Source of the DNA: Pelomyxa schiedti | Taxonomy: Eukaryota; Protista; Evosea | Assembly: GCA_020536535.1 (NCBI GenBank) | Contig: JAHLWZ010000381.1 | Location: 662 to 18,495, forward strand | Length of the DNA stretch: 17,834 nt | Reading direction: 5' to 3' | In this document: positions 1-17,834 of the stretch, in pieces | How positions within the stretch are numbered: the stretch's first letter is position 1 | Layout: the number at the start of each line of letters is the position of its first letter | Position numbers and translations under genes: made by a program | Notes under the pieces: generated by a model | Told to the model about the DNA's origin: nothing | The model's input: only the letters and a program-made list of their open reading frames with translations | Databases searched by the model: none

Positions 1-102
1 TGCACCCCGTGGCCGATGGTCTTGTAGAAAACGCCTTTTTTTTCCGTCTCAGTTCCTCGTCTCTGGACTGAGAAAACTAATAAACCCGATAAAAAGTGTG
101 CA

Positions 103-136
103 CACTTGGGCAGTCCCAACACTTGGGCAGTCCCAA
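103..136. repeat. perfect tandem duplication of a 17-bp motif (CACTTGGGCAGTCCCAA x2) just upstream of the eIF2-alpha coding start
   Basis: Read directly: copy 1 at 103-119 and copy 2 at 120-136 are identical. Confidence 0.85.
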
Positions 137-160
137 TCGTGGCGGCTATTTGTTGCGAGA

Positions 161-343
161 ATGGCGGATGCATCGCCGTCGCGTGGTACCGTCGAGAGTG
201 CGTCCCACAGCAGTTGTACAACCATTATGGGAGAGTCGTCGCCTGATACGCGCACAGCTGTGGAGCCTCAGGGCGACACCAGATTCCGTGAGTGGGCCGA
301 AGAAAACCGCCAACTATTGAATTGTCGTTTCTACGAGAACGAG
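161..343 (+). CDS. EIF2S1: eIF2-alpha (translation initiation factor 2 alpha subunit), exon 1. It ends ...LLNCRFYENE, which matches the canonical N-terminus MPGLSCRFYQHK. The start codon is uncertain: the in-frame ATG at 161 and the ATG at 227 both give an N-terminal extension.
   Basis: In-frame translation MADASPSRGT...RQLLNCRFYENE followed by donor GTTTTG at 344. The CRFY motif and the downstream exons align to eIF2-alpha as recalled from memory. Confidence 0.6.
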
Positions 344-411
344 GTTTTGTGTTTTGGTTTTGGTTTTGGTTTTGGTTTTGGTTTTGGTTTTGGTTTTGGT
401 TTTGTTTTTGG
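344..411. repeat. (GTTTTG)n microsatellite, about 11 units with 9 perfect units at 351-404, inside intron 1 of eIF2-alpha
   Basis: Read directly. The six-frame ORFs that show FGFGFG or FWFWFW are translations of this repeat. Confidence 0.95.
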
Positions 412-448
412 GATTCAAAAATATATCTTGAAACAAACTTTGCTGCAG

Positions 449-523
449 TGGCCAGAGGTGGAGGAGTGCGTCTTGGCTACTGTTACTAGTGTTACTGATT
501 TGGGTGCATTTGTGGAACTCCCG
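449..523 (+). CDS. EIF2S1: eIF2-alpha exon 2 (WPEVEECVLATVTSVTDLGAFVELP), the start of the S1 domain
   Basis: Acceptor CTGCAG at 448. Aligns to [25 protein letters not shown]. Phase 0 is preserved from exon 1. Donor GTAGTT at 524. Confidence 0.7.
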
Positions 524-589
524 GTAGTTACCTGTTTTTTTTTTTTCCCCTGTGTGTTGTCTAACGACGGTTTGGCCAATCTTTGTTAG

Positions 590-713
590 GAGTACAGTAA
601 TAAGGAAGCACTTGTCTTAATTTCTGAATCGGGCCGCAGGCGTTTTCGGTCGAACCCTTATCATGTTGGGGGTAAATTTGCGGGTTGTGTTCTGCGAGTC
701 GATACAGAAAGAG
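590..713 (+). CDS. EIF2S1: eIF2-alpha exon 3 (EYSNKEALVLISESGRRRFRSNPYHVGGKFAGCVLRVDTER)
   Basis: Acceptor TTGTTAG at 589 and donor GTATCA at 714. Aligns to [21 protein letters not shown]...VVVIRVDKEKG, the S1 domain that contains the regulatory Ser51 region (SESGRRR here). Confidence 0.7.
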
Positions 714-753
714 GTATCATTAACACAGTATTCACTGCACTCATTGTGCTTAG

Positions 754-833
754 GTTACATTGACCTAAGCAGAAGACGAGTCACAGAAGATGATAAAGAA
801 CGATTACGGGATAGATATTTCATGTCAAAAATT
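754..833 (+). CDS. EIF2S1: eIF2-alpha exon 4 (GYIDLSRRRVTEDDKERLRDRYFMSKI)
   Basis: Phase-1 junction with exon 3. Aligns to [26 protein letters not shown]. The flanking introns are 40 and 44 nt. Confidence 0.65.
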
Positions 834-877
834 GTTCTTGCTCTGTTCTGCGACTTTTCCTGATGATGGTTGTTTAG

Positions 878-901
878 GTTCGCAAAATATTAGAGAGATT
901 G
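878..901 (+). CDS. EIF2S1: eIF2-alpha 24-nt micro-exon (VRKILERL)
   Basis: Acceptor TTGTTTAG at 877 and donor GTATGT at 902. Aligns to VYSILRHVAEVL. Confidence 0.5.
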
Positions 902-1116
902 GTATGTGGTTCATGTGAAATGAATAAATCTCACATTTTGGAAAGCTGTACTGTATTATCAGACCAACAAAAAGTGTAATTGCATTACTGTGCGGCCAAC
1001 ATCCAAGATGCGGTGCTAGCAGCCCTATCTTTGAGCTTCCTCTTCTTGTTATGCATCTAATAGCATCTTTTATGGGTCAAAGTAGTCCCTCATGATTCCT
1101 CAATAAGATTTTTAAG

Positions 1117-1220
1117 GTGTCCTTAGGTGGCATTACCCTTCTCCACATTTACCAACGTCACGTTTGGCCACTGAACACAATTTACAAGAACCCTTTCCTG
1201 GCCTTCCAACGAGCCATCAT
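1117..1220 (+). CDS. EIF2S1: eIF2-alpha exon (VSLGGITLLHIYQRHVWPLNTIYKNPFLAFQRAI)
   Basis: Aligns to [31 protein letters not shown]. The frame and acceptor are approximate. A further small exon may lie in the preceding 215-nt gap. Confidence 0.45.
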
Positions 1221-1263
1221 GTAATTTATCATTCAATGATGAAGAAACCTAATAATTTTCCAG

Positions 1264-1286
1264 AGATCCAGCTGCAGCTTTCAAAG
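1264..1286 (+). CDS. EIF2S1: eIF2-alpha 23-nt micro-exon (IDPAAAFK)
   Basis: Acceptor TTTTCCAG at 1263 and donor GTGTTG at 1287. The phase works only with this exon included. Aligns to SDPSILDSL. Confidence 0.45.
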
Positions 1287-1356
1287 GTGTTGAAATCCCT
1301 AGTTCAACTCTCAATTCTTTGTCTTTGATACTTGCAGAGAATAAACGTCTCTTTAG

Positions 1357-1508
1357 TTCCATGGTATTCGCGTGTCGTTGCTGTTTTTGGCATTACTGTA
1401 TTCAAGGTTGAGATGGACATTGACGTAACCTGCTTTGGGCCTACCGGCATTGATGGCCTCAAAGAGATCTTTCTTGCTGGCGAATCCTGCTCAATTCCGG
1501 CAGCAACA
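1357..1508 (+). CDS. EIF2S1: eIF2-alpha exon (VPWYSRVVAVFGITVFKVEMDIDVTCFGPTGIDGLKEIFLAGESCSIPAAT)
   Basis: Aligns to [32 protein letters not shown]. Donor GTGCGA at 1509 and a 45-nt intron. Confidence 0.6.
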
Positions 1509-1553
1509 GTGCGAGTAATTTTACTTCTTATCATCCAAAACTGAGTGGCAAAG

Positions 1554-1653
1554 ATTCATATAATTAGCTCCCCTACCTACCGCATGATATCATACTCTCC
1601 AGATATTGAGCTGGCAAAAGCAACTCTGCAACGGGCTGTGGATGTTATGCAGA
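1554..1653 (+). CDS. EIF2S1: eIF2-alpha exon (IHIISSPTYRMISYSPDIELAKATLQRAVDVMQ). The 3' terminal exon or exons downstream are not resolved.
   Basis: Aligns to [37 protein letters not shown]. Strong donor GTAAGA at 1654. Confidence 0.6.
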
Positions 1654-1831
1654 GTAAGATATACAATTATACACAGTCCAACCTCGAAATTAGGAGTGTA
1701 TGTCTGTTGTCTACCACAAAAGCAAGATTAACACCATCCAGAAACCTCGAGTTACCATTATACCTCCAAGACTCTATGACGAGACCATCAATTTTTAGAC
1801 TAGATCCAAATTGTGGTGAGAAAAACTTTCT

Positions 1832-1837
1832 TTTATT
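1832..1837 (-). promoter_or_regulatory. putative polyadenylation signal (AATAAA on the minus strand) for the minus-strand small gene, about 110 nt past its stop
   Basis: TTTATT on the + strand at 1832-1837. Confidence 0.35.
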
Positions 1838-1946
1838 TCCCACATTCTTCTTGGCAGTCAAGTCAATGAATCATCCCTTCCTCCTTCCTTCACTCAATCA
1901 TGACAATGGTTTGGACCGGTTTAGACTCCCACTCTTCCCTCACTCT

Positions 1947-2237
1947 CTATGTCTCAACCTTGTCCTTCTCCTCCGTGTCCTTGTCAGCCTCTTTCATTTT
2001 ATGGACCGCCTCTGAGACCCTCGAACCACCAAGCTTGCCCCTCTCGTGTGCGGTAAGTGGCTCATGAGCTTTTTGCTTCTCCAATATATCCTCTATAGCA
2101 TGCTTCTCTCCACCCAACTCCTCTGCCCTTTGCGCCGCCTTGTAGGCCTTTCCGCCAAGCACCCCAGCTTCCTGTCGGCTCAGGGTCTCTCCAGATTCCT
2201 TCTTCTCTAGTATCTCTTGCACTTTTGGATCATCCAT
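1947..2237 (-). CDS. 96-aa hydrophilic small protein with repeated hydrophobic-GG motifs (VLGGKAYKAAQRAEELGG and HERGKLGGSRVSEAV) and an acidic tail. It resembles Con-6/KGG-type stress or conidiation proteins.
   Basis: The ORF is intronless and starts at a true ATG at 2237 (the six-frame track extends it to an upstream GTG). Its composition and motifs resemble Con-6 (HERRVLGGYKATL...), recalled from memory. Confidence 0.5.
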   Translation of the reverse strand: MDDPKVQEILEKKESGETLSRQEAGVLGGKAYKAAQRAEELGGEKHAIEDILEKQKAHEPLTAHERGKLGGSRVSEAVHKMKEADKDTEEKDKVET

Positions 2238-3173
2238 TTCTTCCCTACACAGCACCGCTCACAGATTGTCTGATGCTTACTTCTTGGCTGTTTGTTTTGT
2301 GGGCTAACTTGCTTGCTTTCTTCTTTACTCTCACCTTCTTCAACTAGTTGTTTGTCCTTAAGTGGTGTTGTTATTTTTCATTGTCTATTTGTCCCGTCTG
2401 CCACACAACCAGTAGTCACGTCATCTGTGCACTTTTTAAAACGATCAAAAGTTTTAACTGCAACTGATCGTTCCTCGAATCGGTTCTCTTGTCTTGGAAA
2501 CAAAACAAAAAAAACCCAAGCCGTTCGGCAGTAGGCACCGCGACCTTCAAAAACAAAAGAAACAAAAAGTGCGTGTGGGTTATATCCGGTTTTTTGGTCC
2601 ATGTTGTGTTTGTGTTTTTTTTTTTTTTTCCCTTTGAACGATGTGACACAAACGGAGGTGACGTACCCACCCATAATGCGCTGGAGATATCATTGCAATC
2701 CTCCTGTTCGTGTTTGCCTTCCTTGTTGCAGTTCTGGCTGTTCTTGGCTACCTTGCCCACCGATTCGCTGGCAAGGCCTAAACTCAAGACAAAACCAATC
2801 CCATAAGCACGCCAACCTAGTTGGTGCTGCCTTGTTTATGCACTTGTTGGCTAGGGAGTACAACGTCCCTAAACCAGCCAAATGAAAACAAGTGGTACTA
2901 ATAGATCTATGACAACGTGATAGACCATTGGCTTTTGTGGTTGGGACCAACGATCTCCGAGCTCGCACTACCAGGGGAGAAAATAGCAATAGCTCCTGCT
3001 CCAACTTAGTCATGCCCATTACATAGAACGGTGCACCTTTTTCAGTGTCGTTTCGGCGGCGTAAAAACGAAGATTCGGGCTACCGTCTGGCGGTTTTTTT
3101 AAAAAAAAATTAAGAAAACAAGCAACAAAACAAGCAAATTAAACAAAACAACAAAAAACCTCGGCTTCGAAAC
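2238..3173. promoter_or_regulatory. divergent intergenic region between the minus-strand small gene and the + strand NACHT-TPR gene. It contains a T17 tract (about 2614-2630) and an A-rich leader at 3095-3165. It is a probable bidirectional promoter and 5' UTR region.
   Basis: No convincing coding potential. The ORFs here are low-complexity K- or F-rich. Homopolymer tracts are present. Confidence 0.3.
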
Positions 3174-3308
3174 ATGGCAGCGAGTGAGAGGGGGGTGTTT
3201 AGCGACCACGTGTTTTTCCTTCTGGATCTTCCGGCTCCCAACAAAAAAAGTGTGACGCAAATCATACGAGACTATGGGGGAGAAGTCTCTTCGATGCCGT
3301 CAAAGATG
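3174..3308 (+). CDS. NACHT-TPR gene exon 1, the first half of the BRCT domain (MAASERGVFSDHVFFLLDLPAPNKKSVTQIIRDYGGEVSSMPSKM)
   Basis: ATG at 3174 and strong donor GTGAGT at 3309. Shows the BRCT pattern (hydrophobic core and the GG motif). Confidence 0.65.
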
Positions 3309-6300
3309 GTGAGTGAAACGTTTTGGATTTTGTAGTAAGTTTTGAGTCTGAGTTGATTTGTTTAGGTTACACATGTTGTGGTTAGGCCTGATGATTTGAG
3401 CAGTAATTCATTCAAAGTTCAAGCGATTCTCAAAAAGAACCCAGCAATGCAAGCTGTTCTCGAGACGTGGGTGCAAGATAAAACGAGAGGTGCCAGGAAG
3501 GTGGCACCAAAGCCAAAAGCTCCACCACCTCCACCTACACCTGCCTTTGTTCCACCAGAGGATGACACTATGTCCATGATCAGTGTCAGGACAACTTCGT
3601 CAGTGGCTTCTTCCGCGTCTGCTCTTGCACAAGTTGTTCCAGCGAAACCTGTCCCAGTACCTACTGTAACAATGGTCTTGCCAACTTCAGGTTTTTTGGG
3701 AAAATAAACTGTAACCCGACTTATGCTCCACAGGGCCAAATACTGGAGATTTCCGGCTTGCTCTTTTTGGTGTACACTTTAGACCAGGGCCAGGATTTAA
3801 GCTGAAAATAGGTTCCGTTACAGCAACGGAATACGAGTTCCATAGTAGCTCTTCTGTTATTGTAAATGTACCTCCTTGCACGTATGTTCCCTTCAATGCA
3901 ACAATAAGTCTGAAAGTCTTTAGGGTGCCTCCCGGAACTGTTCCTATACACGCCACAAATGACAATGGGCGCCACTATGGTTTTCCAATGGAGTTCCGTT
4001 TTTATGGTATTTTGTTAAAAAAAACCTATTCCTTCCTCACTAATGAATGAATAGATGCTGGTGCCGGCCAACTTTCCCAGTCAGTTGAACAAAAGGTTCT
4101 TGTGGGTGGTGAGTTCCTTCTACATTAACTTGCTGTCAGATTGCCATTCTCCGTGGGCAGCTTACAAACGTCCGAAGGGCCATTTCTAATATCCAACAAA
4201 CTGAAATCGATTTGAGGACGCAGCTTGCTCAACTCACTGATTTGAAACTATTGGAAGAGCTGGAACCCGAGGAGGTTGAATATATCTTTTGTGTGGAGAC
4301 TTTTTAAGGATTTTAGGTACCTCCTGAGCAAGCTGTGGCAGCTACAGAGAAACCGGCACCTCTTCGACATGAGGAGTTTGAGAGGGAAATTAGGATCTTC
4401 ATTTCCAGTCCATTCAGGGACATGAAGGAGGAGCGAGAGAAGATTGTGTGTTGCTTGTATTTCCTTGTCTCAATTTCCTTACGTTTAACACCATCTACCA
4501 TAGGTTAAACTTGTCATCCCCAAAGTACGCAAGTTATGTATGTCATTAGATGTTGCTGTCAGCTATGTAGATCTAAGATGGTACCTTTTTACTTCTTTAT
4601 TTTGTCTCACGTTTCTTTTTAGGGGTGTCACTGGGGCGCAAAGTGAGCAAGCCACTATGCTTTTGATGTGTCTAAGAGAAGTTGCCAAGTCAAATGTATT
4701 TGTGGGACTTTACGGGGAGCGTTACGGATGGGCAATTTCCAATGAGGGTGACACAAGTAACAACGACCTTCTAAGTCGCTCCTTTGATCTTGCTGCACGT
4801 GAATTCCCGTGGATTAACGAATACAGGGACAGAAGTGTTACTGAACTCGAGATGCGAATGGTACTGGTTTCTATACTGCTTTGCCATGTTCTGATCGTAA
4901 TCAGCTTCTTGGGCATAAATATGATGGTTCTAATAAACCTGCATGGTTCTATCTCCGTGATCCGTATTTCATCGAAGAAGTACCCAAAGAGCAAAGACAT
5001 CTCTTTGTGTCTGAAGGCCCAACTGCAAGTAGAAAGTTATCCACACTCAAGACAGATGTGCATAAAGCTGGACATCCTGTAAAGGACTACCTTCGAGCTG
5101 ATCAGATGGCCGAATTTATGTTTGAGGACTTAAAACAATATGTTGCTAAGAAGTATCCCGAGGTTGACCTACATTTTATCACTCTGAAATTGACCTGTTC
5201 CCAGGGTATGTCACTCAGTGACGAAGAACGTGAAGACCTCCGACATAAGCTCACTTCGCGAAACCTCACCCGTGTATACCTACCAAATGAAAGTAACTTC
5301 CTGGAACTTGACAAATTTGTCTCAAGTGAGAAGGAGTTACCTATGGTCATTGTTGGAGGGGTAGGGAGCAACAAATCCCTCTCCCACATTTAATATGCAC
5401 ATAGGGTGGCAGCGGCAAGTCTGCTTTGATGGCCAACTGGGTGATGAGACACAAGGTACTCAAATAATCATTTTCTCGTTAATATGATAAGGAGCACCAC
5501 CCCGAAGACGTAATTGCATTACACTATGTAGGCTGTTCGCCAGCATCAACGAATTATGCTTTCTTGCTTGGCAGGCTTATGCGGCTGGTACACGCCACTT
5601 TTACCACAGTGAAATTTACTCCATTAGATATCAGAACAACTTGGTGCCGCTGTCGATCTTCCATCTGATCAAAGCAAAACCCCTCTTGCATTTGTTACCT
5701 GGCTTTCCAACCTTTCAGTAGTAAATGTCAACAACCGCCGTATTGTGAGTTTTCTTCTCTTGCGCTTTTATCCAACTAAATTATTCAGATTGTGGTTATC
5801 GATGGTCTTAATAAGTTGGATGAACGAGATAATGCGCAAGAATTATTGTGGTTCCCTCAGTAAGCCAATATTGTCATCTTTATATGCGTTCTTAGTTTTC
5901 AAAAGAACTTTCCCGAGGTTCATGAGTGTCATAGTAACAACAGCTCCGATCCAAAGGATTGCGCATACCCTCAAAGTACCAAAGCCTTCCTTTGGTATTC
6001 AATTTACGCTTTGTAGAAACGCAACTGCCCAACAATGGACCTTGCTCTACTTGAGGAAGCAGAGCGCAAATCTTTTGTCCGAATGTACTTGAACCAGCGT
6101 GCAAAGAAGTTATCTGATCAGCAAGAATTTATGATTGCTTCCGCTGAGCAAACAGCTAATCCCAGGTTCGATTTATTTGGAGACTTAGACTTTTTTTTAT
6201 GCACTGTAGATTCTTACAGACACTCCTTGATGATATTGCAGTATTCGGGGAGCACGAAGCACTCGAAAAACGGATTAAGCAATGTCTTGCAGCGAAGAAC

Positions 6301-8904
6301 ACATCTAAGCTATATGAGCTTCTTCTCAACAGACTTGAATCGGACTATGACCCTGCAAAGAAGGGAATAGTGAAGCTATTCATGGCTTTAATTGGTGCAT
6401 CTAGACGTGGTCTCGATCTAGAAAACGAGGTTTCCGTATTGCTCGAGCAGAGTGGGATCACGCCTGATGAATGGTGCCCCTTTCCACTTCCGCTTTGTCT
6501 TCTGCCCTCTTACACTTGCCACTGCTAAACTTTTAATTACCAATTTAAGGTCCCCTCTGTTTGTAGTCATCGAGGAGCTTTTTATATCTATGAGAGGTAT
6601 ACTGAGCTTCGCAAACGAGGATATTGCTAAGGCTGCAAGATCTGTCTTCCTTTGGGATAAAACAATTAGAAACCAATTTCATCTTAAGATAGCAAATTTC
6701 TTCTCTGGTATACAAGGCTTTACAGAAAGAAAGGTTTCCATCCCAAAAAAAAAAAAAATCAAATTCCTAACTAAAACAAATCAAAAGCTTGAAGAGTTAC
6801 CTTACCAGTTGGAGATGGCCGAAGAATGGCCAAAATTAGTTGCTCTTCTCTGTGATGCAACTCTCTTTGATAAACTCTTCACACCTACAACCAAGTTTGA
6901 CCTGGTACATCTAGAGCCAAAATATTTTGTCTTATTTATGATCAATCCAGTTCCATTGGGTTCGACTGTGTGAAGGCAATGTGCCAGGATTTGATATTTG
7001 TGCCCCGTTTTTGGATAAAGTGTCTCGGAGTATATTCCCACCTGACCTTATCCCAGCTGATTTCTGTTATAAGTAAGTCATTACTGAAACATGACCCGCT
7101 AAAAAACATTACCCATAGGGTTGGCCGGTGCTTTGACGAAATGTCAAAGATTAAAGGAGCCGAGGTAATGTACCAAAAAGCTATTGAGTTATACTATGCC
7201 ACATCCATGCCTCTTGAAGTCGCCAAAGTCAAACGATACTTAGCACAGCTGTACCACATGACCAGCAGGTTTGTCATACCCACCTCGTTTGTTGGTCAAT
7301 TTTTGAAGGAGCGACAAAGCTGAAGCAATGCTGAAGGATCTCACTGAAATTTACGAAAAGGAGAAGGGTCCTGATGATATTGAGATAGCAACTACGTTAA
7401 ACAGTTTGGGAAGTCTATATGTTGACCTTTGCCAGTAAACTGTTCATGACAAGAAGTCAACTATTTACCTTTTTCACAGGGGACCAAGTGCACATCCTGT
7501 TCTAGAACGAGCTTTGCGAATATGTAAGTGACCTTTCCAGGCTTTCTAAGCGTTAAACTACAACAAGGCGAGGCACAAGTCGGTCCTGATCACAATATTA
7601 CTGCTGATATCGCTTATACTCTTGGTGCTTTATATCATTACGAGCGCGACTTACTTCCCAAAAATCTCGAAAAATCGGAAGAATTTCTCAAGGTACCTCT
7701 CCACTCACTAATACAAGTCTTACATGTGACTTAGCGAGCACTGAATATCAAAGAAAAGACATTTGGCTACTACCACCCAGATGTTGCGTGGGTGCTCAAT
7801 AAACTGGGGTGTGTGTACATGGAACAAGATCAGTATAATGATGCTGAAGAGTGCTTTACTGTATGTGGCACTCCTCATCGAGCCTCAGCACTAACTTCCC
7901 TTTAACAGATGGCACTAGAAATTCGAGAAATCTCCCTTGGACCAAAGCACGCTTCCGTAGCACAATCACTGGAAAATGTACTAACACTATTCGCCCTTCA
8001 GGAACGCTACACAACTGCCGAAGACTGTGGCAGAAGGTTGACTATAATAGTGCAATCAGTCCGCTAATGCTTATCTCTCTATAGAGCACTTGACATTCTC
8101 TCTGAAACCTTTGGAGAAAATAGCTTCCAAGTGAGCAGCATATTGCTTCGAGTGGGTGCCCTCATGTTTGTAATGGAGAAGAAACCTCAAGGGACACAAG
8201 ACCTGACTCGCGCAATTGCAATTCGCACAGCGCTTTTTGGACCAGGTCGGTGACGTGCTCTCCATTTGCTTTACTCAAACCCCCCGCCCCCGCCCTCTTC
8301 CAGATCATCCACACACAAAGGAGGCAAAGCTGACCCTGGAGGAGCTGGTGGCACCACCCAAGCCGGAACCGCCATCGATCAGGGAGCAGCCCAAGGCCCC
8401 ACCCCCGCCGCCACCCCCGCCTCCTCGCGCCTTCGTGGCCCCGCCGCCGCCACCCCCAACGCCCGGCGGTGCACCGGGCGGAATCCCGCCGCCCCCGCCG
8501 CCTCCACCTCCGCCGCCTCCCCCTCCTTCATCTGGAAAGCCGCCGCCCAAGACGAAGGTCACTGCTGCTGTGGCCCTGGAGAAGACTGAGAGTGTGTCGC
8601 TTGAGGATGCGATTCAGAAACAGACCGGGCTCCACCACGTCACGGAGGCGAATGATAGGTCCAGCGCCAGGTTGATAATCTCTCTTTCTTCACATATGTA
8701 TTCCTGCCACTTACGGATATTCACACTAGCCGGAATGCAGCAGCCATGGCTGGACTCAAGACCCGTAGGATGGTTGAAGTGAAGGGCAAAGCCAAAGCCC
8801 CCAGGTCCACACTGGCACAGTTCTTGCAAGCAAACAAGGCCACAACCCAGTTCACACAGCAACCAGTACTGGATGTCAAGCCGACGATGGACAAGAAGAG
8901 CTGA
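3174..8904 (+). CDS. span of a multi-exon gene (at least 20 exons) encoding BRCT, IPT/TIG-like, coiled-coil, DUF4062, NACHT NTPase, TPR array, polyproline and WH2-like domains. It is an NPHP3-like STAND protein.
   Basis: A continuous in-frame exon chain with 19 introns of 36-76 nt. The domain motifs were read from the translation. Stop TGA at 8902-8904 and AATAAA at 8907. Confidence 0.75.
3366..3690 (+). CDS. exon 2: the second half of the BRCT domain (VTHVVVRPDD...) plus a Pro/Ser-rich linker
   Basis: Acceptor TTGTTTAG at 3365 after a 57-nt intron. Open frame to the donor at 3691. Confidence 0.6.
3734..4006 (+). CDS. exon 3: IPT/TIG-like beta-sandwich domain (PNTGDFRLALFGVHFRPGPGFKLKIGSVTATEYEFHSSSSVIVNVPPCTYVPFNATISLKVF...FRFY)
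   Basis: A 91-codon open frame with no Met, so it is absent from the ORF track. It is bounded by a 43-nt intron (3691-3733) and donor GTATTT at 4007. It shows the IPT/TIG sequence pattern. Confidence 0.5.
4080..4108 (+). CDS. exon 4, a small exon (VQLNKRFLWV); the acceptor choice is uncertain
   Basis: This is the only phase-compatible connection between exon 3 and exon 5. Donor GTGAGT at 4109. Confidence 0.35.
4161..4274 (+). CDS. exon 5: coiled-coil segment (LTNVRRAISNIQQTEIDLRTQLAQLTDLKLLEELEPEE)
   Basis: Acceptor GTGGGCAG at 4160. Heptad-like composition. A 42-nt intron follows. Confidence 0.55.
4317..4445 (+). CDS. exon 6: the start of DUF4062 (…EFEREIRIFISSPFRDMKEEREKI)
   Basis: The IFISSPFRDM motif matches the NPHP3-type DUF4062 N-terminus VFISSTFRDM. 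Confidence 0.7.
4504..4580 (+). CDS. exon 7: DUF4062 (VKLVIPKVRKLCMSLDVAVSYVDLRW)
   Basis: A 58-nt intron upstream and a 42-nt intron downstream. VDLRWG is a conserved DUF4062 motif. Confidence 0.7.
4623..4860 (+). CDS. exon 8: DUF4062 core (GVTGAQSEQ...CLREV...FVGLYGERYGW...VTELEMRM)
   Basis: GERYGW and TELE are hallmark DUF4062/NPHP3 motifs. The exon is 79 codons plus a split Trp codon. Confidence 0.75.
4905..5360 (+). CDS. exon 9: the linker into the NACHT domain (…AWFYLRD…ELPMVIVGG)
   Basis: 152 codons in phase 0. Ends in the first half of the P-loop. Confidence 0.75.
5405..5455 (+). CDS. exon 10: NACHT Walker A (GGSGKSALMANWVMRHK), which completes GGGGSGKS
   Basis: A 44-nt intron upstream and a 36-nt intron downstream. 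Shows the GxxxxGKS P-loop. Confidence 0.8.
5492..5587 (+). CDS. exon 11 (EHHPEDVIALHYVGCSPASTNYAFLLGRLMRL)
   Basis: Aligns to the NPHP3-type segment after the P-loop. Donor GTACAC gives a 40-nt intron. The alternative 19-nt intron was rejected. Confidence 0.6.
5628..5744 (+). CDS. exon 12 (ISEQLGAAVDLPSDQSKTPLAFVTWLSNLSVVNVNNRRI)
   Basis: Strong donor GTGAGT at 5745. Confidence 0.6.
5789..5859 (+). CDS. exon 13: NACHT Walker B (IVVIDGLNKLDERDNAQELLWFP)
   Basis: Shows the hhhhDGLxxLDE pattern. Strong donor GTAAGC at 5860. Confidence 0.75.
5906..5975 (+). CDS. exon 14 (QTFPRFMSVIVTTAPIQRIAHTLK), the WLP..LP..VrvIvTtR-type NACHT motif
   Basis: A phase-2/1 junction across a 46-nt intron. A 41-nt intron follows. 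Confidence 0.6.
6017..6165 (+). CDS. exon 15 (KRNCPTMDLALLEEAERKSFVRMYLNQRAKKLSDQQEFMIASAEQTANP)
   Basis: In-frame chain. Resembles the NPHP3/NWD-type region ...SKPQSANPLYL. Confidence 0.6.
6210..6473 (+). CDS. exon 16 (RFLQTLLDDIAVFGEHEALEKRIKQCL...VLLEQSGITPDEW)
   Basis: A 44-nt intron upstream. Shows the conserved ...LLxELRVFGxxE-like motif. Confidence 0.6.
6550..6960 (+). CDS. exon 17 and possibly one more exon: the helical region leading into the TPR array (SPLFVVIEEL...KLEELPYQLEMAEEWPKLVALLCDATLFDKL...). The internal exon structure is not resolved. It contains an A13 tract encoding KKKK.
   Basis: A single long open frame. LPYQLxxAxxWxxL resembles the NPHP3/TEP1-type LPYHL..AGEW motif. 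Confidence 0.5.
7000..8245 (+). CDS. TPR array of kinesin-light-chain/NPHP3 type, with at least 6 TPRs over several exons. Examples: AIELYYATSMPLEVAKVKRYLAQLY; LKDLTEIYEKEKGPDDIEIATTLNSLGSLY; ALNIKEKTFGYYHPDVAWVLNKLGCVYMEQDQYNDAEECF; ALEIREISLGPKHASVAQSLENV; ALDILSETFGENSFQVSSILLRVGALMF. Exact exon boundaries were not derived.
   Basis: A repeating 34-aa pattern, A..L.NLA.LY...G.Y.EAE.L..RAL.I.EK..G..HP.VA, in successive short ORFs joined by GT..AG introns. Confidence 0.65.
8304..8670 (+). CDS. penultimate exon: polyproline tracts (PPPPPPPPP...PPPPPPPPPPPPPPP) followed by a verprolin/WIP-type WH2-like motif (SLEDAIQKQTGLHHVTEANDRS)
   Basis: Phase-1 junction from the last TPR exon (donor GTCGGT at 8246, a 58-nt intron). 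The Pro-rich, FH1-like tract and the ...L(K/H)(K/H)VxxxNDRS WH2 consensus are both present. Confidence 0.55.
8730..8904 (+). CDS. terminal exon (SRNAAAMAGLKTRRMVEVKGKAKAP...MDKKS*), with stop TGA at 8902-8904
   Basis: A 59-nt intron (8671-8729), an in-frame stop, then AATAAA. Confidence 0.5.
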
Positions 8905-8906
8905 GG

Positions 8907-8912
8907 AATAAA
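8907..8912 (+). promoter_or_regulatory. polyadenylation signal AATAAA, 3 nt after the stop of the NACHT-TPR gene. A second AATAAA lies at 8947-8952.
   Basis: Read directly. Confidence 0.6.
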
Positions 8913-9132
8913 ATGCCATGGATTGTATTGTGAGGATTAACTACCTAATAAACTCTTGTGTTGCAACCTCAATCCACATGAACAATTACCAAGTTCATTC
9001 TTCTCCACGAAAGTACTTCCTCAAGGGAAGTTCCCCAACAAAAAAAGCCAACCGCCCATTTTTGAGGTTTTTTCCTGCTACGAAAGTCTTCGCGTTGTTA
9101 ACAGATTTAATTTGATCGAATTCTGCCCGATC

Positions 9133-9267
9133 ATGGCGTCAACGGGCGGGTGCTGCGTGCTGCTGTGCGTGGGTAGTGTGGACACAAAAAAGAAGGCAAG
9201 GAGTCAACTGCGTGAGTGTGTCAACAAAGTGAAAGGCTTCACCACAAGTTTCGTCTTCGGCCCAAAG
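9133..9267 (+). CDS. PARP4: PARP4-like gene exon 1, the first half of the BRCT domain (MASTGGCCVLLCVGSVDTKKKARSQLRECVNKVKGFTTSFVFGPK)
   Basis: ATG at 9133. Aligns to the PARP4 N-terminal BRCT (…KKKLQTDIKENGGKFSFSLNPQC) recalled from memory. Donor GTCCGT at 9268. Confidence 0.65.
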
Positions 9268-9280
9268 GTCCGTGCGTGCT

Positions 9281-9347
9281 TTGGTTGTGTTTTTTTTTGG
9301 TTTTTTTGTTTTGTTTTTTGTGTTTTGGTTTTTTGCTTTTGGTTGTC
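9281..9347. repeat. imperfect (GTTTT/GTTTTTT)n T/G-rich microsatellite inside intron 1 of the PARP4-like gene
   Basis: Read directly. It belongs to the same motif family as the repeat at 344-411. Confidence 0.85.
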
Positions 9348-9394
9348 TGTGATCATGTTAATTTTTTTTTCTCTTGGTTGTGTGGACTGCACAG

Positions 9395-9487
9395 GTGACA
9401 CACGTAGTCGTTGACGATGTCGGCTGGAGGATATTTTCTATTTCTCCAAGGAAGATTGACTTGATAAAGAGATTGCGGATACACGTG
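9395..9487 (+). CDS. PARP4: PARP4-like exon 2, the second half of the BRCT domain (VTHVVVDDVGWRIFSISPRKIDLIKRLRIHV)
   Basis: Acceptor CTGCACAG at 9394 after a 127-nt intron. Strong donor GTGAGT at 9488. Aligns to THIILDNADVLSQYQLNSIQKNHVHI. Confidence 0.65.
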
Positions 9488-9556
9488 GTGAGTTGGATGT
9501 TTGAAATTTCCGGAATCTTGTTAGCCACCTTTTTTTTACGACTCTATTTGAATTAG

Positions 9557-9850
9557 GTTACACCTGCCTTTTTAGATGCCTGTACATCAAATAGCAGAAT
9601 TATGGAATGCTCAGATTTTGTGTATAATACTGTGAAGGAGGTTGTACTGAGCACAGAACCTCAGATATACTTGCCACCACAAGAACCAGACCCTGTACCT
9701 CCTGCGCCTGCTGCCTCCAGGGATACTTATATTCGAAGGGAAGTCATTGTTCCCTACAAATCCAAAGATGACCCTTTTAATGAAGCGGGTGCCTGGCTCG
9801 TTCAACACCATCTACTGCAAAAGCCATCATGGTTAGATCATTTTCGTTTC
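9557..9850 (+). CDS. PARP4: PARP4-like exon 3, 3' end approximate (…MECSDFVYNTVKEVVLSTEPQIYLPPQEPDPVPPAPAAS…)
   Basis: Acceptor TGAATTAG at 9556 with a 69-nt intron. Aligns to PDFIWKSIREKRLLDVKNYDPYKPLDITPPPDQ. Confidence 0.5.
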
Positions 9851-9882
9851 TAAGTATCCCTCTTTTCTAATTCGTTTCTAGC

Positions 9883-10191
9883 TTGGTGAAACTAGAATTG
9901 CATACCCGCAGCTCTTCTGATAATGCTTGGCGTGTGTATGAAGAAGTTGTGCCATGCCTTTCCACTGTGCCACCACAGACAAATACTCAGGGGAAATCAA
10001 AAAAGACCATCTCCCAACCAACACACAGGAGGCTGAGCCATCTCTTAGCCTCGGCCTCAGAGGCTATTTCTGTGTACTCCGCTCTCTATGAGAATTATAC
10101 CAACGTTGAAGGCTACACCCGCGTTGGAATACCTCCGTTTTCTTCCTTGGGATCAGATTTGGTATATGCTTCTCCAACGTTCTTTTTTTAA
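9883..10191 (+). CDS. PARP4: PARP4-like coding segment, exon boundaries not derived (…SEAISVYSALYENYTNVEGYTRV…)
   Basis: Aligns to the PARP4 segment SEDASEYFENYIEELKKQGF, recalled from memory. Confidence 0.35.
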   Translation: MVKLELHTRSSSDNAWRVYEEVVPCLSTVPPQTNTQGKSKKTISQPTHRRLSHLLASASEAISVYSALYENYTNVEGYTRVGIPPFSSLGSDLVYASPTFFF

Positions 10192-10711
10192 CTATTAAAA
10201 GATAGGTAATGGATTAAGTCCCGGGTCTGTTCTTCCTGCAATGATATCACAGCTTGTGCAAGTCATTTTTAACGGTCAGTGATGATAGAACTCTGTTTTC
10301 GAATAACATTTTTCAGCTTCATCTTCTAAGTTTGCTGGCTTGAATACTATGACACTGGATATATCATTAGACACTCTAAATGAGGCAGAGGCTATTCTAT
10401 GGTCCCTGCAAGAGCTTAGCCTTTCCAATCAACAAGGCTCTCCGAAATTCATTGAGGTATGGCACTTGAACTCGATCTTTCTCTGTGTAAATTATTTTAA
10501 CAGCTAAATGATAAACTTTCCTCGTTGCTCCCATTTAGTGATCAGCACATAACCTCAAATGAAGCATTGCTTGAGAAATATGAGTTCATCCAAACTCTAA
10601 AAGATTCTCTTTGCCTGAATGAAGGTACCCACTAAACGTGCATATTTAAGCTAATTTTCACCAGGGATCACACTTCCAGGCAGTTCTGTACAGTCCAACT
10701 CCATCATAGAT

Positions 10712-10960
10712 ATGCATTACCGCAGTCTCAATTGTCGTTTGGAATATACAGATGATCCTGCTGTGAGAGAGCTAACTTCCCGTGTCCAAGCCTCTCTAAC
10801 ATCAGCCCCTACCTTGCTACACGTGGAACATGTGTTTCATGTTGCGCGCCCTTCGGAAAATGAAGTCTTTTCTAATGTGGGTAATGTGAAACTTCTATTT
10901 CACGGTACCAAAGTGGAGCGGGTAGCTGGTATTCTTTCACATGGACTGGTTTTACCAAAG
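10712..10960 (+). CDS. PARP4: PARP catalytic domain, part 1 (…NVKLLFHGTKVERVAGILSHGLVLPK), with the donor-loop His-Gly-Thr motif. The 5' boundary is approximate.
   Basis: LLFHGTxxxxxxxILSxGL matches the PARP signature LLWHGSRxxNxxGILSQGL. Donor GTTTCC at 10961. Confidence 0.65.
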
Positions 10961-11096
10961 GTTTCCCTCAAAGCAATTCGATCTATTTTCTCAGTGCCTT
11001 AGGTTTCTGTAACTAAACTTGGAATCAAGAGAGTGGATGCTGGCCAACTTGGGGTGCACATTTGTTTCGTTTAGTTTCGTTTTACATGCCCTACAG

Positions 11097-11285
11097 AATG
11101 GTATATACTTTGCAACAGATGCCGCTGTAAGTGCTAAATACTGTAACTCTTTTGGGGAAACGTCGTTCCTATTGGTGGCTTCAGTTTCCTTAGGCAAATC
11201 TATGGATACACCAGCTCCACGAGTAGGAACCACTGCCGACACTTTACCCAACGGGTATCTGGAAATTCGAAGGGAATTTATTCTC
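11097..11285 (+). CDS. PARP4: PARP catalytic domain, part 2 (NGIYFATDAAVSAKYCNSFGETSFLLVASVSLGKSMD…). The 3' boundary is approximate.
   Basis: Acceptor CCTACAG at 11096. GIYFAxxxSKSxxYC is the PARP signature. Ser sits at the position of the catalytic Glu (LLVASVSLG against LLLGEVALG). Confidence 0.65.
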
Positions 11286-11309
11286 TAATATGTTTCTTCA
11301 GATTCCACA

Positions 11310-11810
11310 GTGTGCACTCCATCCCGAGGCATACCGACCCCAACTCGGCCTTCGAGGATGAGGAATTCTGTGTACCTCTCCCAATTTGTGAAACTGCATC
11401 ATGACCACCGACAGGTATTTGATAGCCGACAAATAATCCTGGAATACATTATCCAACTTACAAAAGCCCCTAAATCAATACCATCAACACTACCAATGCC
11501 GTCTTTTCCACAAGTTTCAATCTCTGATCCAACCACCGCCCCAGACGATCTGAAGTCTATTTTTCTTGCACCACCTTCTCTCAGCGTTTCACCCACGAAA
11601 AAGCAATCTCCTGTATACCCGGTTTTGATTGGTCAAGGCGGAGTACGTTTTTCAGTTGAAAGTACAACTGTGGCAGCCAGAATACTTGATTTAGTGGCTG
11701 AAGTTGTAGTTATTCAACATTTTAGCAATACTGGCGTTGTAGCTTGTGAAGCGAAGTATATATGCCCAATAGATAGCCATGGTTGTATATCTGCCCCCAC
11801 AATACTCTAA
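11310..11810 (+). CDS. PARP4: VIT (vault protein inter-alpha-trypsin) domain region (…VYPVLIGQGGVRFSVESTTVAARILDLVAEVVVIQHFSNTGVVACEAKYICPIDSHGCISA…). Exon boundaries were not derived.
   Basis: Aligns to PARP4 VPLEDVHIKGRIIDTVAQVIVFQTYTNKSHVPIEAKYIFPLDDKAAVCGF, recalled from memory. Confidence 0.5.
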   Translation: MCTPSRGIPTPTRPSRMRNSVYLSQFVKLHHDHRQVFDSRQIILEYIIQLTKAPKSIPSTLPMPSFPQVSISDPTTAPDDLKSIFLAPPSLSVSPTKKQSPVYPVLIGQGGVRFSVESTTVAARILDLVAEVVVIQHFSNTGVVACEAKYICPIDSHGCISAPTIL

Positions 11811-12377
11811 CCTCTCCTAGCTGCTGTTTGTGCTTTCGAATGTTACATAAATGACAAGCATGTAGTGGCACACATAGAAGAAAAAGGTCTTTTTCTTTTT
11901 TTATTGTGCCAATTGAAACAATGTCAAATATTAGGTAAGGCTCGAAAAGAATACAAAGAAGGTACACGTTTGTGCTTGACTTTTTTGTAACTTATAAGAA
12001 TACAGCAATTGAGCAAGGGCATGGAGCGTAGGTAAGCCAGATTCCTTCTACTTCTTTACCTCTATTAGGTATTTACTCGAAGAAGAATCCCCAGATGCAT
12101 GGTGCATGTCTCTTGGAAATCTTCCAGGCATATCTTGCCATGATGTTCTTACTTCCTCTTATTCTTCAAAGCAAACGCCGAAATTGTTGTTAAAATTACA
12201 TATGTGGAAGACCTGGCTTTAGCATCTAATGGGGTAAGTCCGTCAAAAGTAGTGAAATTTGTGTCTAATCAACAATACTCAGATTACCTTTACCTTACCT
12301 GCGGCTCTTGCCGGCCGTGAGGACCGTCTCAATAGTGTAACAACAACCCAAACGGCAGTTGCAACAGTTATCAAAGT

Positions 12378-12662
12378 ATGCTCCAAACAACTAGGGTAGG
12401 TATCTCATTTAGTCAGGCTCATTCCAGCGCGCCGTCATTCCATTTGGAAGCGGGAATTACTATGCCCTATGACATCACTGGCATCACTTCACCATCTCAT
12501 TTGAAAGATGTTCAAGTGAAACACACCAACACAAAGGCAACTGTCAGGGCTTTAATGACGGAACTTACAGCAGACTTTGTACTACTTATTTCTATCAAGA
12601 ACGCCCATGAACCCCGAATGTGGTTGGAAGTAAAGGACTCATCTCTACTGCTTTTTACTTAA
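12378..12662 (+). CDS. PARP4: VIT C-terminal region (…ITMPYDITGI…ALMTELTADFVLLISIKNAHEPRMWLEVKDSS…). Exon boundaries were not derived.
   Basis: Aligns to PARP4 SIEMPYVIEFIF…GFSLHIGLSAAYLPRMWVEKHPE, recalled from memory. Confidence 0.5.
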   Translation: MLQTTRVGISFSQAHSSAPSFHLEAGITMPYDITGITSPSHLKDVQVKHTNTKATVRALMTELTADFVLLISIKNAHEPRMWLEVKDSSLLLFT

Positions 12663-12671
12663 CACTTTCAG

Positions 12672-13148
12672 GTGGATGATACACAAAACTGGGCAGCGAT
12701 GATTTCTATATCCCCAGATTTTCAAAATTATATACAGTCTGCCTGTCAGAGCAGATCTGAGGTCATATTCGTGGTTGACAGGTCCATAAGCATGGCCTCC
12801 AATCTTGCAACTTTACGTTGGGCTCTTCAGGTAATCAGATGGATGATTTTGCACTCTCACGAAACTCAGATACTCATATCCCAACTGGGAAGTGAGGATA
12901 TGTTTAATGTAGTTGGATTTGGATCCCACTTTGAGTCGTTATTTGTACAGTCGCAATCTGCAACTTCCGCCAAACCTGTCGGGTACAGATATGCCCAAAT
13001 GTTACAAGCCACCTTTGGGGGTACTTCCCGTCACCATACCTCCCTCCCCAAGCTTAATCACCTTTTTCAACAGGCACAAATCTTTACTCTGTTCTCAGAG
13101 CAGTGTTTTCTCTTGGTCAATCCAATGACTTCTCTTCAAGAACAGTAA
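12672..13148 (+). CDS. PARP4: von Willebrand factor A (VWA) domain with the MIDAS motif DRSIS (…SEVIFVVDRSISMASNLATLRWALQV…DMFNVVGFGSHFESLF…MLQATFGGT…). Exon boundaries are approximate.
   Basis: Shows the VWA pattern hhhhhDxSxSM....hh......FnhhxFgs........A..Ggt. Confidence 0.6.
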   Translation: MDDTQNWAAMISISPDFQNYIQSACQSRSEVIFVVDRSISMASNLATLRWALQVIRWMILHSHETQILISQLGSEDMFNVVGFGSHFESLFVQSQSATSAKPVGYRYAQMLQATFGGTSRHHTSLPKLNHLFQQAQIFTLFSEQCFLLVNPMTSLQEQ

Positions 13149-13678
13149 TCCTTCTCACTGATGGCCTTTTTGACATTTTTCCCGTATTGCCCATAGTGAA
13201 AAGGTGGAGAGACTCCTTGTATCTCAGTATTAAATCTGTTTAGTGCCCGGGCTCACACCAAACTATTTACTGTTGGAATCGGGGAGGCATCCAGGCATTC
13301 TATTTGCACCCTTGCACGGATAGGTGGGGGATGCTGTCAGTTCGTTCCATCCAATCCCTCACCCAAACATGAGAAACTGTTGAATCACATGTTAGCACAA
13401 CGAAATCAAAATGTGGCTTCCCTAAATTTGGAACATTCTTATACTGTTTTAGACTTTATCTGGTATAAACATCAAGTGGCACACAACACACACAATTAAG
13501 CAAGTACCCTCTGAAATTTACAATATGTTTCAGAATCAGGTTTTCCTCCAAGACTAGTTTTCCTTTTTCTAACACATTAAAGTCTTATACTATTTATGGT
13601 CTCCTTAGTGGCATATGTAACCAGGTGTCAATTCAGGGGAATATCGGAGCACAGTTTTACCCTCACCCAATAAATTAG

Positions 13679-13874
13679 TGGTAATCGAGAGCAGGGAGTT
13701 TTCCACAACAGTGTCATCAAGTGAACTTACTGCTACACATGGCACATTGATTCACAAACTGGCAGCCAGAGAGCTTATTCGAGATTGGGGGGAAAATTCT
13801 CTCCACGAACAGGATACAGAGCACTTTGTACAAAAAAATAATATGGTTTCAGATGTTATTGCTCTAAGTAAAAA
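13679..13874 (+). CDS. PARP4: PARP4-like exon (…TTVSSSELTATHGTLIHKLAARELIRDWGENSLHEQDTEHFVQKNNMVSDVIALSKK). The acceptor is approximate.
   Basis: Aligns to PARP4 TTELQKTTGTMIHKLAARALIRDYEDGILHENE, recalled from memory. Donor GTATGG at 13875. Confidence 0.55.
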
Positions 13875-13928
13875 GTATGGATATCAAAATACAAAAATGG
13901 AGTTAGGATAGTAATATACTACAAAAAG

Positions 13929-14025
13929 GTATGGCTTCATCACTCCTTTTACTTCTTTTGTGGCAGTGGAAGAGAGAAACCGTAATGACGCCTTAGTTTT
14001 GAAAGCACCTTCAGTGAAAGAGATT
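13929..14025 (+). CDS. PARP4: PARP4-like exon (YGFITPFTSFVAVEERNRNDALVLKAPSVKEI)
   Basis: A 54-nt intron (13875-13928). FTSFVAVE matches PARP4 FTSFVAVEKRDE, recalled from memory. GTA at a codon boundary (14026) gives a phase-0 donor. Confidence 0.55.
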
Positions 14026-14068
14026 GTATCAGAGTCTAAATTTTTGTACTTCCTTTGACTGCCAACAG

Positions 14069-14251
14069 CTGCAAGGCCATGACGTCGATGAAATCAAAGA
14101 AATTGCTTGGGAGCATGACCTTGAACCAGTCCCAAAGAAGGACGAACTTCAGAAACAACGAGATTCAAATTCCTTTTCCATTGCTCTTTATGGTGACCCA
14201 CAGACTGGTATAAAAACTCACCCACACTTTTACCTCCTAAGACATCTCAAG
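14069..14251 (+). CDS. exon entering the Ran-like domain (LQGHDVDEIKEIAWEHDLEPVPKKDELQKQRDSNSFSIALYGDPQTGIKTHPHFYLLRHLK). There is no in-frame ATG, so it is probably a continuation of the PARP4-like ORF through a 43-nt intron (14026-14068).
   Basis: FSIALYGDPQTGIKT-HPHFYLLRHL aligns to Ran [21 protein letters not shown]. The P-loop carries a one-residue insertion that displaces the Lys. Donor GTAAAA at 14252. Confidence 0.65.
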
Positions 14252-14324
14252 GTAAAACAGCTTGGCTAAAACGCATGGTTTTTCCTTCAAATTTGCAACC
14301 CAATCCCCATTTATACAACTACAG

Positions 14325-14660
14325 CTGAGCGGGGAGTTTGAGCACAAATACATTGTAACCCAGGAGCCAGAGCAATTCAAACTGACTCTAAGTACAAATC
14401 GAGGTGCTATCCACTTTAATTTGTACGACATGCCTGGTGTAGCTACCAGCACAGCAACCCCTCCTACTGCCCATGATGGTAGTATAGTCTTCTTTGACGT
14501 TACTTCTCGCGCGTCATATAAAAATCTGCCCATCTGGTACATGAAGGCTGGAAGCACTTCCGGTTCACCTACAAGTCCAGTTGTTGTATTTGTTGGCAAT
14601 AAAGTGGACTGCTCAGAACGGAAACTTCATGCTCGACAAATTGTCTTTCATAAGAAAAAG
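14325..14660 (+). CDS. Ran-like GTPase domain core (LSGEFEHKYIVTQ…RGAIHFNLYDMPGVATSTATPPTAHDGSIVFFDVTSRASYKNLPIWY…VVVFVGNKVDCSERKLHARQIVFHKKK)
   Basis: Collinear with Ran [39 protein letters not shown]…[22 protein letters not shown]…[26 protein letters not shown]. The G4 motif NKVD is conserved. G3 DTAGQ is replaced by DMPGV. Confidence 0.75.
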
Positions 14661-14705
14661 GTATTGGCTCTCCTTTCTCAAGTGTCTTCCTGATTGCCAA
14701 TTTAG

Positions 14706-14728
14706 AATTGCAAGTACTATGACCTAAG
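14706..14728 (+). CDS. 23-nt micro-exon (NCKYYDL), matching Ran NLQYYDIS
   Basis: Flanked by 45-nt and 44-nt introns (donors GTATTG and GTACCT). Confidence 0.6.
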
Positions 14729-14772
14729 GTACCTCCTTTTATGATATCCACTCTTAAGTATTTACTCTTTAG

Positions 14773-14832
14773 TGTTAAATCTTCGTACAACCTGGAGTCA
14801 CCTCTACTAAGTCTTGCCCGGTCCCTTTTATG
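14773..14832 (+). CDS. Ran-like exon (SVKSSYNLESPLLSLARSLL + C), matching Ran [21 protein letters not shown]
   Basis: The G5 motif SAK is retained as SVK. A 40-nt intron (14833-14872) restores the frame into the next exon. Confidence 0.55.
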
Positions 14833-14872
14833 GTTGTGCACAATCCTTCTCCCTGAATTTAATTCTTCTCAG

Positions 14873-16297
14873 TGACCCACAATTGGAGTTTGTTCAAGAA
14901 GTGGCACTTGCTCCACCTGAAGTAACTTTGGATCAGGCATTAATAAAGAGGTGGGAACAGGATTTAGCTGATGCAGCATCAATCCCCCTTCCCGATGAGG
15001 ATGATGACTTTGGAGGCACTGTTCCATCCAGTGCTGTCGCTCCTCAGCATGCAGTGCCGTCCAGTACCTTTGATTTCGCTCTCCGACCAAGCAAAGAAAA
15101 AAGTGCACCAGGTCCAACAGGCTTTTTCAGTCAATCTGCTACAGTTCCATCTGTGCAAGCTTCTGTTACCCATTCAGTACCATCTCTTTTTAGCTCTCCA
15201 GTTGCACCTTCCTTTAATTTCGCTTCACAAGCCACTACCTCTCGAGGGTTATTTTCTCCCCAAGGACAAGTGACGTCAACTCAACCTTCTCCTCTATTTG
15301 GCGCACCTCTGCCCTCCTATACTCCACCGGCCCCGTCACCTTTTGGTAGTTCTTCATCATTGTTTTCTGGCAGTTCGTTTGGATCTCAACCACAACCTTC
15401 TACCGCTGCATTTGGCACTGCAAGCACTTCTTCACTTTTTGGCGGATCCCAACAGGTACCTGCCTCGAGTGGGGGCGCTGTGAGTGCGTTTGGAGCTCTA
15501 GCATCTCCTACTTCCGTTTTTCCACAGGCATCATTTGGCATGGCAAGCCCTGCAATGTCCACTACAATCCCTGCAGCCACTTGTTGTCTGCCGTCCATCT
15601 TTCCTGCAGCCAGTTCTACTACTTCCACTCTCTTTTCTGCACCACAAATATTTCCCTCGGCCGCATCTTCCACAGCACAGTTGTTCCCAGCGCCTCAATT
15701 GTCCTCTTTCCCAACATTCAGTCTACCGGCCACTCCTGCAGCCAGTTGTACGTCCACCTTCAGTCTACAGGCCTTTCCTGCAGCCAGTTCTACTACTTCC
15801 ACTCTCTTTTCTACACCACAAGTATTTTCCTCTGCACCAACTTCCGTAACGGCGTTGCCGCCGGCGCAGCAATTACCGTCTTCCGCCACTTTTGCTCCAC
15901 CCACTACTCCACAGCTCAGGTCTCCACATCCTGGGACTGGAACAATTTCATTTGCAGCTGCCAGAGCGCGAAGCAAGGCATTTCAAAATAGGAAACACTC
16001 TGAATCAGATATTAGTAATACAAGCAAGTCTTCAATTGACCCTCCCTTGCCTCCGTTCTGCTGCCGTGCTTGTTGCAGCCCCTCCACACTCAGTGATTCC
16101 CAATTGCAGTTTGTACTTAAGGGACCTAAGAATACGAAGAGGATCTGGGGTGTGTGCTGGATGGATGCCGTTCTTGCATTAGCATCAACCTTGTCACCTT
16201 TACGTGACTGGGCATGTTGTACTAGGAACGGAGAACCTCCTATTGGCTATGCTGGCAGCTTACTTGAGTGTATCACATCATTTTTCCGCTGTTGGAT
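14873..16297 (+). CDS. Ran C-terminal tail (DPQLEFVQEVALAPPEV…LADAASIPLPDEDDD) that continues, with no stop, into a roughly 470-aa FG/SLFG/AFG-repeat low-complexity region (nucleoporin-like). It ends at TAA 16299-16301, or splices at the GTAAGT donor at 16298.
   Basis: A 495-codon open frame. DPQLEFV..ALAPPEV…PDEDDD matches the Ran C-terminus DPNLEFVAMPALAPPEV…LPDEDDDL. Many xFG, SLFG and FGxxS repeats follow. Confidence 0.65.
15568..15915. repeat. in-frame tandem duplication of about 174 bp inside the FG-like region, with unit starts CCTGCAGCCA… at 15568, 15603, 15736 and 15777
   Basis: Read directly. TTTCCTGCAGCCAGTTCTACTACTTCCACTCTCTTTTCT recurs at 15597 and 15771. The protein repeats are FPAASSTTSTLFSAPQIF and FPAASSTTSTLFSTPQVF. 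Confidence 0.7.
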
Positions 16298-16338
16298 GTA
16301 AGTAATTCATCAACCTATCAATGTTTCAACCCCTTAAG

Positions 16339-16688
16339 ATCTGAGGACGTAGGAAGTGTAACTTACAATAAGTATCTGAATACGACACACAAACGCACAG
16401 CAAGCAAATTTTCCGATCTCGGATTCGCCGAAGGAAAGCCACAGTGCGTTGTCAAGGCACTCAATTGCTTGATTGAGGAAGCTTCACTATTTATTACAGA
16501 GGTAGGTAGAACATTCATGCTTTCCCTTACAAGCATGACTGTACAGGTACGAGACATTATTACTGTGCCCTCCACAAATCTTGGGGAGATCCTCACACGT
16601 AAATTGGAACAAATAATTCCGCAAATAATCACAATTTCAGAGTTTACTGTTGCAAGTGCACCTCCAAAGTGGATCATATGTATAAATA
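16339..16688 (+). CDS. tentative continuation exon after a 41-nt intron (ISEDVGSVTYNKYLNTTHKRTASKFSDLGFAEGKPQCVVKALNCLIEEASLFITE…WIICIN). The product is unknown, possibly the C-terminal globular domain of the PARP4-like protein.
   Basis: In-frame with the FG exon through GTAAGT 16298 and AG 16338. Open for 116 codons. Long ORFs on both strands overlap here. Confidence 0.3.
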
Positions 16689-16756
16689 GTACATGCAGGA
16701 AGATACCTCGTACCACTTTATACCAATACAAGCTAGGTCTAATTTGATTTTGATAG

Positions 16757-17310
16757 GGATACCAGACGATTGTGCCTATGTTTTGCATTCTTTCATTGTA
16801 TTTGAACCCATTGGGAAGTATTTTGACATGCCGGTGAATCACTTTGTTACCGTATCCCCCGACCAGAAGGGCTACTGGATATACGATGATCTGTTGTGCC
16901 TCACTCCTGGAGGTCTGTGCTCCCCGCACCATGCTTTCCACACAGTCGATTCTAATGCCGTAACAACAACAGAATGGCAAGGCGGATTCTGTTCGTGGGA
17001 CTCTCCGGACAGTACCCAAACATTCAAGAAACTCCGTTCCAAAGTTCCTGTGAGCACTCCTGATCCCAACCAACACCCTTCTCATGCCAACACATATAAT
17101 GACCAAACATTAGGTTTTCATTCTACGGCACCAAGATGTCCCTTGGCCACCAACAAGTACCTACCAGGCTCCTCGTTTGCGCTCCGAACAGTTCTCACAG
17201 TACTGAACTCCAACATTCTAAGCATAAAACAGAGAAGCATAAAGTTTCGTTTTTTTTTCATGTACACATTCCACACGGCCAAGACACAAAATCTGGTCCG
17301 TTCAGAATAA
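16757..17310 (+). CDS. tentative further exon (R IPDDCAYVLHSFIVFEPIGKYFDMPVNHFVTVSPDQKGYWIYDDLLCLTPGG…), with stop TAA at 17308-17310
   Basis: A possible 68-nt intron (16689-16756) joins the two + frames. AATAAA lies about 190 nt downstream at 17501. A 240-aa ORF lies on the opposite strand. Confidence 0.3.
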
Positions 17311-17500
17311 CCCGTCCCACAATTCTACCCCCGAAAGGGATGTTTATATTCGACGACGCCGAAAATAAGAAGATTAACTTATTTACAAGTGGACATCATT
17401 TGTGTCGCAAGACAGTTTATCTAAACTGTTTACACCCGCGAAGCGTGGTGCGGTCTCCTGCGAACATTCCTTTGCTTGGAGGCCGTTTTTTTGAAACTAA

Positions 17501-17506
17501 AATAAA
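17501..17506 (+). promoter_or_regulatory. AATAAA polyadenylation signal, consistent with a + strand transcript ending at about 17520-17540
   Basis: Read directly. Confidence 0.35.
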
Positions 17507-17696
17507 ATCGTTTCCATACAATCTATGTTTTCTGAGTATCGGGAGTCTTCCACGGGCCAAAGAATACACCTCCCTTTACCAAAAACCAAATAACAATACC
17601 GTCTATTAATCTCGATCGAAGGGGGCTTAGTGGGGCAGATCTGATACGGAAAAAACAATTTGATTTTGGTCTTTCGCATACCACTTCGTTTATAAA

Positions 17697-17834
17697 TGAA
17701 GGGCAAAAAGGGTAGCAGCGGCCACAGTGGAAAGACGACCAAGTCTACGTCGACTACGTCTACGTCCACAACCACGTCATCGTCGTCCACCACATCCAAG
17801 AGGAAGAGGCCGAGACACGACGCTCGCGAGGAGG
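17697..17834 (+). CDS. 5' end of a new ORF (MKGKKGSSGHSGKTTKSTSTTSTSTTTSSSSTTSKRKRPRHDAREE…) that runs off the window. It is S/T-rich with a basic NLS-like KRKRPR motif.
   Basis: ATG at 17697, open to the window end. TATAAA sits directly upstream at 17688-17693. The opposite-strand ORF (VDVDVV…) is its antisense shadow. Confidence 0.3.

Follow-up and report, generated by a model that had tools for sequence, protein, structure and literature searches.

The gene and its relatives

The window, a stretch of 17,834 nucleotides of Pelomyxa schiedti DNA, carries on its + strand a coding region that runs from an ATG at 3174 to a stop at 8904. The exon chain was built from the genomic sequence and then refined by comparison with orthologues. 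In the rebuilt model 30 exons encode 1455 amino acids, and the 29 introns are 36-76 nt long (median 44) and GT-AG in every case. They lie on the + strand at 3309-3365, 3691-3733, 3882-3923, 4007-4054, 4096-4139, 4275-4316, 4446-4503, 4581-4622, 4861-4904, 5163-5204, 5361-5404, 5456-5491, 5588-5627, 5745-5788, 5860-5905, 5976-6016, 6166-6209, 6474-6549, 6734-6787, 6905-6950, 7073-7118, 7269-7308, 7435-7479, 7524-7567, 7693-7734, 7861-7908, 8037-8084, 8246-8303 and 8671-8729. Two of these, 3882-3923 and 5163-5204, are in-frame 42-nt introns beyond the earlier chain. The first lies inside the segment 3734-4006, which does encode TIG sequence but is not the single exon it had been taken for. With 8671-8729 as the last intron, the exon junction in the tail gives ...LHHVTEANDRSSAS|RNAAAMAG..., which agrees with the orthologues. 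An AATAAA at 8907..8912 (+), read from the sequence 3 nt past the stop codon, is a probable polyadenylation signal. The downstream neighbour, a PARP-like gene, starts beyond this AATAAA and a spacer of ~700 nt.

The encoded domains are, in order, BRCT, IPT/TIG, coiled coil, NIR, NACHT, a TPR array, polyproline, a WH2-like motif and a short basic/helical tail. Two proteins were colinear with the model over its full length: the genome-annotated P. schiedti protein KAH3742581.1 (P0001; 1440 aa, 82% identity) and the complete ORF of a Mastigella eilhardi Trinity transcript (P0002; 59% identity). These end-to-end alignments place all modules in one transcription unit. All modules of the preliminary description are present in the sequence where it placed them.

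By sequence comparison, the gene belongs to a family found across Amoebozoa and in Diphylleia, which it represents in the Pelomyxa lineage. The BRCT-TIG head recurs in both groups, Dictyostelium discoideum DDB_G0287407 being one example, whilst the tails are either polyproline/WH2-like or consist of a complete, near-canonical actin domain. Related species therefore share the end modules, transcript-derived ORFs included. The ends had been called non-canonical, which is true against animal NPHP3 only; within the amoebozoan family the full architecture is the rule, as in DDB_G0287407. Outside the eukaryotic family the nearest relatives are bacterial DUF4062-NACHT-TPR proteins. Among the best 120 matches these come after the amoebozoan family, and no animal NPHP3 is named. 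The family is conserved, and its BRCT-TIG and actin-linked end modules appear to be undescribed so far; neither BRCT nor actin as a domain is mentioned in the texts of bioRxiv 10.64898/2026.05.01.722283 and 10.64898/2026.09.04.749371, which were checked for those two.

N-terminal head and NIR-NACHT-TPR core

The BRCT domain (aa 6-85; 3189..3485, +) is split by intron 3309-3365. Pfam scored it at 30.5-36 bits against a gathering threshold (GA) of 21.3, with 30.5 bits at residues 6-69 on the full model, and matched BRCT in 16 of 16 relatives. AlphaFold2 prediction of aa 1-311 gave a BRCT-type beta-alpha domain at aa ~10-90 (pLDDT ~90; order beta-alpha-beta-beta-alpha-alpha-beta-alpha). The S/T-G pocket motif is absent from the BRCT of the window protein, and the phosphopeptide or PAR-binding role suggested for it is not supported. 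Nor is the proposed link to DNA damage.

The IPT/TIG domain (aa 144-232; 3660..4059, +) spans introns 3691-3733, 3882-3923 and 4007-4054. It scored 22.2-25.6 bits (GA 20.9), with 22.2 bits at residues 144-219 on the full model, and was predicted as an all-beta domain at aa 141-232 with pLDDT >90. Its first Foldseek match in the PDB was the IPT/TIG of EBF1 (3mqi; E = 2e-7, target TM 0.82), and the top matches comprised EBF1/EBF3 IPT/TIG, the NF-kB dimerisation domain, CAMTA1 TIG and plexin IPT. AlphaFold2 and Foldseek, at the level of predicted structure, thus confirm the TIG fold and the BRCT topology. A long helix or coiled coil follows at aa 241-277 (IAILRGQLTNVRRAISNIQQTEIDLRTQLAQL; 4084..4238, +), predicted by AlphaFold2 and conserved in the family alignment and consensus. 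Helices directly follow the TIG domain in EBF as well. EBF, NF-kB, NFAT and CAMTA, however, are DNA-binding transcription factors, whereas here a TIG domain of the same fold is flanked by a BRCT and an NADase-type domain, in what is presumably a cytosolic protein.

DUF4062, a TIR-like NADase-type domain also termed NIR, occupies aa 312-489 (4383..5060, +) and scored 54.9 bits on the full model (GA 24.7). With phmmer it matched the solved NIR domain of human TEP1 (PDB 11gz_A) at E = 5.2e-24. In the residue alignment SVTELEM (aa 429-435; 4834..4854, +) falls on TEP1 SVTEMEV, and both Glu of TEMEV are retained as Glu432 and Glu434; by numbering, TEMEV should contain the catalytic E1008. Of 120 homologues, 115 carry the motif [ST]x[ST]ExE at the corresponding site. 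Recent work describes DUF4062 as a TIR-like NADase that produces ADP-ribose, and found the domains of TEP1, Avs2 and Swarozyc to be active in a Glu-dependent manner (bioRxiv 10.64898/2026.05.01.722283, 10.64898/2026.09.04.749371). Eukaryotic NIR proteins are mostly NLR-like, and 76% of Amoebozoa have NIR proteins (bioRxiv 10.64898/2026.09.04.749371). From the sequence we infer that the window NIR domain may be an NADase. The conserved Glu is no guarantee of activity, because three human proteins, NPHP3, NWD1 and NWD2, were inactive as NADases in vitro when assayed at full length (bioRxiv 10.64898/2026.05.01.722283, 10.64898/2026.09.04.749371). An ADP-ribose connection, raised earlier, hence gains support from the NIR core, with its TEP1 match and retained Glu pair, but not from the BRCT.

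The NACHT NTPase (aa 569-736; 5340..6094, +) scored 37.0 bits (GA 26.7). Its Walker A motif GGGGSGKS (aa 574-581; 5355-5422, +) is indeed split by an intron, 5361-5404, although at GG|GGSGKS rather than GGGG|SGKS, and a motif search placed Walker B, IVVIDGLNKLDE, at aa 664-675 (5789-5824, +). The TPR array of KLC/NPHP3 type (aa ~983-1283; 7053..8330, +) has ~7 repeats as estimated by length and matched TPR_12 (134 bits), TPR_NPHP3 (131 bits; GA 100) and TPR_10 (95 bits).

Most of the preliminary description of this region stands. BRCT and IPT/TIG are both above Pfam GA, the coiled coil is recovered as the predicted, family-conserved helix, IFISSPFRDM, VDLRWG, GERYGW and SVTELEM are all found in the DUF4062 domain, and the TPRs are of KLC type. 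Pfam domains and colinear orthologues likewise agree with a nephrocystin-3-like DUF4062-NACHT-TPR core in a single gene. The likeness to NPHP3 lies in the order DUF4062, P-loop NTPase, KLC-type TPR and in the TPR_NPHP3 match. By contrast, the window protein has no Gly2 for myristoylation and is below threshold for NPHP3_N (20.9 bits, GA 24.8; full model) and NPHP3_hel (19.3 bits, GA 27.9; first gene model). We know of no BRCT, TIG, polyproline or WH2 in NPHP3. TEP1, Avs2 and Swarozyc share with the window protein an N-terminal-side NIR beside a NACHT/STAND NTPase and then C-terminal repeats. TEP1 differs in its TROVE head, WD40 repeats and vault location, and Avs2 has no module before NIR or after the TPR array; against both, the window protein has the extra BRCT-TIG-coiled coil before NIR and polyproline/WH2-like sequence after the TPRs. 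PADLOC gave no match to the core.

The C-terminal tail and actin-bearing relatives

The proline-rich region (aa 1292-1357; 8351..8548, +) contains runs of 9, 6 and 14 prolines; the run of 9 had been described correctly, the supposed run of 15 had not. Comparable runs precede the tail motif in P0001, P0002, P0005, P0008, P0012, P0017 and P0020. The end had been likened to formins, which is wrong because the protein has no FH2. The WH2-like motif SLEDAIQKQTGLHHVTEANDRS (aa 1374-1395; 8597..8662, +) consists of a helix of eight residues, LEDAIQKQ, then an extended rather than helical LHHV stretch, and NDRS, as predicted by AlphaFold2 with a tail pLDDT of only ~60. Aligned by hhalign with the PDB-verified WH2s of WIP, N-WASP, MIM and Spire, the family motif fell in the canonical register (P = 0.0044), with a probability of only 7.8%. 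As in WIP/verprolin (LLSDISKGKKLKKTVTNDRSAP, PDB 2a41), MIM (LKKTTTNDRSAP, PDB 2d1k) and WASP-family proteins, a proline-rich tract leads to a short amphipathic helix, L-basic-basic-V at canonical spacing and NDRS. Unlike theirs, the window motif has LHHV for LKKV and is below every domain-model threshold. It sits on an NLR-like ATPase, not an Arp2/3 activator, and the window protein has no acidic Trp-containing end. Pfam WH2 did not match the window tail even at E = 10 and scored in 2 of 17 relatives, both below threshold (16.5 and 12.9 bits, GA 23.1); the tail profile found no WH2 chain in the PDB. Polyproline and a WH2-like motif are thus present as first described, the latter as a motif-level call. 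The conserved tail beyond it (8663..8901, +; intron 8671-8729 inside) has a predicted helix with a basic patch, SASRNAAAMAGLKTRRMVEVKGKAKAP, and a second amphipathic helix, STLAQFLQANK, and is conserved in P0001 and P0002.

Most full-length relatives that have no actin end carry proline runs and then a WH2-like motif, for example GDMLAQFDQQKLKRVQNANDRS in Dictyostelium and GRGDLLEAIKNF in P0018. The helix/L-basic-basic-V/DRS pattern follows proline-rich or Q-rich stretches in Archamoebae, Dictyostelia and Cavostelium, and some members have textbook WH2 starts, GRDQLLDAIKNF and RSQLLDDIRRRGG. In dictyostelids the tail finishes with acidic and aromatic residues, a stretch that resembles a VCA region. 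In at least six relatives (P0006, P0014, P0015, P0025, P0026 and P0028), from genomes, transcriptomes and metagenomes, the tail is a whole actin domain, and P0028 carries actin together with a WH2-like element. The Balamuthia actin domain, whose junction with the TPRs depends on a predicted splice, matched residues 5-375 of Dictyostelium actin (E = 3e-214). For Diphylleia and Copromyxa, the fusion is seen in one Trinity contig each. Complete actin domains in place of the tail strengthen the suggested profilin/actin link.

A candidate NLR-like switch and its alternatives

With the gene model, domains, their conservation and the retained Glu pair of TExE established, we consider it most likely, with a probability of about one half, that the protein is an NLR-like NADase switch with actin coupled to its sensor end. 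On this reading, it would bind actin, act as an NADase and signal in the following way. STAND proteins normally have their effector at the N-terminus and sense with the repeat end, as is established and was recently restated (bioRxiv 10.64898/2026.09.04.749371), and the input side would here too be the C-terminal end. The TPR array and the polyproline/WH2-like tail would hold profilin-actin or G-actin, relatives having a built-in actin domain instead, and actin would either be the ligand that is monitored or anchor the protein to the actin cortex. Some change at the C-terminal end would release NACHT for nucleotide binding and oligomerisation, which would bring the N-terminal NIR domains together. 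On the effector side TIG and the following helix are probably a dimerising element, as in EBF and NF-kB, and BRCT is probably a docking module. Functionally, such a protein might be likened to plant NLR-IDs ("integrated decoys"), in which an extra non-canonical domain fused to the NLR sensor end is a likely pathogen target, as actin may be, or recruits one. There is no homology, however: NTPase clade and effector differ, and the amoebozoan family has no known pathogen or toxin.

A rather unlikely alternative is that actin is the output. NACHT-driven oligomerisation would cluster the polyproline/WH2 tails or fused actins and seed a new filament as Spire, Cobl and VopL do, leaving NIR as a scaffold or second output. 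These three are nucleators with tandem or dimerised WH2s, and the usual layout of actin assembly factors places WH2 after polyproline. The tail has this order with its WH2-like motif, and the WH2s of WIP and N-WASP are verified in the PDB. A near-canonical actin in place of the tail would also suit a pre-loaded nucleus, STLAQFLQANK could be a second WH2-like helix (compare MLAQFDQQK of a Dictyostelium WH2), the dictyostelid tail ends recall VCA, and the three human proteins are inactive as NADases in vitro. Against this stand the usual polarity of STAND proteins and the catalytic-type Glu motif in 115 of 120 homologues, which argues for NAD+ chemistry as the selected output. Moreover, the window tail has neither FH2 nor a clear Trp-containing C/A region, and a single WH2 usually sequesters actin and does not nucleate.

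It is unlikely that the tail does not bind actin at all, being a proline linker of low complexity, either a spacer or a ligand for SH3, WW or EVH1, followed by a basic, NLS-like or other short motif that resembles WH2 by chance. The actin-bearing relatives would then be a separate innovation or assembly/annotation chimeras. The failed Pfam and PDB searches, the low hhalign probability and tail pLDDT, a basic stretch, KTRRMVEVKGKAKAP, that could be an NLS and the predicted intron of the Balamuthia fusion are consistent with this. However, the tail pattern recurs in distant lineages, some members have textbook WH2 starts, at least six actin fusions are independent across three kinds of data, and P0028 combines both elements. 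Finally, it is exceedingly improbable that BRCT/TIG or polyproline/WH2 exons of neighbouring genes were wrongly chained to the NACHT-TPR core: tiny introns with donors weak beyond GT do make many alternative open-frame chains possible, but the PARP-like gene begins well past the gene's end, the junctions are gap-free against the 1440-aa P. schiedti protein, and the chain is likewise colinear with complete transcript ORFs of Mastigella, Cavostelium and Diphylleia, which share its head and also have a tail linked to actin.

The predicted gene and its NIR-NACHT-TPR core

The window is eukaryotic DNA, and its introns are very short. On its forward strand the gene under study runs from an ATG at 3174 to a stop ending at 8904, and its 30 exons encode a protein of 1455 aa. 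All 29 introns are GT-AG and 36-76 nt long (median 44), and an AATAAA was read in the sequence on the same strand, 3 nt past the stop. Junctions were picked by hand from reading-frame changes and GT/AG sites and then corrected against orthologues: acceptor 4160 and donor 8659 were dropped for 4139 and 8671, and the in-frame intron 3882-3923 was spliced out. Automatic exon chaining, by a shortest-path search or a codon-usage dynamic programme, was rejected as it skipped small exons or merged introns.

Two orthologues found by homology search align with the predicted protein over its whole length, with no breaks at the junctions. One is Pelomyxa schiedti KAH3742581.1 (P0001; 1440 aa, 82% identity), annotated 'Tetratricopeptide repeat protein', and the other is the complete ORF of a Mastigella eilhardi Trinity transcript (P0002; 1430 aa, 59% identity). 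Head, core and polyproline/WH2-like tail lie together in the single transcript ORF of this related species, so the end modules do not form separate transcription units, the outcome that would have counted most heavily against the preliminary description. A gene-model artefact, with the end-module exons wrongly chained to the core, is essentially excluded. That orthologues bear the same end modules was borne out by both proteins and by the wider amoebozoan family; these modules are a conserved family trait.

The core is of the NIR-STAND NLR-like class, having an NIR, an adjoining NACHT with Walker A and Walker B motifs, and C-terminal repeats. The NIR (DUF4062) scored 54.9 bits against a Pfam gathering score (GA) of 24.7, and NACHT 37.0 bits against 26.7. 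Both Walker motifs, A (GGGGSGKS, aa 574-581) and B (IVVIDGLNKLDE, aa 664-675), are encoded on the forward strand and intact. Walker A is split by an intron (5361-5404), as first proposed, but after the second glycine (GG/GGSGKS) and not after the fourth (GGGG/SGKS). In the full model TPR_12 reached 134 bits, TPR_10 95 bits and TPR_NPHP3 (PF24885) 131.1 bits, the last above its GA of 100. A PADLOC scan of the core returned no match.

Two 2026 preprints show DUF4062 to be a TIR-like NADase domain, renamed NIR, which provides the effector function in bacterial Avs2, Swarozyc, Vulcan and Vesta (10.64898/2026.05.01.722283, 10.64898/2026.09.04.749371); its catalytic glutamate is E1008 in TEP1 and E108 in PsAvs2. 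Human TEP1 is active, whereas no activity was seen in vitro for human NPHP3, NWD1 and NWD2 under the conditions tried. Eukaryotic NIR proteins are mostly NLR-like and are present in 76% of Amoebozoa (10.64898/2026.05.01.722283, 10.64898/2026.09.04.749371). The window NIR matches the solved TEP1 domain (PDB 11gz_A, E = 5.2e-24), with RSVTELEM aligned to TEP1 RSVTEMEV. Both motif glutamates, E432 and E434, are kept, so the catalytic position is retained whichever of them corresponds to E1008, and, of the 120 best homologues, 115 have a [ST]x[ST]ExE motif at the corresponding position. Given the TEP1 match and the two conserved glutamates, it is plausible that the window NIR is competent as an NADase, converting NAD+ into ADP-ribose plus nicotinamide.

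The preliminary description had likened the protein to nephrocystin-3, and this held for the TPR domain, which is of the NPHP3 type and passes the TPR_NPHP3 cut-off, but not for the features that would mark an orthologue. NPHP3_N fell below its cut-off (20.9 bits against 24.8), as did NPHP3_hel on the initial gene model (19.3 bits against 27.9). NPHP3 carries an N-terminal Gly2 myristoylation site that serves ciliary targeting. Unlike NPHP3, the window protein has no Gly2 site: it starts MAASERG and its N-terminus is taken up by the BRCT. Because both cut-offs failed and the Gly2 site is missing, we call the protein NPHP3-like rather than an NPHP3 orthologue. Animal NPHP3 was not named among the best 120 matches, which were the amoebozoan family followed by bacterial TPR proteins.

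The BRCT-TIG head

Both domains proposed for the N-terminus passed their Pfam gathering scores. BRCT scored 30.5 bits against a GA of 21.3 in the full model (30.5-36 bits across scans) and 32.6 bits on the isolated N-terminal 311 aa; the corresponding values for TIG were 22.2 against 20.9, and 25.6 bits. An AlphaFold2 model of aa 1-311, for which 16 relatives were aligned, has an alpha/beta domain at aa ~10-90 with the topology expected of a BRCT (the fold being beta-alpha-beta-beta-alpha-beta-alpha) and an all-beta domain at aa 141-232, each with a pLDDT of about 90 or more, followed by a confident helix at aa 241-277. In a Foldseek search of the PDB the best match was the IPT/TIG domain of EBF1 (3mqi; E = 2.3e-7, rmsd 1.9 Å, target TM 0.82). 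Next came EBF3 TIG plus helices, the NF-kB/NFAT dimerisation domains, CAMTA1 TIG and plexin IPT, and the top 50 rows were TIG domains throughout. Together the TIG and its helix look like the TIG-helix unit through which EBF dimerises and, by this analogy, may pair the effector ends.

The phosphopeptide pocket of the BRCT, defined by S/T-G after beta1 and a Lys in alpha2, was judged by eye on aligned sequences. At the S/T-G position the window protein has LDLP and its relatives have H-G or D-G; the Lys of the N-S/G-F-K-I/V-Q stretch in alpha2 is conserved, the window protein included.

BRCT was matched in 16 of 16 and TIG in 15 of 16 family N-terminal regions tested. In the D. discoideum protein TIG and coiled-coil sequences are visible by eye and the BRCT-like start is divergent. 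A profile built on the BRCT-TIG-coiled-coil head matched same-family fragments and unrelated TIG proteins, and no other protein class with this head. This extra module at the presumed effector end was found in this family only.

Two tail forms and a candidate actin link

The best matches after Pelomyxa and Mastigella were Mastigamoeba balamuthi (P0004), Cavostelium apophysatum (P0005), Balamuthia mandrillaris (P0006), Synstelium polycarpum (P0009), Cavenderia fasciculata (P0012), Dictyostelium spp. (D. discoideum DDB_G0287407 / Q54KD0 among them), Copromyxa protea (P0025), Pyxidicula operculata (P0024), several metagenomic sequences and, from outside Amoebozoa, the CRuMs species Diphylleia rotans. 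In public databases the family genes appear under names that say little, as 'Tetratricopeptide repeat protein', 'actin' or 'TPR repeat-containing protein DDB_G0287407'.

These proteins end in one of two ways. In Pelomyxa, Mastigella, Cavostelium, the dictyostelids and several metagenomic members, proline-rich or Q-rich tracts precede a WH2-like motif, as in D. discoideum (GDMLAQFDQQKLKRVQNANDRS), P0018 (KGRGDLLEAIKNFGKM) and P0010 (RSQLLDDIRRRGG). In the second form, found in Balamuthia (P0006), Diphylleia (P0014), Copromyxa (P0025), P0015, P0026 and the P0028 cluster, the tail holds a complete actin domain. Proline runs are present besides the actin domain in the Diphylleia protein, and in P0028 a WH2-like element is followed by a WWKQGY motif, then an acidic stretch and lastly actin. 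The Balamuthia actin matches residues 5-375 of Dictyostelium actin (E = 3e-214), with near identity over the alignment as displayed. The TPR-actin junction in Balamuthia spans a predicted intron; the transcript-derived actin fusions are stronger evidence than this one.

The proline runs of the window protein comprise 9, 6 and 14 residues, the run of 15 reported earlier being one residue too many. A formin-like C-terminus had also been suggested, but the protein is not a formin: FH2 was absent from all Pfam scans and the protein ends about 100 aa beyond the proline runs. In the proposed C-terminal WH2 the residues L1374...I1378...L1384-H-H-V1387 have WASP/WIP spacing. Pfam WH2 (PF02205) gave no match on the window tail at E <= 10. 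On the tails of 17 relatives the same model gave two weak matches (16.5 and 12.9 bits), below its GA of 23.1, and a tail profile run against the PDB found no WH2 chain, only a chance match to mitofusin. AlphaFold2 of the tail alone gave an 8-residue helix (LEDAIQKQ) and then non-helical TGLHHV... (pLDDT ~60), the helix-then-extended layout of WH2. We also compared a 14-sequence family motif by hhalign with WH2 references that had first been checked in the PDB (WIP 2a41_C QAGRNALLSDISKGKKLKKTVTNDRSAPILD, N-WASP, MIM and Spire). The alignment (P = 0.0044, probability 7.8%) fell in the canonical register, which places the helix over LLxxI, L-H-H-V over L-K-K-T/V and DRS over DRS. We read it as a probable, though unproven, motif for G-actin binding in the style of verprolin/WIP/MIM, mainly because it sits after polyproline, recurs in the family and is replaced in some members by actin itself.

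Several further elements were seen in the tails. STLAQFLQANK (window 8806-8838, aa 1424-1434) is a second predicted amphipathic helix of the window tail; although similar to MLAQFDQQK, the WH2 helix of Dictyostelium, it has no LKKV-type motif, and may be a degenerate second actin-binding element. A WASP-family VCA region, with a central helix and an acidic end with conserved Trp after WH2, was rejected for the window protein, whose end ...QPVLDVKPTMDKKS is basic and has no Trp. The dictyostelid tails P0009, P0012, P0013, P0016 and P0020 have the WH2-like motif, a short helix (ASQIVENLIGKKK) and an acidic-aromatic end (IDMGALFD, DMDEMFA), an arrangement that recalls the C and A segments in a VCA region of the WASP type. 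A GWWKQ(N/G)Y motif is conserved after the WH2-like element in P0005, P0010, P0018 and P0028, the last of which also has actin, and is absent from the window protein.

Possible mechanism and gene neighbourhood

NIR (DUF4062)-NACHT proteins are a widespread NLR-like NADase class of bacterial antiphage systems and eukaryotes, recognised only in 2026 (10.64898/2026.05.01.722283, 10.64898/2026.09.04.749371). Neither preprint mentions BRCT, or actin as a domain, and our full-text literature searches returned nothing on the BRCT/TIG head or WH2/actin tail of the family. The family offers a concrete lead on what eukaryotic NIR-NACHT proteins sense, as its sensor end appears linked to actin, via a polyproline/WH2-like tail or by actin itself. 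Read from the sequences, this link is suggestive.

STAND/NLR proteins generally have their effector at the N-terminus and sense through the repeat end, established knowledge restated in the Avs section of 10.64898/2026.09.04.749371. By this logic the TPR array and actin-linked tail would be the input side and the NIR the output. We favour a mechanism in which the sensor end holds profilin-actin, G-actin or a built-in actin, either as the monitored ligand or as a cortical tether, and NACHT oligomerisation would then gather the NIR domains to form an active NADase. The family might be an innate-immune 'actin guard', to which we give roughly one chance in five. An actin monomer would be recruited through the polyproline/WH2 tail in Pelomyxa and Dictyostelium, whilst the actin of Balamuthia, Copromyxa and Diphylleia would be an integrated decoy. 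A pathogen toxin that modifies, cross-links, cleaves or sequesters this actin would trigger NACHT oligomerisation and NAD+ depletion. If so, the family would be the protist equivalent of integrated-decoy NLRs in plants and of NIR-Avs abortive infection in bacteria.

In the main rival the switch works the other way round: oligomerisation would cluster the tails or actin subunits and so nucleate filaments. It draws on the same tails and built-in actins, and it runs against the usual placing of the sensor at the repeat end; if the tail does drive actin assembly, the family would represent nucleotide-gated actin nucleators of a new kind. The second rival is that the tail does not bind actin at all. 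The failure of the Pfam WH2 model speaks for it, but the recurrence of the motif across the family and its replacement by actin speak against. The presence of DDB_G0287407 in D. discoideum, a genetically tractable phagocyte, makes activation and an immune role of a eukaryotic NIR-NLR directly testable.

About 700 nt downstream of the gene begins a multi-exon PARP4/vault-PARP-like gene (~9600-14250, forward strand) with PARP catalytic, VIT and vWA-like pieces. TEP1 (NIR-NACHT-WD40) and PARP4 are vault partners, and the neighbour is notable because of this shared vault. The family members of Balamuthia and D. discoideum have no neighbouring PARP gene. A functional link was dropped as the pairing is not repeated at these loci, and it is probably coincidental.

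The rest of the window holds smaller features. A 102-aa ORF on the reverse strand (1947-2255) is Lys/Glu-rich with a repeated ...(S/T)xxExGxLGG... pattern; it gave no Pfam match at E <= 0.01 and may be a small stress-protein-like gene. Two intergenic repeats are a (GGTTTT)11 microsatellite at 343-411 and a T/G-rich 7/14-nt repeat at 9280-9344. Further downstream, a Ran-like GTPase (~14018-16298, forward strand) has a Ran-type C-terminal sequence, ...DPQLEFVQEVALAPPEV...PLPDEDDD, and unusual G1 (LYGDPQTG) and G3 (YDMPGVA instead of WDTAGQE) motifs. Its open frame (14811-16298) extends, uninterrupted by a stop, through about 430 aa of S/T/P-rich FG repeats, which looks like either a Ran-like/FG-repeat fusion or a missed intron or stop.

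Follow-up and report, generated by a model that had tools for sequence, protein, structure and literature searches.

Two neighbouring genes in a 17,834-nucleotide stretch of Pelomyxa schiedti DNA (the whole stretch analysed, hereafter the window) both start with a BRCT domain, and the question raised by this locus is whether one gene acquired that domain from the other. The initial annotation described the two N-termini as paralogous cassettes and proposed that a PARP4-type BRCT had been copied onto the adjacent STAND gene, with a putative upstream recruitment signal common to both neighbours. The genes, here called gene 1 and gene 2, lie on the same (plus) strand and are separated by an intergenic spacer of 228 nt (8905 to 9132), in which AATAAA occurs at 8907 and 8947. 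Our analyses confirmed that gene 1 encodes a NACHT-TPR STAND protein, as judged by Pfam, and that gene 2 is PARP4-like. They revealed no traceable similarity between the genes beyond a hexapeptide of the BRCT core, and thus any copying between them would be old and is unproven.

The model of gene 1 was built manually and contains 29 exons encoding 1457 aa, with the stop codon at 8902 to 8904; every intron is GT-AG and 36 to 78 nt long. Exon 1 (3174 to 3308; 135 nt, 45 codons, ending ...SKM) carries the start codon (ATG at 3174, the first in-frame ATG) and the first half of the BRCT (β1-α1-β2), and has the donor ATG|GTGAGT. Intron 1 (3309 to 3365; 57 nt, GTGAGT...TTTAG) is in phase 0 and lies directly before β3 (V-T-H). 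Exon 2 (3366 to 3690) opens with the codons GTT ACA CAT GTT GTG GTT, encoding VTHVVV, and holds the remaining BRCT up to ∼3490, including ETWVQD at 3462 to 3479, followed by a 60-residue linker rich in Pro, Ser, Thr and Ala; it ends in phase 1. Exon 3 (3734 to 4006) encodes an IPT/TIG domain (Pfam TIG, 22.5 bits against a cut-off of 20.9 bits). The remainder (4140 to 8904) encodes a coiled coil, DUF4062, NACHT, an NPHP3-type helical and TPR region, a poly-Pro tract and a WH2-like tail. The Pfam scores were 54.9 bits for DUF4062, 37.0 for NACHT, 131.1 for TPR_NPHP3 and 134.2 for TPR_12, with the NPHP3_N (20.8) and NPHP3_hel (19.2) models under their cut-offs, and a Walker A motif (GGGGSGKS) and a Walker B motif (IVVIDGLN) can be read in the NACHT domain of the model. 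The encoded protein is an NPHP3-like STAND NTPase with the order BRCT, TIG, DUF4062, NACHT, TPR, and the BRCT and IPT/TIG domains are additions in front of the NPHP3-like protein. In a full-text search of the literature, BRCT-NACHT proteins were nowhere described, and a look-up of a 495-aa ORF found no existing record.

The least secure part of this model is the join between the BRCT-TIG exons and the STAND exons (4007 to 4139), the only one that needs either a micro-exon of 11 to 17 nt (4085 to 4095 or 4085 to 4101) or a poor acceptor (at 4113) to stay in frame. If there were no such join, reading through would meet a stop at 4048, and a fresh ATG at 4055 can be spliced in frame, by a 31-nt intron, to the coiled-coil exon. 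The BRCT-TIG segment (3174 to 4006) would then stand as a small gene of its own or as an alternative 5′ end, and the NACHT-TPR protein would not be opened by a BRCT at all. We consider such an artefact of the gene model quite improbable: a mere 4 nt separate the stop from the next ATG and leave no AATAAA polyadenylation signal between them, at least two canonical GT-AG paths preserve the frame, the remaining 26 introns are uniform and tiny, and the 31-nt intron would be shorter than all others in gene 1 (minimum 36).

Exon 1 of gene 2 (9133 to 9267; 135 nt, 45 codons, ending ...GPK) likewise consists of the start codon (ATG at 9133, the first in-frame ATG) and the first half of the BRCT, with the donor AAG|GTCCGT. 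It is followed by a T/G-rich phase-0 intron (9268 to 9394; 127 nt, GTCCGT...CACAG) and by exon 2 (9395 to 9487; 31 codons, acceptor CACAG|GTG, donor GTG|GTGAGT), which covers β3-α2, begins with GTG ACA CAC GTA GTC GTT, again VTHVVV, and aligns with CTHIILDN... of human PARP4. A second phase-0 intron (9488 to 9556; 69 nt) lies inside BRCT β4, and exon 3 (9557 to 9831) encodes the end of the domain (VTPAFLDAC...) and a Pro-rich linker. For the remainder (9882 to 16,297) the model is approximate; automatic exon chaining, which over-splices and missed exon 2 of gene 2, served as a rough guide solely for the 3′ part of this gene. The model comprises PARP helical and catalytic domains, VIT, vWA, an in-frame Ran-like domain and a Ser/Pro/Phe/Gly-rich region. 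Pfam scores were 80 bits for PARP, 49.3 for VIT, 37.5 for VWA_3 and 36 for Ras, the Ran-like domain matching Ran with an E value of 8.7e-51. PARP4 is the nearest solved relative over the helical, catalytic, VIT and vWA regions: gene 2 matched the human protein with an E value of 1.3e-106 and 360.8 bits (11jf_P), as against 54.6 bits for PARP1. PARP4 binds the major vault protein through a C-terminal region; in the approximate 3′ model of gene 2 no alignment extended past human residue 1217. The architecture of PARP4, or vault PARP (clade 5A), is a BRCT, a central PARP catalytic domain and then VIT and vWA (PMC2964712), and gene 2 fits this order. Gene 2 is an orthologue of PARP4 and begins with the ancestral first domain of this family, the BRCT. 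Neither vault RNA nor tRNA was found in the window with Rfam and ARAGORN.

Both N-termini were compared with the Pfam BRCT model (PF00533; cut-off 21.3 bits). Gene 1 matched it over residues 6 to 70 with 33.0 bits (E 7e-8) as an N-terminal fragment and with 30.4 bits as the full protein; gene 2 was just over the cut-off as a fragment (21.7 bits) and under it in the full-length scan (17.4 bits). Independent support for gene 2 comes from the solved sequences, of which its BRCT matched those of human PARP4 alone (E 0.01). The core motifs, read from the sequences, are VFFLL, YGGE, VTHVVV and ETW in gene 1 and CVLLC, KGF, VTHVVV and PAF in gene 2. Exon 1 had been described in both genes as a GG-containing half domain of roughly 45 residues; the length applies to both (45 codons), whereas the GG turn occurs in gene 1 alone (DYGGEV), gene 2 having the single G of KGF. 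We take each gene to encode a genuine single BRCT at its extreme N-terminus. AlphaFold2, given residues 1 to 94 of gene 1 as a single sequence, produced a model with a mean pLDDT of 49, and the second half of the gene 1 BRCT alone matched no solved BRCT. In a protein collection evidently without PARP4 or close eukaryotic relatives, the gene 1 N-terminus found no match, and gene 2, alone or in a profile with human PARP4, matched only PARP1/2-like proteins with WGR. Neither of two metagenome scans, one for PARP4 and one for the N-terminus of gene 1, gave a confirmed match.

The two domains share the site of their first intron. The crystallised BRCT of human PARP4 aligns gap-free over the exon junction of both spliced peptides, and the intron position in each corresponds to Q44|C45 of the human domain. 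The first annotation was right that a phase-0 intron interrupts both domains at one position and that exon 2 begins with VTHVVV in both genes. Its two-exon cassette describes gene 1; the gene 2 BRCT is spread over three exons, and gene 1 has nothing equivalent to the intron at 9488 to 9556. The two BRCT segments also differ in their 3′ boundaries and phases, gene 1 exon 2 stopping in phase 1 at 3690. The chance of a common intron site is ∼0.008 if placement is uniform, and perhaps 0.02 to 0.04 if a preference for G|G contexts and phase 0 is allowed for. A G|G context occurs at 9 of the 28 introns of gene 1, in which phase 0 is commonest, and both BRCT junctions are G|GT. To our knowledge, the first BRCT of BRCA1 has no intron at the equivalent site, which argues that the position is not universal among BRCT genes. 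We found no paper on BRCT intron phase or exon shuffling, nor did the literature name any splice variant of human PARP4 from which an intron at c.132/133 could be deduced.

Direct comparison of the two BRCTs showed how little else they share. BLASTP aligned nothing relevant, and phmmer returned no match between the BRCTs even at an E value of 1000. Smith-Waterman alignment of the whole pair gave a z of 2.65, due to the hexapeptide alone, and that of exon 1 with exon 1 a z of −0.34, the level of shuffled sequence. At the nucleotide level, exon 1 identity was 28%, compared to 25.7 ± 3.8% in shuffles; four of the six codons for the hexapeptide carry a different, synonymous third base; and the first introns (57 and 127 nt) are unrelated in sequence. 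No DNA similarity was found among exons, introns or upstream regions, the blastn and tblastx matches being low-complexity A/C-rich against T/G-rich runs only. Searches by tblastn of both proteins, each against the gene of its neighbour and against the upstream 3 kb, uncovered no duplication remnants, nor were any present elsewhere in the window, and no parental BRCT-less NPHP3-like gene lies upstream within it. With human PARP4 as a bridge, 13 of 45 columns (29%) hold identical residues in the two window BRCTs; their identities to the human domain are 29% and 24%, so the three BRCTs are about equidistant. A 13-nt identical stretch, ACACCTGCCTTT, which encodes TPAF in both genes, was considered as a trace of duplication and rejected, because it follows the complete BRCT in gene 1 and lies inside β4 in gene 2, with a different spacing from VTHVVV.

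These data refute the idea that a two-exon BRCT cassette recently passed between the neighbours by local duplication or gene conversion, and we give it almost no credence; an identical hexapeptide and an equal exon 1 length are all that speaks for it, and the pairwise protein, nucleotide and shuffle comparisons all oppose it. The claim of paralogous cassettes thus fails on the very alignment by which it was to be judged, pairwise similarity beyond VTHVVV being insignificant. The hexapeptide itself is no evidence of paralogy, since it is the β3 core of the BRCT family (VTHVIV in TopBP1, CTHIIL in human PARP4); its identity in two BRCTs is a reminder that a family core does not prove descent by duplication.

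Scores against PARP4 BRCTs did not set gene 1 apart from unrelated BRCTs. Against a profile of the gene 2 and human PARP4 BRCTs, gene 1 scored 7.5 bits, under Chs5 (20.4), REV1 (18.4), Pol lambda (17.4), Rad4 (16.7), TopBP1 (15.3) and PAXIP1 (14.0). With the human PARP4 BRCT alone as reference, the scores were 15.6 bits for gene 1, 18.4 for gene 2, 22.3 for REV1 and 18.5 for Rad4. This test has little power, because gene 2, a true orthologue, scores merely 18.4 bits, under REV1, and from sequence alone a BRCT cannot be assigned to a subfamily at such evolutionary distance. Human PARP4 was the second family for the gene 1 BRCT among all solved structures (15 to 17 bits, E 0.06 to 0.2, with an alignment over both exons), and when all six frames of the entire window were searched with the BRCT of human PARP4, gene 1 exon 1 was the top match. 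The best solved match of that exon was a TopBP1 tandem-BRCT construct (24.9 bits, E 1.9e-4, 18 of 50 residues identical). A TopBP1 origin was rejected, as the score falls to 17 to 18 bits for TopBP1 constructs of other sequence.

Since BRCT sequence lacks resolving power at this distance, the missing similarity rules out a recent copy and not an old one. Of the proposal that the PARP4 BRCT was copied onto the STAND gene, the recent version is thereby excluded, and an old capture of PARP4 5′ exons by gene 1 is plausible, if unproven; it is the reading that we tentatively prefer. Its basis is the combination of adjacency on one strand, N-terminal placement and a common intron site and phase, which is jointly improbable for unrelated genes and leaves room for a local exon capture long ago. 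An old partial tandem duplication would have joined the 3′ part of an NPHP3-like gene to the 5′ exons of PARP4, leaving a chimeric gene directly upstream of PARP4. The chimera would have taken over the PARP4 start codon and the phase-0 intron ahead of β3; afterwards the BRCTs would have diverged to the ordinary distance within the family, with one intron gained or lost.

A somewhat less probable reading, still to be taken seriously, is that the BRCTs are of unrelated origin, that of gene 1 having come down from an older BRCT-TIG gene or from some other source, and that the adjacency to PARP4 is accidental. The common intron would then reflect insertion in parallel into the G|GT proto-splice site that the conserved Val codon creates, to which the G|G contexts and phase-0 bias of gene 1 lend support, or an old position common to several BRCT genes. 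The end of similarity at the β3 core, the divergence of exon structure past the first intron, the ranking of gene 1 under at least five other protein families on the PARP4 BRCT profile and its top solved match to TopBP1 all fit unrelated origins. However, the BRCA1 domain speaks against this reading, which also requires two independent coincidences: that a BRCT gene lies beside PARP4 and that the two introns agree in site and phase. BRCT genes make up ∼0.1 to 0.2% of animal genes, and we roughly estimate the chance that one adjoins a given gene at below ∼1%, and that of both coincidences together at < ∼1 in 1000.

In the function that we infer for gene 1, its BRCT would dock the N-terminus on nucleic acid, ADP-ribose or a phospho-ligand, ahead of a NACHT oligomerisation switch, with the TPRs as a possible sensor; the PARP4 BRCT would be placed ahead of the catalytic domain. 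A further reading, by analogy with TEP1, is that the BRCT was captured from PARP4 and the pair is functionally coupled, the gene 1 protein docking on the ligand of PARP4; we regard this as unlikely. The common ligand may in that case be vault RNA, another nucleic acid or PARP4-made ADP-ribose. If the BRCT was captured from PARP4, the locus would be a clean case of a signalling NTPase recruiting the docking module of its neighbour by partial tandem duplication, and it would suggest that a STAND switch is linked, physically or functionally, to the vault/ADP-ribosylation system, a link for which TEP1 is the only case known to us. If the BRCTs are unrelated, the locus holds an ordinary PARP4 BRCT and an unreported, unremarkable domain combination on an NPHP3-like protein.

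Of the known systems, human PARP4 offers the closest comparison, and crystal structures of its N-terminal BRCT are available (9DEV, 9DFO-9DFR; PMC12212138). The human protein and both window genes have a single BRCT at the extreme N-terminus with a Pro-rich linker next. Gene 2 aligns to human BRCT residues 19 to 97 (E 0.01) and gene 1 to residues 7 to 69, where its L-P, K-K, R and G-G occupy the positions of L18-P19, K23-K24, K31 and G34-G35. Gene 1 has Ser at the position of F39 and gene 2 lacks the human GG, the two genes keeping different subsets of the human residues implicated in nucleic-acid binding. The similarity of human PARP4 to the window BRCTs (15 to 19 bits) is no higher than to those of REV1, Rad4 or TopBP1, and the Ran-like domain of gene 2 is absent from the human protein. 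In the TopBP1 constructs (5U6K, 3UEN, 6RMM) the tandem is presumably BRCT4/5, of which the first is the one matched. That BRCT is one of a tandem pair, whereas that of gene 1 is single; the match to gene 1 exon 1 ends at β3 (ADYAVV in TopBP1, VTHVVV in gene 1), and TopBP1 orthologues of other species score 17 to 18 bits, within family-level noise. Nephrocystin-3 (NPHP3)-like STAND NTPases share with gene 1 a DUF4062-type N-terminal domain, a NACHT P-loop NTPase and an NPHP3-type TPR array (131 bits), but gene 1 differs in the BRCT, IPT/TIG and coiled coil in front and the poly-Pro/WH2-like tail behind. TEP1, a NACHT-containing STAND protein of the vault particle, has a functional tie to PARP4 and an RNA-binding module at its N-terminus; it has TROVE and WD40 instead of BRCT and TPR, and the likeness to gene 1 is an analogy only, which does not imply homology outside NACHT. 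Chimeric genes are known to arise by partial tandem duplication of neighbours, as in Drosophila Sdic. In known cases of that type DNA similarity and parental copies are still visible, and here neither is; the mechanism predicts a chimera that carries the 5′ exons of the downstream gene and lies directly upstream of it, and this is the arrangement of gene 1 and PARP4.

Our analyses revealed that gene 1, a NACHT-TPR (STAND) gene, and the adjoining PARP4-like gene 2 both open with BRCT domains, as the initial annotation had proposed. Residues 6-70 of gene 1 matched the Pfam BRCT family with 33.0 bits (E 7e-8) and residues 9-85 of gene 2 with 21.7 bits, barely above the 21.3-bit cut-off (17.4 bits in a full-length scan). 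In gene 1, exon 1 (3174-3308, + strand; exactly 45 codons, 3' end ...IIRDYGGEVSSMPSKM) is followed by intron 1 (3309-3365, +; GTGAGT...TTTAG, phase 0) and exon 2 (3366-3690, +), which opens with VTHVVVRPDD. Gene 2 exon 1 (9133-9267, +) begins with the start codon at 9133, is likewise exactly 45 codons long (3' end ...NKVKGFTTSFVFGPK) and is followed by intron 1 (9268-9394, +; GTCCGT...CACAG, phase 0) and exon 2, which starts at 9395 (+) and opens with VTHVVVDDVG. The coordinates, the hexapeptide VTHVVV and the intron phases claimed from the sequence of both genes were thus correct. The spliced peptides align gap-free across the exon junction with the crystallised human PARP4 BRCT, both placing V46-T47-H48 on human C45-T46-H47, which supports the splice sites and places both phase-0 introns at the same domain position, as claimed. 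Two other proposed cassette features held for gene 1 and failed for gene 2: the GG of exon 1, a G-G turn in gene 1, is missing from gene 2, and the two-exon BRCT becomes three exons in gene 2, where a second phase-0 intron (9488-9556, +) lies at a site without an intron in gene 1. The downstream boundaries are also unlike, gene 1 exon 2 ending at 3690 in phase 1, beyond a 60-residue linker.

The hexapeptide itself is BRCT core. Across the family, beta-3 is marked by T-H and then three aliphatic residues, and in the same searches the equivalent segment read VTHVIV in an unrelated TopBP1 BRCT and CTHIIL in human PARP4. Past it, neither protein nor DNA alignments showed any similarity, and the proposal of recognisable paralogous two-exon cassettes was therefore unsupported. 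BLASTP aligned an irrelevant stretch alone (E 1.2), and phmmer, although run unfiltered and up to E 1000, gave zero matches. Smith-Waterman comparison (2000 shuffles) gave z 2.65 for the whole domains, entirely due to VTHVVV..DD, and z -0.34 for the exon 1 pair. This lack of direct similarity favors the reading, ranked second and quite possible, that the two BRCTs are unrelated. At the DNA level, exon 1 identity was 28% (shuffles, 25.7 ± 3.8%), the 57-nt and 127-nt first introns are unrelated, and of the 18 bases encoding the hexapeptide 14 are the same in both genes, with third positions differing in four of six codons. A recent copy between the neighbors, against which these three results stand, is thus extremely improbable; recent duplication or conversion of the cassette was excluded, there being no protein, exon or intron similarity past the hexapeptide. 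No third BRCT copy was found in a search of the window, nor remnants of either gene near the other.

Tblastx between the genes gave no match, and blastn yielded nothing but the A/C-rich 5' UTR of gene 1 (3090-3160) as a reverse-complement-like match to the T/G-rich intron 1 of gene 2 (9285-9345), about 76% over 62 nt; it was rejected as cassette homology, both being low-complexity (AAAAC)n-type runs. TPAF is encoded in each gene by the same 13-nt string, ACACCTGCCTTT (3537-3548 and 9560-9571, the string beginning one base 5' of these codon coordinates). Chance alone would yield about 0.015 such matches. It was judged a coincidence, not a duplication trace, because its domain positions differ (the linker of gene 1 vs the start of gene 2 exon 3).

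As to whether the gene 1 BRCT is of PARP4 type, sequence comparison gives a mixed answer. Three results speak for it. Among all solved structures, the domain matched only TopBP1 tandem-BRCT constructs (one at 24.9 bits and three more at 17-18, all confined to exon 1), the human PARP4 BRCT (15-17 bits, covering both exons) and MCPH1 (12 bits). When the human PARP4 BRCT was run against the six-frame window, the top match was gene 1 exon 1. In an alignment bridged via human PARP4, genes 1 and 2 are identical in 13 of 45 columns, with identities to the human domain of 29% (gene 1) and 24% (gene 2). Two results speak against PARP4 type. On a profile of the two true PARP4 BRCTs, gene 1 scored 7.5 bits, under Chs5, REV1, Pol lambda, Rad4, TopBP1 and PAXIP1 (14-20 bits), which again favors unrelated domains. 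With the human PARP4 BRCT as query, REV1 (22.3 bits), Rad4 (18.5) and TopBP1 (18.4) scored at least as high as gene 2 (18.4) and higher than gene 1 (15.6). Since the true orthologue scores no higher than unrelated BRCTs, BRCT sequence cannot resolve subfamily at such distance and says almost nothing for or against an old shared origin.

Genes 1 and 2 lie on the same strand, 228 nt apart, each with a BRCT at its extreme N-terminus and a phase-0 intron at one common site. These features led us to rank an old local capture of PARP4 5' exons by gene 1 first, above unrelated BRCTs; such capture from a neighbor is plausible, and we hold it tentatively. A partial tandem duplication would have run from the 3' part of an upstream gene into the 5' end of PARP4, and its product would be a chimera bearing PARP4's first exons directly upstream of PARP4, an arrangement matching the observed layout. 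Among animal genes, those with a BRCT amount to a fraction of one percent, so that chance adjacency to PARP4 is also below about 1%. Unrelated BRCTs would require this adjacency together with coincidence of the single BRCT intron of gene 1 with one of the two in gene 2, for which the chance is about 0.008 under uniform placement and perhaps 0.02-0.04 given a preference for G|G phase-0 sites.

The manual 29-exon model of gene 1 (3174-8904, +) gives an uninterrupted open frame of 1457 codons. Its 28 introns (36-78 nt) fall within 4374 nt, with 15, 4 and 9 in phases 0, 1 and 2 and a G|G context in 9 of 28. The least secure point is the 4006 to 4140 join, the sole irregular junction (4007-4139), where the frame is kept only through a micro-exon of 11-17 nt or by use of a poor acceptor. 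This requirement speaks for a gene-model artefact, which we consider improbable; the alternative, in which the gene would be split by a stop at 4048, with an ATG lying 4 nt on at 4055, is unlikely. The window is eukaryotic and gene-dense, and all modelled introns are tiny, canonical GT-AG introns (gene 1 mode, about 44 nt), which together with the 228-nt spacer indicates that the genome is very compact. Searches of protein and metagenome collections found no close relative. A GGTTTT-type microsatellite reading as (GF)n and several flanking ORFs of 100-250 aa without a Pfam match are recorded together at 356-403, 1947-2255 (-) and 16363-17106 (-); a guessed eIF2-alpha-like exon near 430-560 was unconfirmed by Pfam.

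Gene 1 encodes an NPHP3-like STAND NTPase with the order BRCT, Pro-rich linker, IPT/TIG, coiled coil, DUF4062, NACHT, NPHP3-type TPRs, poly-Pro tract and WH2-like tail. This end of the gene (8304-8658) holds a long poly-proline tract, with 16 Pro in a row, and after it the WH2-like motif SLEDAIQKQTGLHHV (8597-8641), an ending that suggests an actin-related tail. Other STAND proteins suggest by analogy that the BRCT-TIG region may serve as the N-terminal adaptor of a NACHT switch, with the TPRs sensing the signal. In vitro, the human PARP4 BRCT binds nucleic acid, vault RNA among others, and the candidate contact residues examined were K23, K24, K31, K36 and F39 (PMC12212138). At these positions, gene 1 has K-K and a basic residue (K23, K24, K31), Glu (K36) and Ser (F39), and gene 2 retains the F39 and K31 equivalents with its K-K-K run displaced. 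Because different candidate residues are retained, the sequences lend no support to a common ligand, and the shared recruitment signal suggested by the initial annotation is hypothetical.

Gene 2 is orthologous to PARP4: it contains the Pfam domains PARP, VIT and VWA and matched human PARP4 with E 1.3e-106 over the helical, catalytic, VIT and vWA regions (PARP1, 54.6 bits). That PARP4 opens with a BRCT is textbook knowledge. For the BRCT-TIG front end of gene 1, no precedent on an NPHP3-like NACHT-TPR protein turned up in the searchable literature. The gene 2 architecture is that defining the vault-PARP clade (PMC2964712). Within its frame lies a complete Ran-like GTPase domain (14069-15011; exons about 14069-14251, 14325-14681, 14706-14728, 14774-14830 and 14873 onward), which matches Ran residues 10-215, DEDDDF tail included, with E 8.7e-51. 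It lacks its own ATG, beginning in an exon shared with PARP4-homologous sequence (HDVDEIKEIAW). Its P-loop (GDPQTGIKT) and switch II (YDMPGVA vs WDTAGQE) are degenerate and NKVD is retained, so that it looks like a pseudo-GTPase insert. A long open exon 3' of the domain (14873-16297) is Ser/Pro/Thr/Phe/Gly-rich, with FG-like motifs (PLFGAP, SPFGSSSSLFSGSSFG and SLFGGSQQ). Human PARP4 has nothing comparable to the Ran-like domain. Together with the FG-like exon, this domain recalls nuclear-pore components, and a link between vaults and the nuclear pore comes from literature cited in PMC2964712.

Follow-up and report, generated by a model that had tools for sequence, protein, structure and literature searches.

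The window analyzed here, a 17,834-nt stretch of DNA, is nuclear DNA of Pelomyxa schiedti, an anaerobic free-living amoeba of the Archamoebae, and its architecture is already known in kind, that of a compact, intron-rich genome that has been sequenced and annotated. According to Zahonova et al. 2022 (PMC8887013), this genome comprises 52.4 Mb and 19,876 genes at a GC content of 46.5%, with 148,348 annotated introns (7.46 per gene) bounded by GT-AG (98.4%) or GC-AG (1.6%), and was annotated by Augustus, refined by PASA/EVM, with transcriptome evidence used genome-wide. Three plus-strand genes concern us in the window, an eIF2alpha-like, an NPHP3-like, and a PARP4-like gene, and the gaps separating the modelled coding regions are about 0.2-0.9 kb. 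The intron statistics given below cover 67 introns in two genes of this one 18-kb window: 64 come from our own models (29 NPHP3-like and 35 PARP4-like), and three more are found only in GenBank.

The PARP4-like gene corresponds to the P. schiedti protein KAH3763470.1, which was retrieved when one exon served as query in an exhaustive HMMER search and maps onto the window over 2087/2087 residues with 100% identity. It was not among the results of word-index protein searches, in which the best matches reached 46%, 31%, and 30% identity. An exact 40-mer from the window had no match in the metagenome, GTDB, and IMG/VR collections; exact look-up returned nothing for a small minus-strand protein or for the contig of P0024, and Rfam and tRNA scans of the window gave no matches.

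Genes and introns of the window

Removal of 29 GT-AG introns from 3174-8904 leaves an unbroken ORF of 1455 codons for the NPHP3-like gene, and exact look-up of two versions of this NACHT model found no identical published protein.

3174..8904, +, NPHP3-like gene, BRCT-TIG-DUF4062-NACHT-TPR, 30 exons, 1455 aa; ORF, Pfam, homologues
3309..3365, +, intron 1, 57 nt, GTGAGT; ORF, unique in frame
3691..3733, +, intron 2, 43 nt, GTTTTT; ORF, single alternative of 58 nt
3882..3923, +, intron 3, 42 nt, GTATGT; P0005 alignment; 3n, no stop, retention possible
4007..4054, +, intron 4, 48 nt, GTATTT; P0005 alignment
4096..4139, +, intron 5, 44 nt, GTTCTT; ORF, ambiguous (plausible 38-65 nt, all in-frame up to 104 nt)
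4275..4316, +, intron 6, 42 nt, GTTGAA; ORF, ambiguous (plausible 36-54 nt, all in-frame 24-123 nt)
4446..4503, +, intron 7, 58 nt, GTGTGT; 3 homologues concordant
4581..4622, +, intron 8, 42 nt, GTACCT; 3 homologues concordant
4861..4904, +, intron 9, 44 nt, GTACTG; 4 homologues concordant
5163..5204, +, intron 10, 42 nt, GTTGAC; 4 homologues concordant
5361..5404, +, intron 11, 44 nt, GTAGGG; 4 homologues concordant
5456..5491, +, intron 12, 36 nt (shortest), GTACTC; 4 homologues concordant
5588..5627, +, intron 13, 40 nt, GTACAC; 4 homologues concordant
5745..5788, +, intron 14, 44 nt, GTGAGT; 4 homologues concordant
5860..5905, +, intron 15, 46 nt, GTAAGC; 4 homologues concordant
5976..6016, +, intron 16, 41 nt, GTACCA; 3 homologues concordant
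6166..6209, +, intron 17, 44 nt, GTTCGA; 3 homologues concordant
6474..6549, +, intron 18, 76 nt, GTGCCC; 2 homologues concordant
6734..6787, +, intron 19, 54 nt, GTTTCC; P0003 alignment
6905..6950, +, intron 20, 46 nt, GTACAT; ORF, unique
7073..7118, +, intron 21, 46 nt, GTAAGT; ORF, unique among alternatives of at least 25 nt; one 22-nt GC-AG alternative
7269..7308, +, intron 22, 40 nt, GTTTGT; ORF, ambiguous sites
7435..7479, +, intron 23, 45 nt, GTAAAC; ORF, TPR register
7524..7567, +, intron 24, 44 nt, GTAAGT; ORF, TPR register
7693..7734, +, intron 25, 42 nt, GTACCT; ORF, unique
7861..7908, +, intron 26, 48 nt, GTATGT; KLC-type TPR alignment
8037..8084, +, intron 27, 48 nt, GTTGAC; KLC-type TPR alignment
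8246..8303, +, intron 28, 58 nt, GTCGGT; KLC-type TPR alignment
8671..8729, +, intron 29, 59 nt, GTTGAT; ORF, ambiguous sites

For the PARP4-like gene, our own model removes 35 GT/GC-AG introns from 9133-17310 and yields an ORF of 2177 codons. The DNA is the same as that of the published genome, and the 38 introns of the GenBank model contain all 35 derived here at identical sites (35/35); the other three, introns 35, 37, and 38, are absent from our model. The Augustus/PASA/EVM annotation recovered this gene with every micro-exon included.

9133..17206, +, PARP4-like gene (KAH3763470.1), BRCT-PARP-VIT-vWA-Ran-like-FG-rich-C-terminal Cys/His region, 39 exons, 2087 aa; GenBank, Pfam, PDB
9268..9394, +, intron 1, 127 nt, GTCCGT; GenBank, own model; T/G-rich repeats 9280-9344 (TRF)
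9488..9556, +, intron 2, 69 nt, GTGAGT; GenBank, own model
9832..9881, +, intron 3, 50 nt, GTTAGA; GenBank, own model
10162..10201, +, intron 4, 40 nt, GTATAT; GenBank, own model
10275..10316, +, intron 5, 42 nt, GTCAGT; GenBank, own model
10457..10503, +, intron 6, 47 nt, GTATGG; GenBank, own model
10625..10664, +, intron 7, 40 nt, GTACCC; GenBank, own model
10961..11002, +, intron 8, 42 nt, GTTTCC; GenBank; P0009 and P0012 spliced alignments; PARP4 structure
11003..11053, +, 51-nt exon VSVTKLGIKRVDAGQLG, aligned to PARP4 VVEDRGVQRTDVGNLG; PARP4 alignment, homologues, GenBank
11054..11096, +, intron 9, 43 nt, GTGCAC; homologues, PARP4 structure, GenBank
11255..11301, +, intron 10, 47 nt, GTATCT; spliced alignment, GenBank
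11372..11414, +, intron 11, 43 nt, GTACCT; spliced alignment, GenBank
11782..11820, +, intron 12, 39 nt, GTTGTA; 4 homologues, GenBank
11887..11934, +, intron 13, 48 nt, GTCTTT; 4 homologues, GenBank
11935..11961, +, 27-nt micro-exon (GKARKEYKE); spliced alignment, GenBank
11962..12005, +, intron 14, 44 nt, GTACAC; 4 homologues, GenBank
12006..12027, +, 22-nt micro-exon (AIEQGHG); spliced alignment, GenBank
12028..12068, +, intron 15, 41 nt, GTAGGT; 4 homologues, GenBank
12128..12171, +, intron 16, 44 nt, GCATAT, sole GC-AG; 4 homologues despite GC penalty, GenBank
12234..12282, +, intron 17, 49 nt, GTAAGT; spliced alignment, GenBank
12376..12416, +, intron 18, 41 nt, GTATGC; P0010, GenBank
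12630..12671, +, intron 19, 42 nt, GTAAAG; 4 homologues, GenBank
12831..12869, +, intron 20, 39 nt, GTAATC; 4 homologues, GenBank
13021..13073, +, intron 21, 53 nt, GTACTT; 4 homologues, GenBank
13204..13243, +, intron 22, 40 nt, GTGGAG; P0015, GenBank
13413..13452, +, intron 23, 40 nt, GTGGCT; spliced alignment, GenBank
13540..13582, +, intron 24, 43 nt, GTTTTC; P0009, GenBank
13654..13694, +, intron 25, 41 nt, GTTTTA; spliced alignment, GenBank
13875..13928, +, intron 26, 54 nt, GTATGG, downstream exon also begins GTATGG; spliced alignment, GenBank
14026..14068, +, intron 27, 43 nt, GTATCA; ORF, GenBank
14208..14251, +, intron 28, 44 nt, GTATAA; Ran alignment, GenBank
14252..14277, +, 26-nt micro-exon (GKTAWLKRM), completing the P-loop; Ran alignment, GenBank
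14278..14324, +, intron 29, 47 nt, GTTTTT; Ran alignment, GenBank
14661..14705, +, intron 30, 45 nt, GTATTG; Ran alignment, GenBank
14706..14728, +, 23-nt micro-exon (NCKYYDLS); Ran alignment, GenBank
14729..14772, +, intron 31, 44 nt, GTACCT; Ran alignment, GenBank
14833..14872, +, intron 32, 40 nt, GTTGTG; Ran alignment, GenBank
16298..16338, +, intron 33, 41 nt, GTAAGT; ORF, GenBank
16502..16546, +, intron 34, 45 nt, GTAGGT; ORF, GenBank; 3n, stop-free
16599..16640, +, intron 35, 42 nt, GTAAAT; GenBank only
16710..16756, +, intron 36, 47 nt, GTACCA; ORF, GenBank
16913..16972, +, intron 37, 60 nt, GTCTGT; GenBank only
17050..17113, +, intron 38, 64 nt, GTGAGC; GenBank only

The eIF2alpha-like gene lies outside 3309-16338, and its models allow either 878-901 or 946-975 as an exon in the middle part (834-1107) and stop short of the last exon and the stop codon. 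Its protein looks divergent, with Gly in place of Ser51 and a best database match of 30%.

161..1700 (end approximate), +, eIF2alpha-like gene
344-448, +, intron, 105 nt, GGTTTT x11; own model
524-589, +, intron, 66 nt; own model
714-753, +, intron, 40 nt; own model
1221-1263, +, intron, 43 nt; own model
1364-1406, +, intron, 43 nt; own model
1515-1553, +, intron, 39 nt; own model

Intron placement and revised gene models

Ab initio dynamic programmes were tried and abandoned: with codon log-odds alone they under-spliced (13 introns of 57-379 nt), with a coding bonus they read through in-frame introns, and with small-sample, over-fitted site matrices they over-spliced (44 and 74 introns). Homology-guided spliced alignment was therefore adopted, using an aligner run against several intronless homologues with an intron penalty that is length-neutral over 20-600 nt. 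Since the penalty is neutral in this way and the same sites were obtained from several homologues, intron placement is free of any assumption of short length. Thirteen NACHT-gene introns were placed identically with one to four homologues (two or more for 12 of the introns), and about 20 PARP-gene introns were likewise placed consistently. The exact sites of about five NACHT-gene introns are ambiguous, and all in-frame alternatives within 18 nt on either side measure 25-91 nt; the one exception is PARP4-like intron 1 (127 nt), whose alternatives span 121-148 nt.

That the first programmes erred in both directions could lend some credit to the idea that the length band is a product of model building, the shortest ORF-keeping GT..AG segments having been picked where the true introns are longer and fewer. 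Nevertheless, the length-neutral alignment still gave 36-76 nt throughout the conserved cores, the exons between the tiny introns align residue by residue to Ran, PARP4, VIT-vWA, and DUF4062-NACHT proteins, and the same 35 sites occur in an independent published model. Such an artefact is very improbable overall, and for conserved regions it is already refuted.

The spliced products gave full-length Pfam domains, namely VIT (2-111/111), PARP (9-197/199), Ras (3-160/162), VWA_3 (2-155/155), and NACHT (2-165/167). End-to-end alignments with solved structures in the PDB (Ran, E 1e-54; PARP4, E 2e-31) continue across the micro-exons, and intron removal leaves the catalytic and nucleotide-binding motifs intact. 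Under the standard genetic code, no internal stop occurs in about 3600 codons of the two spliced genes.

These models mend several mis-readings of practical consequence in the earlier note, which had worked from the letters and open reading frames. The segment 10961-11096, previously taken for a single 136-nt intron between the halves of the PARP catalytic domain, is in fact 42 nt and 43 nt of intron around a 51-nt PARP exon (11003-11053), and the intron of about 73 nt placed before LSGEFEHKY in the Ran-like region likewise resolves into 44 nt, a 26-nt exon carrying P-loop residues (14252-14277), and 47 nt. A proposed 52-nt intron at 12376-12427 is out of frame, the true one being 41 nt. The Ran-like part is no separate gene, as had been proposed, and is instead a domain at residues ~1250-1460 of the PARP4-like protein. 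As for the micro-exons, the one at 14706 stands, at 23 nt, while that at 1264 in the eIF2alpha-like gene is doubtful, since 1287-1337 is probably coding. Among the three introns said to exceed 100 nt, those of 105 and 127 nt are kept, together with the microsatellites recognized in these first introns, GGTTTT x11 in the former and T/G-rich repeats in the latter; the 136-nt one drops out, and each ORF-preserving model of the eIF2alpha-like gene adds one or two others beyond the 105-nt intron (132 nt, 112 and 132 nt, or 206 nt).

Length band, splice signals, and recognition

The ultra-short band described before is borne out: 66 of the 67 introns measure 36-76 nt and the remaining one 127 nt, with a median of 44 nt, an interquartile range of 42-48 nt, 50 introns at 40-48 nt, and a floor near 36-39 nt. 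Intron density in our 64-intron models is 5.9 per kb of coding sequence, so that, together with the published 7.46 introns per gene, the compact-genome signature of a small-genome protist suspected earlier fits P. schiedti. Introns begin with GT in 66 cases and GC in one, and all 67 end in AG; the GC-AG share of 1/67 (1.5%) agrees with the genome-wide 1.6% of PMC8887013.

Donors are as degenerate as had been noted, with GTRAGT in just 7 of the 67, A at +3 in 55%, G at +5 in 37%, no conservation at +4 and +5, a weak T at +6 (34/67), and 1.74 bits of information over positions -3 to +6 outside the GT. For 52 of the 64 introns of our own models, no better donor is available in frame. Acceptors read yAG, with G never at -3. 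The intron interior is rich in T (37%) and poor in G (16%), and its GC content is 37% vs 46% in exons. A occurs at -11 in 35 of the 67 introns (intron A frequency 0.26, p = 5e-6), and T at -13 also in 35. A position-free Gibbs search yielded no branch-point motif that outscored those from shuffled introns (LLR 195.8 vs 194.2 +- 2.5), and the putative branch point therefore draws its support from a single positional enrichment.

Could the interruptions be non-spliceosomal, either segments removed by ciliate-type DNA elimination or the frameshifts and insertions of pseudogenes undergoing decay? Like the sequences eliminated in ciliates, they are short and have a higher AT content than their flanks, and the neighbouring eIF2alpha-like gene seems divergent in its Ser51 position and low best match. 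However, each of the 67 opens with GT or GC and closes with AG, where ciliate-type segments would run TA...TA, the roughly 3600 codons need no reassigned stops and hold no internal ones, the catalytic and nucleotide-binding motifs are whole once the segments are removed, and the host is an amoebozoan with 148,348 annotated introns. We regard this origin as next to impossible. Minor-class (U12-type) introns, defined by an RTATCCTT donor and a TCCTTAAC branch site, were rejected as well, as neither signal is present: no donor among the 67 fits [AG]TATCCT, and TCCTTAAY occurs nowhere in the window. For P. schiedti as a whole, 90 U12-type introns have been reported (PMC10639083).

The earlier note had also pointed to a duplicated GTATGG at 13875 and 13929. 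The repeat is present; its length is what chance would give, the longest in-register boundary repeat beyond AG/GT being 7 nt (P = 0.32 against permuted donor-acceptor pairs), and the repeat was discarded as a mark of intron gain by tandem duplication or an introner.

Judged from sequence, the interruptions are most probably ordinary U2-type (major) spliceosomal introns of the compact and very intron-rich P. schiedti nuclear genome, a reading to which we assign a probability of roughly 0.93. Introns this short would be recognized by intron definition, across the intron instead of the exons, from a 5' site that may offer little beyond G/GTa and a 3' site of yAG, and a weak T-N-A signal may mark the probable branch-point A some 11 nt before the AG. 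Length itself, confined to a narrow band, probably serves as an extra recognition cue, and the band could have arisen from deletion pressure halted at the minimum spacing between 5' site and branch point that the spliceosome tolerates. In established comparative studies, intron-rich genomes have weak 5' sites.

The introns might also be real, with many of them undergoing inefficient or alternative splicing. Weak sites would then reflect noise that is tolerated and cleared through nonsense-mediated decay, the situation proposed for Paramecium, instead of accurate recognition. The low site information (1.7 bits outside GT) is compatible with this, and a leave-one-out model of sites and composition, which told introns apart from 681 GT..AG decoys taken from exons (AUC 0.98), still passed 44 decoys at 95% sensitivity, so that these score level with the weakest 5% of real introns. 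Furthermore, 40 of the 64 introns in our own models carry a stop in the frame of the upstream exon, and most retained forms would thus be targets of nonsense-mediated decay. Against it, the Paramecium-type deficit is not seen in this small sample: length residues 0, 1, and 2 modulo 3 number 24, 21, and 22 of the 67, so that 3n introns are not depleted, and 7 of the 22 3n introns in our own models lack an in-frame stop. If any of these seven (e.g., 3882-3923 and 16502-16546) were retained, the ORF would not reveal it, as they are 3n in length and stop-free. Widespread noisy splicing is unlikely, while keeping an appreciable share of our credence.

Comparison with other genomes and significance

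The tiny introns of Paramecium (~25 nt) have reportedly, in work by Jaillon et al. in 2008, been shaped by nonsense-mediated decay, and the hallmark of that genome is a deficit of 3n introns without stops. The introns of the window resemble them in a very narrow length range near the physical minimum and in a presumed recognition by intron definition, and differ in showing no deficit of stop-free 3n introns (in a small sample), in being nearly twice as long, and in the standard code. In the tunicate Oikopleura dioica, Denoeud et al. are said to have described in 2010 an intron peak near 47 nt with ~12% non-GT-AG boundaries. The Pelomyxa window shares a near-equal modal length and densely packed genes, whereas its non-canonical boundaries are rare (1 GC-AG in 67).

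Ultra-short introns, with medians of 22-27 nt, are also known from parasitic animals, the myxozoans and Dicyema japonicum (Hadjez et al. 2026, PMC13644364), in which the 5' signal has shrunk from agGTaagt to GTa and the 3' signal is reduced too. The Pelomyxa donor is similarly close to GTa, and its weak T at +6 resembles that of Kudoa (PMC13644364). Unlike these animals, Pelomyxa is a free-living amoebozoan with a median of 44 nt, no intron below 36 nt, and a y kept at -3. Closer relatives within the Archamoebae, sharing equal proportions of boundary types, have longer introns, averaging 137 bp in Mastigamoeba balamuthi (3.4 introns per gene) and 74-104 bp in Entamoeba (1.3-1.5 per gene) (PMC8136499), and the window median lies well under these means. 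The published intron density of Pelomyxa is about twice that of Mastigamoeba.

If the pattern of the window holds genome-wide, P. schiedti would, with slightly better than even odds, be a free-living amoebozoan that combines near-top protist intron density, a median of ~44 nt (relatives' means 74-137 bp), and a 5' site of G/GTa. The comparative study PMC13644364 highlights a reduced 5' site just for parasitic animals, the myxozoans and dicyemids, and the searchable literature does not state this combination of extremes for P. schiedti. Should it be true, Pelomyxa would offer a non-parasitic system for how a spliceosome finds ~148,000 introns with almost no 5' sequence information; given an unchanged U1 snRNA 5' end, ACUUACCU, pairing would be limited to 2-5 bases at most sites.

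As a discovery, this carries little weight, as the genome is published, GenBank already contains the larger gene's introns, and short, weak-site introns are expected in a compact genome. The searchable text and supplement of PMC8887013, where Table S1 covers intron number, density, and boundary types, contain neither intron lengths nor splice-site logos; the DNA being the same, the length band and weak 5' site therefore add description to objects that were already known. For practical purposes, gene modelling in P. schiedti must permit exons of 22-27 nt and introns of 36-48 nt.

Gene models and intron placement

The window is gene-dense eukaryotic nuclear DNA (17.8 kb, ~43% GC) with three plus-strand genes.

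Features of the window
161 to about 1700, plus strand: eIF2alpha-like gene
1947-2237, minus strand: small ORF
3174-8904, plus strand: BRCT-TIG-DUF4062-NACHT-TPR (NPHP3-like) gene, here the NACHT gene
start 9133, plus strand: very large PARP4-like gene
17696: start of a further gene

Ab initio dynamic programming was dropped as unreliable with so little training data, and protein-to-DNA spliced alignment was therefore adopted, using BLOSUM62, GT/GC-AG introns and a single fixed penalty for any length from 20 to 600 nt, so that shortness was not presupposed in placement. Four intronless DUF4062-NACHT proteins of prokaryotic or metagenomic origin (31-46% identity) supported 13 introns of 36-76 nt between 4446 and 6787, 12 at identical sites with two to four homologues and one with a single homologue. 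Two further NACHT-gene introns were placed by a TIG-bearing homologue, about 20 between 10625 and 13928 by VIT-vWA and PARP homologues, five between 14208 and 14872 by Ran sequence, and three between 7861 and 8303 by KLC-type TPR sequence; the others were set by the open-frame requirement after every in-frame alternative had been listed.

Removal of 29 introns from the NACHT gene and 35 from the PARP4-like gene left ORFs of 1455 and 2177 codons, respectively, without internal stops. The spliced proteins gave full-length Pfam matches to VIT (2-111/111), PARP (9-197/199), Ras (3-160/162), VWA_3 (2-155/155) and NACHT (2-165/167), with additional matches to BRCT, TIG, DUF4062, TPR_12 and TPR_NPHP3. 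Residues 10-215 of solved Ran aligned to the Ran-like part (E 1e-54), and the best solved match of the catalytic part was PARP4 (E 2e-31).

An exhaustive HMMER search found GenBank protein KAH3763470.1 of Pelomyxa schiedti (2087 residues, encoded on a 99-kb contig), 100% identical over all 474 residues to the 1.4-kb exon 14874-16295. A word-index search with a 694-residue query had missed this protein, so that negatives from index searches need caution. Mapped back by the spliced aligner, KAH3763470.1 aligned over 2087/2087 residues without gaps and with 38 introns; all 35 PARP4-like introns derived here coincided exactly with its coordinates, and three more (42, 60 and 64 nt) lay near the 3′ end. 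For the PARP4-like gene, the GenBank model is an independent confirmation of the intron sites. The genome paper on this archamoeba (Zahonova et al. 2022, PMC8887013) describes an Augustus annotation refined with PASA/EVM and a transcriptome, 52.4 Mb at 46.5% GC, 19,876 genes, 148,348 introns (7.46 per gene), and 98.4% GT-AG and 1.6% GC-AG boundaries. The window agrees: one of 67 introns is GC-AG, and the 64-intron models have 5.9 introns for every kb that codes for protein. The earlier note had correctly read a compact-genome signature.

Intron lengths and splice signals

The narrow band of tiny introns described earlier was borne out and is more uniform than first read. All but one of the 67 introns measure 36-76 nt, the exception being 127 nt long (median 44, IQR 42-48); 50 lie within 40-48 nt and 63 do not exceed 60 nt. 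Two longer introns dissolved on alignment: the supposed 136-nt intron between the PARP catalytic halves is actually 10961-11002 (42 nt) and 11054-11096 (43 nt), around a 51-nt exon encoding the segment corresponding to PARP4 VVEDRGVQRTDVGNLG, and one of ~73 nt within the Ran-like part splits into two of 44 and 47 nt, flanking a 26-nt exon that completes the P-loop GDPQTG-KTAWLKRM. The 23-nt micro-exon at 14706 was confirmed, and others of 27 nt (11935) and 22 nt (12006) were found. The Ran-like part, previously taken for a separate gene, lacks its own start codon and lies within the PARP4-like gene in both our model and that of GenBank.

Donors are as loose as the earlier note had claimed: 66 are GT and one GC, only seven fit GTRAGT, and, apart from GT, the information content of positions -3 to +6 adds up to 1.74 bits (G at -1 69%, A at +3 55%, G at +5 only 37%, T at +6 51%). 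This weakness is not a placement error, since 52 of 64 introns have no more consensus-like in-frame donor within 18 nt. Acceptors are yAG (at -3: C 29, T 26, A 12, G 0), with weak pyrimidine bias. Enrichment of A at -11 (35/67 introns, p = 5e-6), with T at -13/-14, suggests a putative branch point near the 3′ site; a position-free branch-motif search did no better than on shuffled sequence. The GTATGG repeat at 13875 and 13929 is present but at chance level: 32% of random donor-acceptor pairings give in-register boundary repeats as long, helped by the AG|GT preference.

The introns are T-rich and G-poor (GC 37% vs 46% in exons). The Paramecium-type NMD signature is absent from them, because the length classes modulo three are near even (24, 21 and 22) and 7 of 22 introns divisible by three in the 64-intron models contain no in-frame stop. 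A leave-one-out model built on sites and composition reached an AUC of 0.98 in telling the introns apart from 681 exonic GT..AG decoys; since 44 decoys pass at 95% sensitivity, recognition probably draws on further cues as well, for instance length.

Recognition and comparison with other genomes

From this observed anatomy we infer how the introns might work. Recognition would proceed across the intron, given that introns are so short and exons so small, and the sharp length floor near 36-39 nt, together with a putative branch 11 nt from the 3′ site, would imply a minimum spacing of ~25 nt between 5′ site and branch point. Irimia, Penny and Roy in 2007 and Schwartz et al. in 2008 reportedly found intron number and splice-site strength to be inversely related; a genome as rich in introns as this one fits that established relation in having weak 5′ sites.

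The 5′ motif is likewise cut to GTa in myxozoans and Dicyema, whose median introns are shorter (22-27 nt vs 44 here; Hadjez et al. 2026, PMC13644364), and in the relatives Mastigamoeba and Entamoeba the mean intron sizes, 137 and 74-104 bp (PMC8136499), are well above the median found here. In the literature that could be searched, neither the length of P. schiedti introns nor the strength of its splice sites is stated. The feature is real; the genome is published and annotated, and this class of genome architecture is well known.

Other features of the genes

The eIF2alpha-like gene lies outside the interval to which the short-intron claim applied. A first intron of 105 nt carrying (GGTTTT)11 is plausible in it; every ORF-preserving model built adds one or two introns >100 nt (132; 112 + 132; or 206 nt). 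The proposed micro-exon at 1264 is doubtful, as the stretch 1287-1337 can be aligned, as coding sequence, with human eIF2alpha. The neighbouring exons 878-901 (24 nt) and 946-975 (30 nt), both divisible by three, resemble the same eIF2alpha segment (VYSILRHVAE), and could be mutually exclusive, or one may be spurious. With Gly in place of regulatory Ser51 (ISESGRRRFRS vs LSELSRRRIRS), a 50-residue N-terminal extension and a best database match of 30% identity, the protein looks like a divergent paralogue beyond control of eIF2alpha kinases. A perfect 17-nt tandem repeat, ACACTTGGGCAGTCCCA x2 (102-136), 25 nt upstream of the start codon, may be a promoter or 5′-UTR element. Tail to tail with this gene lies the minus-strand ORF (96 codons, intronless), with two E..G.LGG-type repeats and neither a Pfam match nor an exact database entry.

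Low-complexity tracts of (CAAAA)n/(GTTTT)n type (2460-2640, 3100-3160, 9280-9344) occur repeatedly upstream of start codons and inside both >100-nt first introns. The window's sole GC-rich stretch is a proline-rich tract of the NACHT-TPR protein, in its C-terminal part (8385-8530; PPPPPPPP runs, GC >55%), and just upstream lies the sole GC-rich intron (8246-8303, 62%). A BRCT domain opens both the NACHT (3174-3383) and PARP4-like (9133-9412) genes, in each interrupted by a phase-0 first intron directly before an identical VTHVVV; this matching phase and hexapeptide point to an N-terminal module that the two share or that was duplicated.

Residues ~1250-2087 of the PARP4-like protein (gene 9133-17206) comprise three more regions with no intervening stop or new start codon. 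The first is a Ran-derived GTPase domain with the P-loop GDPQTGKT, which may be catalytically impaired because DMPGVA replaces DTAGQE in switch II; the second is FG/LF-rich low complexity of ~400 residues, and the C-terminal third carries Cys- and His-box-like motifs without a Pfam match. A Logan/ENA protein (P0025, 275 aa, 40% identity) spans the matching Ran-tail/FG/Cys-box junction, which may mean that the fusion is conserved in a relative.

What the first reader, a model, noticed from the sequence alone, without database searches (positions are those of the whole stretch)
8340..8670. FH1-like polyproline tracts followed by a WH2-like actin-binding motif at the tail of a NACHT-TPR protein
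The GC-rich CCGCCGCC low-complexity DNA encodes PPPPPPPPP and PPPPPPPPPPPPPPP runs, which are candidate profilin or SH3 ligands. About 40 residues downstream sits EDAIQKQTGLHHVTEANDRS. This fits the WH2 consensus LxxxIxxGxxLKKVxxxNDRS of verprolin/WIP apart from the His-for-Lys substitution.

The antisense strand gives a poly-Gly ORF, which is an artefact.

WH2 is unusual in a STAND protein. The C-terminus after the intron (AMAGLKTRRMVEV) may carry a second, weaker basic-hydrophobic motif.
Basis: partly seen in the sequence, partly recalled or inferred. Interest (0 to 1): 0.5.

Follow-up and report, generated by a model that had tools for sequence, protein, structure and literature searches.

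The report
Proline-rich tail on an amoebal NLR-like protein
The GC-rich stretch is a real, conserved coding exon: a disordered, polyproline-rich tail at the end of an amoeba-type NADase-NACHT-TPR "NLR-like" protein, and its short helical motif resembles an actin-binding WH2 motif only weakly and fails the standard WH2 tests.

Summary
Window 8304-8670 is the second-to-last exon of a 30-exon, 1455-aa gene (3174-8904, + strand). It encodes proline runs of 9, 6 and 14 residues, followed by SLEDAIQKQTGLHHVTEANDRS.

The TGA at 8251 lies inside a 58-nt intron, so the region is not 3' UTR. The Mastigella eilhardi transcript protein P0122 is colinear at 60% identity and has the same tail.

The protein reads BRCT, TIG, DUF4062 (NIR NADase domain), NACHT, NPHP3-type TPR, then the tail. 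Of 109 long homologues fetched, only the 7 closest eukaryotic ones have a polyproline run, always in the tail. The ~100 others, those inspected or source-named being bacterial, have no such run.

The WH2 assignment is not established:
- Pfam WH2 gives no hit on any of five family tails.
- My own WH2 profile recovers WH2 chains that were not in its seed (Cobl, Spire, INF2, VopL) from PDB. It scores the window tail at -1 bit.
- Profile-against-profile tests do show a weak similarity in the correct register (hhalign P=0.0016 against 0.62 for reversed WH2). The family profile also scores real WH2s above shuffled ones (p=2e-6).

The best-conserved element is the basic helix after the last intron.

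Most likely this is a polyproline docking arm with a divergent WH2-like motif. Actin binding is unproven. It is a new variant of a known kind, of moderate interest.

The parts
3174..8904 (+). Whole gene: 30 exons, 29 GT-AG introns (36-76 nt, median 44), 1455 aa. Domains: BRCT (3189-3437), TIG (3660-3972), DUF4062/NIR (4392-4755), NACHT (5340-6094), NPHP3 helical (6140-6432), TPR (7222-8347), tail (8348-8901).
   Evidence: Gene model has no internal stop. It is colinear with Mastigella eilhardi P0122 at 60% identity. Pfam domains; coordinates.
8246..8303 (+). 58-nt intron (GTCGGT...TTCCAG), phase 1.
   Evidence: Splicing joins ...ALFGP to DHPHTKEAKLTLEEL, the KLC/NPHP3-type TPR motif. This aligns with P0122 ...LHGADHPATLEAVRALQEL.
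8304..8670 (+). Second-to-last exon: end of the last TPR repeat, the proline-rich region and motif 1.
   Evidence: GC 0.69. AF2 pLDDT is below 50 over most of the tail after the last TPR helix.
8357..8383 (+). PKPEPPSIR, identical in the Mastigella orthologue. It marks the start of the tail.
   Evidence: Global alignment; coordinates.
8399..8425 (+). Polyproline run 1 (9 P). It is flanked by K-A...R-A-F, which fits the generic SH3 patterns [RK]xxPxxP and PxxPxR.
   Evidence: The SH3 patterns are from general knowledge and are not a test.
8441..8458 (+). Polyproline run 2 (6 P).
8486..8527 (+). Polyproline run 3 (14 P), preceded by GGAPGGI.
   Evidence: P0001 has APGGIPLPPPPP and P0129 has GPGGVPPPPPPPPP at the same place.
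8597..8662 (+). Motif 1, SLEDAIQKQTGLHHVTEANDRS. This is the WH2-like motif: a hydrophobic pair at i and i+4, then L-H-H-V six residues later, then NDRS.
   Evidence: Family consensus is l-e-a-e-I-Q-x-y-s-x-g-L-[basic]-x-E-x-N-D-K/R-S. hhalign against WH2 gives P=0.0016. The standard WH2 profile tests are negative.
8671..8729 (+). Last intron, 59 nt (GTTGAT...CACTAG), phase 2.
8734..8796 (+). Motif 2, NAAAMAGLKTRRMVEVKGKAK. A basic amphipathic helix and the best-conserved element of the tail: D[KR][ST]xA...A..AM[LAV]G.[KR]..[KR][MIL].
   Evidence: Alignments A1 and A2. In a regex scan, motif 2 occurs only in the tail-bearing eukaryotic homologues. AF2 gives a low-confidence helix here.
8803..8829 (+). 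Motif 3, RSTLAQFLQ. Shared only with Mastigella (RSSLAQFLQ).
8902..8904 (+). Stop codon TGA. AATAAA follows at 8907-8912 and again at 8947-8952.
8305..8562 (-). Antisense 85-aa poly-Gly ORF. It is a mirror artefact of the CCN codons.
   Evidence: The sense strand carries the spliced, conserved protein.

Best explanation
The region encodes the disordered C-terminal tail of an amoebozoan NLR-like STAND protein. The architecture is BRCT, TIG, DUF4062/NIR NADase domain, NACHT, NPHP3-type TPR, then the tail.

The tail is a conserved module of short linear motifs:
1. Polyproline tracts, which would form PPII helices. They are long enough to dock profilin, and their flanks fit SH3-ligand patterns.
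2. A short amphipathic helix followed by L-basic-basic and NDR/KS. This is a divergent motif of the WH2/beta-thymosin kind.
3. A basic amphipathic helix with a polybasic end.

Proposed mechanism (inferred, not shown): the tail tethers the sensor end of the protein to the actin/profilin cortex. When the NACHT module oligomerises, several tails are clustered into a multivalent platform for profilin-actin and G-actin.

Shown here: the coding status, the splicing, the conservation and the architecture. Inferred: every binding partner.
For: - The gene model is intact, and its orthologue has the same tail.
- The tail is a shared feature of the closest eukaryotic subgroup. Seven of 109 fetched homologues of >=800 aa have a proline run of 6 or more, always in the C-terminal tail, and these are the eukaryotic ones. 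Two of them (P0129, P0135) are members of one 90%-identity cluster, so about six are distinct. Motif 2 occurs only in tail-bearing homologues.
- Members come from Mastigella (Archamoebae) and Echinamoeba (Tubulinea).
- AF2 gives a confident TPR (pLDDT >90) and a tail mostly below 50, with weak helices exactly over motifs 1, 2 and 3. This is the usual picture for fold-on-binding motifs.
- hhalign of the family tail profile against 13 WH2s places motif 1 on the WH2 in the right register (24 columns, P=0.0016). The reversed-WH2 control gives P=0.62 over 1 column.
- An HMM of the 8 tails scores real WH2/Tbeta4 sequences at up to 9.2 bits. Ten of 13 land on the motif-1 region, and 8 of those span the helix-to-L-basic part in register. 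Scores exceed shuffles (Mann-Whitney p=2e-6) and reversed sequences (p=9e-4).
- Established knowledge: profilin binds runs of about 8-10 or more prolines. Polyproline directly upstream of a WH2 is the layout of WASP/WAVE, WIP/verprolin, Ena/VASP and CAP.
Against: - Pfam WH2 gives no hit at E<=10 for five family tails.
- A WH2 profile that is validated on PDB scores the window tail at -1.0 bit (p~0.19). The family's best is 2.7 bits. Unseeded true WH2s score 13-45 bits.
- PDB searches with the tails return no WH2.
- Pairwise Smith-Waterman tests against known WH2 regions are mostly at noise level.
- The L-K-K-V position is poorly conserved across the family: LHHV, LRHI, LVRN, LARN, LKRA, LKKN.
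- The hhalign probability is only 16%.
- A search of 1.84 billion representative proteins with the 105-aa tail found nothing. The motifs are therefore lineage-restricted and have no annotated relatives.
One search shows that the profile built from them works.
Confidence: 0.4

Rival explanations
1. The tail is a generic proline-rich adaptor with no direct actin contact. The polyproline acts as a stiff PPII spacer and as a ligand for SH3, WW or other readers. The conserved basic amphipathic helix with its polybasic end targets acidic membranes, acts as a nuclear localisation signal (the protein starts with BRCT), or binds calmodulin. Under this reading, the resemblance of motif 1 to WH2 is a by-product of being a short amphipathic helix followed by basic residues.
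For: - All standard WH2 tests are negative.
- Motif 2 and the basic end (KKKMK, KSKKK, KGKAK) are better conserved than motif 1.
- The run flanks K-A-P9-R-A-F fit SH3 class I/II patterns (sequence).
- BRCT and TIG domains lie at the N-terminus.
Against: - The similarity to WH2 is directional and in register. A composition artefact should not give that: forward P=0.0016 against reversed 0.62, and forward WH2s beat shuffled and reversed ones.
- No NLS, calmodulin or membrane-binding test was possible.
Confidence: 0.33
2. Motif 1 is a bona fide, functional WH2 or beta-thymosin domain. Together with the polyproline it makes the protein a true actin nucleation or elongation factor of the WASP/WIP/VASP kind.
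For: - Register-correct profile similarity.
- The window and Mastigella keep the WH2 spacing L-x3-I-x5-L-[HR]-H-[VI].
- CAP1, a bona fide WH2 that the profile recovers from PDB, reads LKHV, so His is tolerated at that position.
- P0001 reads EMQNFERGKLKKNKKQKE against Tbeta4 EIEKFDKSKLKKTETQEK (p~0.008 to 0.012).
- P0129 adds an acidic Trp patch, TWTNEDDDAE, after the motifs.
Against: - It fails Pfam and a validated WH2 profile by more than 14 bits relative to the weakest true WH2s.
- The window has no acidic or Trp region, so it has no VCA.
- Comparison with the VASP FAB and WASP C-helix gave nothing.
- The L-K-K-V position drifts across the family.
Confidence: 0.12
3. The tail is an intramolecular pseudo-ligand. 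Its helices fold back into the concave groove of the protein's own TPR sensor and keep the STAND module off until a ligand displaces them.
For: - From general knowledge, TPR domains of the KLC type bind short peptides, and some are auto-inhibited by their own linker motifs.
- The tail follows the last TPR directly.
Against: - AF2 with the family alignment docks nothing on the TPR. Tail pLDDT is below 50, although the alignment has only 6 sequences.
- Long polyproline tracts are not needed for such a role.
- The bacterial homologues inspected work as a family without any such tail.
Confidence: 0.1
4. The region is not protein-coding: it is 3' UTR after the TGA at 8251, or a CCG microsatellite that gives a chance ORF.
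For: - The DNA is GC-rich and of low complexity.
- An in-frame TGA sits at 8251 if the sequence is left unspliced.
Against: - A canonical GT-AG intron of 58 nt, within the range seen in this gene (36-76 nt, median 44), removes the TGA and restores a textbook TPR motif.
- The tail aligns with a transcript-derived orthologue through to the stop codon.
- Proline codons are mixed.
- AATAAA follows the stop at 8904, not the one at 8251.
Confidence: 0.02

Closest known systems
NIR(DUF4062)-STAND-TPR NLR-like proteins: bacterial Avs2-type defence proteins and eukaryotic NPHP3 / TTC41-like proteins
   Same: The order is the same: N-terminal DUF4062, then a NACHT-type P-loop NTPase with an NPHP3 helical domain, then KLC/NPHP3-type TPRs. 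The region from DUF4062 through the NACHT and helical domains is about 35% identical to bacterial members. The preprint 10.64898/2026.09.04.749371 reports DUF4062 as an NADase effector in Avs proteins. [quoted passage not shown]
   Different: This subgroup adds BRCT, TIG and a coiled coil in front, and the polyproline and motif tail behind. None of the ~100 other long homologues fetched has a proline run of 6 or more, and the two read in full have no such tail. NADase activity of this protein was not tested.
WH2 / beta-thymosin G-actin-binding motifs next to polyproline (WIP/verprolin, MIM, WASP/WAVE, Ena/VASP GAB, CAP)
   Same: The layout matches: polyproline, then 20-40 residues later a short amphipathic helix, an L-basic-basic element and, as in WIP/Vrp1/MIM, N-D-R/K-S-A. 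The profile similarity is weak but in register.
   Different: It fails Pfam WH2 and a validated WH2 profile. It lacks the LLxxI doublet and the Gly at position 8. The window reads LHHV where WH2s read LKKV. Compared with WIP-class motifs it has one extra residue before NDRS. The host protein is a STAND NTPase, not an actin regulator.
Formin FH1 domain
   Same: Several polyproline tracts of 6-14 residues lie in a disordered segment. In principle these are profilin ligands.
   Different: FH1 is defined by its position directly N-terminal to an FH2 domain. No FH2 is present anywhere in the protein.
WASP-family VCA region
   Same: A helix-plus-basic motif (V-like) is followed by a second amphipathic helix rich in basic residues, at the extreme C-terminus.
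   Different: The window and most family members have no acidic, Trp-containing A region; only P0129 has one. hhalign against the C-helix/FAB set found nothing at motif 2.

Membership tests
WH2 domain (Pfam PF02205) | Significant match to a WH2 sequence profile | tested here: not met
   Pfam gives no hit at E<=10 for the window tail or 4 other family tails. My own 13-sequence WH2 HMM gives the window -1.0 bit (p~0.19 against shuffles), and the family's best is 2.7 bits. The same profile finds unseeded Cobl, Spire, INF2 and VopL in PDB at 13-45 bits.
WH2 domain (Pfam PF02205) | N-terminal amphipathic helix with hydrophobic residues (LLxxI) that inserts into the actin cleft | tested here: inconclusive
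   A hydrophobic pair at i and i+4 is conserved ([LFWY]xxx[IL]). AF2 puts a helix on LEDAIQKQTGLHHVTE, but at pLDDT below 50. The second Leu of the LL doublet is absent.
WH2 domain (Pfam PF02205) | LKKV/T-type motif 6-10 residues after the helix | tested here: inconclusive
   The window has LHHV and Mastigella LRHI at the canonical spacing of 6. Other members have LVRN, LARN, LKRA and LKKN at spacings of 7-8. CAP1's LKHV shows that His is tolerated.
WH2 domain (Pfam PF02205) | Binds monomeric actin | not testable with these tools
   This needs peptide binding assays or a complex prediction with actin.
Formin (FH1-FH2) | FH2 domain immediately C-terminal to the polyproline region | tested here: not met
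   A Pfam scan of the full 1455-aa model finds no FH2. The protein ends 105 residues after the last proline run.
WASP-family VCA | Acidic C-terminal segment with a conserved Trp after the V and C motifs | tested here: not met
   The window C-terminus is basic or neutral (...KGKAKAPRSTLAQFLQANK...MDKKS). Only P0129 has TWTNEDDDAE. The C-helix comparison was negative.
Ena/VASP EVH2 (GAB + FAB + tetramerisation) | FAB-like motif and a C-terminal coiled coil | tested here: not met
   hhalign of the tail profile against the FAB/C-helix set gives P=0.079, on a different segment. No coiled coil follows. Pairwise, window against VASP gives p~0.026 before multiple-test correction.
NACHT STAND NTPase (NPHP3 / Avs2-like NLR-like) | NACHT P-loop NTPase with Walker A and Walker B | tested here: met
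   PF05729 scores 37 bits against a cut-off of 26.7. Walker A is GGGGSGKS (aa 574-581, split by intron 5361-5404). Walker B is VVIDGLNKLDE (aa 665-675).
NACHT STAND NTPase (NPHP3 / Avs2-like NLR-like) | N-terminal DUF4062/NIR domain and C-terminal NPHP3-type TPR array | tested here: met
   PF13271 scores 54.9 bits (cut-off 24.7). PF24885 TPR_NPHP3 scores 131 bits (cut-off 100). TPR_12 scores 134 bits.
NACHT STAND NTPase (NPHP3 / Avs2-like NLR-like) | NADase activity of the DUF4062 domain; ligand-induced oligomerisation | not testable with these tools
   Activity is reported for bacterial Avs2 and human TEP1, but not for human NPHP3, Nwd1 or Nwd2 (10.64898/2026.09.04.749371). It is unknown for this protein.

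The most novel reading that the evidence does not exclude
An amoebal NLR-like sensor (NIR NADase, NACHT, TPR) carries its own actin-assembly arm: polyproline for profilin-actin, a divergent WH2/beta-thymosin motif, and a basic helix. Ligand-triggered oligomerisation of the STAND core would then cluster several arms and nucleate or capture actin filaments locally. That would couple innate-immune-type sensing directly to the cytoskeleton, for example at phagosomes, through induced proximity. No such coupling turned up in the two literature searches run here.
Probability: 0.12. Interest if true: 0.75.

Novelty: new variant of a known kind. Interest (0 to 1): 0.4.

Why it matters
DUF4062/NIR-NACHT-TPR proteins have only recently been recognised as NADase-armed NLR-like proteins shared by bacteria and eukaryotes. 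What their eukaryotic members sense, and where they act, is unknown.

A conserved, lineage-specific polyproline tail with WH2-like and basic motifs is a concrete handle on both questions. It predicts specific partners (profilin, SH3 proteins, actin, acidic membranes) that can be tested with short peptides.

If the actin link held, it would be an unusual output or localisation route for a STAND protein. If it does not, the finding is an ordinary disordered proline-rich tail on a member of a known family.

Tried and rejected
1. **Homologue search with TPR plus tail including polyproline.** Polyproline words swamped the candidate list and only P0001 came back.
2. **phmmer of the 105-aa tail against 1.84 billion representatives.** Zero hits.
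3. **Profile search with five tails against 5.8 billion proteins.** Nothing at E<=10.
4. **Metagenome locus scan with alignment A5.** 600 pattern matches, none confirmed.
5. **VASP FAB / WASP C-helix idea for motif 2.** It came from a remembered resemblance (NAMLARRRK against NAMLGAKNRK). hhalign did not support it and the pairwise tests were marginal, so I dropped it.
6. **IQ motif and CARMIL-type CPI motif (LxHxTxxRPK) readings of motif 1.** Checked by eye. Key positions are not conserved across the family, so both were rejected.
7. **Greedy automatic exon chaining.** It skipped exons. I replaced it with junction-by-junction modelling scored against P0122. Two of my early junctions were wrong and were corrected to 5976-6016 and 7524-7567.
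8. **Mastigamoeba balamuthi as the source.** Rejected. That genome is 60.7% GC with 137-nt introns (PMC8136499). The window is about 43% GC with 44-nt introns.
10. **AF2 of the last 308 aa.** It gave no confident tail structure and no docking.

Full report
**1. What is in the sequence**

The window is eukaryotic and dense with very short introns. In the frame of ORF 8216-8782 the reported region reads ...EELVAPPKPEPPSIREQPKAPPPPPPPPPRAFVAPPPPPPTPGGAPGGIPPPPPPPPPPPPPPSSGKPPPKTKVTAAVALEKTESVSLEDAIQKQTGLHHVTEANDRSSA....

The proline runs are 9, 6 and 14 residues long, at 8399-8425, 8441-8458 and 8486-8527. The motif SLEDAIQKQTGLHHVTEANDRS lies at 8597-8662.

Proline codons are mixed (CCG 18, CCC 10, CCA 9, CCT 7), and Tandem Repeats Finder sees only short, imperfect units. 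The antisense poly-Gly ORF at 8305-8562 exists and is the mirror image of these codons.

**2. It is a coding exon, not 3' UTR**

I built the gene model junction by junction and scored candidate introns against the closest homologue. The result is a gene from ATG 3174 to TGA 8904 on the + strand.

- It has 30 exons and 29 GT-AG introns of 36-76 nt (median 44).
- It encodes 1455 aa with no internal stop.
- The TGA at 8251 lies inside intron 8246-8303.
- Splicing joins ...AIRTALFGP to DHPHTKEAKLTLEEL, which is the canonical 'LGPDHPxT' turn of a KLC/NPHP3-type TPR.
- Intron 8671-8729 then joins ...NDRSSA to SRNAAAMAGLKTRRMVEVKGKAKAPRSTLAQFLQ...MDKKS*.
- AATAAA follows the stop at 8907 and at 8947.

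The best homologue is a transcriptome-derived protein of Mastigella eilhardi (Archamoebae), P0122, 1425 aa. It is colinear with the model from the first to the last residue at 60% identity. Its tail reads ...ELLAPPKPEPPSIR...PPPPPPPP...PPPPP...PPPPPPPPPP...SALRDQIAQRAELRHIIEKSDRSNAREVASAMVGLRCKKMDYKAKSAARSSLAQFLQERKPTVQF....

**3. What the host protein is**

Pfam on the full model gives these domains:

| Domain | Residues |
|---|---|
| BRCT | 6-69 |
| IPT/TIG | 144-219 |
| DUF4062 | 315-402 |
| NACHT (Walker A GGGGSGKS, Walker B VVIDGLNKLDE) | 569-736 |
| NPHP3 helical domain | 752-834 |
| NPHP3-type TPRs | 131 bits against a cut-off of 100 |

No WH2 and no FH2 is found.

A 2026 preprint (10.64898/2026.09.04.749371) renames DUF4062 as NIR. 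It reports NIR as an NADase effector of bacterial Avs2-type STAND-TPR defence proteins. It also finds NIR-NLR-like proteins across eukaryotes, including 76% of Amoebozoa.

**4. The tail is a conserved module of one eukaryotic subgroup**

Among the 109 fetched homologues of at least 800 aa, only seven have a run of six or more prolines: P0003, P0005, P0006, P0122, P0124, P0129 and P0135. P0129 and P0135 belong to one 90%-identity cluster, so these are about six distinct proteins. In every case the run lies after the last TPR. These are the closest eukaryotic relatives, and they include Echinamoeba exundans. The ~100 other relatives, about 35% identical, have no such run, and the two read in full (P0007, P0016) have no such tail.

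MAFFT alignments of the tails (A1 and A2) show three elements:

- **Polyproline**, often preceded by GG[IV].
- **Motif 1**, [LFWY]-x-x-[DE]-[IL]-Q-x(4-6)-L-[basic]-x-E-x-x-[ND]-D-[KR]-[ST].
- **Motif 2**, A-x3-A-x-x-A-M-[LAV]-G-x-[KR]-x-x-[KR]-[MIL], followed by a polybasic end.

It is in fact the best-conserved part of the tail.

AF2 with the six-sequence alignment gives a confident TPR (pLDDT above 90). The tail is mostly below 50. Weak helices fall exactly over motifs 1, 2 and 3, and nothing docks onto the TPR.

**5. Is motif 1 a WH2?**

*Standard tests say no.*

- Pfam WH2 is silent at E<=10 for the window tail and four other family tails.
- PDB sequence searches with the family profile or with single tails return no WH2 or thymosin chain.
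As a positive control it recovers essentially all WH2 chains in PDB. These include ones not in the seed: Cobl at 41 bits, Spire 33, INF2 31, VopL 22 and thymosin beta-9 32.
- That same profile scores the window tail at -1.0 bit (p~0.19 against shuffles), Mastigella at -0.6, and the family's best (P0001) at 2.7.
- Pairwise Smith-Waterman tests are mostly at noise level.

*Profile-against-profile tests show a weak but directional signal.*

- hhalign of the tail profile against the WH2 profile gives one hit: motif 1 on the WH2, in the expected register, over 24 columns (P=0.0016, probability 16%).
- The same comparison with all WH2 sequences reversed gives P=0.62 over one column.
- An HMM built from the eight tails scores real WH2s above their shuffled versions (Mann-Whitney p=2e-6) and their reversed versions (p=9e-4).
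- Ten of 13 WH2s land on the motif-1 region, 8 of them spanning the helix-to-L-basic part in register. Scores are Tbeta4 9.2, VASP GAB 7.7, Vrp1 7.5, N-WASP 6.9, MIM 6.5 and WIP 6.1 bits.

The resemblance is closest to the WIP/verprolin/MIM class (LKKxxTNDRSA) and to beta-thymosin. The accurate label is 'WH2-like', not 'WH2'.

**6. Other readings I tested**

- *FH1:* no FH2 is present.
- *VCA:* the window has no acidic Trp segment. Only P0129 has TWTNEDDDAE.
- *VASP FAB or WASP C-helix for motif 2:* not supported.
- *IQ and CPI motifs:* key positions are not conserved (by eye).
- *Auto-inhibitory docking on the TPR:* AF2 gives no support, though the alignment is shallow.

**7. Most likely mechanism**

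The shown facts are the coding status, the splicing, the conservation, the disorder and the architecture.

The inference is as follows. The tail is a docking arm at the sensor end of an NLR-like STAND protein. Runs of 9 and 14 prolines are long enough to bind profilin (established knowledge), and the flanks fit SH3 patterns. Motif 1 may give a weak G-actin contact, and motif 2 with the polybasic end a second contact with F-actin or an acidic membrane. STAND oligomerisation would multiply these weak contacts.

I give this actin/profilin-docking reading about 0.4. A non-actin adaptor, NLS or membrane reading gets about 0.33. A true, functional WH2 nucleation module gets about 0.12, auto-inhibition about 0.1, and non-coding about 0.02.

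**8. Novelty**

The host family is known. I found no description of a polyproline/WH2-like tail on such proteins in two literature searches, and the NIR preprint does not mention actin. This is a new variant of a known kind, and interest is moderate because the key functional claim is untested.

**9. Source organism**

The closest relatives are amoebozoan. The window is not Mastigamoeba balamuthi: that genome is 60.7% GC with 137-nt introns (PMC8136499), against about 43% GC and a 44-nt median intron here.

Noticed in passing
window 9557-14200 (+): The next gene downstream starts about 650 nt after the stop. It encodes a PARP catalytic domain (10655-10999 and 11013-11285; Pfam PF00644), a VIT domain (11310-11810; PF08487) and a vWA-like DxSxS segment (VIFVVDRSISM, 12663-13145). 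This is a PARP4/vault-PARP-like architecture. The 2026 preprints tie the DUF4062/NIR domain to the vault protein TEP1 and discuss a TEP1-PARP4 link. PARP4 also begins with a BRCT domain, as this NIR-NACHT-TPR protein does. The adjacency may be coincidence.
   Followed up: partly
window 14262-16301 (+): A Ras-family, Ran-like GTPase (Pfam Ras). Its Ran-type C-terminal ...ALAPPEV...PLPDEDDD continues in the same open frame into about 330 aa of FG/Ser/Thr/Pro-rich, nucleoporin-like sequence (SLFG, PFG, AFG). It is either an unusual Ran-FG fusion or an unrecognised intron or stop.
   Followed up: partly
window 3516-3557 (+): The linker between BRCT and TIG holds a small copy of the start of the tail. 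It reads KAPPPPPTPAFVPP, against KAPPPPPPPPPRAFVAPPPP at 8393-8452. tblastn of the P0122 tail also touches 3513-3590.
   Followed up: no
whole gene 3174-8904: Intron density is extreme and the introns are tiny: 29 introns in 5.7 kb, 36-76 nt, median 44, all GT-AG. The Walker A loop is split by one of them (5361-5404). Together with about 43% GC, this rules out Mastigamoeba balamuthi as the source, even though the closest homologue is archamoebal.
   Followed up: partly
P0129 / P0135 (1470 aa, metagenome) C-terminus: One family member adds an acidic patch with Trp (KKATWTNEDDDAEIE) after motifs 1 and 2. This gives a V-C-A-like order reminiscent of Arp2/3 activators. It is absent from the window protein.
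   Followed up: no
P0130, P0133 (105-106 aa; contigs up to 63.5 kb and 530 kb respectively): In public metagenome assemblies, the tail exon of the P0129-type gene is called as a separate small 'hypothetical protein'. Automatic annotation therefore probably detaches this tail from its NACHT-TPR gene. That may be why the combination has gone unnoticed.
   Followed up: no
window 98-589 (+) and 1947-2255 (-): An eIF2-alpha-like N-terminus (CRFYENE...PEVEECVLATVTSVTDLGAFVEL) is interrupted by a (GF)n-coding TG-rich stretch near 350-410, probably an intron. On the opposite strand there is a 102-aa ORF with repeated ...GGK/GGS...E motifs that resemble stress-protein KGG repeats. Neither gave a Pfam hit.
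   Followed up: partly

What the first reader, a model, noticed from the sequence alone, without database searches (positions are those of the whole stretch)
14069..16297. Degenerate Ran-GTPase domain fused directly to an FG-repeat domain and probably embedded in a PARP4 (vault PARP)-like gene
Seen in sequence:
- Five consecutive exons at 14069-14832 encode a protein collinear with Ran from the P-loop region through the guanine-binding G4/G5 motifs and the C-terminal tail.
- The tail PLPDEDDD runs straight, with no stop, into a roughly 470-residue FG/SLFG/AFG low-complexity domain (PLFGAPLPS, SPFGSSSSLFSGSSFGSQPQ, AAFGTASTSSLFGG, SAFGALASP, ASFGMASPA…).
- Upstream, the PARP4-like ORF (BRCT-PARP-VIT-VWA, last recognisable motif FTSFVAVEE) joins in frame through a 43-nt GT..AG intron (14026-14068) to the exon that starts the Ran-like domain.
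- The Ran-like domain has no start codon of its own in frame.

Inference: this is one gene, with a Ran-like module inserted between the VWA region and the Ser/Pro/Phe-rich linker of a vault-PARP homologue.

Why it matters: I know of no described Ran-FG or PARP-Ran fusion. A protein that shows both a RanGTP-like surface and FG repeats could engage importin-beta-family receptors at two sites, acting as a karyopherin trap or adaptor and coupling ADP-ribosylation to nuclear transport or vault biology.
Basis: partly seen in the sequence, partly recalled or inferred. Interest (0 to 1): 0.88.

Follow-up and report, generated by a model that had tools for sequence, protein, structure and literature searches.

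The report
Ran-like module inside amoeba PARP4-like gene
One very large gene of the anaerobic amoeba Pelomyxa schiedti encodes a vault-PARP-type enzyme that has picked up a catalytically dead copy of the nuclear-transport GTPase Ran, an FG-repeat stretch and a deubiquitinase-like end domain. This combination is unusual, has not been described, and its function is still unknown.

Summary
Window 14171-15011 encodes a full-length Ran homologue (E 1e-54 to human Ran). It runs without a stop into a 338-residue S/A/P/T/F-rich stretch with 8 FG motifs (1.7 expected).

It is part of one 39-exon gene, 9133-17206. That gene is identical to GenBank KAH3763470.1, "PARP4 [Pelomyxa schiedti]", 2087 aa.

The fusion does not depend on that automatic model:
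- A second species (L001) has the same collinear gene, with an in-frame short intron at the same junction and no Met.
- The peptide across the junction (APSVKEI|LQGHDVDEIKEIAWE) is one uninterrupted ORF in three Ran-less homologues.

- The P-loop is intact (GDPQTGKT). What is lost is G19/G20 and the catalytic Gln (DMPGVA).
- The FG tract is about 340 aa, not 470.

In relatives, the slot holding Ran+FG holds a 14-3-3 domain or only a linker. I therefore read it as a lineage-specific adaptor swap in the amoebozoan PARP4-like family. Whether it binds karyopherins or the nuclear pore is untested.

The parts
9133..17206 (+). Complete CDS of one gene: 39 exons, 38 introns (39-127 nt, median 43.5; one GC-AG), 2087 aa. 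Identical to KAH3763470.1, 'protein mono-ADP-ribosyltransferase PARP4 [Pelomyxa schiedti]'.
   Evidence: Exhaustive phmmer hit at 100% identity. Name and accession. Exact threading of the protein onto the window.
9181..9583 (+). BRCT-like N-terminal region (aa 17-85), spanning introns.
   Evidence: Pfam BRCT E 0.0055, below the cutoff. The homologue P0020 scores BRCT 1e-6 at the same place.
10778..11459 (+). PARP catalytic domain (aa 411-579). By eye, the H-Y-E positions are LLFHGT (10892-10909), NGIYFA (11097-11114) and ILEYII (11436-11453).
   Evidence: Pfam PARP 2.8e-22 and 6e-25 on the curated piece. Coordinates. The triad assignment is by eye only.
11658..12203 (+). VIT domain (aa 646-755).
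   Evidence: Pfam VIT 1.6e-31 over the full profile.
12759..13343 (+). vWA domain (aa 897-1047) with MIDAS-type DRSIS (12777-12794).
   Evidence: Pfam VWA_3 7.2e-14, VWA 1.6e-7. Coordinates.
13344..14025 (+). Conserved post-vWA region ending in FTSFVAVEE (to 13974) and ...APSVKEI (end of exon 27).
   Evidence: Aligns with L001, L006, P0020 and P0011.
14026..14068 (+). Intron 27 (43 nt, GTATCA...CCAACAG, phase 0). This is the junction the finding depends on. If it is read through, the frame stops at 14056-14058.
   Evidence: L001 has an intron at the same position and phase. The flanking peptide is contiguous in the homologues that lack this intron.
14069..14170 (+). Ancestral linker LQGHDVDEIKEIAWEHDLEPVPKKDELQKQRDSN (aa 1216-1249). 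It has no Met. The motif VD.I.EI.W is conserved in Ran-less homologues.
14171..15011 (+). Ran-derived module (aa 1250-1456) on exons 28-33. Introns: 14208-14251, 14278-14324, 14661-14705, 14729-14772, 14833-14872. Motifs: P-loop GDPQTGKT (14192-14259, split by an intron), switch II DMPGVA (14427-14444), NKVD (14598-14609), SVK (14727-14779), tail LPDEDDDF (14988-15011).
15009..16022 (+). FG-type low-complexity region (338 aa; S 21%, A 14%, P 14%, T 11%, F 9%). Seven of its 8 FG motifs are clustered in 15285-15548. It contains an internal 138-nt duplication (15599-15736 and 15773-15910, 76% identity).
16038..17137 (+). C-terminal USP-fold domain (aa 1799-2065) on exons 33-39. Cys box IWGVCWMDAVL at 16143-16175. 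His/Asp box NHFVTVSPDQKGYWIYDD at 16837-16890. Last strand VPVFILR.
17204..17206 (+). Stop codon TGA. The nearest downstream AATAAA is at 17501. There is no AATAAA or ATTAAA between 13669 and 14598.

Best explanation
What is shown.
- The region is the middle of a single 2087-aa protein of Pelomyxa schiedti.
- The protein belongs to the amoebozoan branch of the PARP4 (clade 5, 'vault PARP') family.
- The family ground plan seen here is BRCT-like, PARP catalytic, VIT, vWA, a conserved post-vWA segment (FTSFVAVE...VD.I.EI.W), a variable slot or disordered linker, and a C-terminal USP-fold cysteine-peptidase-like domain.
- In the Pelomyxa lineage the variable slot holds a Ran paralogue with its own introns, followed by an FG-type disordered tract. 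In another lineage the slot holds a 14-3-3 domain. In others it holds only a Q-rich or A/P-rich linker.

What is inferred about the Ran module.
- It keeps the nucleotide-binding elements: GxxxxGKT, the switch-I Thr, NKVD and S[V]K. It also keeps the basic patch and the acidic DEDDD tail.
- It has lost G19/G20 and the catalytic Gln69, the positions of the classic GTPase-dead Ran mutants G19V and Q69L.
- Its switch II helix is replaced by a loop.
- It is therefore most likely a non-hydrolysing, conformationally fixed Ran-like domain, not a switch.

Inferred function, about 0.3 probability.
- The Ran-like domain and the adjacent FG tract together act as a targeting or adaptor module.
- They would dock the two enzymatic ends, the ADP-ribosyltransferase and the USP-type isopeptidase, onto Ran-binding and FG-binding transport factors or the nuclear pore.
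- This would be the counterpart of what 14-3-3 would do for phosphoproteins in sister proteins.

The confidence figure below refers to the gene structure and evolutionary reading. The functional step is much less certain.
For: Single gene:
- Exact threading of KAH3763470.1 onto the window.
- Orthologous collinear locus L001 with the same in-frame phase-0 junction intron, no Met, and a stop on read-through.
- Five of the module's six intron positions, counting junction intron 27, are shared between the two species (my reading).
- The junction-spanning peptide is contiguous in L006, P0020 and P0011.
- No poly(A) signal near 14058, while AATAAA follows the neighbouring gene's stop (near 8905) within a few to about 45 nt.

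Insertion into a variable slot:
- P0020 is one 5034-nt ORF reading BRCT-PARP-VIT-vWA, Q-rich linker, then the start of the USP-like domain; the His-box part lies in an open frame just downstream, probably past an intron.
- P0011 reads 'LTSFFAVERR', A/P linker, USP-like.
- L006 reads PARP-VIT-vWA-14-3-3-USP-like.
- 14-3-3-bearing PARP4-like proteins are already in the literature (PMC4245714).

Ran module:
- E 1.1e-54 to Ran.
- It is 46% identical to canonical Ran, whereas canonical Rans are 76-82% identical across taxa (two closely related pairs are higher).
- It shares derived states with the L001 module (49% identity).

FG tract:
- for the window.
- FG tracts also precede the domain in L001 and L003.

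USP fold.
Against: - No transcript evidence was available to me for this species. The GenBank model is an Augustus/PASA/EVM prediction (PMC8887013).
- The second species is unidentified and may be a fairly close relative, so the age of the insertion is unknown.
- The USP fold was modelled on a metagenomic homologue (about 31% identical in alignment A2; mean pLDDT 65, pTM 0.70), not on the window's own sequence.
- Nothing tests nucleotide binding, partner binding or localisation.
- Switch II is not conserved even between the two species (DMPGVA against DVPSDA). This weakens any claim of a RanGTP-like effector surface.
- Only 8 FG motifs are present, at the low end for FG nucleoporins (my knowledge).
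- Whether P. schiedti has vaults at all is unknown.
Confidence: 0.8

Rival explanations
1. Two adjacent genes were wrongly merged by gene prediction: a PARP4-like gene ending at FLYFL* (14056-14058), and a separate Ran-FG-USP-like gene. The second gene would be started from an unseen 5' exon, an internal promoter or a trans-spliced leader.
For: - Read-through of 14026-14068 gives a stop 10 nt before the acceptor.
- Many alternative in-frame GT/AG joins exist, so an in-frame join is not itself evidence.
- The GenBank model is computational.
- The conserved VIT-vWA module ends close to the junction.
Against: - There is no in-frame Met upstream of the P-loop.
- The first 34 residues of exon 28 are homologous to sequence that directly follows FTSFVA(V/I)E in one continuous ORF in L006, P0020 and P0011.
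- The same in-frame intron and the same lack of Met occur in L001.
- There is no AATAAA or ATTAAA near 14058.
- Other intergenic spacers in the window are about 230-490 nt, against at most 10 nt here.
Confidence: 0.03
2. The gene is single, but the Ran-like/FG insert is functionally inert. It would be a captured gene copy now serving only as spacer between the vWA region and the USP-like domain, drifting towards low complexity.
For: - The slot tolerates unrelated content: Q-rich, A/P-rich or 14-3-3.
- The module evolves fast: 46% identity to Ran, against roughly 80% among canonical Rans.
- Switch II and the catalytic Gln are lost, and switch II differs between the two species.
- The FG tract length varies and contains a recent internal duplication.
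Against: - The reading frame, all splice sites, GKT, NKVD, S[V]K, the HKKK basic patch, ALAPPE and the acidic tail are kept in two lineages that are only 49% identical to each other.
- Two micro-exons (23 and 26 nt) are kept in frame.
- FG tracts recur upstream of the USP-like domain in a third organism (L003).
Confidence: 0.12
3. The gene is single, and the Ran-like domain is an intramolecular nucleotide-dependent regulator. Its acidic tail and basic patch would gate the PARP or USP-like domain, rather than recruiting transport factors. The FG tract would be a condensate-forming or flexible linker unrelated to the nuclear pore.
For: - The nucleotide-binding motifs are kept.
- The tail and the basic patch, which pack against each other in RanGDP (established knowledge), are the best-conserved parts.
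- Embedded Ras-like domains elsewhere, such as ROCO and Miro, act in cis (established knowledge).
Against: - DxxG is not conserved in L001 (DVPSDA), so a gamma-phosphate-sensing switch is doubtful.
- No GEF or GAP logic is evident.
- No data of any kind bear on regulation.
Confidence: 0.15
4. Assembly artefact: a chimeric join created by whole-genome amplification of single cells, placing a Ran-containing fragment next to a PARP4-like gene.
For: The P. schiedti genome was assembled from whole-genome-amplified single-cell DNA (PMC8887013). Such DNA is prone to chimeras (my knowledge).
Against: - An independent 60-kb contig from a different organism (GC 38% against about 43% here; proteins only 30-50% identical) has the same gene order and junction.
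- Composition is smooth across the junction.
Confidence: 0.01

Closest known systems
PARP4-like (clade 5) proteins of Amoebozoa and some opisthokonts with an appended 14-3-3 domain (Perina et al. 2014, PMC4245714)
   Same: They share the PARP-VIT-vWA core. An unrelated, normally free-standing adaptor protein is inserted after the vWA region. In L006 the 14-3-3 sits in the same slot, after FTSFVAIE...VD..., and is followed by the same USP-like domain.
   Different: Here the inserted module is a Ran paralogue plus an FG tract, which that survey does not list. The survey also did not recognise the C-terminal USP-fold domain. It mentions only unspecified 'ubiquitin-related domains' in two Acanthamoeba proteins.
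Human PARP4 / vault PARP
   Same: [quoted passage not shown]
   Different: Human PARP4 ends in a major-vault-protein-interaction region (my knowledge). This protein ends in a USP-fold domain and carries Ran and FG modules. Vault association is untested, and it is unknown whether Pelomyxa has vaults.
Ran GTPase, especially the GTPase-dead mutants Q69L and G19V
   Same: Collinear over Ran residues 10-215 of 216, including the Ran-specific C-terminal extension and the DEDDD tail. It has substitutions at exactly G19/G20 and Q69. Q69L Ran chains are among the top PDB matches.
   Different: It is embedded in a 2087-aa protein and only 46% identical to Ran. The switch II helix is replaced by an S/T/P-rich loop, and there is an insertion before beta-5. 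The contacts canonical Ran makes with NTF2, RCC1 and RanGAP, and part of the karyopherin contacts, are therefore probably lost (inference from established structures).
FG nucleoporin repeat domains (xSFG / xLFG / xAFG type)
   Same: Phe-rich, charge-poor, S/T/P/A-rich spacers. FG is enriched about 4.6-fold over shuffles. Motifs include PLFG, SPFG, SSFG, AAFG, SLFG, SAFG and ASFG.
   Different: Only 8 FG motifs. The second half of the tract uses F-S and F-P instead. There is no recognisable pore-anchoring domain. It is attached to enzymes rather than to a scaffold nucleoporin.
USP-family peptidases (C19), including the divergent members USP18, USP12/46, USP14 and the SUMO-specific USPL1
   Different: No significant sequence match to any Pfam USP model or PDB chain. 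It is compact, about 265 aa. Substrate (ubiquitin, SUMO or another Ubl) and activity are unknown.
Legionella SidE-family effectors (DUB + mono-ADP-ribosyltransferase in one polypeptide) and PARP9/DTX3L
   Same: An ADP-ribosyltransferase and a ubiquitin-directed activity combined in one polypeptide or complex (my knowledge; a functional analogy only).
   Different: No homology was tested or claimed. The catalytic folds and domain order differ.

Membership tests
Ran family of small GTPases | Full-length collinear similarity to Ran, including the Ran-specific C-terminal extension and the acidic DEDDDL tail | tested here: met
   phmmer E 1.1e-54, query 7-212 against Ran 10-215. The tail is LPDEDDDF.
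Ran family of small GTPases | G1 P-loop GxxxxGK[ST] (Ran: GDGGTGKT) | tested here: met
   GDPQTGKT after removing introns 14208-14251 and 14278-14324. L001 has GDSDTGKT in a single exon. G19/G20 are replaced by PQ here and SD in L001.
Ran family of small GTPases | G3 / switch II DTAGQE with the catalytic Gln69 | tested here: not met
   DMPGVA in the window and DVPSDA in L001. The following switch II helix (KFGGLRDGYY) is replaced.
Ran family of small GTPases | G4 NKxD and G5 SAK guanine-recognition motifs | tested here: met
   GNKVD is kept. SAK becomes SVK in both species.
Ran family of small GTPases | Free-standing ~25-kDa protein that cycles between GTP and GDP forms with RCC1 and RanGAP | tested here: not met
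   It is embedded at aa 1250-1456 of a 2087-aa protein. Cycling cannot be tested here, but the catalytic Gln is absent.
PARP4 / clade 5 (vault) PARPs | PARP catalytic domain in mid-protein, followed by VIT and vWA | tested here: met
   Pfam PARP 2.8e-22 (aa 411-579), VIT 1.6e-31 (646-755), VWA_3 7e-14 (897-1047). The definition comes from PMC2964712 and PMC4245714.
PARP4 / clade 5 (vault) PARPs | N-terminal BRCT domain | tested here: inconclusive
   Pfam BRCT E 0.0055, 17.3 bits, below the 21.3-bit cutoff. The homologue P0020 reaches 1e-6.
PARP4 / clade 5 (vault) PARPs | C-terminal major-vault-protein interaction region, and physical association with vaults | not testable with these tools
   The C-terminus here is a USP-fold domain. 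No MVP gene or localisation data were available.
FG-repeat (nucleoporin-type) domain | Disordered, charge-poor region with statistically enriched FG dipeptides separated by S/T/P/A-rich spacers | tested here: met
   8 FG against 1.74 expected, p 1.5e-4. F is 9.2% and D/E/K/R total 14 of 338.
FG-repeat (nucleoporin-type) domain | Residence in the nuclear pore, or binding of karyopherins | not testable with these tools
   No anchoring domain was recognised and there are no experimental data.
USP (peptidase C19) fold | Three-dimensional similarity to USP catalytic domains | tested here: met
USP (peptidase C19) fold | Catalytic Cys, His and Asp/Asn in Cys-box and His-box motifs | tested here: met
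   Invariant C40, H210 and D225/D226 in five species. The profile aligns them with the USP21 Cys and His boxes, though only at E ~2.
USP (peptidase C19) fold | Significant match to a curated USP sequence model (Pfam UCH, UCH_1 or Peptidase_C98) | tested here: not met
   No Pfam family was found for the window's domain or for P0009, P0011 and P0013. I therefore call it USP-fold or USP-like, not a member of an existing Pfam family.

The most novel reading that the evidence does not exclude
The protein would be a nuclear-pore-docked or karyopherin-docked dual enzyme. A constitutively 'on' Ran mimic and an adjacent FG tract would capture importin-beta-type receptors, or RanBD proteins, at two sites. 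That would place an ADP-ribosyltransferase and a ubiquitin/Ubl isopeptidase on transport complexes. If true, it would be the first natural Ran-FG fusion. It would also link the PARP4/vault family mechanistically to nucleocytoplasmic transport, and reveal that clade 5 PARPs carry a cryptic deubiquitinase-type domain.
Probability: 0.15. Interest if true: 0.85.

Novelty: new variant of a known kind. Interest (0 to 1): 0.62.

Why it matters
- Ran is almost always a free-standing, extremely conserved protein; canonical Rans here are mostly 76-82% identical across distant taxa. A Ran paralogue fixed inside a large enzyme is rare. This one is frozen at the two positions used experimentally to make GTP-locked Ran, and it sits next to FG repeats.
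- It offers a natural experiment on which Ran surfaces are useful without the GTPase cycle.
- The comparison also exposed a USP-fold domain at the C-terminus of amoebozoan PARP4-like proteins. This domain matches no Pfam family. It adds a concrete enzyme-level link between ADP-ribosylation and ubiquitin-like modification in a PARP clade whose function is still unclear.
- The slot holds nothing, 14-3-3, or Ran+FG in different lineages. This points to a modular 'client-recruitment' position in these proteins.
- None of this is medically or mechanistically established. It is a well-supported architecture with an open function.

Tried and rejected
- My first exon chain read through intron 14208-14251 in frame. 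It gave a false 'GDPQTGIKTHPHFYLLRHLK' P-loop with an insertion. I rejected it after the public model and L001 showed TGKT[AS]W[LI]KR, and the Ran E-value improved from 1e-49 to 1e-54.
- My own dynamic-programming gene model started one base off and mis-spliced several small exons. I replaced it with exact threading of P0007 (searches failed first).
- Word-indexed protein searches found only six canonical Rans for the Ran-FG query and nothing for the C-terminal domain.
- The metagenome contig scan found nothing.
- phmmer against the PDB found nothing for the C-terminal domain. Pfam also found nothing.
The afdb50 library was unavailable.
- Literature searches for PARP4 + Ran-like, for 'Ran-like domain', and for the run accessions of the related contigs returned nothing relevant.
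- I considered an operon or spliced-leader trans-splicing origin for the acceptor at 14068, with a leader-donated AUG. I dropped it because the sequence downstream of the acceptor is ancestral PARP4-like sequence, contiguous in other species.
- Tandem Repeats Finder found no tandem array in the FG region.
- The small GTPase gene next to the Ran-less homologue in L004 looks Rab-like by eye, not Ran. It gives no clue to the origin of the insert.


Full report
**What the window is.**
The window is eukaryotic, with densely packed genes and very short GT-AG introns. An exhaustive phmmer search used a 91-residue piece of the large exon (16008-16280 region). It returned a 2087-aa protein at 100% identity (P0007). 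The collection names this protein KAH3763470.1, 'protein mono-ADP-ribosyltransferase PARP4 [Pelomyxa schiedti]'.

Threading that protein onto the window reproduces it exactly as 39 exons from 9133 to the stop at 17204-17206. The 38 introns are 39-127 nt long (median 43.5). They include one GC-AG intron, and four micro-exons of 22-27 nt are present. The genome paper reports 7.43 introns per gene and Augustus models refined with PASA/EVM and single-cell transcriptomes. It never mentions PARP, vault or this gene (PMC8887013).

**Checking the observation.**
- *Ran homology.* The spliced translation of 14171-15011 is a full-length Ran homologue. phmmer against the PDB gives E 1.1e-54 over Ran residues 10-215 (1.4e-49 with my first, wrong splice). 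Pfam Ras gives 1.9e-17.
- *Exons.* Five exons lie in 14069-14832. The sixth, 14873-16297, carries the Ran C-terminal extension and the tail LPDEDDDF.
- *FG tract.* The tail continues without a stop into 338 residues that are 21% S, 14% A, 14% P, 11% T and 9% F. This stretch has only 14 charged residues and 8 FG dipeptides, against 1.74 expected from shuffles (p = 1.5e-4). Seven of the FGs cluster in 15285-15548. The rest of the tract uses F-S and F-P. It contains a 138-nt internal duplication but no tandem array.
- *Upstream part.* Pfam finds PARP (2.8e-22), VIT (1.6e-31) and vWA (7e-14). BRCT is only sub-threshold.
- *Junction.* Intron 14026-14068 joins ...APSVKEI to LQGHD... in phase 0. No in-frame ATG precedes the P-loop.

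**Corrections to the finding.**
- With introns 14208-14251 and 14278-14324 removed, the P-loop reads GDPQTGKT and is intact. This is confirmed by GDSDTGKTSWIKRL in a single exon of the orthologue.
- The low-complexity part is about 338 aa rather than about 470.
- The gene does not stop at 16297.

**Is it one gene?**
An in-frame GT..AG join is weak evidence on its own, because dozens of in-frame joins are possible here. The decisive evidence is comparative.

1. *A second species.* L001 is a 60-kb ENA contig from another organism (GC 38%). It aligns with the whole of P0007 in order, from the BRCT region to the C-terminal domain. Its junction reads ...ELTSFIAIEERLPLESISNTVPPISDV | GTAAAA...34 nt...CAAG | IGLAVDEIPEIGWPEEKAPP...FTVAILGDSDTGKT. 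That is the same position and the same phase. There is no Met in the linker, and read-through gives a stop. Counting that junction intron, the two species share five intron positions in and around the Ran module, by my reading.
2. *The junction peptide is ancestral.* The peptide that straddles the window's junction is homologous to a single uninterrupted ORF in three homologues that have no Ran domain:
   - L006: APSISELIEKENVDSLDYMGFE
   - P0020: ...NDPIPEISFD
   - P0011: ...VVDPLPYVAWSGD

. Exon 28 therefore opens with ancestral PARP4-like sequence, and the Ran homology begins only 34 residues later.
3. *Transcript signals.* No AATAAA or ATTAAA lies near the would-be stop at 14056-14058. The upstream neighbour's stop is followed by AATAAA within a few nucleotides and again about 45 nt downstream. 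This gene has one at 17501.

I put mis-merged genes at about 3% and an amplification chimera at about 1%.

**What the insertion sits in.**
The part downstream of the FG tract (16038-17137) had no Pfam or PDB sequence match. It does have homologues in metagenomic and SRA-derived assemblies. Five species share an invariant Cys in G-x-C-W-[LM]-D-A, an invariant N-H-[FY], G-Y-x-I-Y-D-D-L-L, Q-G-G-F and a terminal V-P strand (A2).

An AlphaFold2 model of one member (P0013; 7-sequence alignment, pLDDT 65, pTM 0.70) was compared with solved structures:
- Foldseek: the top ~29 hits are all USP catalytic domains, with USP18 at E 4e-5.
- The family profile's only PDB hits (E ~2) are to USP21. They align the conserved Cys and His with the USP21 catalytic residues.

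I therefore call this a USP-fold, probably active, peptidase-like domain, but not a member of an existing Pfam family.

**The same domain terminates PARP4-like proteins elsewhere.**
- P0020 is one 5034-nt ORF reading BRCT-PARP-VIT-vWA, 'YTSFIAIEERD', a Q-rich linker, then the USP-like domain.
- P0011 reads 'LTSFFAVERR', an A/P-rich linker, then USP-like.
- L006 reads PARP, VIT, vWA, 14-3-3, USP-like.

PARP4-like proteins with an appended 14-3-3 domain, and an expansion of clade 5 PARPs in Amoebozoa with extra domains, are already described (Perina et al. 2014, PMC4245714; Citarelli et al. 2010, PMC2964712). So the slot between the post-vWA motifs and the USP-like domain is variable. In the Pelomyxa lineage it is filled by Ran + FG. 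An FG tract with at least 8 xSFG/xLFG motifs also precedes the USP-like domain in a third organism, whose contig is cut upstream (L003).

**State of the Ran module.**
Canonical Rans from distant taxa are mostly 76-82% identical to one another. The window's module is 46% identical to them and 49% identical to the L001 module.

*Kept in both species:*
- GxxxxGKT
- the switch-I Thr
- Asp65
- NKVD
- S-V-K
- ALAPPE, and the acidic tail. The IVFHKKKN basic patch is kept in the window but not in L001 (IQFPRTQN).

*Lost or changed in both species:*
- G19/G20 (PQ here, SD in L001)
- Gln69 (V here, D in L001)
- the switch II helix, replaced by an S/T/P-rich loop
- G68, kept here but not in L001
- an insertion before beta-5, present in both

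By established knowledge, G19V and Q69L are the standard GTPase-deficient Ran mutants. Q69L chains are in fact among the best PDB matches. The domain most plausibly still binds guanine nucleotide, cannot hydrolyse it, and no longer works as a switch.

Switch II contributes to the NTF2, RCC1 and RanGAP interfaces and to part of the karyopherin interface (established structures). The best-preserved surfaces are the C-terminal half and the tail, which RanBD proteins use. A simple 'RanGTP surface for importin-beta' is therefore not the safest prediction.

**Most likely mechanism.**
*Shown:* a single polypeptide combines an ADP-ribosyltransferase core, a MIDAS-bearing vWA module, a fixed Ran-like domain, an FG-type disordered tract and a USP-fold domain. 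Ran+FG occupies a position that is an adaptor (14-3-3) or plain linker in relatives.

*Inferred (about 0.3):* Ran+FG is a recruitment module for Ran-binding and FG-binding transport factors or the pore. It would position the two catalytic ends.

*Rivals:*
- an inert spacer (0.12)
- an intramolecular regulator (0.15)
- mis-merged genes (0.03)
- an assembly chimera (0.01)

**Novelty and score.**
The protein is already in GenBank under an automatic PARP4 name. Domain accretion in amoebozoan clade 5 PARPs is known. I found no description of a Ran or FG insertion, or of the USP-fold domain. I rate it a new variant of a known kind, with interest 0.62. The architecture is real, conserved and odd enough to interest both nuclear-transport and PARP specialists. 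Its function is entirely open, and it occurs in a little-studied amoeba.

Noticed in passing
window 16038-17137; L001 10463-11515; L003 191-1510; L004 ~7700-8470; L006 4758-6272: A conserved USP-fold domain with no Pfam model terminates PARP4-like proteins in at least five organisms. Cys, His and Asp are invariant. This PARP + deubiquitinase-like pairing does not seem to be described.
   Followed up: yes
L006 3922-4785 (Logan SRR25885115): A 14-3-3 domain occupies the same slot that Ran+FG occupies in the window, between the post-vWA motifs and the USP-like domain. The 14-3-3-bearing PARP4-like proteins reported in 2014 (PMC4245714) may therefore also carry the USP-like domain.
   Followed up: partly
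L003 1-760 (JGI metagenome 3300044998): A third organism has at least 8 FG motifs (AFSFG, SSFG, ISFG, FSFGGFG, ALFG, NLFG, KSFG) with T-rich spacers directly upstream of the USP-like domain. The contig ends before any Ran-like or PARP part could be seen.
   Followed up: partly
window 3114-8905 (+): The upstream neighbouring gene carries BRCT (E 1.8e-4), DUF4062 (6.6e-5) and TPR_12 / nephrocystin-3-type TPRs (7e-8). By eye it also has an IPT-like segment, a P-loop (VGGVGSNKS) and a Pro/Gly/Arg-rich tail in the GC-rich stretch 7500-9000. It looks like a STAND/NLR-like protein. Two adjacent genes both begin with BRCT-like domains.
   Followed up: partly
window 12006-12027, 14706-14728, 14252-14277, 11935-11961: Micro-exons of 22, 23, 26 and 27 nt, flanked by introns of 41-48 nt. 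One of them splits the Ran P-loop between Gly and Lys.
   Followed up: yes
window 12128-12171: The only GC-AG intron of the gene (GCATAT...CAAAG, 44 nt). The genome paper reports 1.59% GC-AG introns.
   Followed up: no
window 15599-15736 and 15773-15910: A 138-nt direct repeat (76% identity, 174-nt spacing) inside the FG region. It encodes FPAASSTTSTLFS(A/T)PQ(I/V)F... and points to recent expansion of the tract.
   Followed up: partly
window 343-411 and 9280-9344: A (GGTTTT)11 microsatellite near the window start, and a T/G-rich imperfect repeat filling most of the gene's longest intron (intron 1, 127 nt).
   Followed up: no
window 17697-17834 (+): The start of another gene (MKGKKGSSGHSGKTTKSTSTTSTSTTTSSSSTTSKRKRPRHD...), about 490 nt downstream of the stop and about 200 nt after the AATAAA at 17501. 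It was not identified.
   Followed up: no
L004 8662-9246 (-): In the AT-rich species whose PARP4-like gene lacks Ran, the next gene downstream is a divergent small GTPase (precomputed Pfam Ras/Roc). By eye it looks Rab-like (LLLIGSTEAGKT...WEQGG...GTKCE...CSAK), not Ran. It gives no hint about the origin of the Ran insert.
   Followed up: partly

Follow-up and report, generated by a model that had tools for sequence, protein, structure and literature searches.

As a rule, Ran is a free, single-domain protein that works as a switch, and its switch II and helix alpha3 make contacts with karyopherins, RCC1 and NTF2. The laboratory mutants Ran Q69L and G19V still bind karyopherins and RCC1. In other branches of the superfamily, Stiegler and Boggon reportedly described in 2020 a class of pseudo-GTPases that bind nucleotide and are deficient in hydrolysis, represented by the Rnd proteins and RhoH. 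The Q69L and G19V forms of Ran are locked with GTP and have no GTPase activity (PMC2156118), and in the class i pseudo-GTPases AAGAB psGD and p190RhoGAP pG1/pG2 the GTPase fold serves as a protein-interaction module (PMC12490416; PMC5593906). For PARP4-like proteins, the survey by Perina et al. (2014) describes members in which VIT-VWA is combined with domains of 14-3-3, actin or actin-binding, or ubiquitin-related type, and a clade that has expanded in Amoebozoa (PMC4245714).

Here we describe a domain that belongs to both subjects. The window, which is the whole stretch of DNA analysed, comprises 17,834 nucleotides of the amoebozoan Pelomyxa schiedti and contains the gene of KAH3763470.1, deposited as "protein mono-ADP-ribosyltransferase PARP4". 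This protein has the order BRCT-like, PARP, VIT, VWA, Ran-like, FG-like repeats and C-terminal region, with the Ran-like domain at residues ~1251-1456, between the VIT-VWA unit and the low-complexity region that resembles FG repeats (Table 1). The gene models of P. schiedti were obtained with Augustus and refined by PASA/EVM with transcriptomes, and the assembly was derived from single-cell amplified DNA (PMC8887013).

Table 1. Features of the Pelomyxa PARP4-like gene and its Ran-like domain. Positions are counted from the first nucleotide of the window.
Feature	Position	Strand	Description
Host coding sequence	9133-17203	+	39 exons, 38 introns, 2087 aa; exact spliced mapping of KAH3763470.1
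PARP catalytic domain	10778-11459	+	residues 411-579; Pfam PF00644, 2.8e-22
VIT and VWA	11658-13343	+	residues 646-755 (Pfam VIT, 1.6e-31) and 897-1047 (VWA_3, 7.2e-14)
43-nt intron	14026-14068	+	in-frame link between the VWA-tail exon 13929-14025 (...FTSFVAVEERN...SVKEI) and the first Ran-like exon
First Ran-like exon	14069-14207	+	linker, strand beta1 (FSIALYG), start of the P-loop (GDPQT and first Gly base)
44-nt intron	14208-14251	+	GTATAA...TCAAG; splice-site scores within the range of the host gene's other introns
26-nt micro-exon	14252-14277	+	GTAAAACAGCTTGGCTAAAACGCATG; encodes (G)KTAWLKRM, which covers helix alpha1 and the equivalents of P-loop Lys23 and Thr24
47-nt intron	14278-14324	+	
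Main Ran-like exon	14325-14660	+	112 aa; switch I KYIVT, beta2-beta3, DMPGV, rewritten switch II, beta4, alpha3, NKVD, FHKKK
G3 and switch II/alpha2 replacement	14427-14480	+	DMPGV at 14427-14441; Thr/Pro-rich ATSTATPPTAHDG at 14442-14480
Replacement of alpha3 C-terminal half and loop to beta5	14541-14579	+	MKAGSTSGSPTSP; Ser/Thr/Gly/Pro-rich
G4, guanine specificity	14598-14609	+	NKVD
Introns within 14661-14872	14661-14705, 14729-14772, 14833-14872	+	
Small exon	14706-14728	+	NCKYYDL, then bases 1-2 of the G5 Ser codon
Small exon	14773-14832	+	base 3 of the G5 Ser codon, VKSSYNLESPLLSLARSLL, then bases 1-2 of the Cys codon
C-terminal extension specific to Ran	14873-15011	+	linker, helix, acidic tail: DPQLEFV...ALAPPEV...LPDEDDDF
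FG-like low-complexity region	15018-15944	+	309 aa; same exon as the Ran tail (14873-16297), continuous reading frame

The PARP, VIT and VWA domains of the host all exceed the Pfam cut-offs, while the N-terminal BRCT match is weak and falls under its cut-off (E=0.0055). The His, Tyr and Glu positions of the catalytic triad align to human PARP4, which is also the best solved relative of the PARP domain (3e-31, versus 3e-12 for PARP2). From its sequence, the host is thus predicted to be a PARP4, or vault PARP, of clade 5: its PARP domain is nearest to that of PARP4, VIT and VWA come after it, and the weak BRCT precedes it. The C-terminal 320 aa, where the interaction region for the major vault protein would be sought in a vault PARP, have no Pfam match and no similarity to full-length human PARP4 in the PDB set; a USP-like Cys box and His box that seem apparent there by eye were given no support by Pfam and PDB sequence searches and were rejected. 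The adjacent upstream gene encodes a protein with DUF4062 and NPHP3-like helices, of the STAND-NTPase type. In the literature searched, no paper treats PARP4 jointly with Pelomyxa, Mastigamoeba or Archamoebae. As in the clade 5 proteins of Amoebozoa described in the survey, a PARP-VIT-VWA core is followed by an additional whole-protein domain; in the excerpted survey text, Ran or another small GTPase does not figure among the appendages, whereas the Pelomyxa protein carries one (PMC4245714).

The original prediction treated the Ran-like sequence as a Ran paralogue. That the coding region derives from Ran is supported far beyond chance: the spliced domain matches solved Ran structures over Ran residues 10-215 (E=1e-54) and the Pfam Ras family at 1.9e-17, and its nearest relatives are canonical Rans, with 45-49% identity, and not divergent Ran-like lineages, nor Rab, Ras, Rho or Arf. 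The second part of the term, a separate gene, does not stand. The exon that starts at 14069 has no in-frame ATG 5' of the P-loop, so the domain lacks a start codon of its own and can be translated only as an internal part of the 2087-aa PARP4-like protein, which makes "Ran paralogue" misleading. An AlphaFold model built with a 90-sequence alignment has a pLDDT of 90.8 and superposes on Ran at 1.5 Å, and the structure prediction that had been suggested as a check thus indicates that the GTPase fold is retained; an AF2 run with an 8-sequence alignment (pLDDT 56) was discarded.

Compared with canonical Ran/Gsp1, the Pelomyxa domain preserves GxxxxGKT, Tyr39, Thr42, Asp65, Gly68, NKVD, S-x-K, the basic patch H(R/K)KK and the C-terminal linker, helix and DEDDD tail. 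The differences are the substitution Gln69Val, Pro-Gln in place of Gly19-Gly20, the loss of Arg106 and Arg110, and Ser/Thr/Pro-rich sequence in switch II/alpha2 and at the end of alpha3. Canonical Ran is, in addition, a free 25-kDa protein, whereas the Pelomyxa domain is internal to its host and its acidic tail runs into the FG-like region.

The elements that bind the guanine nucleotide are all present. The spliced P-loop reads GDPQTGKTAWLKRM, followed by LSGEFEHKY, which is a canonical GxxxxGKT of the same length as in Ran with a gap-free alignment. The motifs GDPQTGKT, DMPG, NKVD and SVK align to Ran without internal gaps, as in a Ras-like G domain, and the equivalents of Tyr39 and Thr42 are kept in switch I (Thr in KYIVT). 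G5 covers 14727-14779, with the Ser codon split by the intron 14729-14772. The exact NKVD, the G5 SVK and the switch I Thr that had been read from the raw translation are all seen in the alignment to Ran. Positions on our own list of nucleotide and Mg contacts in Ran structures are kept in 16 of 22 cases, versus 85 of 185 positions elsewhere in the domain (Fisher p=0.023). The domain would thus still bind GTP/GDP with Mg. Several substitutions, namely the Pro-Gln of the P-loop (overlooked in the original prediction), Thr25Ala, Lys37His and Ala151Val, could weaken this binding.

The catalytic side of the domain has changed. In G3, Asp65 and Gly68 persist and Val takes the place of Gln69, which bears out the loss of the catalytic Gln that had been noted from the sequence. 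The segment corresponding to GLRDGYYI has indeed given way to Thr/Pro-rich sequence: switch II reads YDMPGVATSTATPPTAHDG where native Ran has WDTAGQEKFGGLRDGYY (4 of 16 positions identical), and AF2 predicts no helix in the replacement (pLDDT ~84). A comparable rewriting of alpha3 had escaped notice. Here 7 of 19 positions are kept with respect to Ran, and the replacement is three residues longer, lacks the equivalents of Arg106 and Arg110 and has a pLDDT of ~82. A hidden intron in the main exon masking Gln69 or the native switch II was ruled out, since none of the 124 stop-free in-frame GT/GC-AG excisions within 14325-14660 restores the Gln or meaningfully improves the match to Ran. The domain therefore lacks the native Gln69 and switch II that characterise the Ran family.

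Since hydrolysis of the RanGAP type depends on Gln69, the domain would have lost it. Both positions that lock Ran in the laboratory mutants are altered (Gln69Val, Gly19Pro), and the top sequence match in the PDB is Gln69Leu Ran (WDTAGLEKF in the alignment). The mutants keep the native switch II and alpha3, whereas the Pelomyxa domain has both rewritten, which makes loading by RCC1 and binding of canonical effectors unlikely; the faces on which RCC1, NTF2 and karyopherins dock appear to be lost. With the catalytic Gln and switch II gone and the P-loop intact, the domain probably binds GTP without cycling. The combination of no hydrolysis and lost partner surfaces would exclude it from the Ran cycle and make it a module that does not switch and is loaded with nucleotide, most likely GTP, at all times. 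We consider it probable that the Ran-derived domain is a nucleotide-binding, hydrolysis-deficient and non-cycling internal module of a PARP4-like protein, maintained under selection.

Rnd and RhoH are among the described proteins close to this reading. They also have the GTPase fold with intact binding motifs and substitutions of the catalytic residues (the Gly12 and Gln61 equivalents), and the predicted state, constitutively GTP-bound and non-switching, is the one we propose here. The Pelomyxa domain retains the fold and has its catalytic residues substituted, as expected for a nucleotide-binding, inactive pseudo-GTPase. Rnd and RhoH, however, belong to the Rho family, while the Pelomyxa domain, known here from sequence, is derived from Ran and built into an enzyme with several domains.

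On its own, a hydrophobic residue in place of the catalytic Gln does not prove inactivity: some GTPase families with such a residue hydrolyse by other means. Rap, for its part, lacks Gln61, and its GAP supplies an Asn. The domain could be a working, cycling GTPase with non-canonical hydrolysis, whose catalytic residue comes from elsewhere in the host protein or from a lineage-specific GAP. The retention of the nucleotide-binding motifs, the switch I Thr and DxxG is consistent with this view, as is the joint conservation of the acidic tail and the basic patch, the elements of the nucleotide-dependent C-terminal switch of Ran, so that switching may still matter. Moreover, among 102 Ran-like representatives in which GK, DxxG and NKxD are intact, 16 lack Gln69 (~16%), and the loss seems to be a recurrent and apparently viable state. 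We nevertheless regard a cycling GTPase as unlikely: the two independent Ran-locking positions, Gly19 and Gln69, are altered at once, the switch II that carries and positions the catalytic machinery is now a Thr/Pro-rich loop, and neither a candidate GAP nor a catalytic residue in cis was identified.

Divergent and tandem Ran-like proteins of protists (for example P0009-P0014 and P0122) resemble the non-cycling module in that some lack Gln69 and some have a shortened or Thr/Ser-rich switch II, as in P0012 (WDCSGQTTSTPEF). The P-loop of the foraminiferan P0122, GNPQVGKT, is similar to that of Pelomyxa; as P0122 is only 35% identical and comes from Rhizaria, we attribute the common motif to convergence. 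Membership in an existing lineage of Gln-less Ran-like proteins, such as P0012 or P0122, was rejected because canonical Rans are nearer. The Pelomyxa domain has no close relative among these proteins, and none of them is fused to PARP-VIT-VWA. It is the PARP4 fusion, rather than the loss of the Gln, that is the unusual feature.

The best-conserved part of the domain is its C-terminal extension, with 27 of 46 positions identical to human Ran and all 15 positions kept that are invariant in seven canonical Rans. The signature of Ran, a basic patch (FHKKK) together with a DEDDD tail, is present, and the tail is internal instead of forming the C-terminus of the protein. In Ran, the surface conserved here is engaged by Ran-binding domains and by the protein's own C-terminal switch. 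Downstream, the FG-like region is composed mainly of Ser (67), Pro (46), Ala (43), Thr (36) and Phe (28), with only seven charged residues. Seven FG dipeptides are found within the 80 residues 1552-1631, a number exceeding that of shuffled sequences (p=1e-4), and the combination of FG with uncharged, Ser/Thr-rich spacers corresponds to repeats of the FG-nucleoporin type. Neither this region nor the C-terminal region has a Pfam family that would indicate a nuclear-pore anchoring domain or nucleoporin homology.

More speculatively, the conserved surface and the adjoining FG-like repeats may serve to tether the PARP4-like enzyme, or to regulate it, by way of components of the nuclear-transport machinery. 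The original prediction had proposed that a locked, Ran-like surface could be presented to transport receptors or to partners of the RanBP type. Transport receptors are doubtful, given the rewritten switch II and alpha3; a RanBP-type partner is plausible from the conservation of the basic patch and the C-terminal extension. A wider and unlikely reading is that amoebozoan PARP4-like proteins are modular sensors carrying copies of hub proteins (14-3-3, actin, ubiquitin-related domains and, in Pelomyxa, Ran), and that here a hydrolysis-dead, permanently "GTP-like" Ran is displayed beside FG repeats as a bait or as a nuclear-pore tether. As a bait, it would be aimed at factors that attack the nuclear-transport system; as a tether, it would dock a vault-type PARP onto proteins with Ran-binding domains and onto transport receptors.

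The bait in its own right, in which the Ran copy would be a target mimic, for example for effectors of intracellular microbes, or a built-in substrate of the protein's own ADP-ribosyltransferase, with no part in GTPase signalling, is an improbable explanation whose argument proceeds purely by analogy. On this view, amoebozoan PARP4-like proteins would repeatedly have gained whole copies of abundant hub proteins, in line with the appended domains and the clade expansion of the survey (PMC4245714), and catalysis would be dispensable in a bait, consistent with the loss of Gln69. The upstream neighbour with DUF4062/NPHP3-like STAND-NTPase features would also fit, as a 2026 preprint connects DUF4062 both with immunity in bacteria and with TEP1, a vault protein, but the neighbourhood may be a coincidence. 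Surfaces recognised by effectors should, moreover, persist in a mimic, and here it is the switch regions that have changed most.

Several features bear on whether the domain is maintained. Across ~206 codons in 6 exons there are no stops or frameshifts, and all GT-AG sites and the 6 splice junctions are preserved. Of the neutral, substitution-only simulations that reach the observed divergence from Ran, only 0.5% remain stop-free. Together with the enrichment of kept contact residues, this supports the earlier view of a coding domain that is maintained and not a decaying pseudogene. A domain without function of its own, either a captured Ran decaying inside a PARP4 transcript or an annotation chimera with a neighbouring Ran-like gene, has only a slim chance of being the right account. 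It would explain why the sequence is only 47-49% identical to Ran and why two segments have turned into low-complexity Ser/Thr/Pro sequence. Members of the Ran family are far more alike than that. The origin of the assembly in single-cell amplified DNA would also be compatible with it. Conservation is patterned, however, with the binding motifs and C-terminal extension kept and switch II and alpha3 lost, and a chimera is at odds with the absence of an own start codon, the in-frame join to the VWA-tail exon and the last exon that continues into the FG-like region. The GC3 of the domain (0.383) is like that of the rest of the N-terminal gene (0.389).

Decay or chimerism would also agree with the lack of an orthologue, since none was found in ~15 billion proteins, and 348 pattern matches in metagenome contigs yielded no confirmed one. 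An exhaustive HMMER search with the 112-aa exon recovered the host protein at 100% identity, and among the best 150 relatives of this exon every other protein is of at most 672 aa. A word-index search with the spliced domain returned seven canonical Rans alone and failed to recover the host protein, which makes negatives from this index weak; with the full-length protein it returned only the self match, probably because it was swamped by low-complexity words. This qualification applies to the search with the VWA-to-Ran segment, which gave ~100 VIT-VWA proteins and no PARP-VIT-VWA-Ran relative, the only GTPase fusions being Rab-VIT-VWA, in a Physarum transcript, and S1-repeat-Ran, in a Symbiodinium protein.

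That the P-loop is in register depends on the 26-nt micro-exon. The original prediction had read GDPQTGIKT, with the Lys displaced by an insertion, but this string uses bases 14208-14218, the start of the 44-nt intron, and the correct splice gives GKT in register. We derived the splice independently, and it is identical to the deposited KAH3763470.1 model. The main mode of intron length in the host gene is 39-54 nt, covering 34 of the 38 introns. Weight matrices from the host gene's other 36 introns score the read-through donor at 14252 (AAG/GTAAAA) at 7.4 and the donor at 14208 at 4.5, and by themselves they do not discriminate between the two models; support for the micro-exon and for the VWA-Ran junction comes from homology, from the statistics of intron size and from the deposited model. 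A near nucleotide-free pseudo-GTPase with an out-of-register P-loop and impaired phosphate and Mg binding and hydrolysis is highly improbable, because, although the read-through product is in frame and stop-free and its donor score would allow a minor isoform, the micro-exon model aligns to Ran with zero gaps and 16.5 more bits (188.4 versus 171.9), has introns of modal size (44 and 47 nt) where read-through requires one of 73 nt, agrees with the transcript-refined deposited model and gives an AF2 block with mean pLDDT 94-97 around the P-loop.

Correct exon definition, which had been named as one way to overturn the prediction, thus restores the Lys and leaves Gln69 absent. As the apparent P-loop defect is a splicing artefact, the case for a pseudo-GTPase rests on hydrolysis and not on nucleotide binding. 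Assignment to the nucleotide-free class i does not fit and was rejected: its members lack G motifs, while after the splice correction the Pelomyxa domain has G1 in register, the DxxG of G3, and intact G4 and G5. In genomes with introns of 40-50 nt and micro-exons, a motif "defect" in the raw sequence can be an artefact of splicing; here a 26-nt exon holds the Lys of the P-loop.

An embedded Ran without the catalytic Gln or the face for RCC1 and karyopherins, and with the pocket and the tail that binds Ran-binding domains, would amount to a natural dissection of the surfaces of Ran, indicating which of its parts can stay for a non-cycling role. Vaults have been observed at the nuclear pore (PMC12547018), and a Ran-like domain beside FG-type repeats in a homologue of the vault PARP bears on the long-standing idea of a connection between vault components and the pore. 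If the domain does act as a tether, it would be the first genetic link of a vault PARP to the Ran/FG transport machinery.

The sequence is eukaryotic, with very short introns, and a three-frame translation of positions 13900-16600 shows, on the + strand, Ran-like peptides spread across several small exons. Working only from the sequence, we set six introns around these peptides, all GT-AG and 40-47 nt long, with the spliced product ...FSIALYGDPQTGKTAWLKRMLSGEFEHKYIVTQEPEQFKLTLSTNRGAIHFNLYDMPGVATSTATPPTAHDGSIVFFDVTSRASYKNLPIWYMKAGSTSGSPTSPVVVFVGNKVDCSERKLHARQIVFHKKKNCKYYDLSVKSSYNLESPLLSLARSLLCDPQLEFVQEVALAPPEVTLDQALIKRWEQDLADAASIPLPDEDDDFGG.... When the 112-aa main exon was run in an exhaustive HMMER search against 1.84 billion representative proteins, one entry matched at 100% identity: P0008 (GenBank KAH3763470.1), a PARP4-like protein of 2087 aa that maps exactly onto 9133-17203 with 38 introns, 34 of which measure 39-54 nt and the remaining four 60, 64, 69 and 127 nt. 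The deposited model, from a set predicted with Augustus and improved via PASA and EVM with single-cell transcriptomes (PMC8887013), has the same six introns around the Ran-like region. The sole GC-AG intron of this gene (12128-12171) fits the genome-wide GC-AG frequency of 1.59% (PMC8887013).

What had been taken for a free Ran paralogue is therefore a domain internal to its host: the exon 14069-14207 has no in-frame ATG and is joined in frame to the preceding exon, which bears a ...SKKYGFITPFTSFVAVEERN... tail typical of VIT-VWA proteins. The PARP domain of the host is closest to that of human PARP4 (3e-31, vs 3e-12 for PARP2), and the two can be aligned at the His, Tyr and Glu positions.

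Introns around the Ran-like region (window positions) and Pfam domains of the host protein P0008 (residues)
Feature	Position	Strand	Remarks
intron	14026-14068	+	GT-AG, placed from sequence alone; same in P0008
intron	14208-14251	+	44 nt, GT-AG, placed from sequence alone; same in P0008
intron	14278-14324	+	47 nt, GT-AG, placed from sequence alone; same in P0008
intron	14661-14705	+	GT-AG, placed from sequence alone; same in P0008
intron	14729-14772	+	GT-AG, placed from sequence alone; same in P0008
intron	14833-14872	+	GT-AG, placed from sequence alone; same in P0008
BRCT	residues 17-85		weak Pfam match
PARP	residues 411-579		Pfam
VIT	residues 646-755		Pfam
VWA	residues 897-1047		Pfam
Ras	residues 1254-1408		Pfam

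The P-loop Lys was originally read as displaced, in the string 'GDPQTGIKT', which requires 14208-14218, the start of a 44-nt intron. After the upstream exon, which ends at 14207, comes a micro-exon of 26 nt (14252-14277) that codes for (G)KTAWLKRM, and the spliced segment GDPQTGKTAWLKRMLSGEFE has the same length as in Ran, with zero gaps against seven canonical Rans. Across 14208-14324, the alternative to two introns flanking the micro-exon is a single 73-nt intron with a strong donor at 14252; both splicings are in frame and stop-free, with a difference of 6 codons between their products. The two models are not told apart by splice-site matrices built on the gene's other introns, the donor at 14252 scoring as a good site. 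The score against human Ran is 188.4 bits with the micro-exon and 171.9 bits with the read-through. Homology, intron length and the deposited model favour the micro-exon, and on this reading of the sequence the displaced Lys is a splice artefact. Because the donor is good and both products are in frame, a read-through isoform may occur; if so, it may be minor, and alternative splicing could, in principle, switch the P-loop between its intact and disrupted forms. The original prediction named as grounds for its refutation that correct exon definition bring back the Lys and the catalytic Gln; the micro-exon model refutes it in this way for the Lys, which is restored, but not for the Gln, which is still absent. 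Overlooked in that prediction, the equivalents of Gly19-Gly20 in the P-loop are Pro-Gln.

The identity of the domain is clear, with solved Ran structures matched at E=1e-54 across Ran residues 10-215 and a Pfam Ras match of ~1e-17. As predicted, Gln69 is lost, being replaced by Val, while Asp65 and Gly68 of DxxG are retained; of the 124 GT/GC-AG excisions that the main exon allows in frame and without a stop, none restores a Gln, and the best gain against Ran among them is <=1 bit. The Thr/Pro-rich replacement after G3 was likewise borne out, switch II/alpha2 reading ATSTATPPTAHDG, where 4 of 16 positions match Ran, as were the exact G4 NKVD, the G5 SAK present as SVK in the alignment to Ran, and the switch I Thr42, retained together with Tyr39. 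A second rewritten segment had escaped the first reading: MKAGSTSGSPTSP replaces alpha3 in its C-terminal half, together with the loop that leads to beta5, and Arg106 and Arg110 are lost. Conservation is highest in the Ran-specific C-terminal extension, which keeps 15 of the 15 positions invariant in canonical Rans, including LPDEDDD, and the basic patch is kept as FHKKK.

The AlphaFold model built with 90 Ran-family sequences has a mean pLDDT of 90.8 (a model from an 8-sequence alignment, at pLDDT 56, was discarded). Averages of 94-98 in 10-residue blocks over the P-loop, G4 and G5, and best Foldseek matches to Ran-GppNHp complexes, lead us to predict that the Ran-like core and the pocket-forming elements are intact. 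The two rewritten loops reach pLDDT ~82-84, and no helix is predicted at the alpha2 position.

Signs of selection on the domain are indirect. Across its six exons the domain has no stops or frameshifts, and all splice sites are intact. Nucleotide/Mg contact positions, a list of 22 drawn from general knowledge of Ran structures, are kept in 16 cases, vs 85 of 185 positions elsewhere in the domain (Fisher p=0.023). In a neutral simulation from a Ran coding sequence, limited to substitutions, 0.5% of runs were stop-free at 49% identity, with a mean of 5.3 stops. GC3 values are 0.383 for the domain and 0.389 for the part of the gene that precedes it. No orthologue was found in the best 150 matches of the exhaustive HMMER search, a full-length word search and a metagenome scan; the word-index search missed P0008 even with an exact P0008 sub-sequence as query, and its negatives do not equal absence.

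In predicted function the domain resembles Rnd and RhoH, pseudo-GTPases that bind nucleotide and are deficient in hydrolysis. It also resembles the laboratory Ran mutants Q69L and G19V, which are GTP-locked for lack of GTPase activity (PMC2156118). Assignment to class i, whose members have neither G motifs nor nucleotide binding (PMC12490416), was rejected, since G motifs are present here. Among divergent Ran-likes the loss of Gln69 is not rare: where GK, DxxG and NKxD are intact, 16 of 102 representatives lack it, and in several tandem-Ran proteins switch II is degenerate as well; none of these is close to the Pelomyxa domain, whose nearest relatives are canonical Rans. Unnamed multi-domain Ran-like proteins are numerous in public data (database entries P0009-P0014, P0161 and P0170 among examples). 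They include double-Rans in tandem, in some of which one of the two copies is degenerate; P0012 is a double-Ran that ends in a histone-H2A-like C-terminus, P0170 an S1-repeat-Ran fusion from Symbiodinium, and P0161 a Rab-VIT-VWA transcript from Physarum. Ran may be commoner as a fusion module in protists than the literature suggests. In Amoebozoa, PARP4-like proteins have expanded, and 14-3-3, actin or actin-binding, or ubiquitin-related domains are described as appended to them (Perina et al. 2014, PMC4245714), a pattern that the Ran appendage matches, although Ran is not mentioned in the part of that paper considered here. These proteins and the Gln-less Ran-likes are the nearest known kinds; our literature search found no link of PARP4 to Pelomyxa or other Archamoebae.

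The last Ran-like exon runs straight into a 309-aa Ser/Pro/Ala/Thr/Phe-rich region (15018-15944, residues 1459-1767) with 7 charged residues in all and seven FG dipeptides inside 80 residues (p=1e-4 vs shuffles for the FG count), in which no Pfam family was found. This FG-nucleoporin-like region has 28 Phe spaced by ~10 residues and internal near-repeats (IFPAASSTTSTLFSAPQ / AFPAASSTTSTLFSTPQ). In the C-terminal 320 aa (15945-17203, residues 1768-2087), where the gene model with its 6 introns is less secure, no family was detected by sequence searches of Pfam and the PDB, and no similarity to the human PARP4 C-terminus was found; by eye, there are motifs like the Cys box (WGVCWMDAVLALAS) and the His box (YVLHSFIVF...NHFVTVSPDQKGYWIYDD) of ubiquitin-specific proteases.

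Just upstream of the PARP4-like gene, a gene at ~4540-7323 (+) matches DUF4062 above cut-off (2.3e-07) and, weakly, the nephrocystin-3 helical domain; it also contains a P-loop-like 'VIVGGVGSNKS', and thus looks like a STAND-NTPase-type protein. DUF4062, renamed NADase domain, is common to bacterial immunity and the vault protein TEP1 (2026 preprint, 10.64898/2026.09.04.749371), so two vault-related gene types may adjoin in the window. An ORF at 8216-8782 (+), just upstream of the PARP4 start and in a local GC peak (0.51-0.55), has long poly-proline runs of formin or WASP type (PPPPPPPPPPRAFVAPPPPPP...) and no Pfam match. The ORF at 98-589 (+), in which a (GF)n dipeptide run GFGFGFGFGFGFGFGF precedes S1-domain-looking sequence ECVLATVTSVTDLGAFVEL, may be an eIF2-alpha-like first exon; the raw ORF gave no Pfam match.

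The original prediction is partly confirmed as an observation and partly supported as an interpretation: its headline defect, the displaced Lys, is wrong, and it was correct in finding the catalytic Gln and switch II lost. The Ran fold and binding motifs are present, the catalytic Gln and the P-loop Gly-Gly are substituted, and the surfaces at switch II and alpha3 are rewritten. RanGAP supplies no arginine finger and relies on Gln69 of Ran; switch II and neighbouring helices form the contact surface for RCC1, NTF2 and karyopherins; and Ran-binding domains wrap around the C-terminal extension with its acidic tail. The domain would bind guanine nucleotide, but would neither hydrolyse it in the RanGAP manner nor be reloaded by RCC1, which would make it a constitutive, probably GTP-loaded module whose conserved face would be the RanBD / C-terminal-switch face. 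More notable is the architecture, so far in one species only, of a Ran-derived, probably non-cycling G domain and FG-type repeats within a vault-PARP homologue; speculatively, the adjoining repeats would couple a PARP4-like enzyme to nuclear-transport components.
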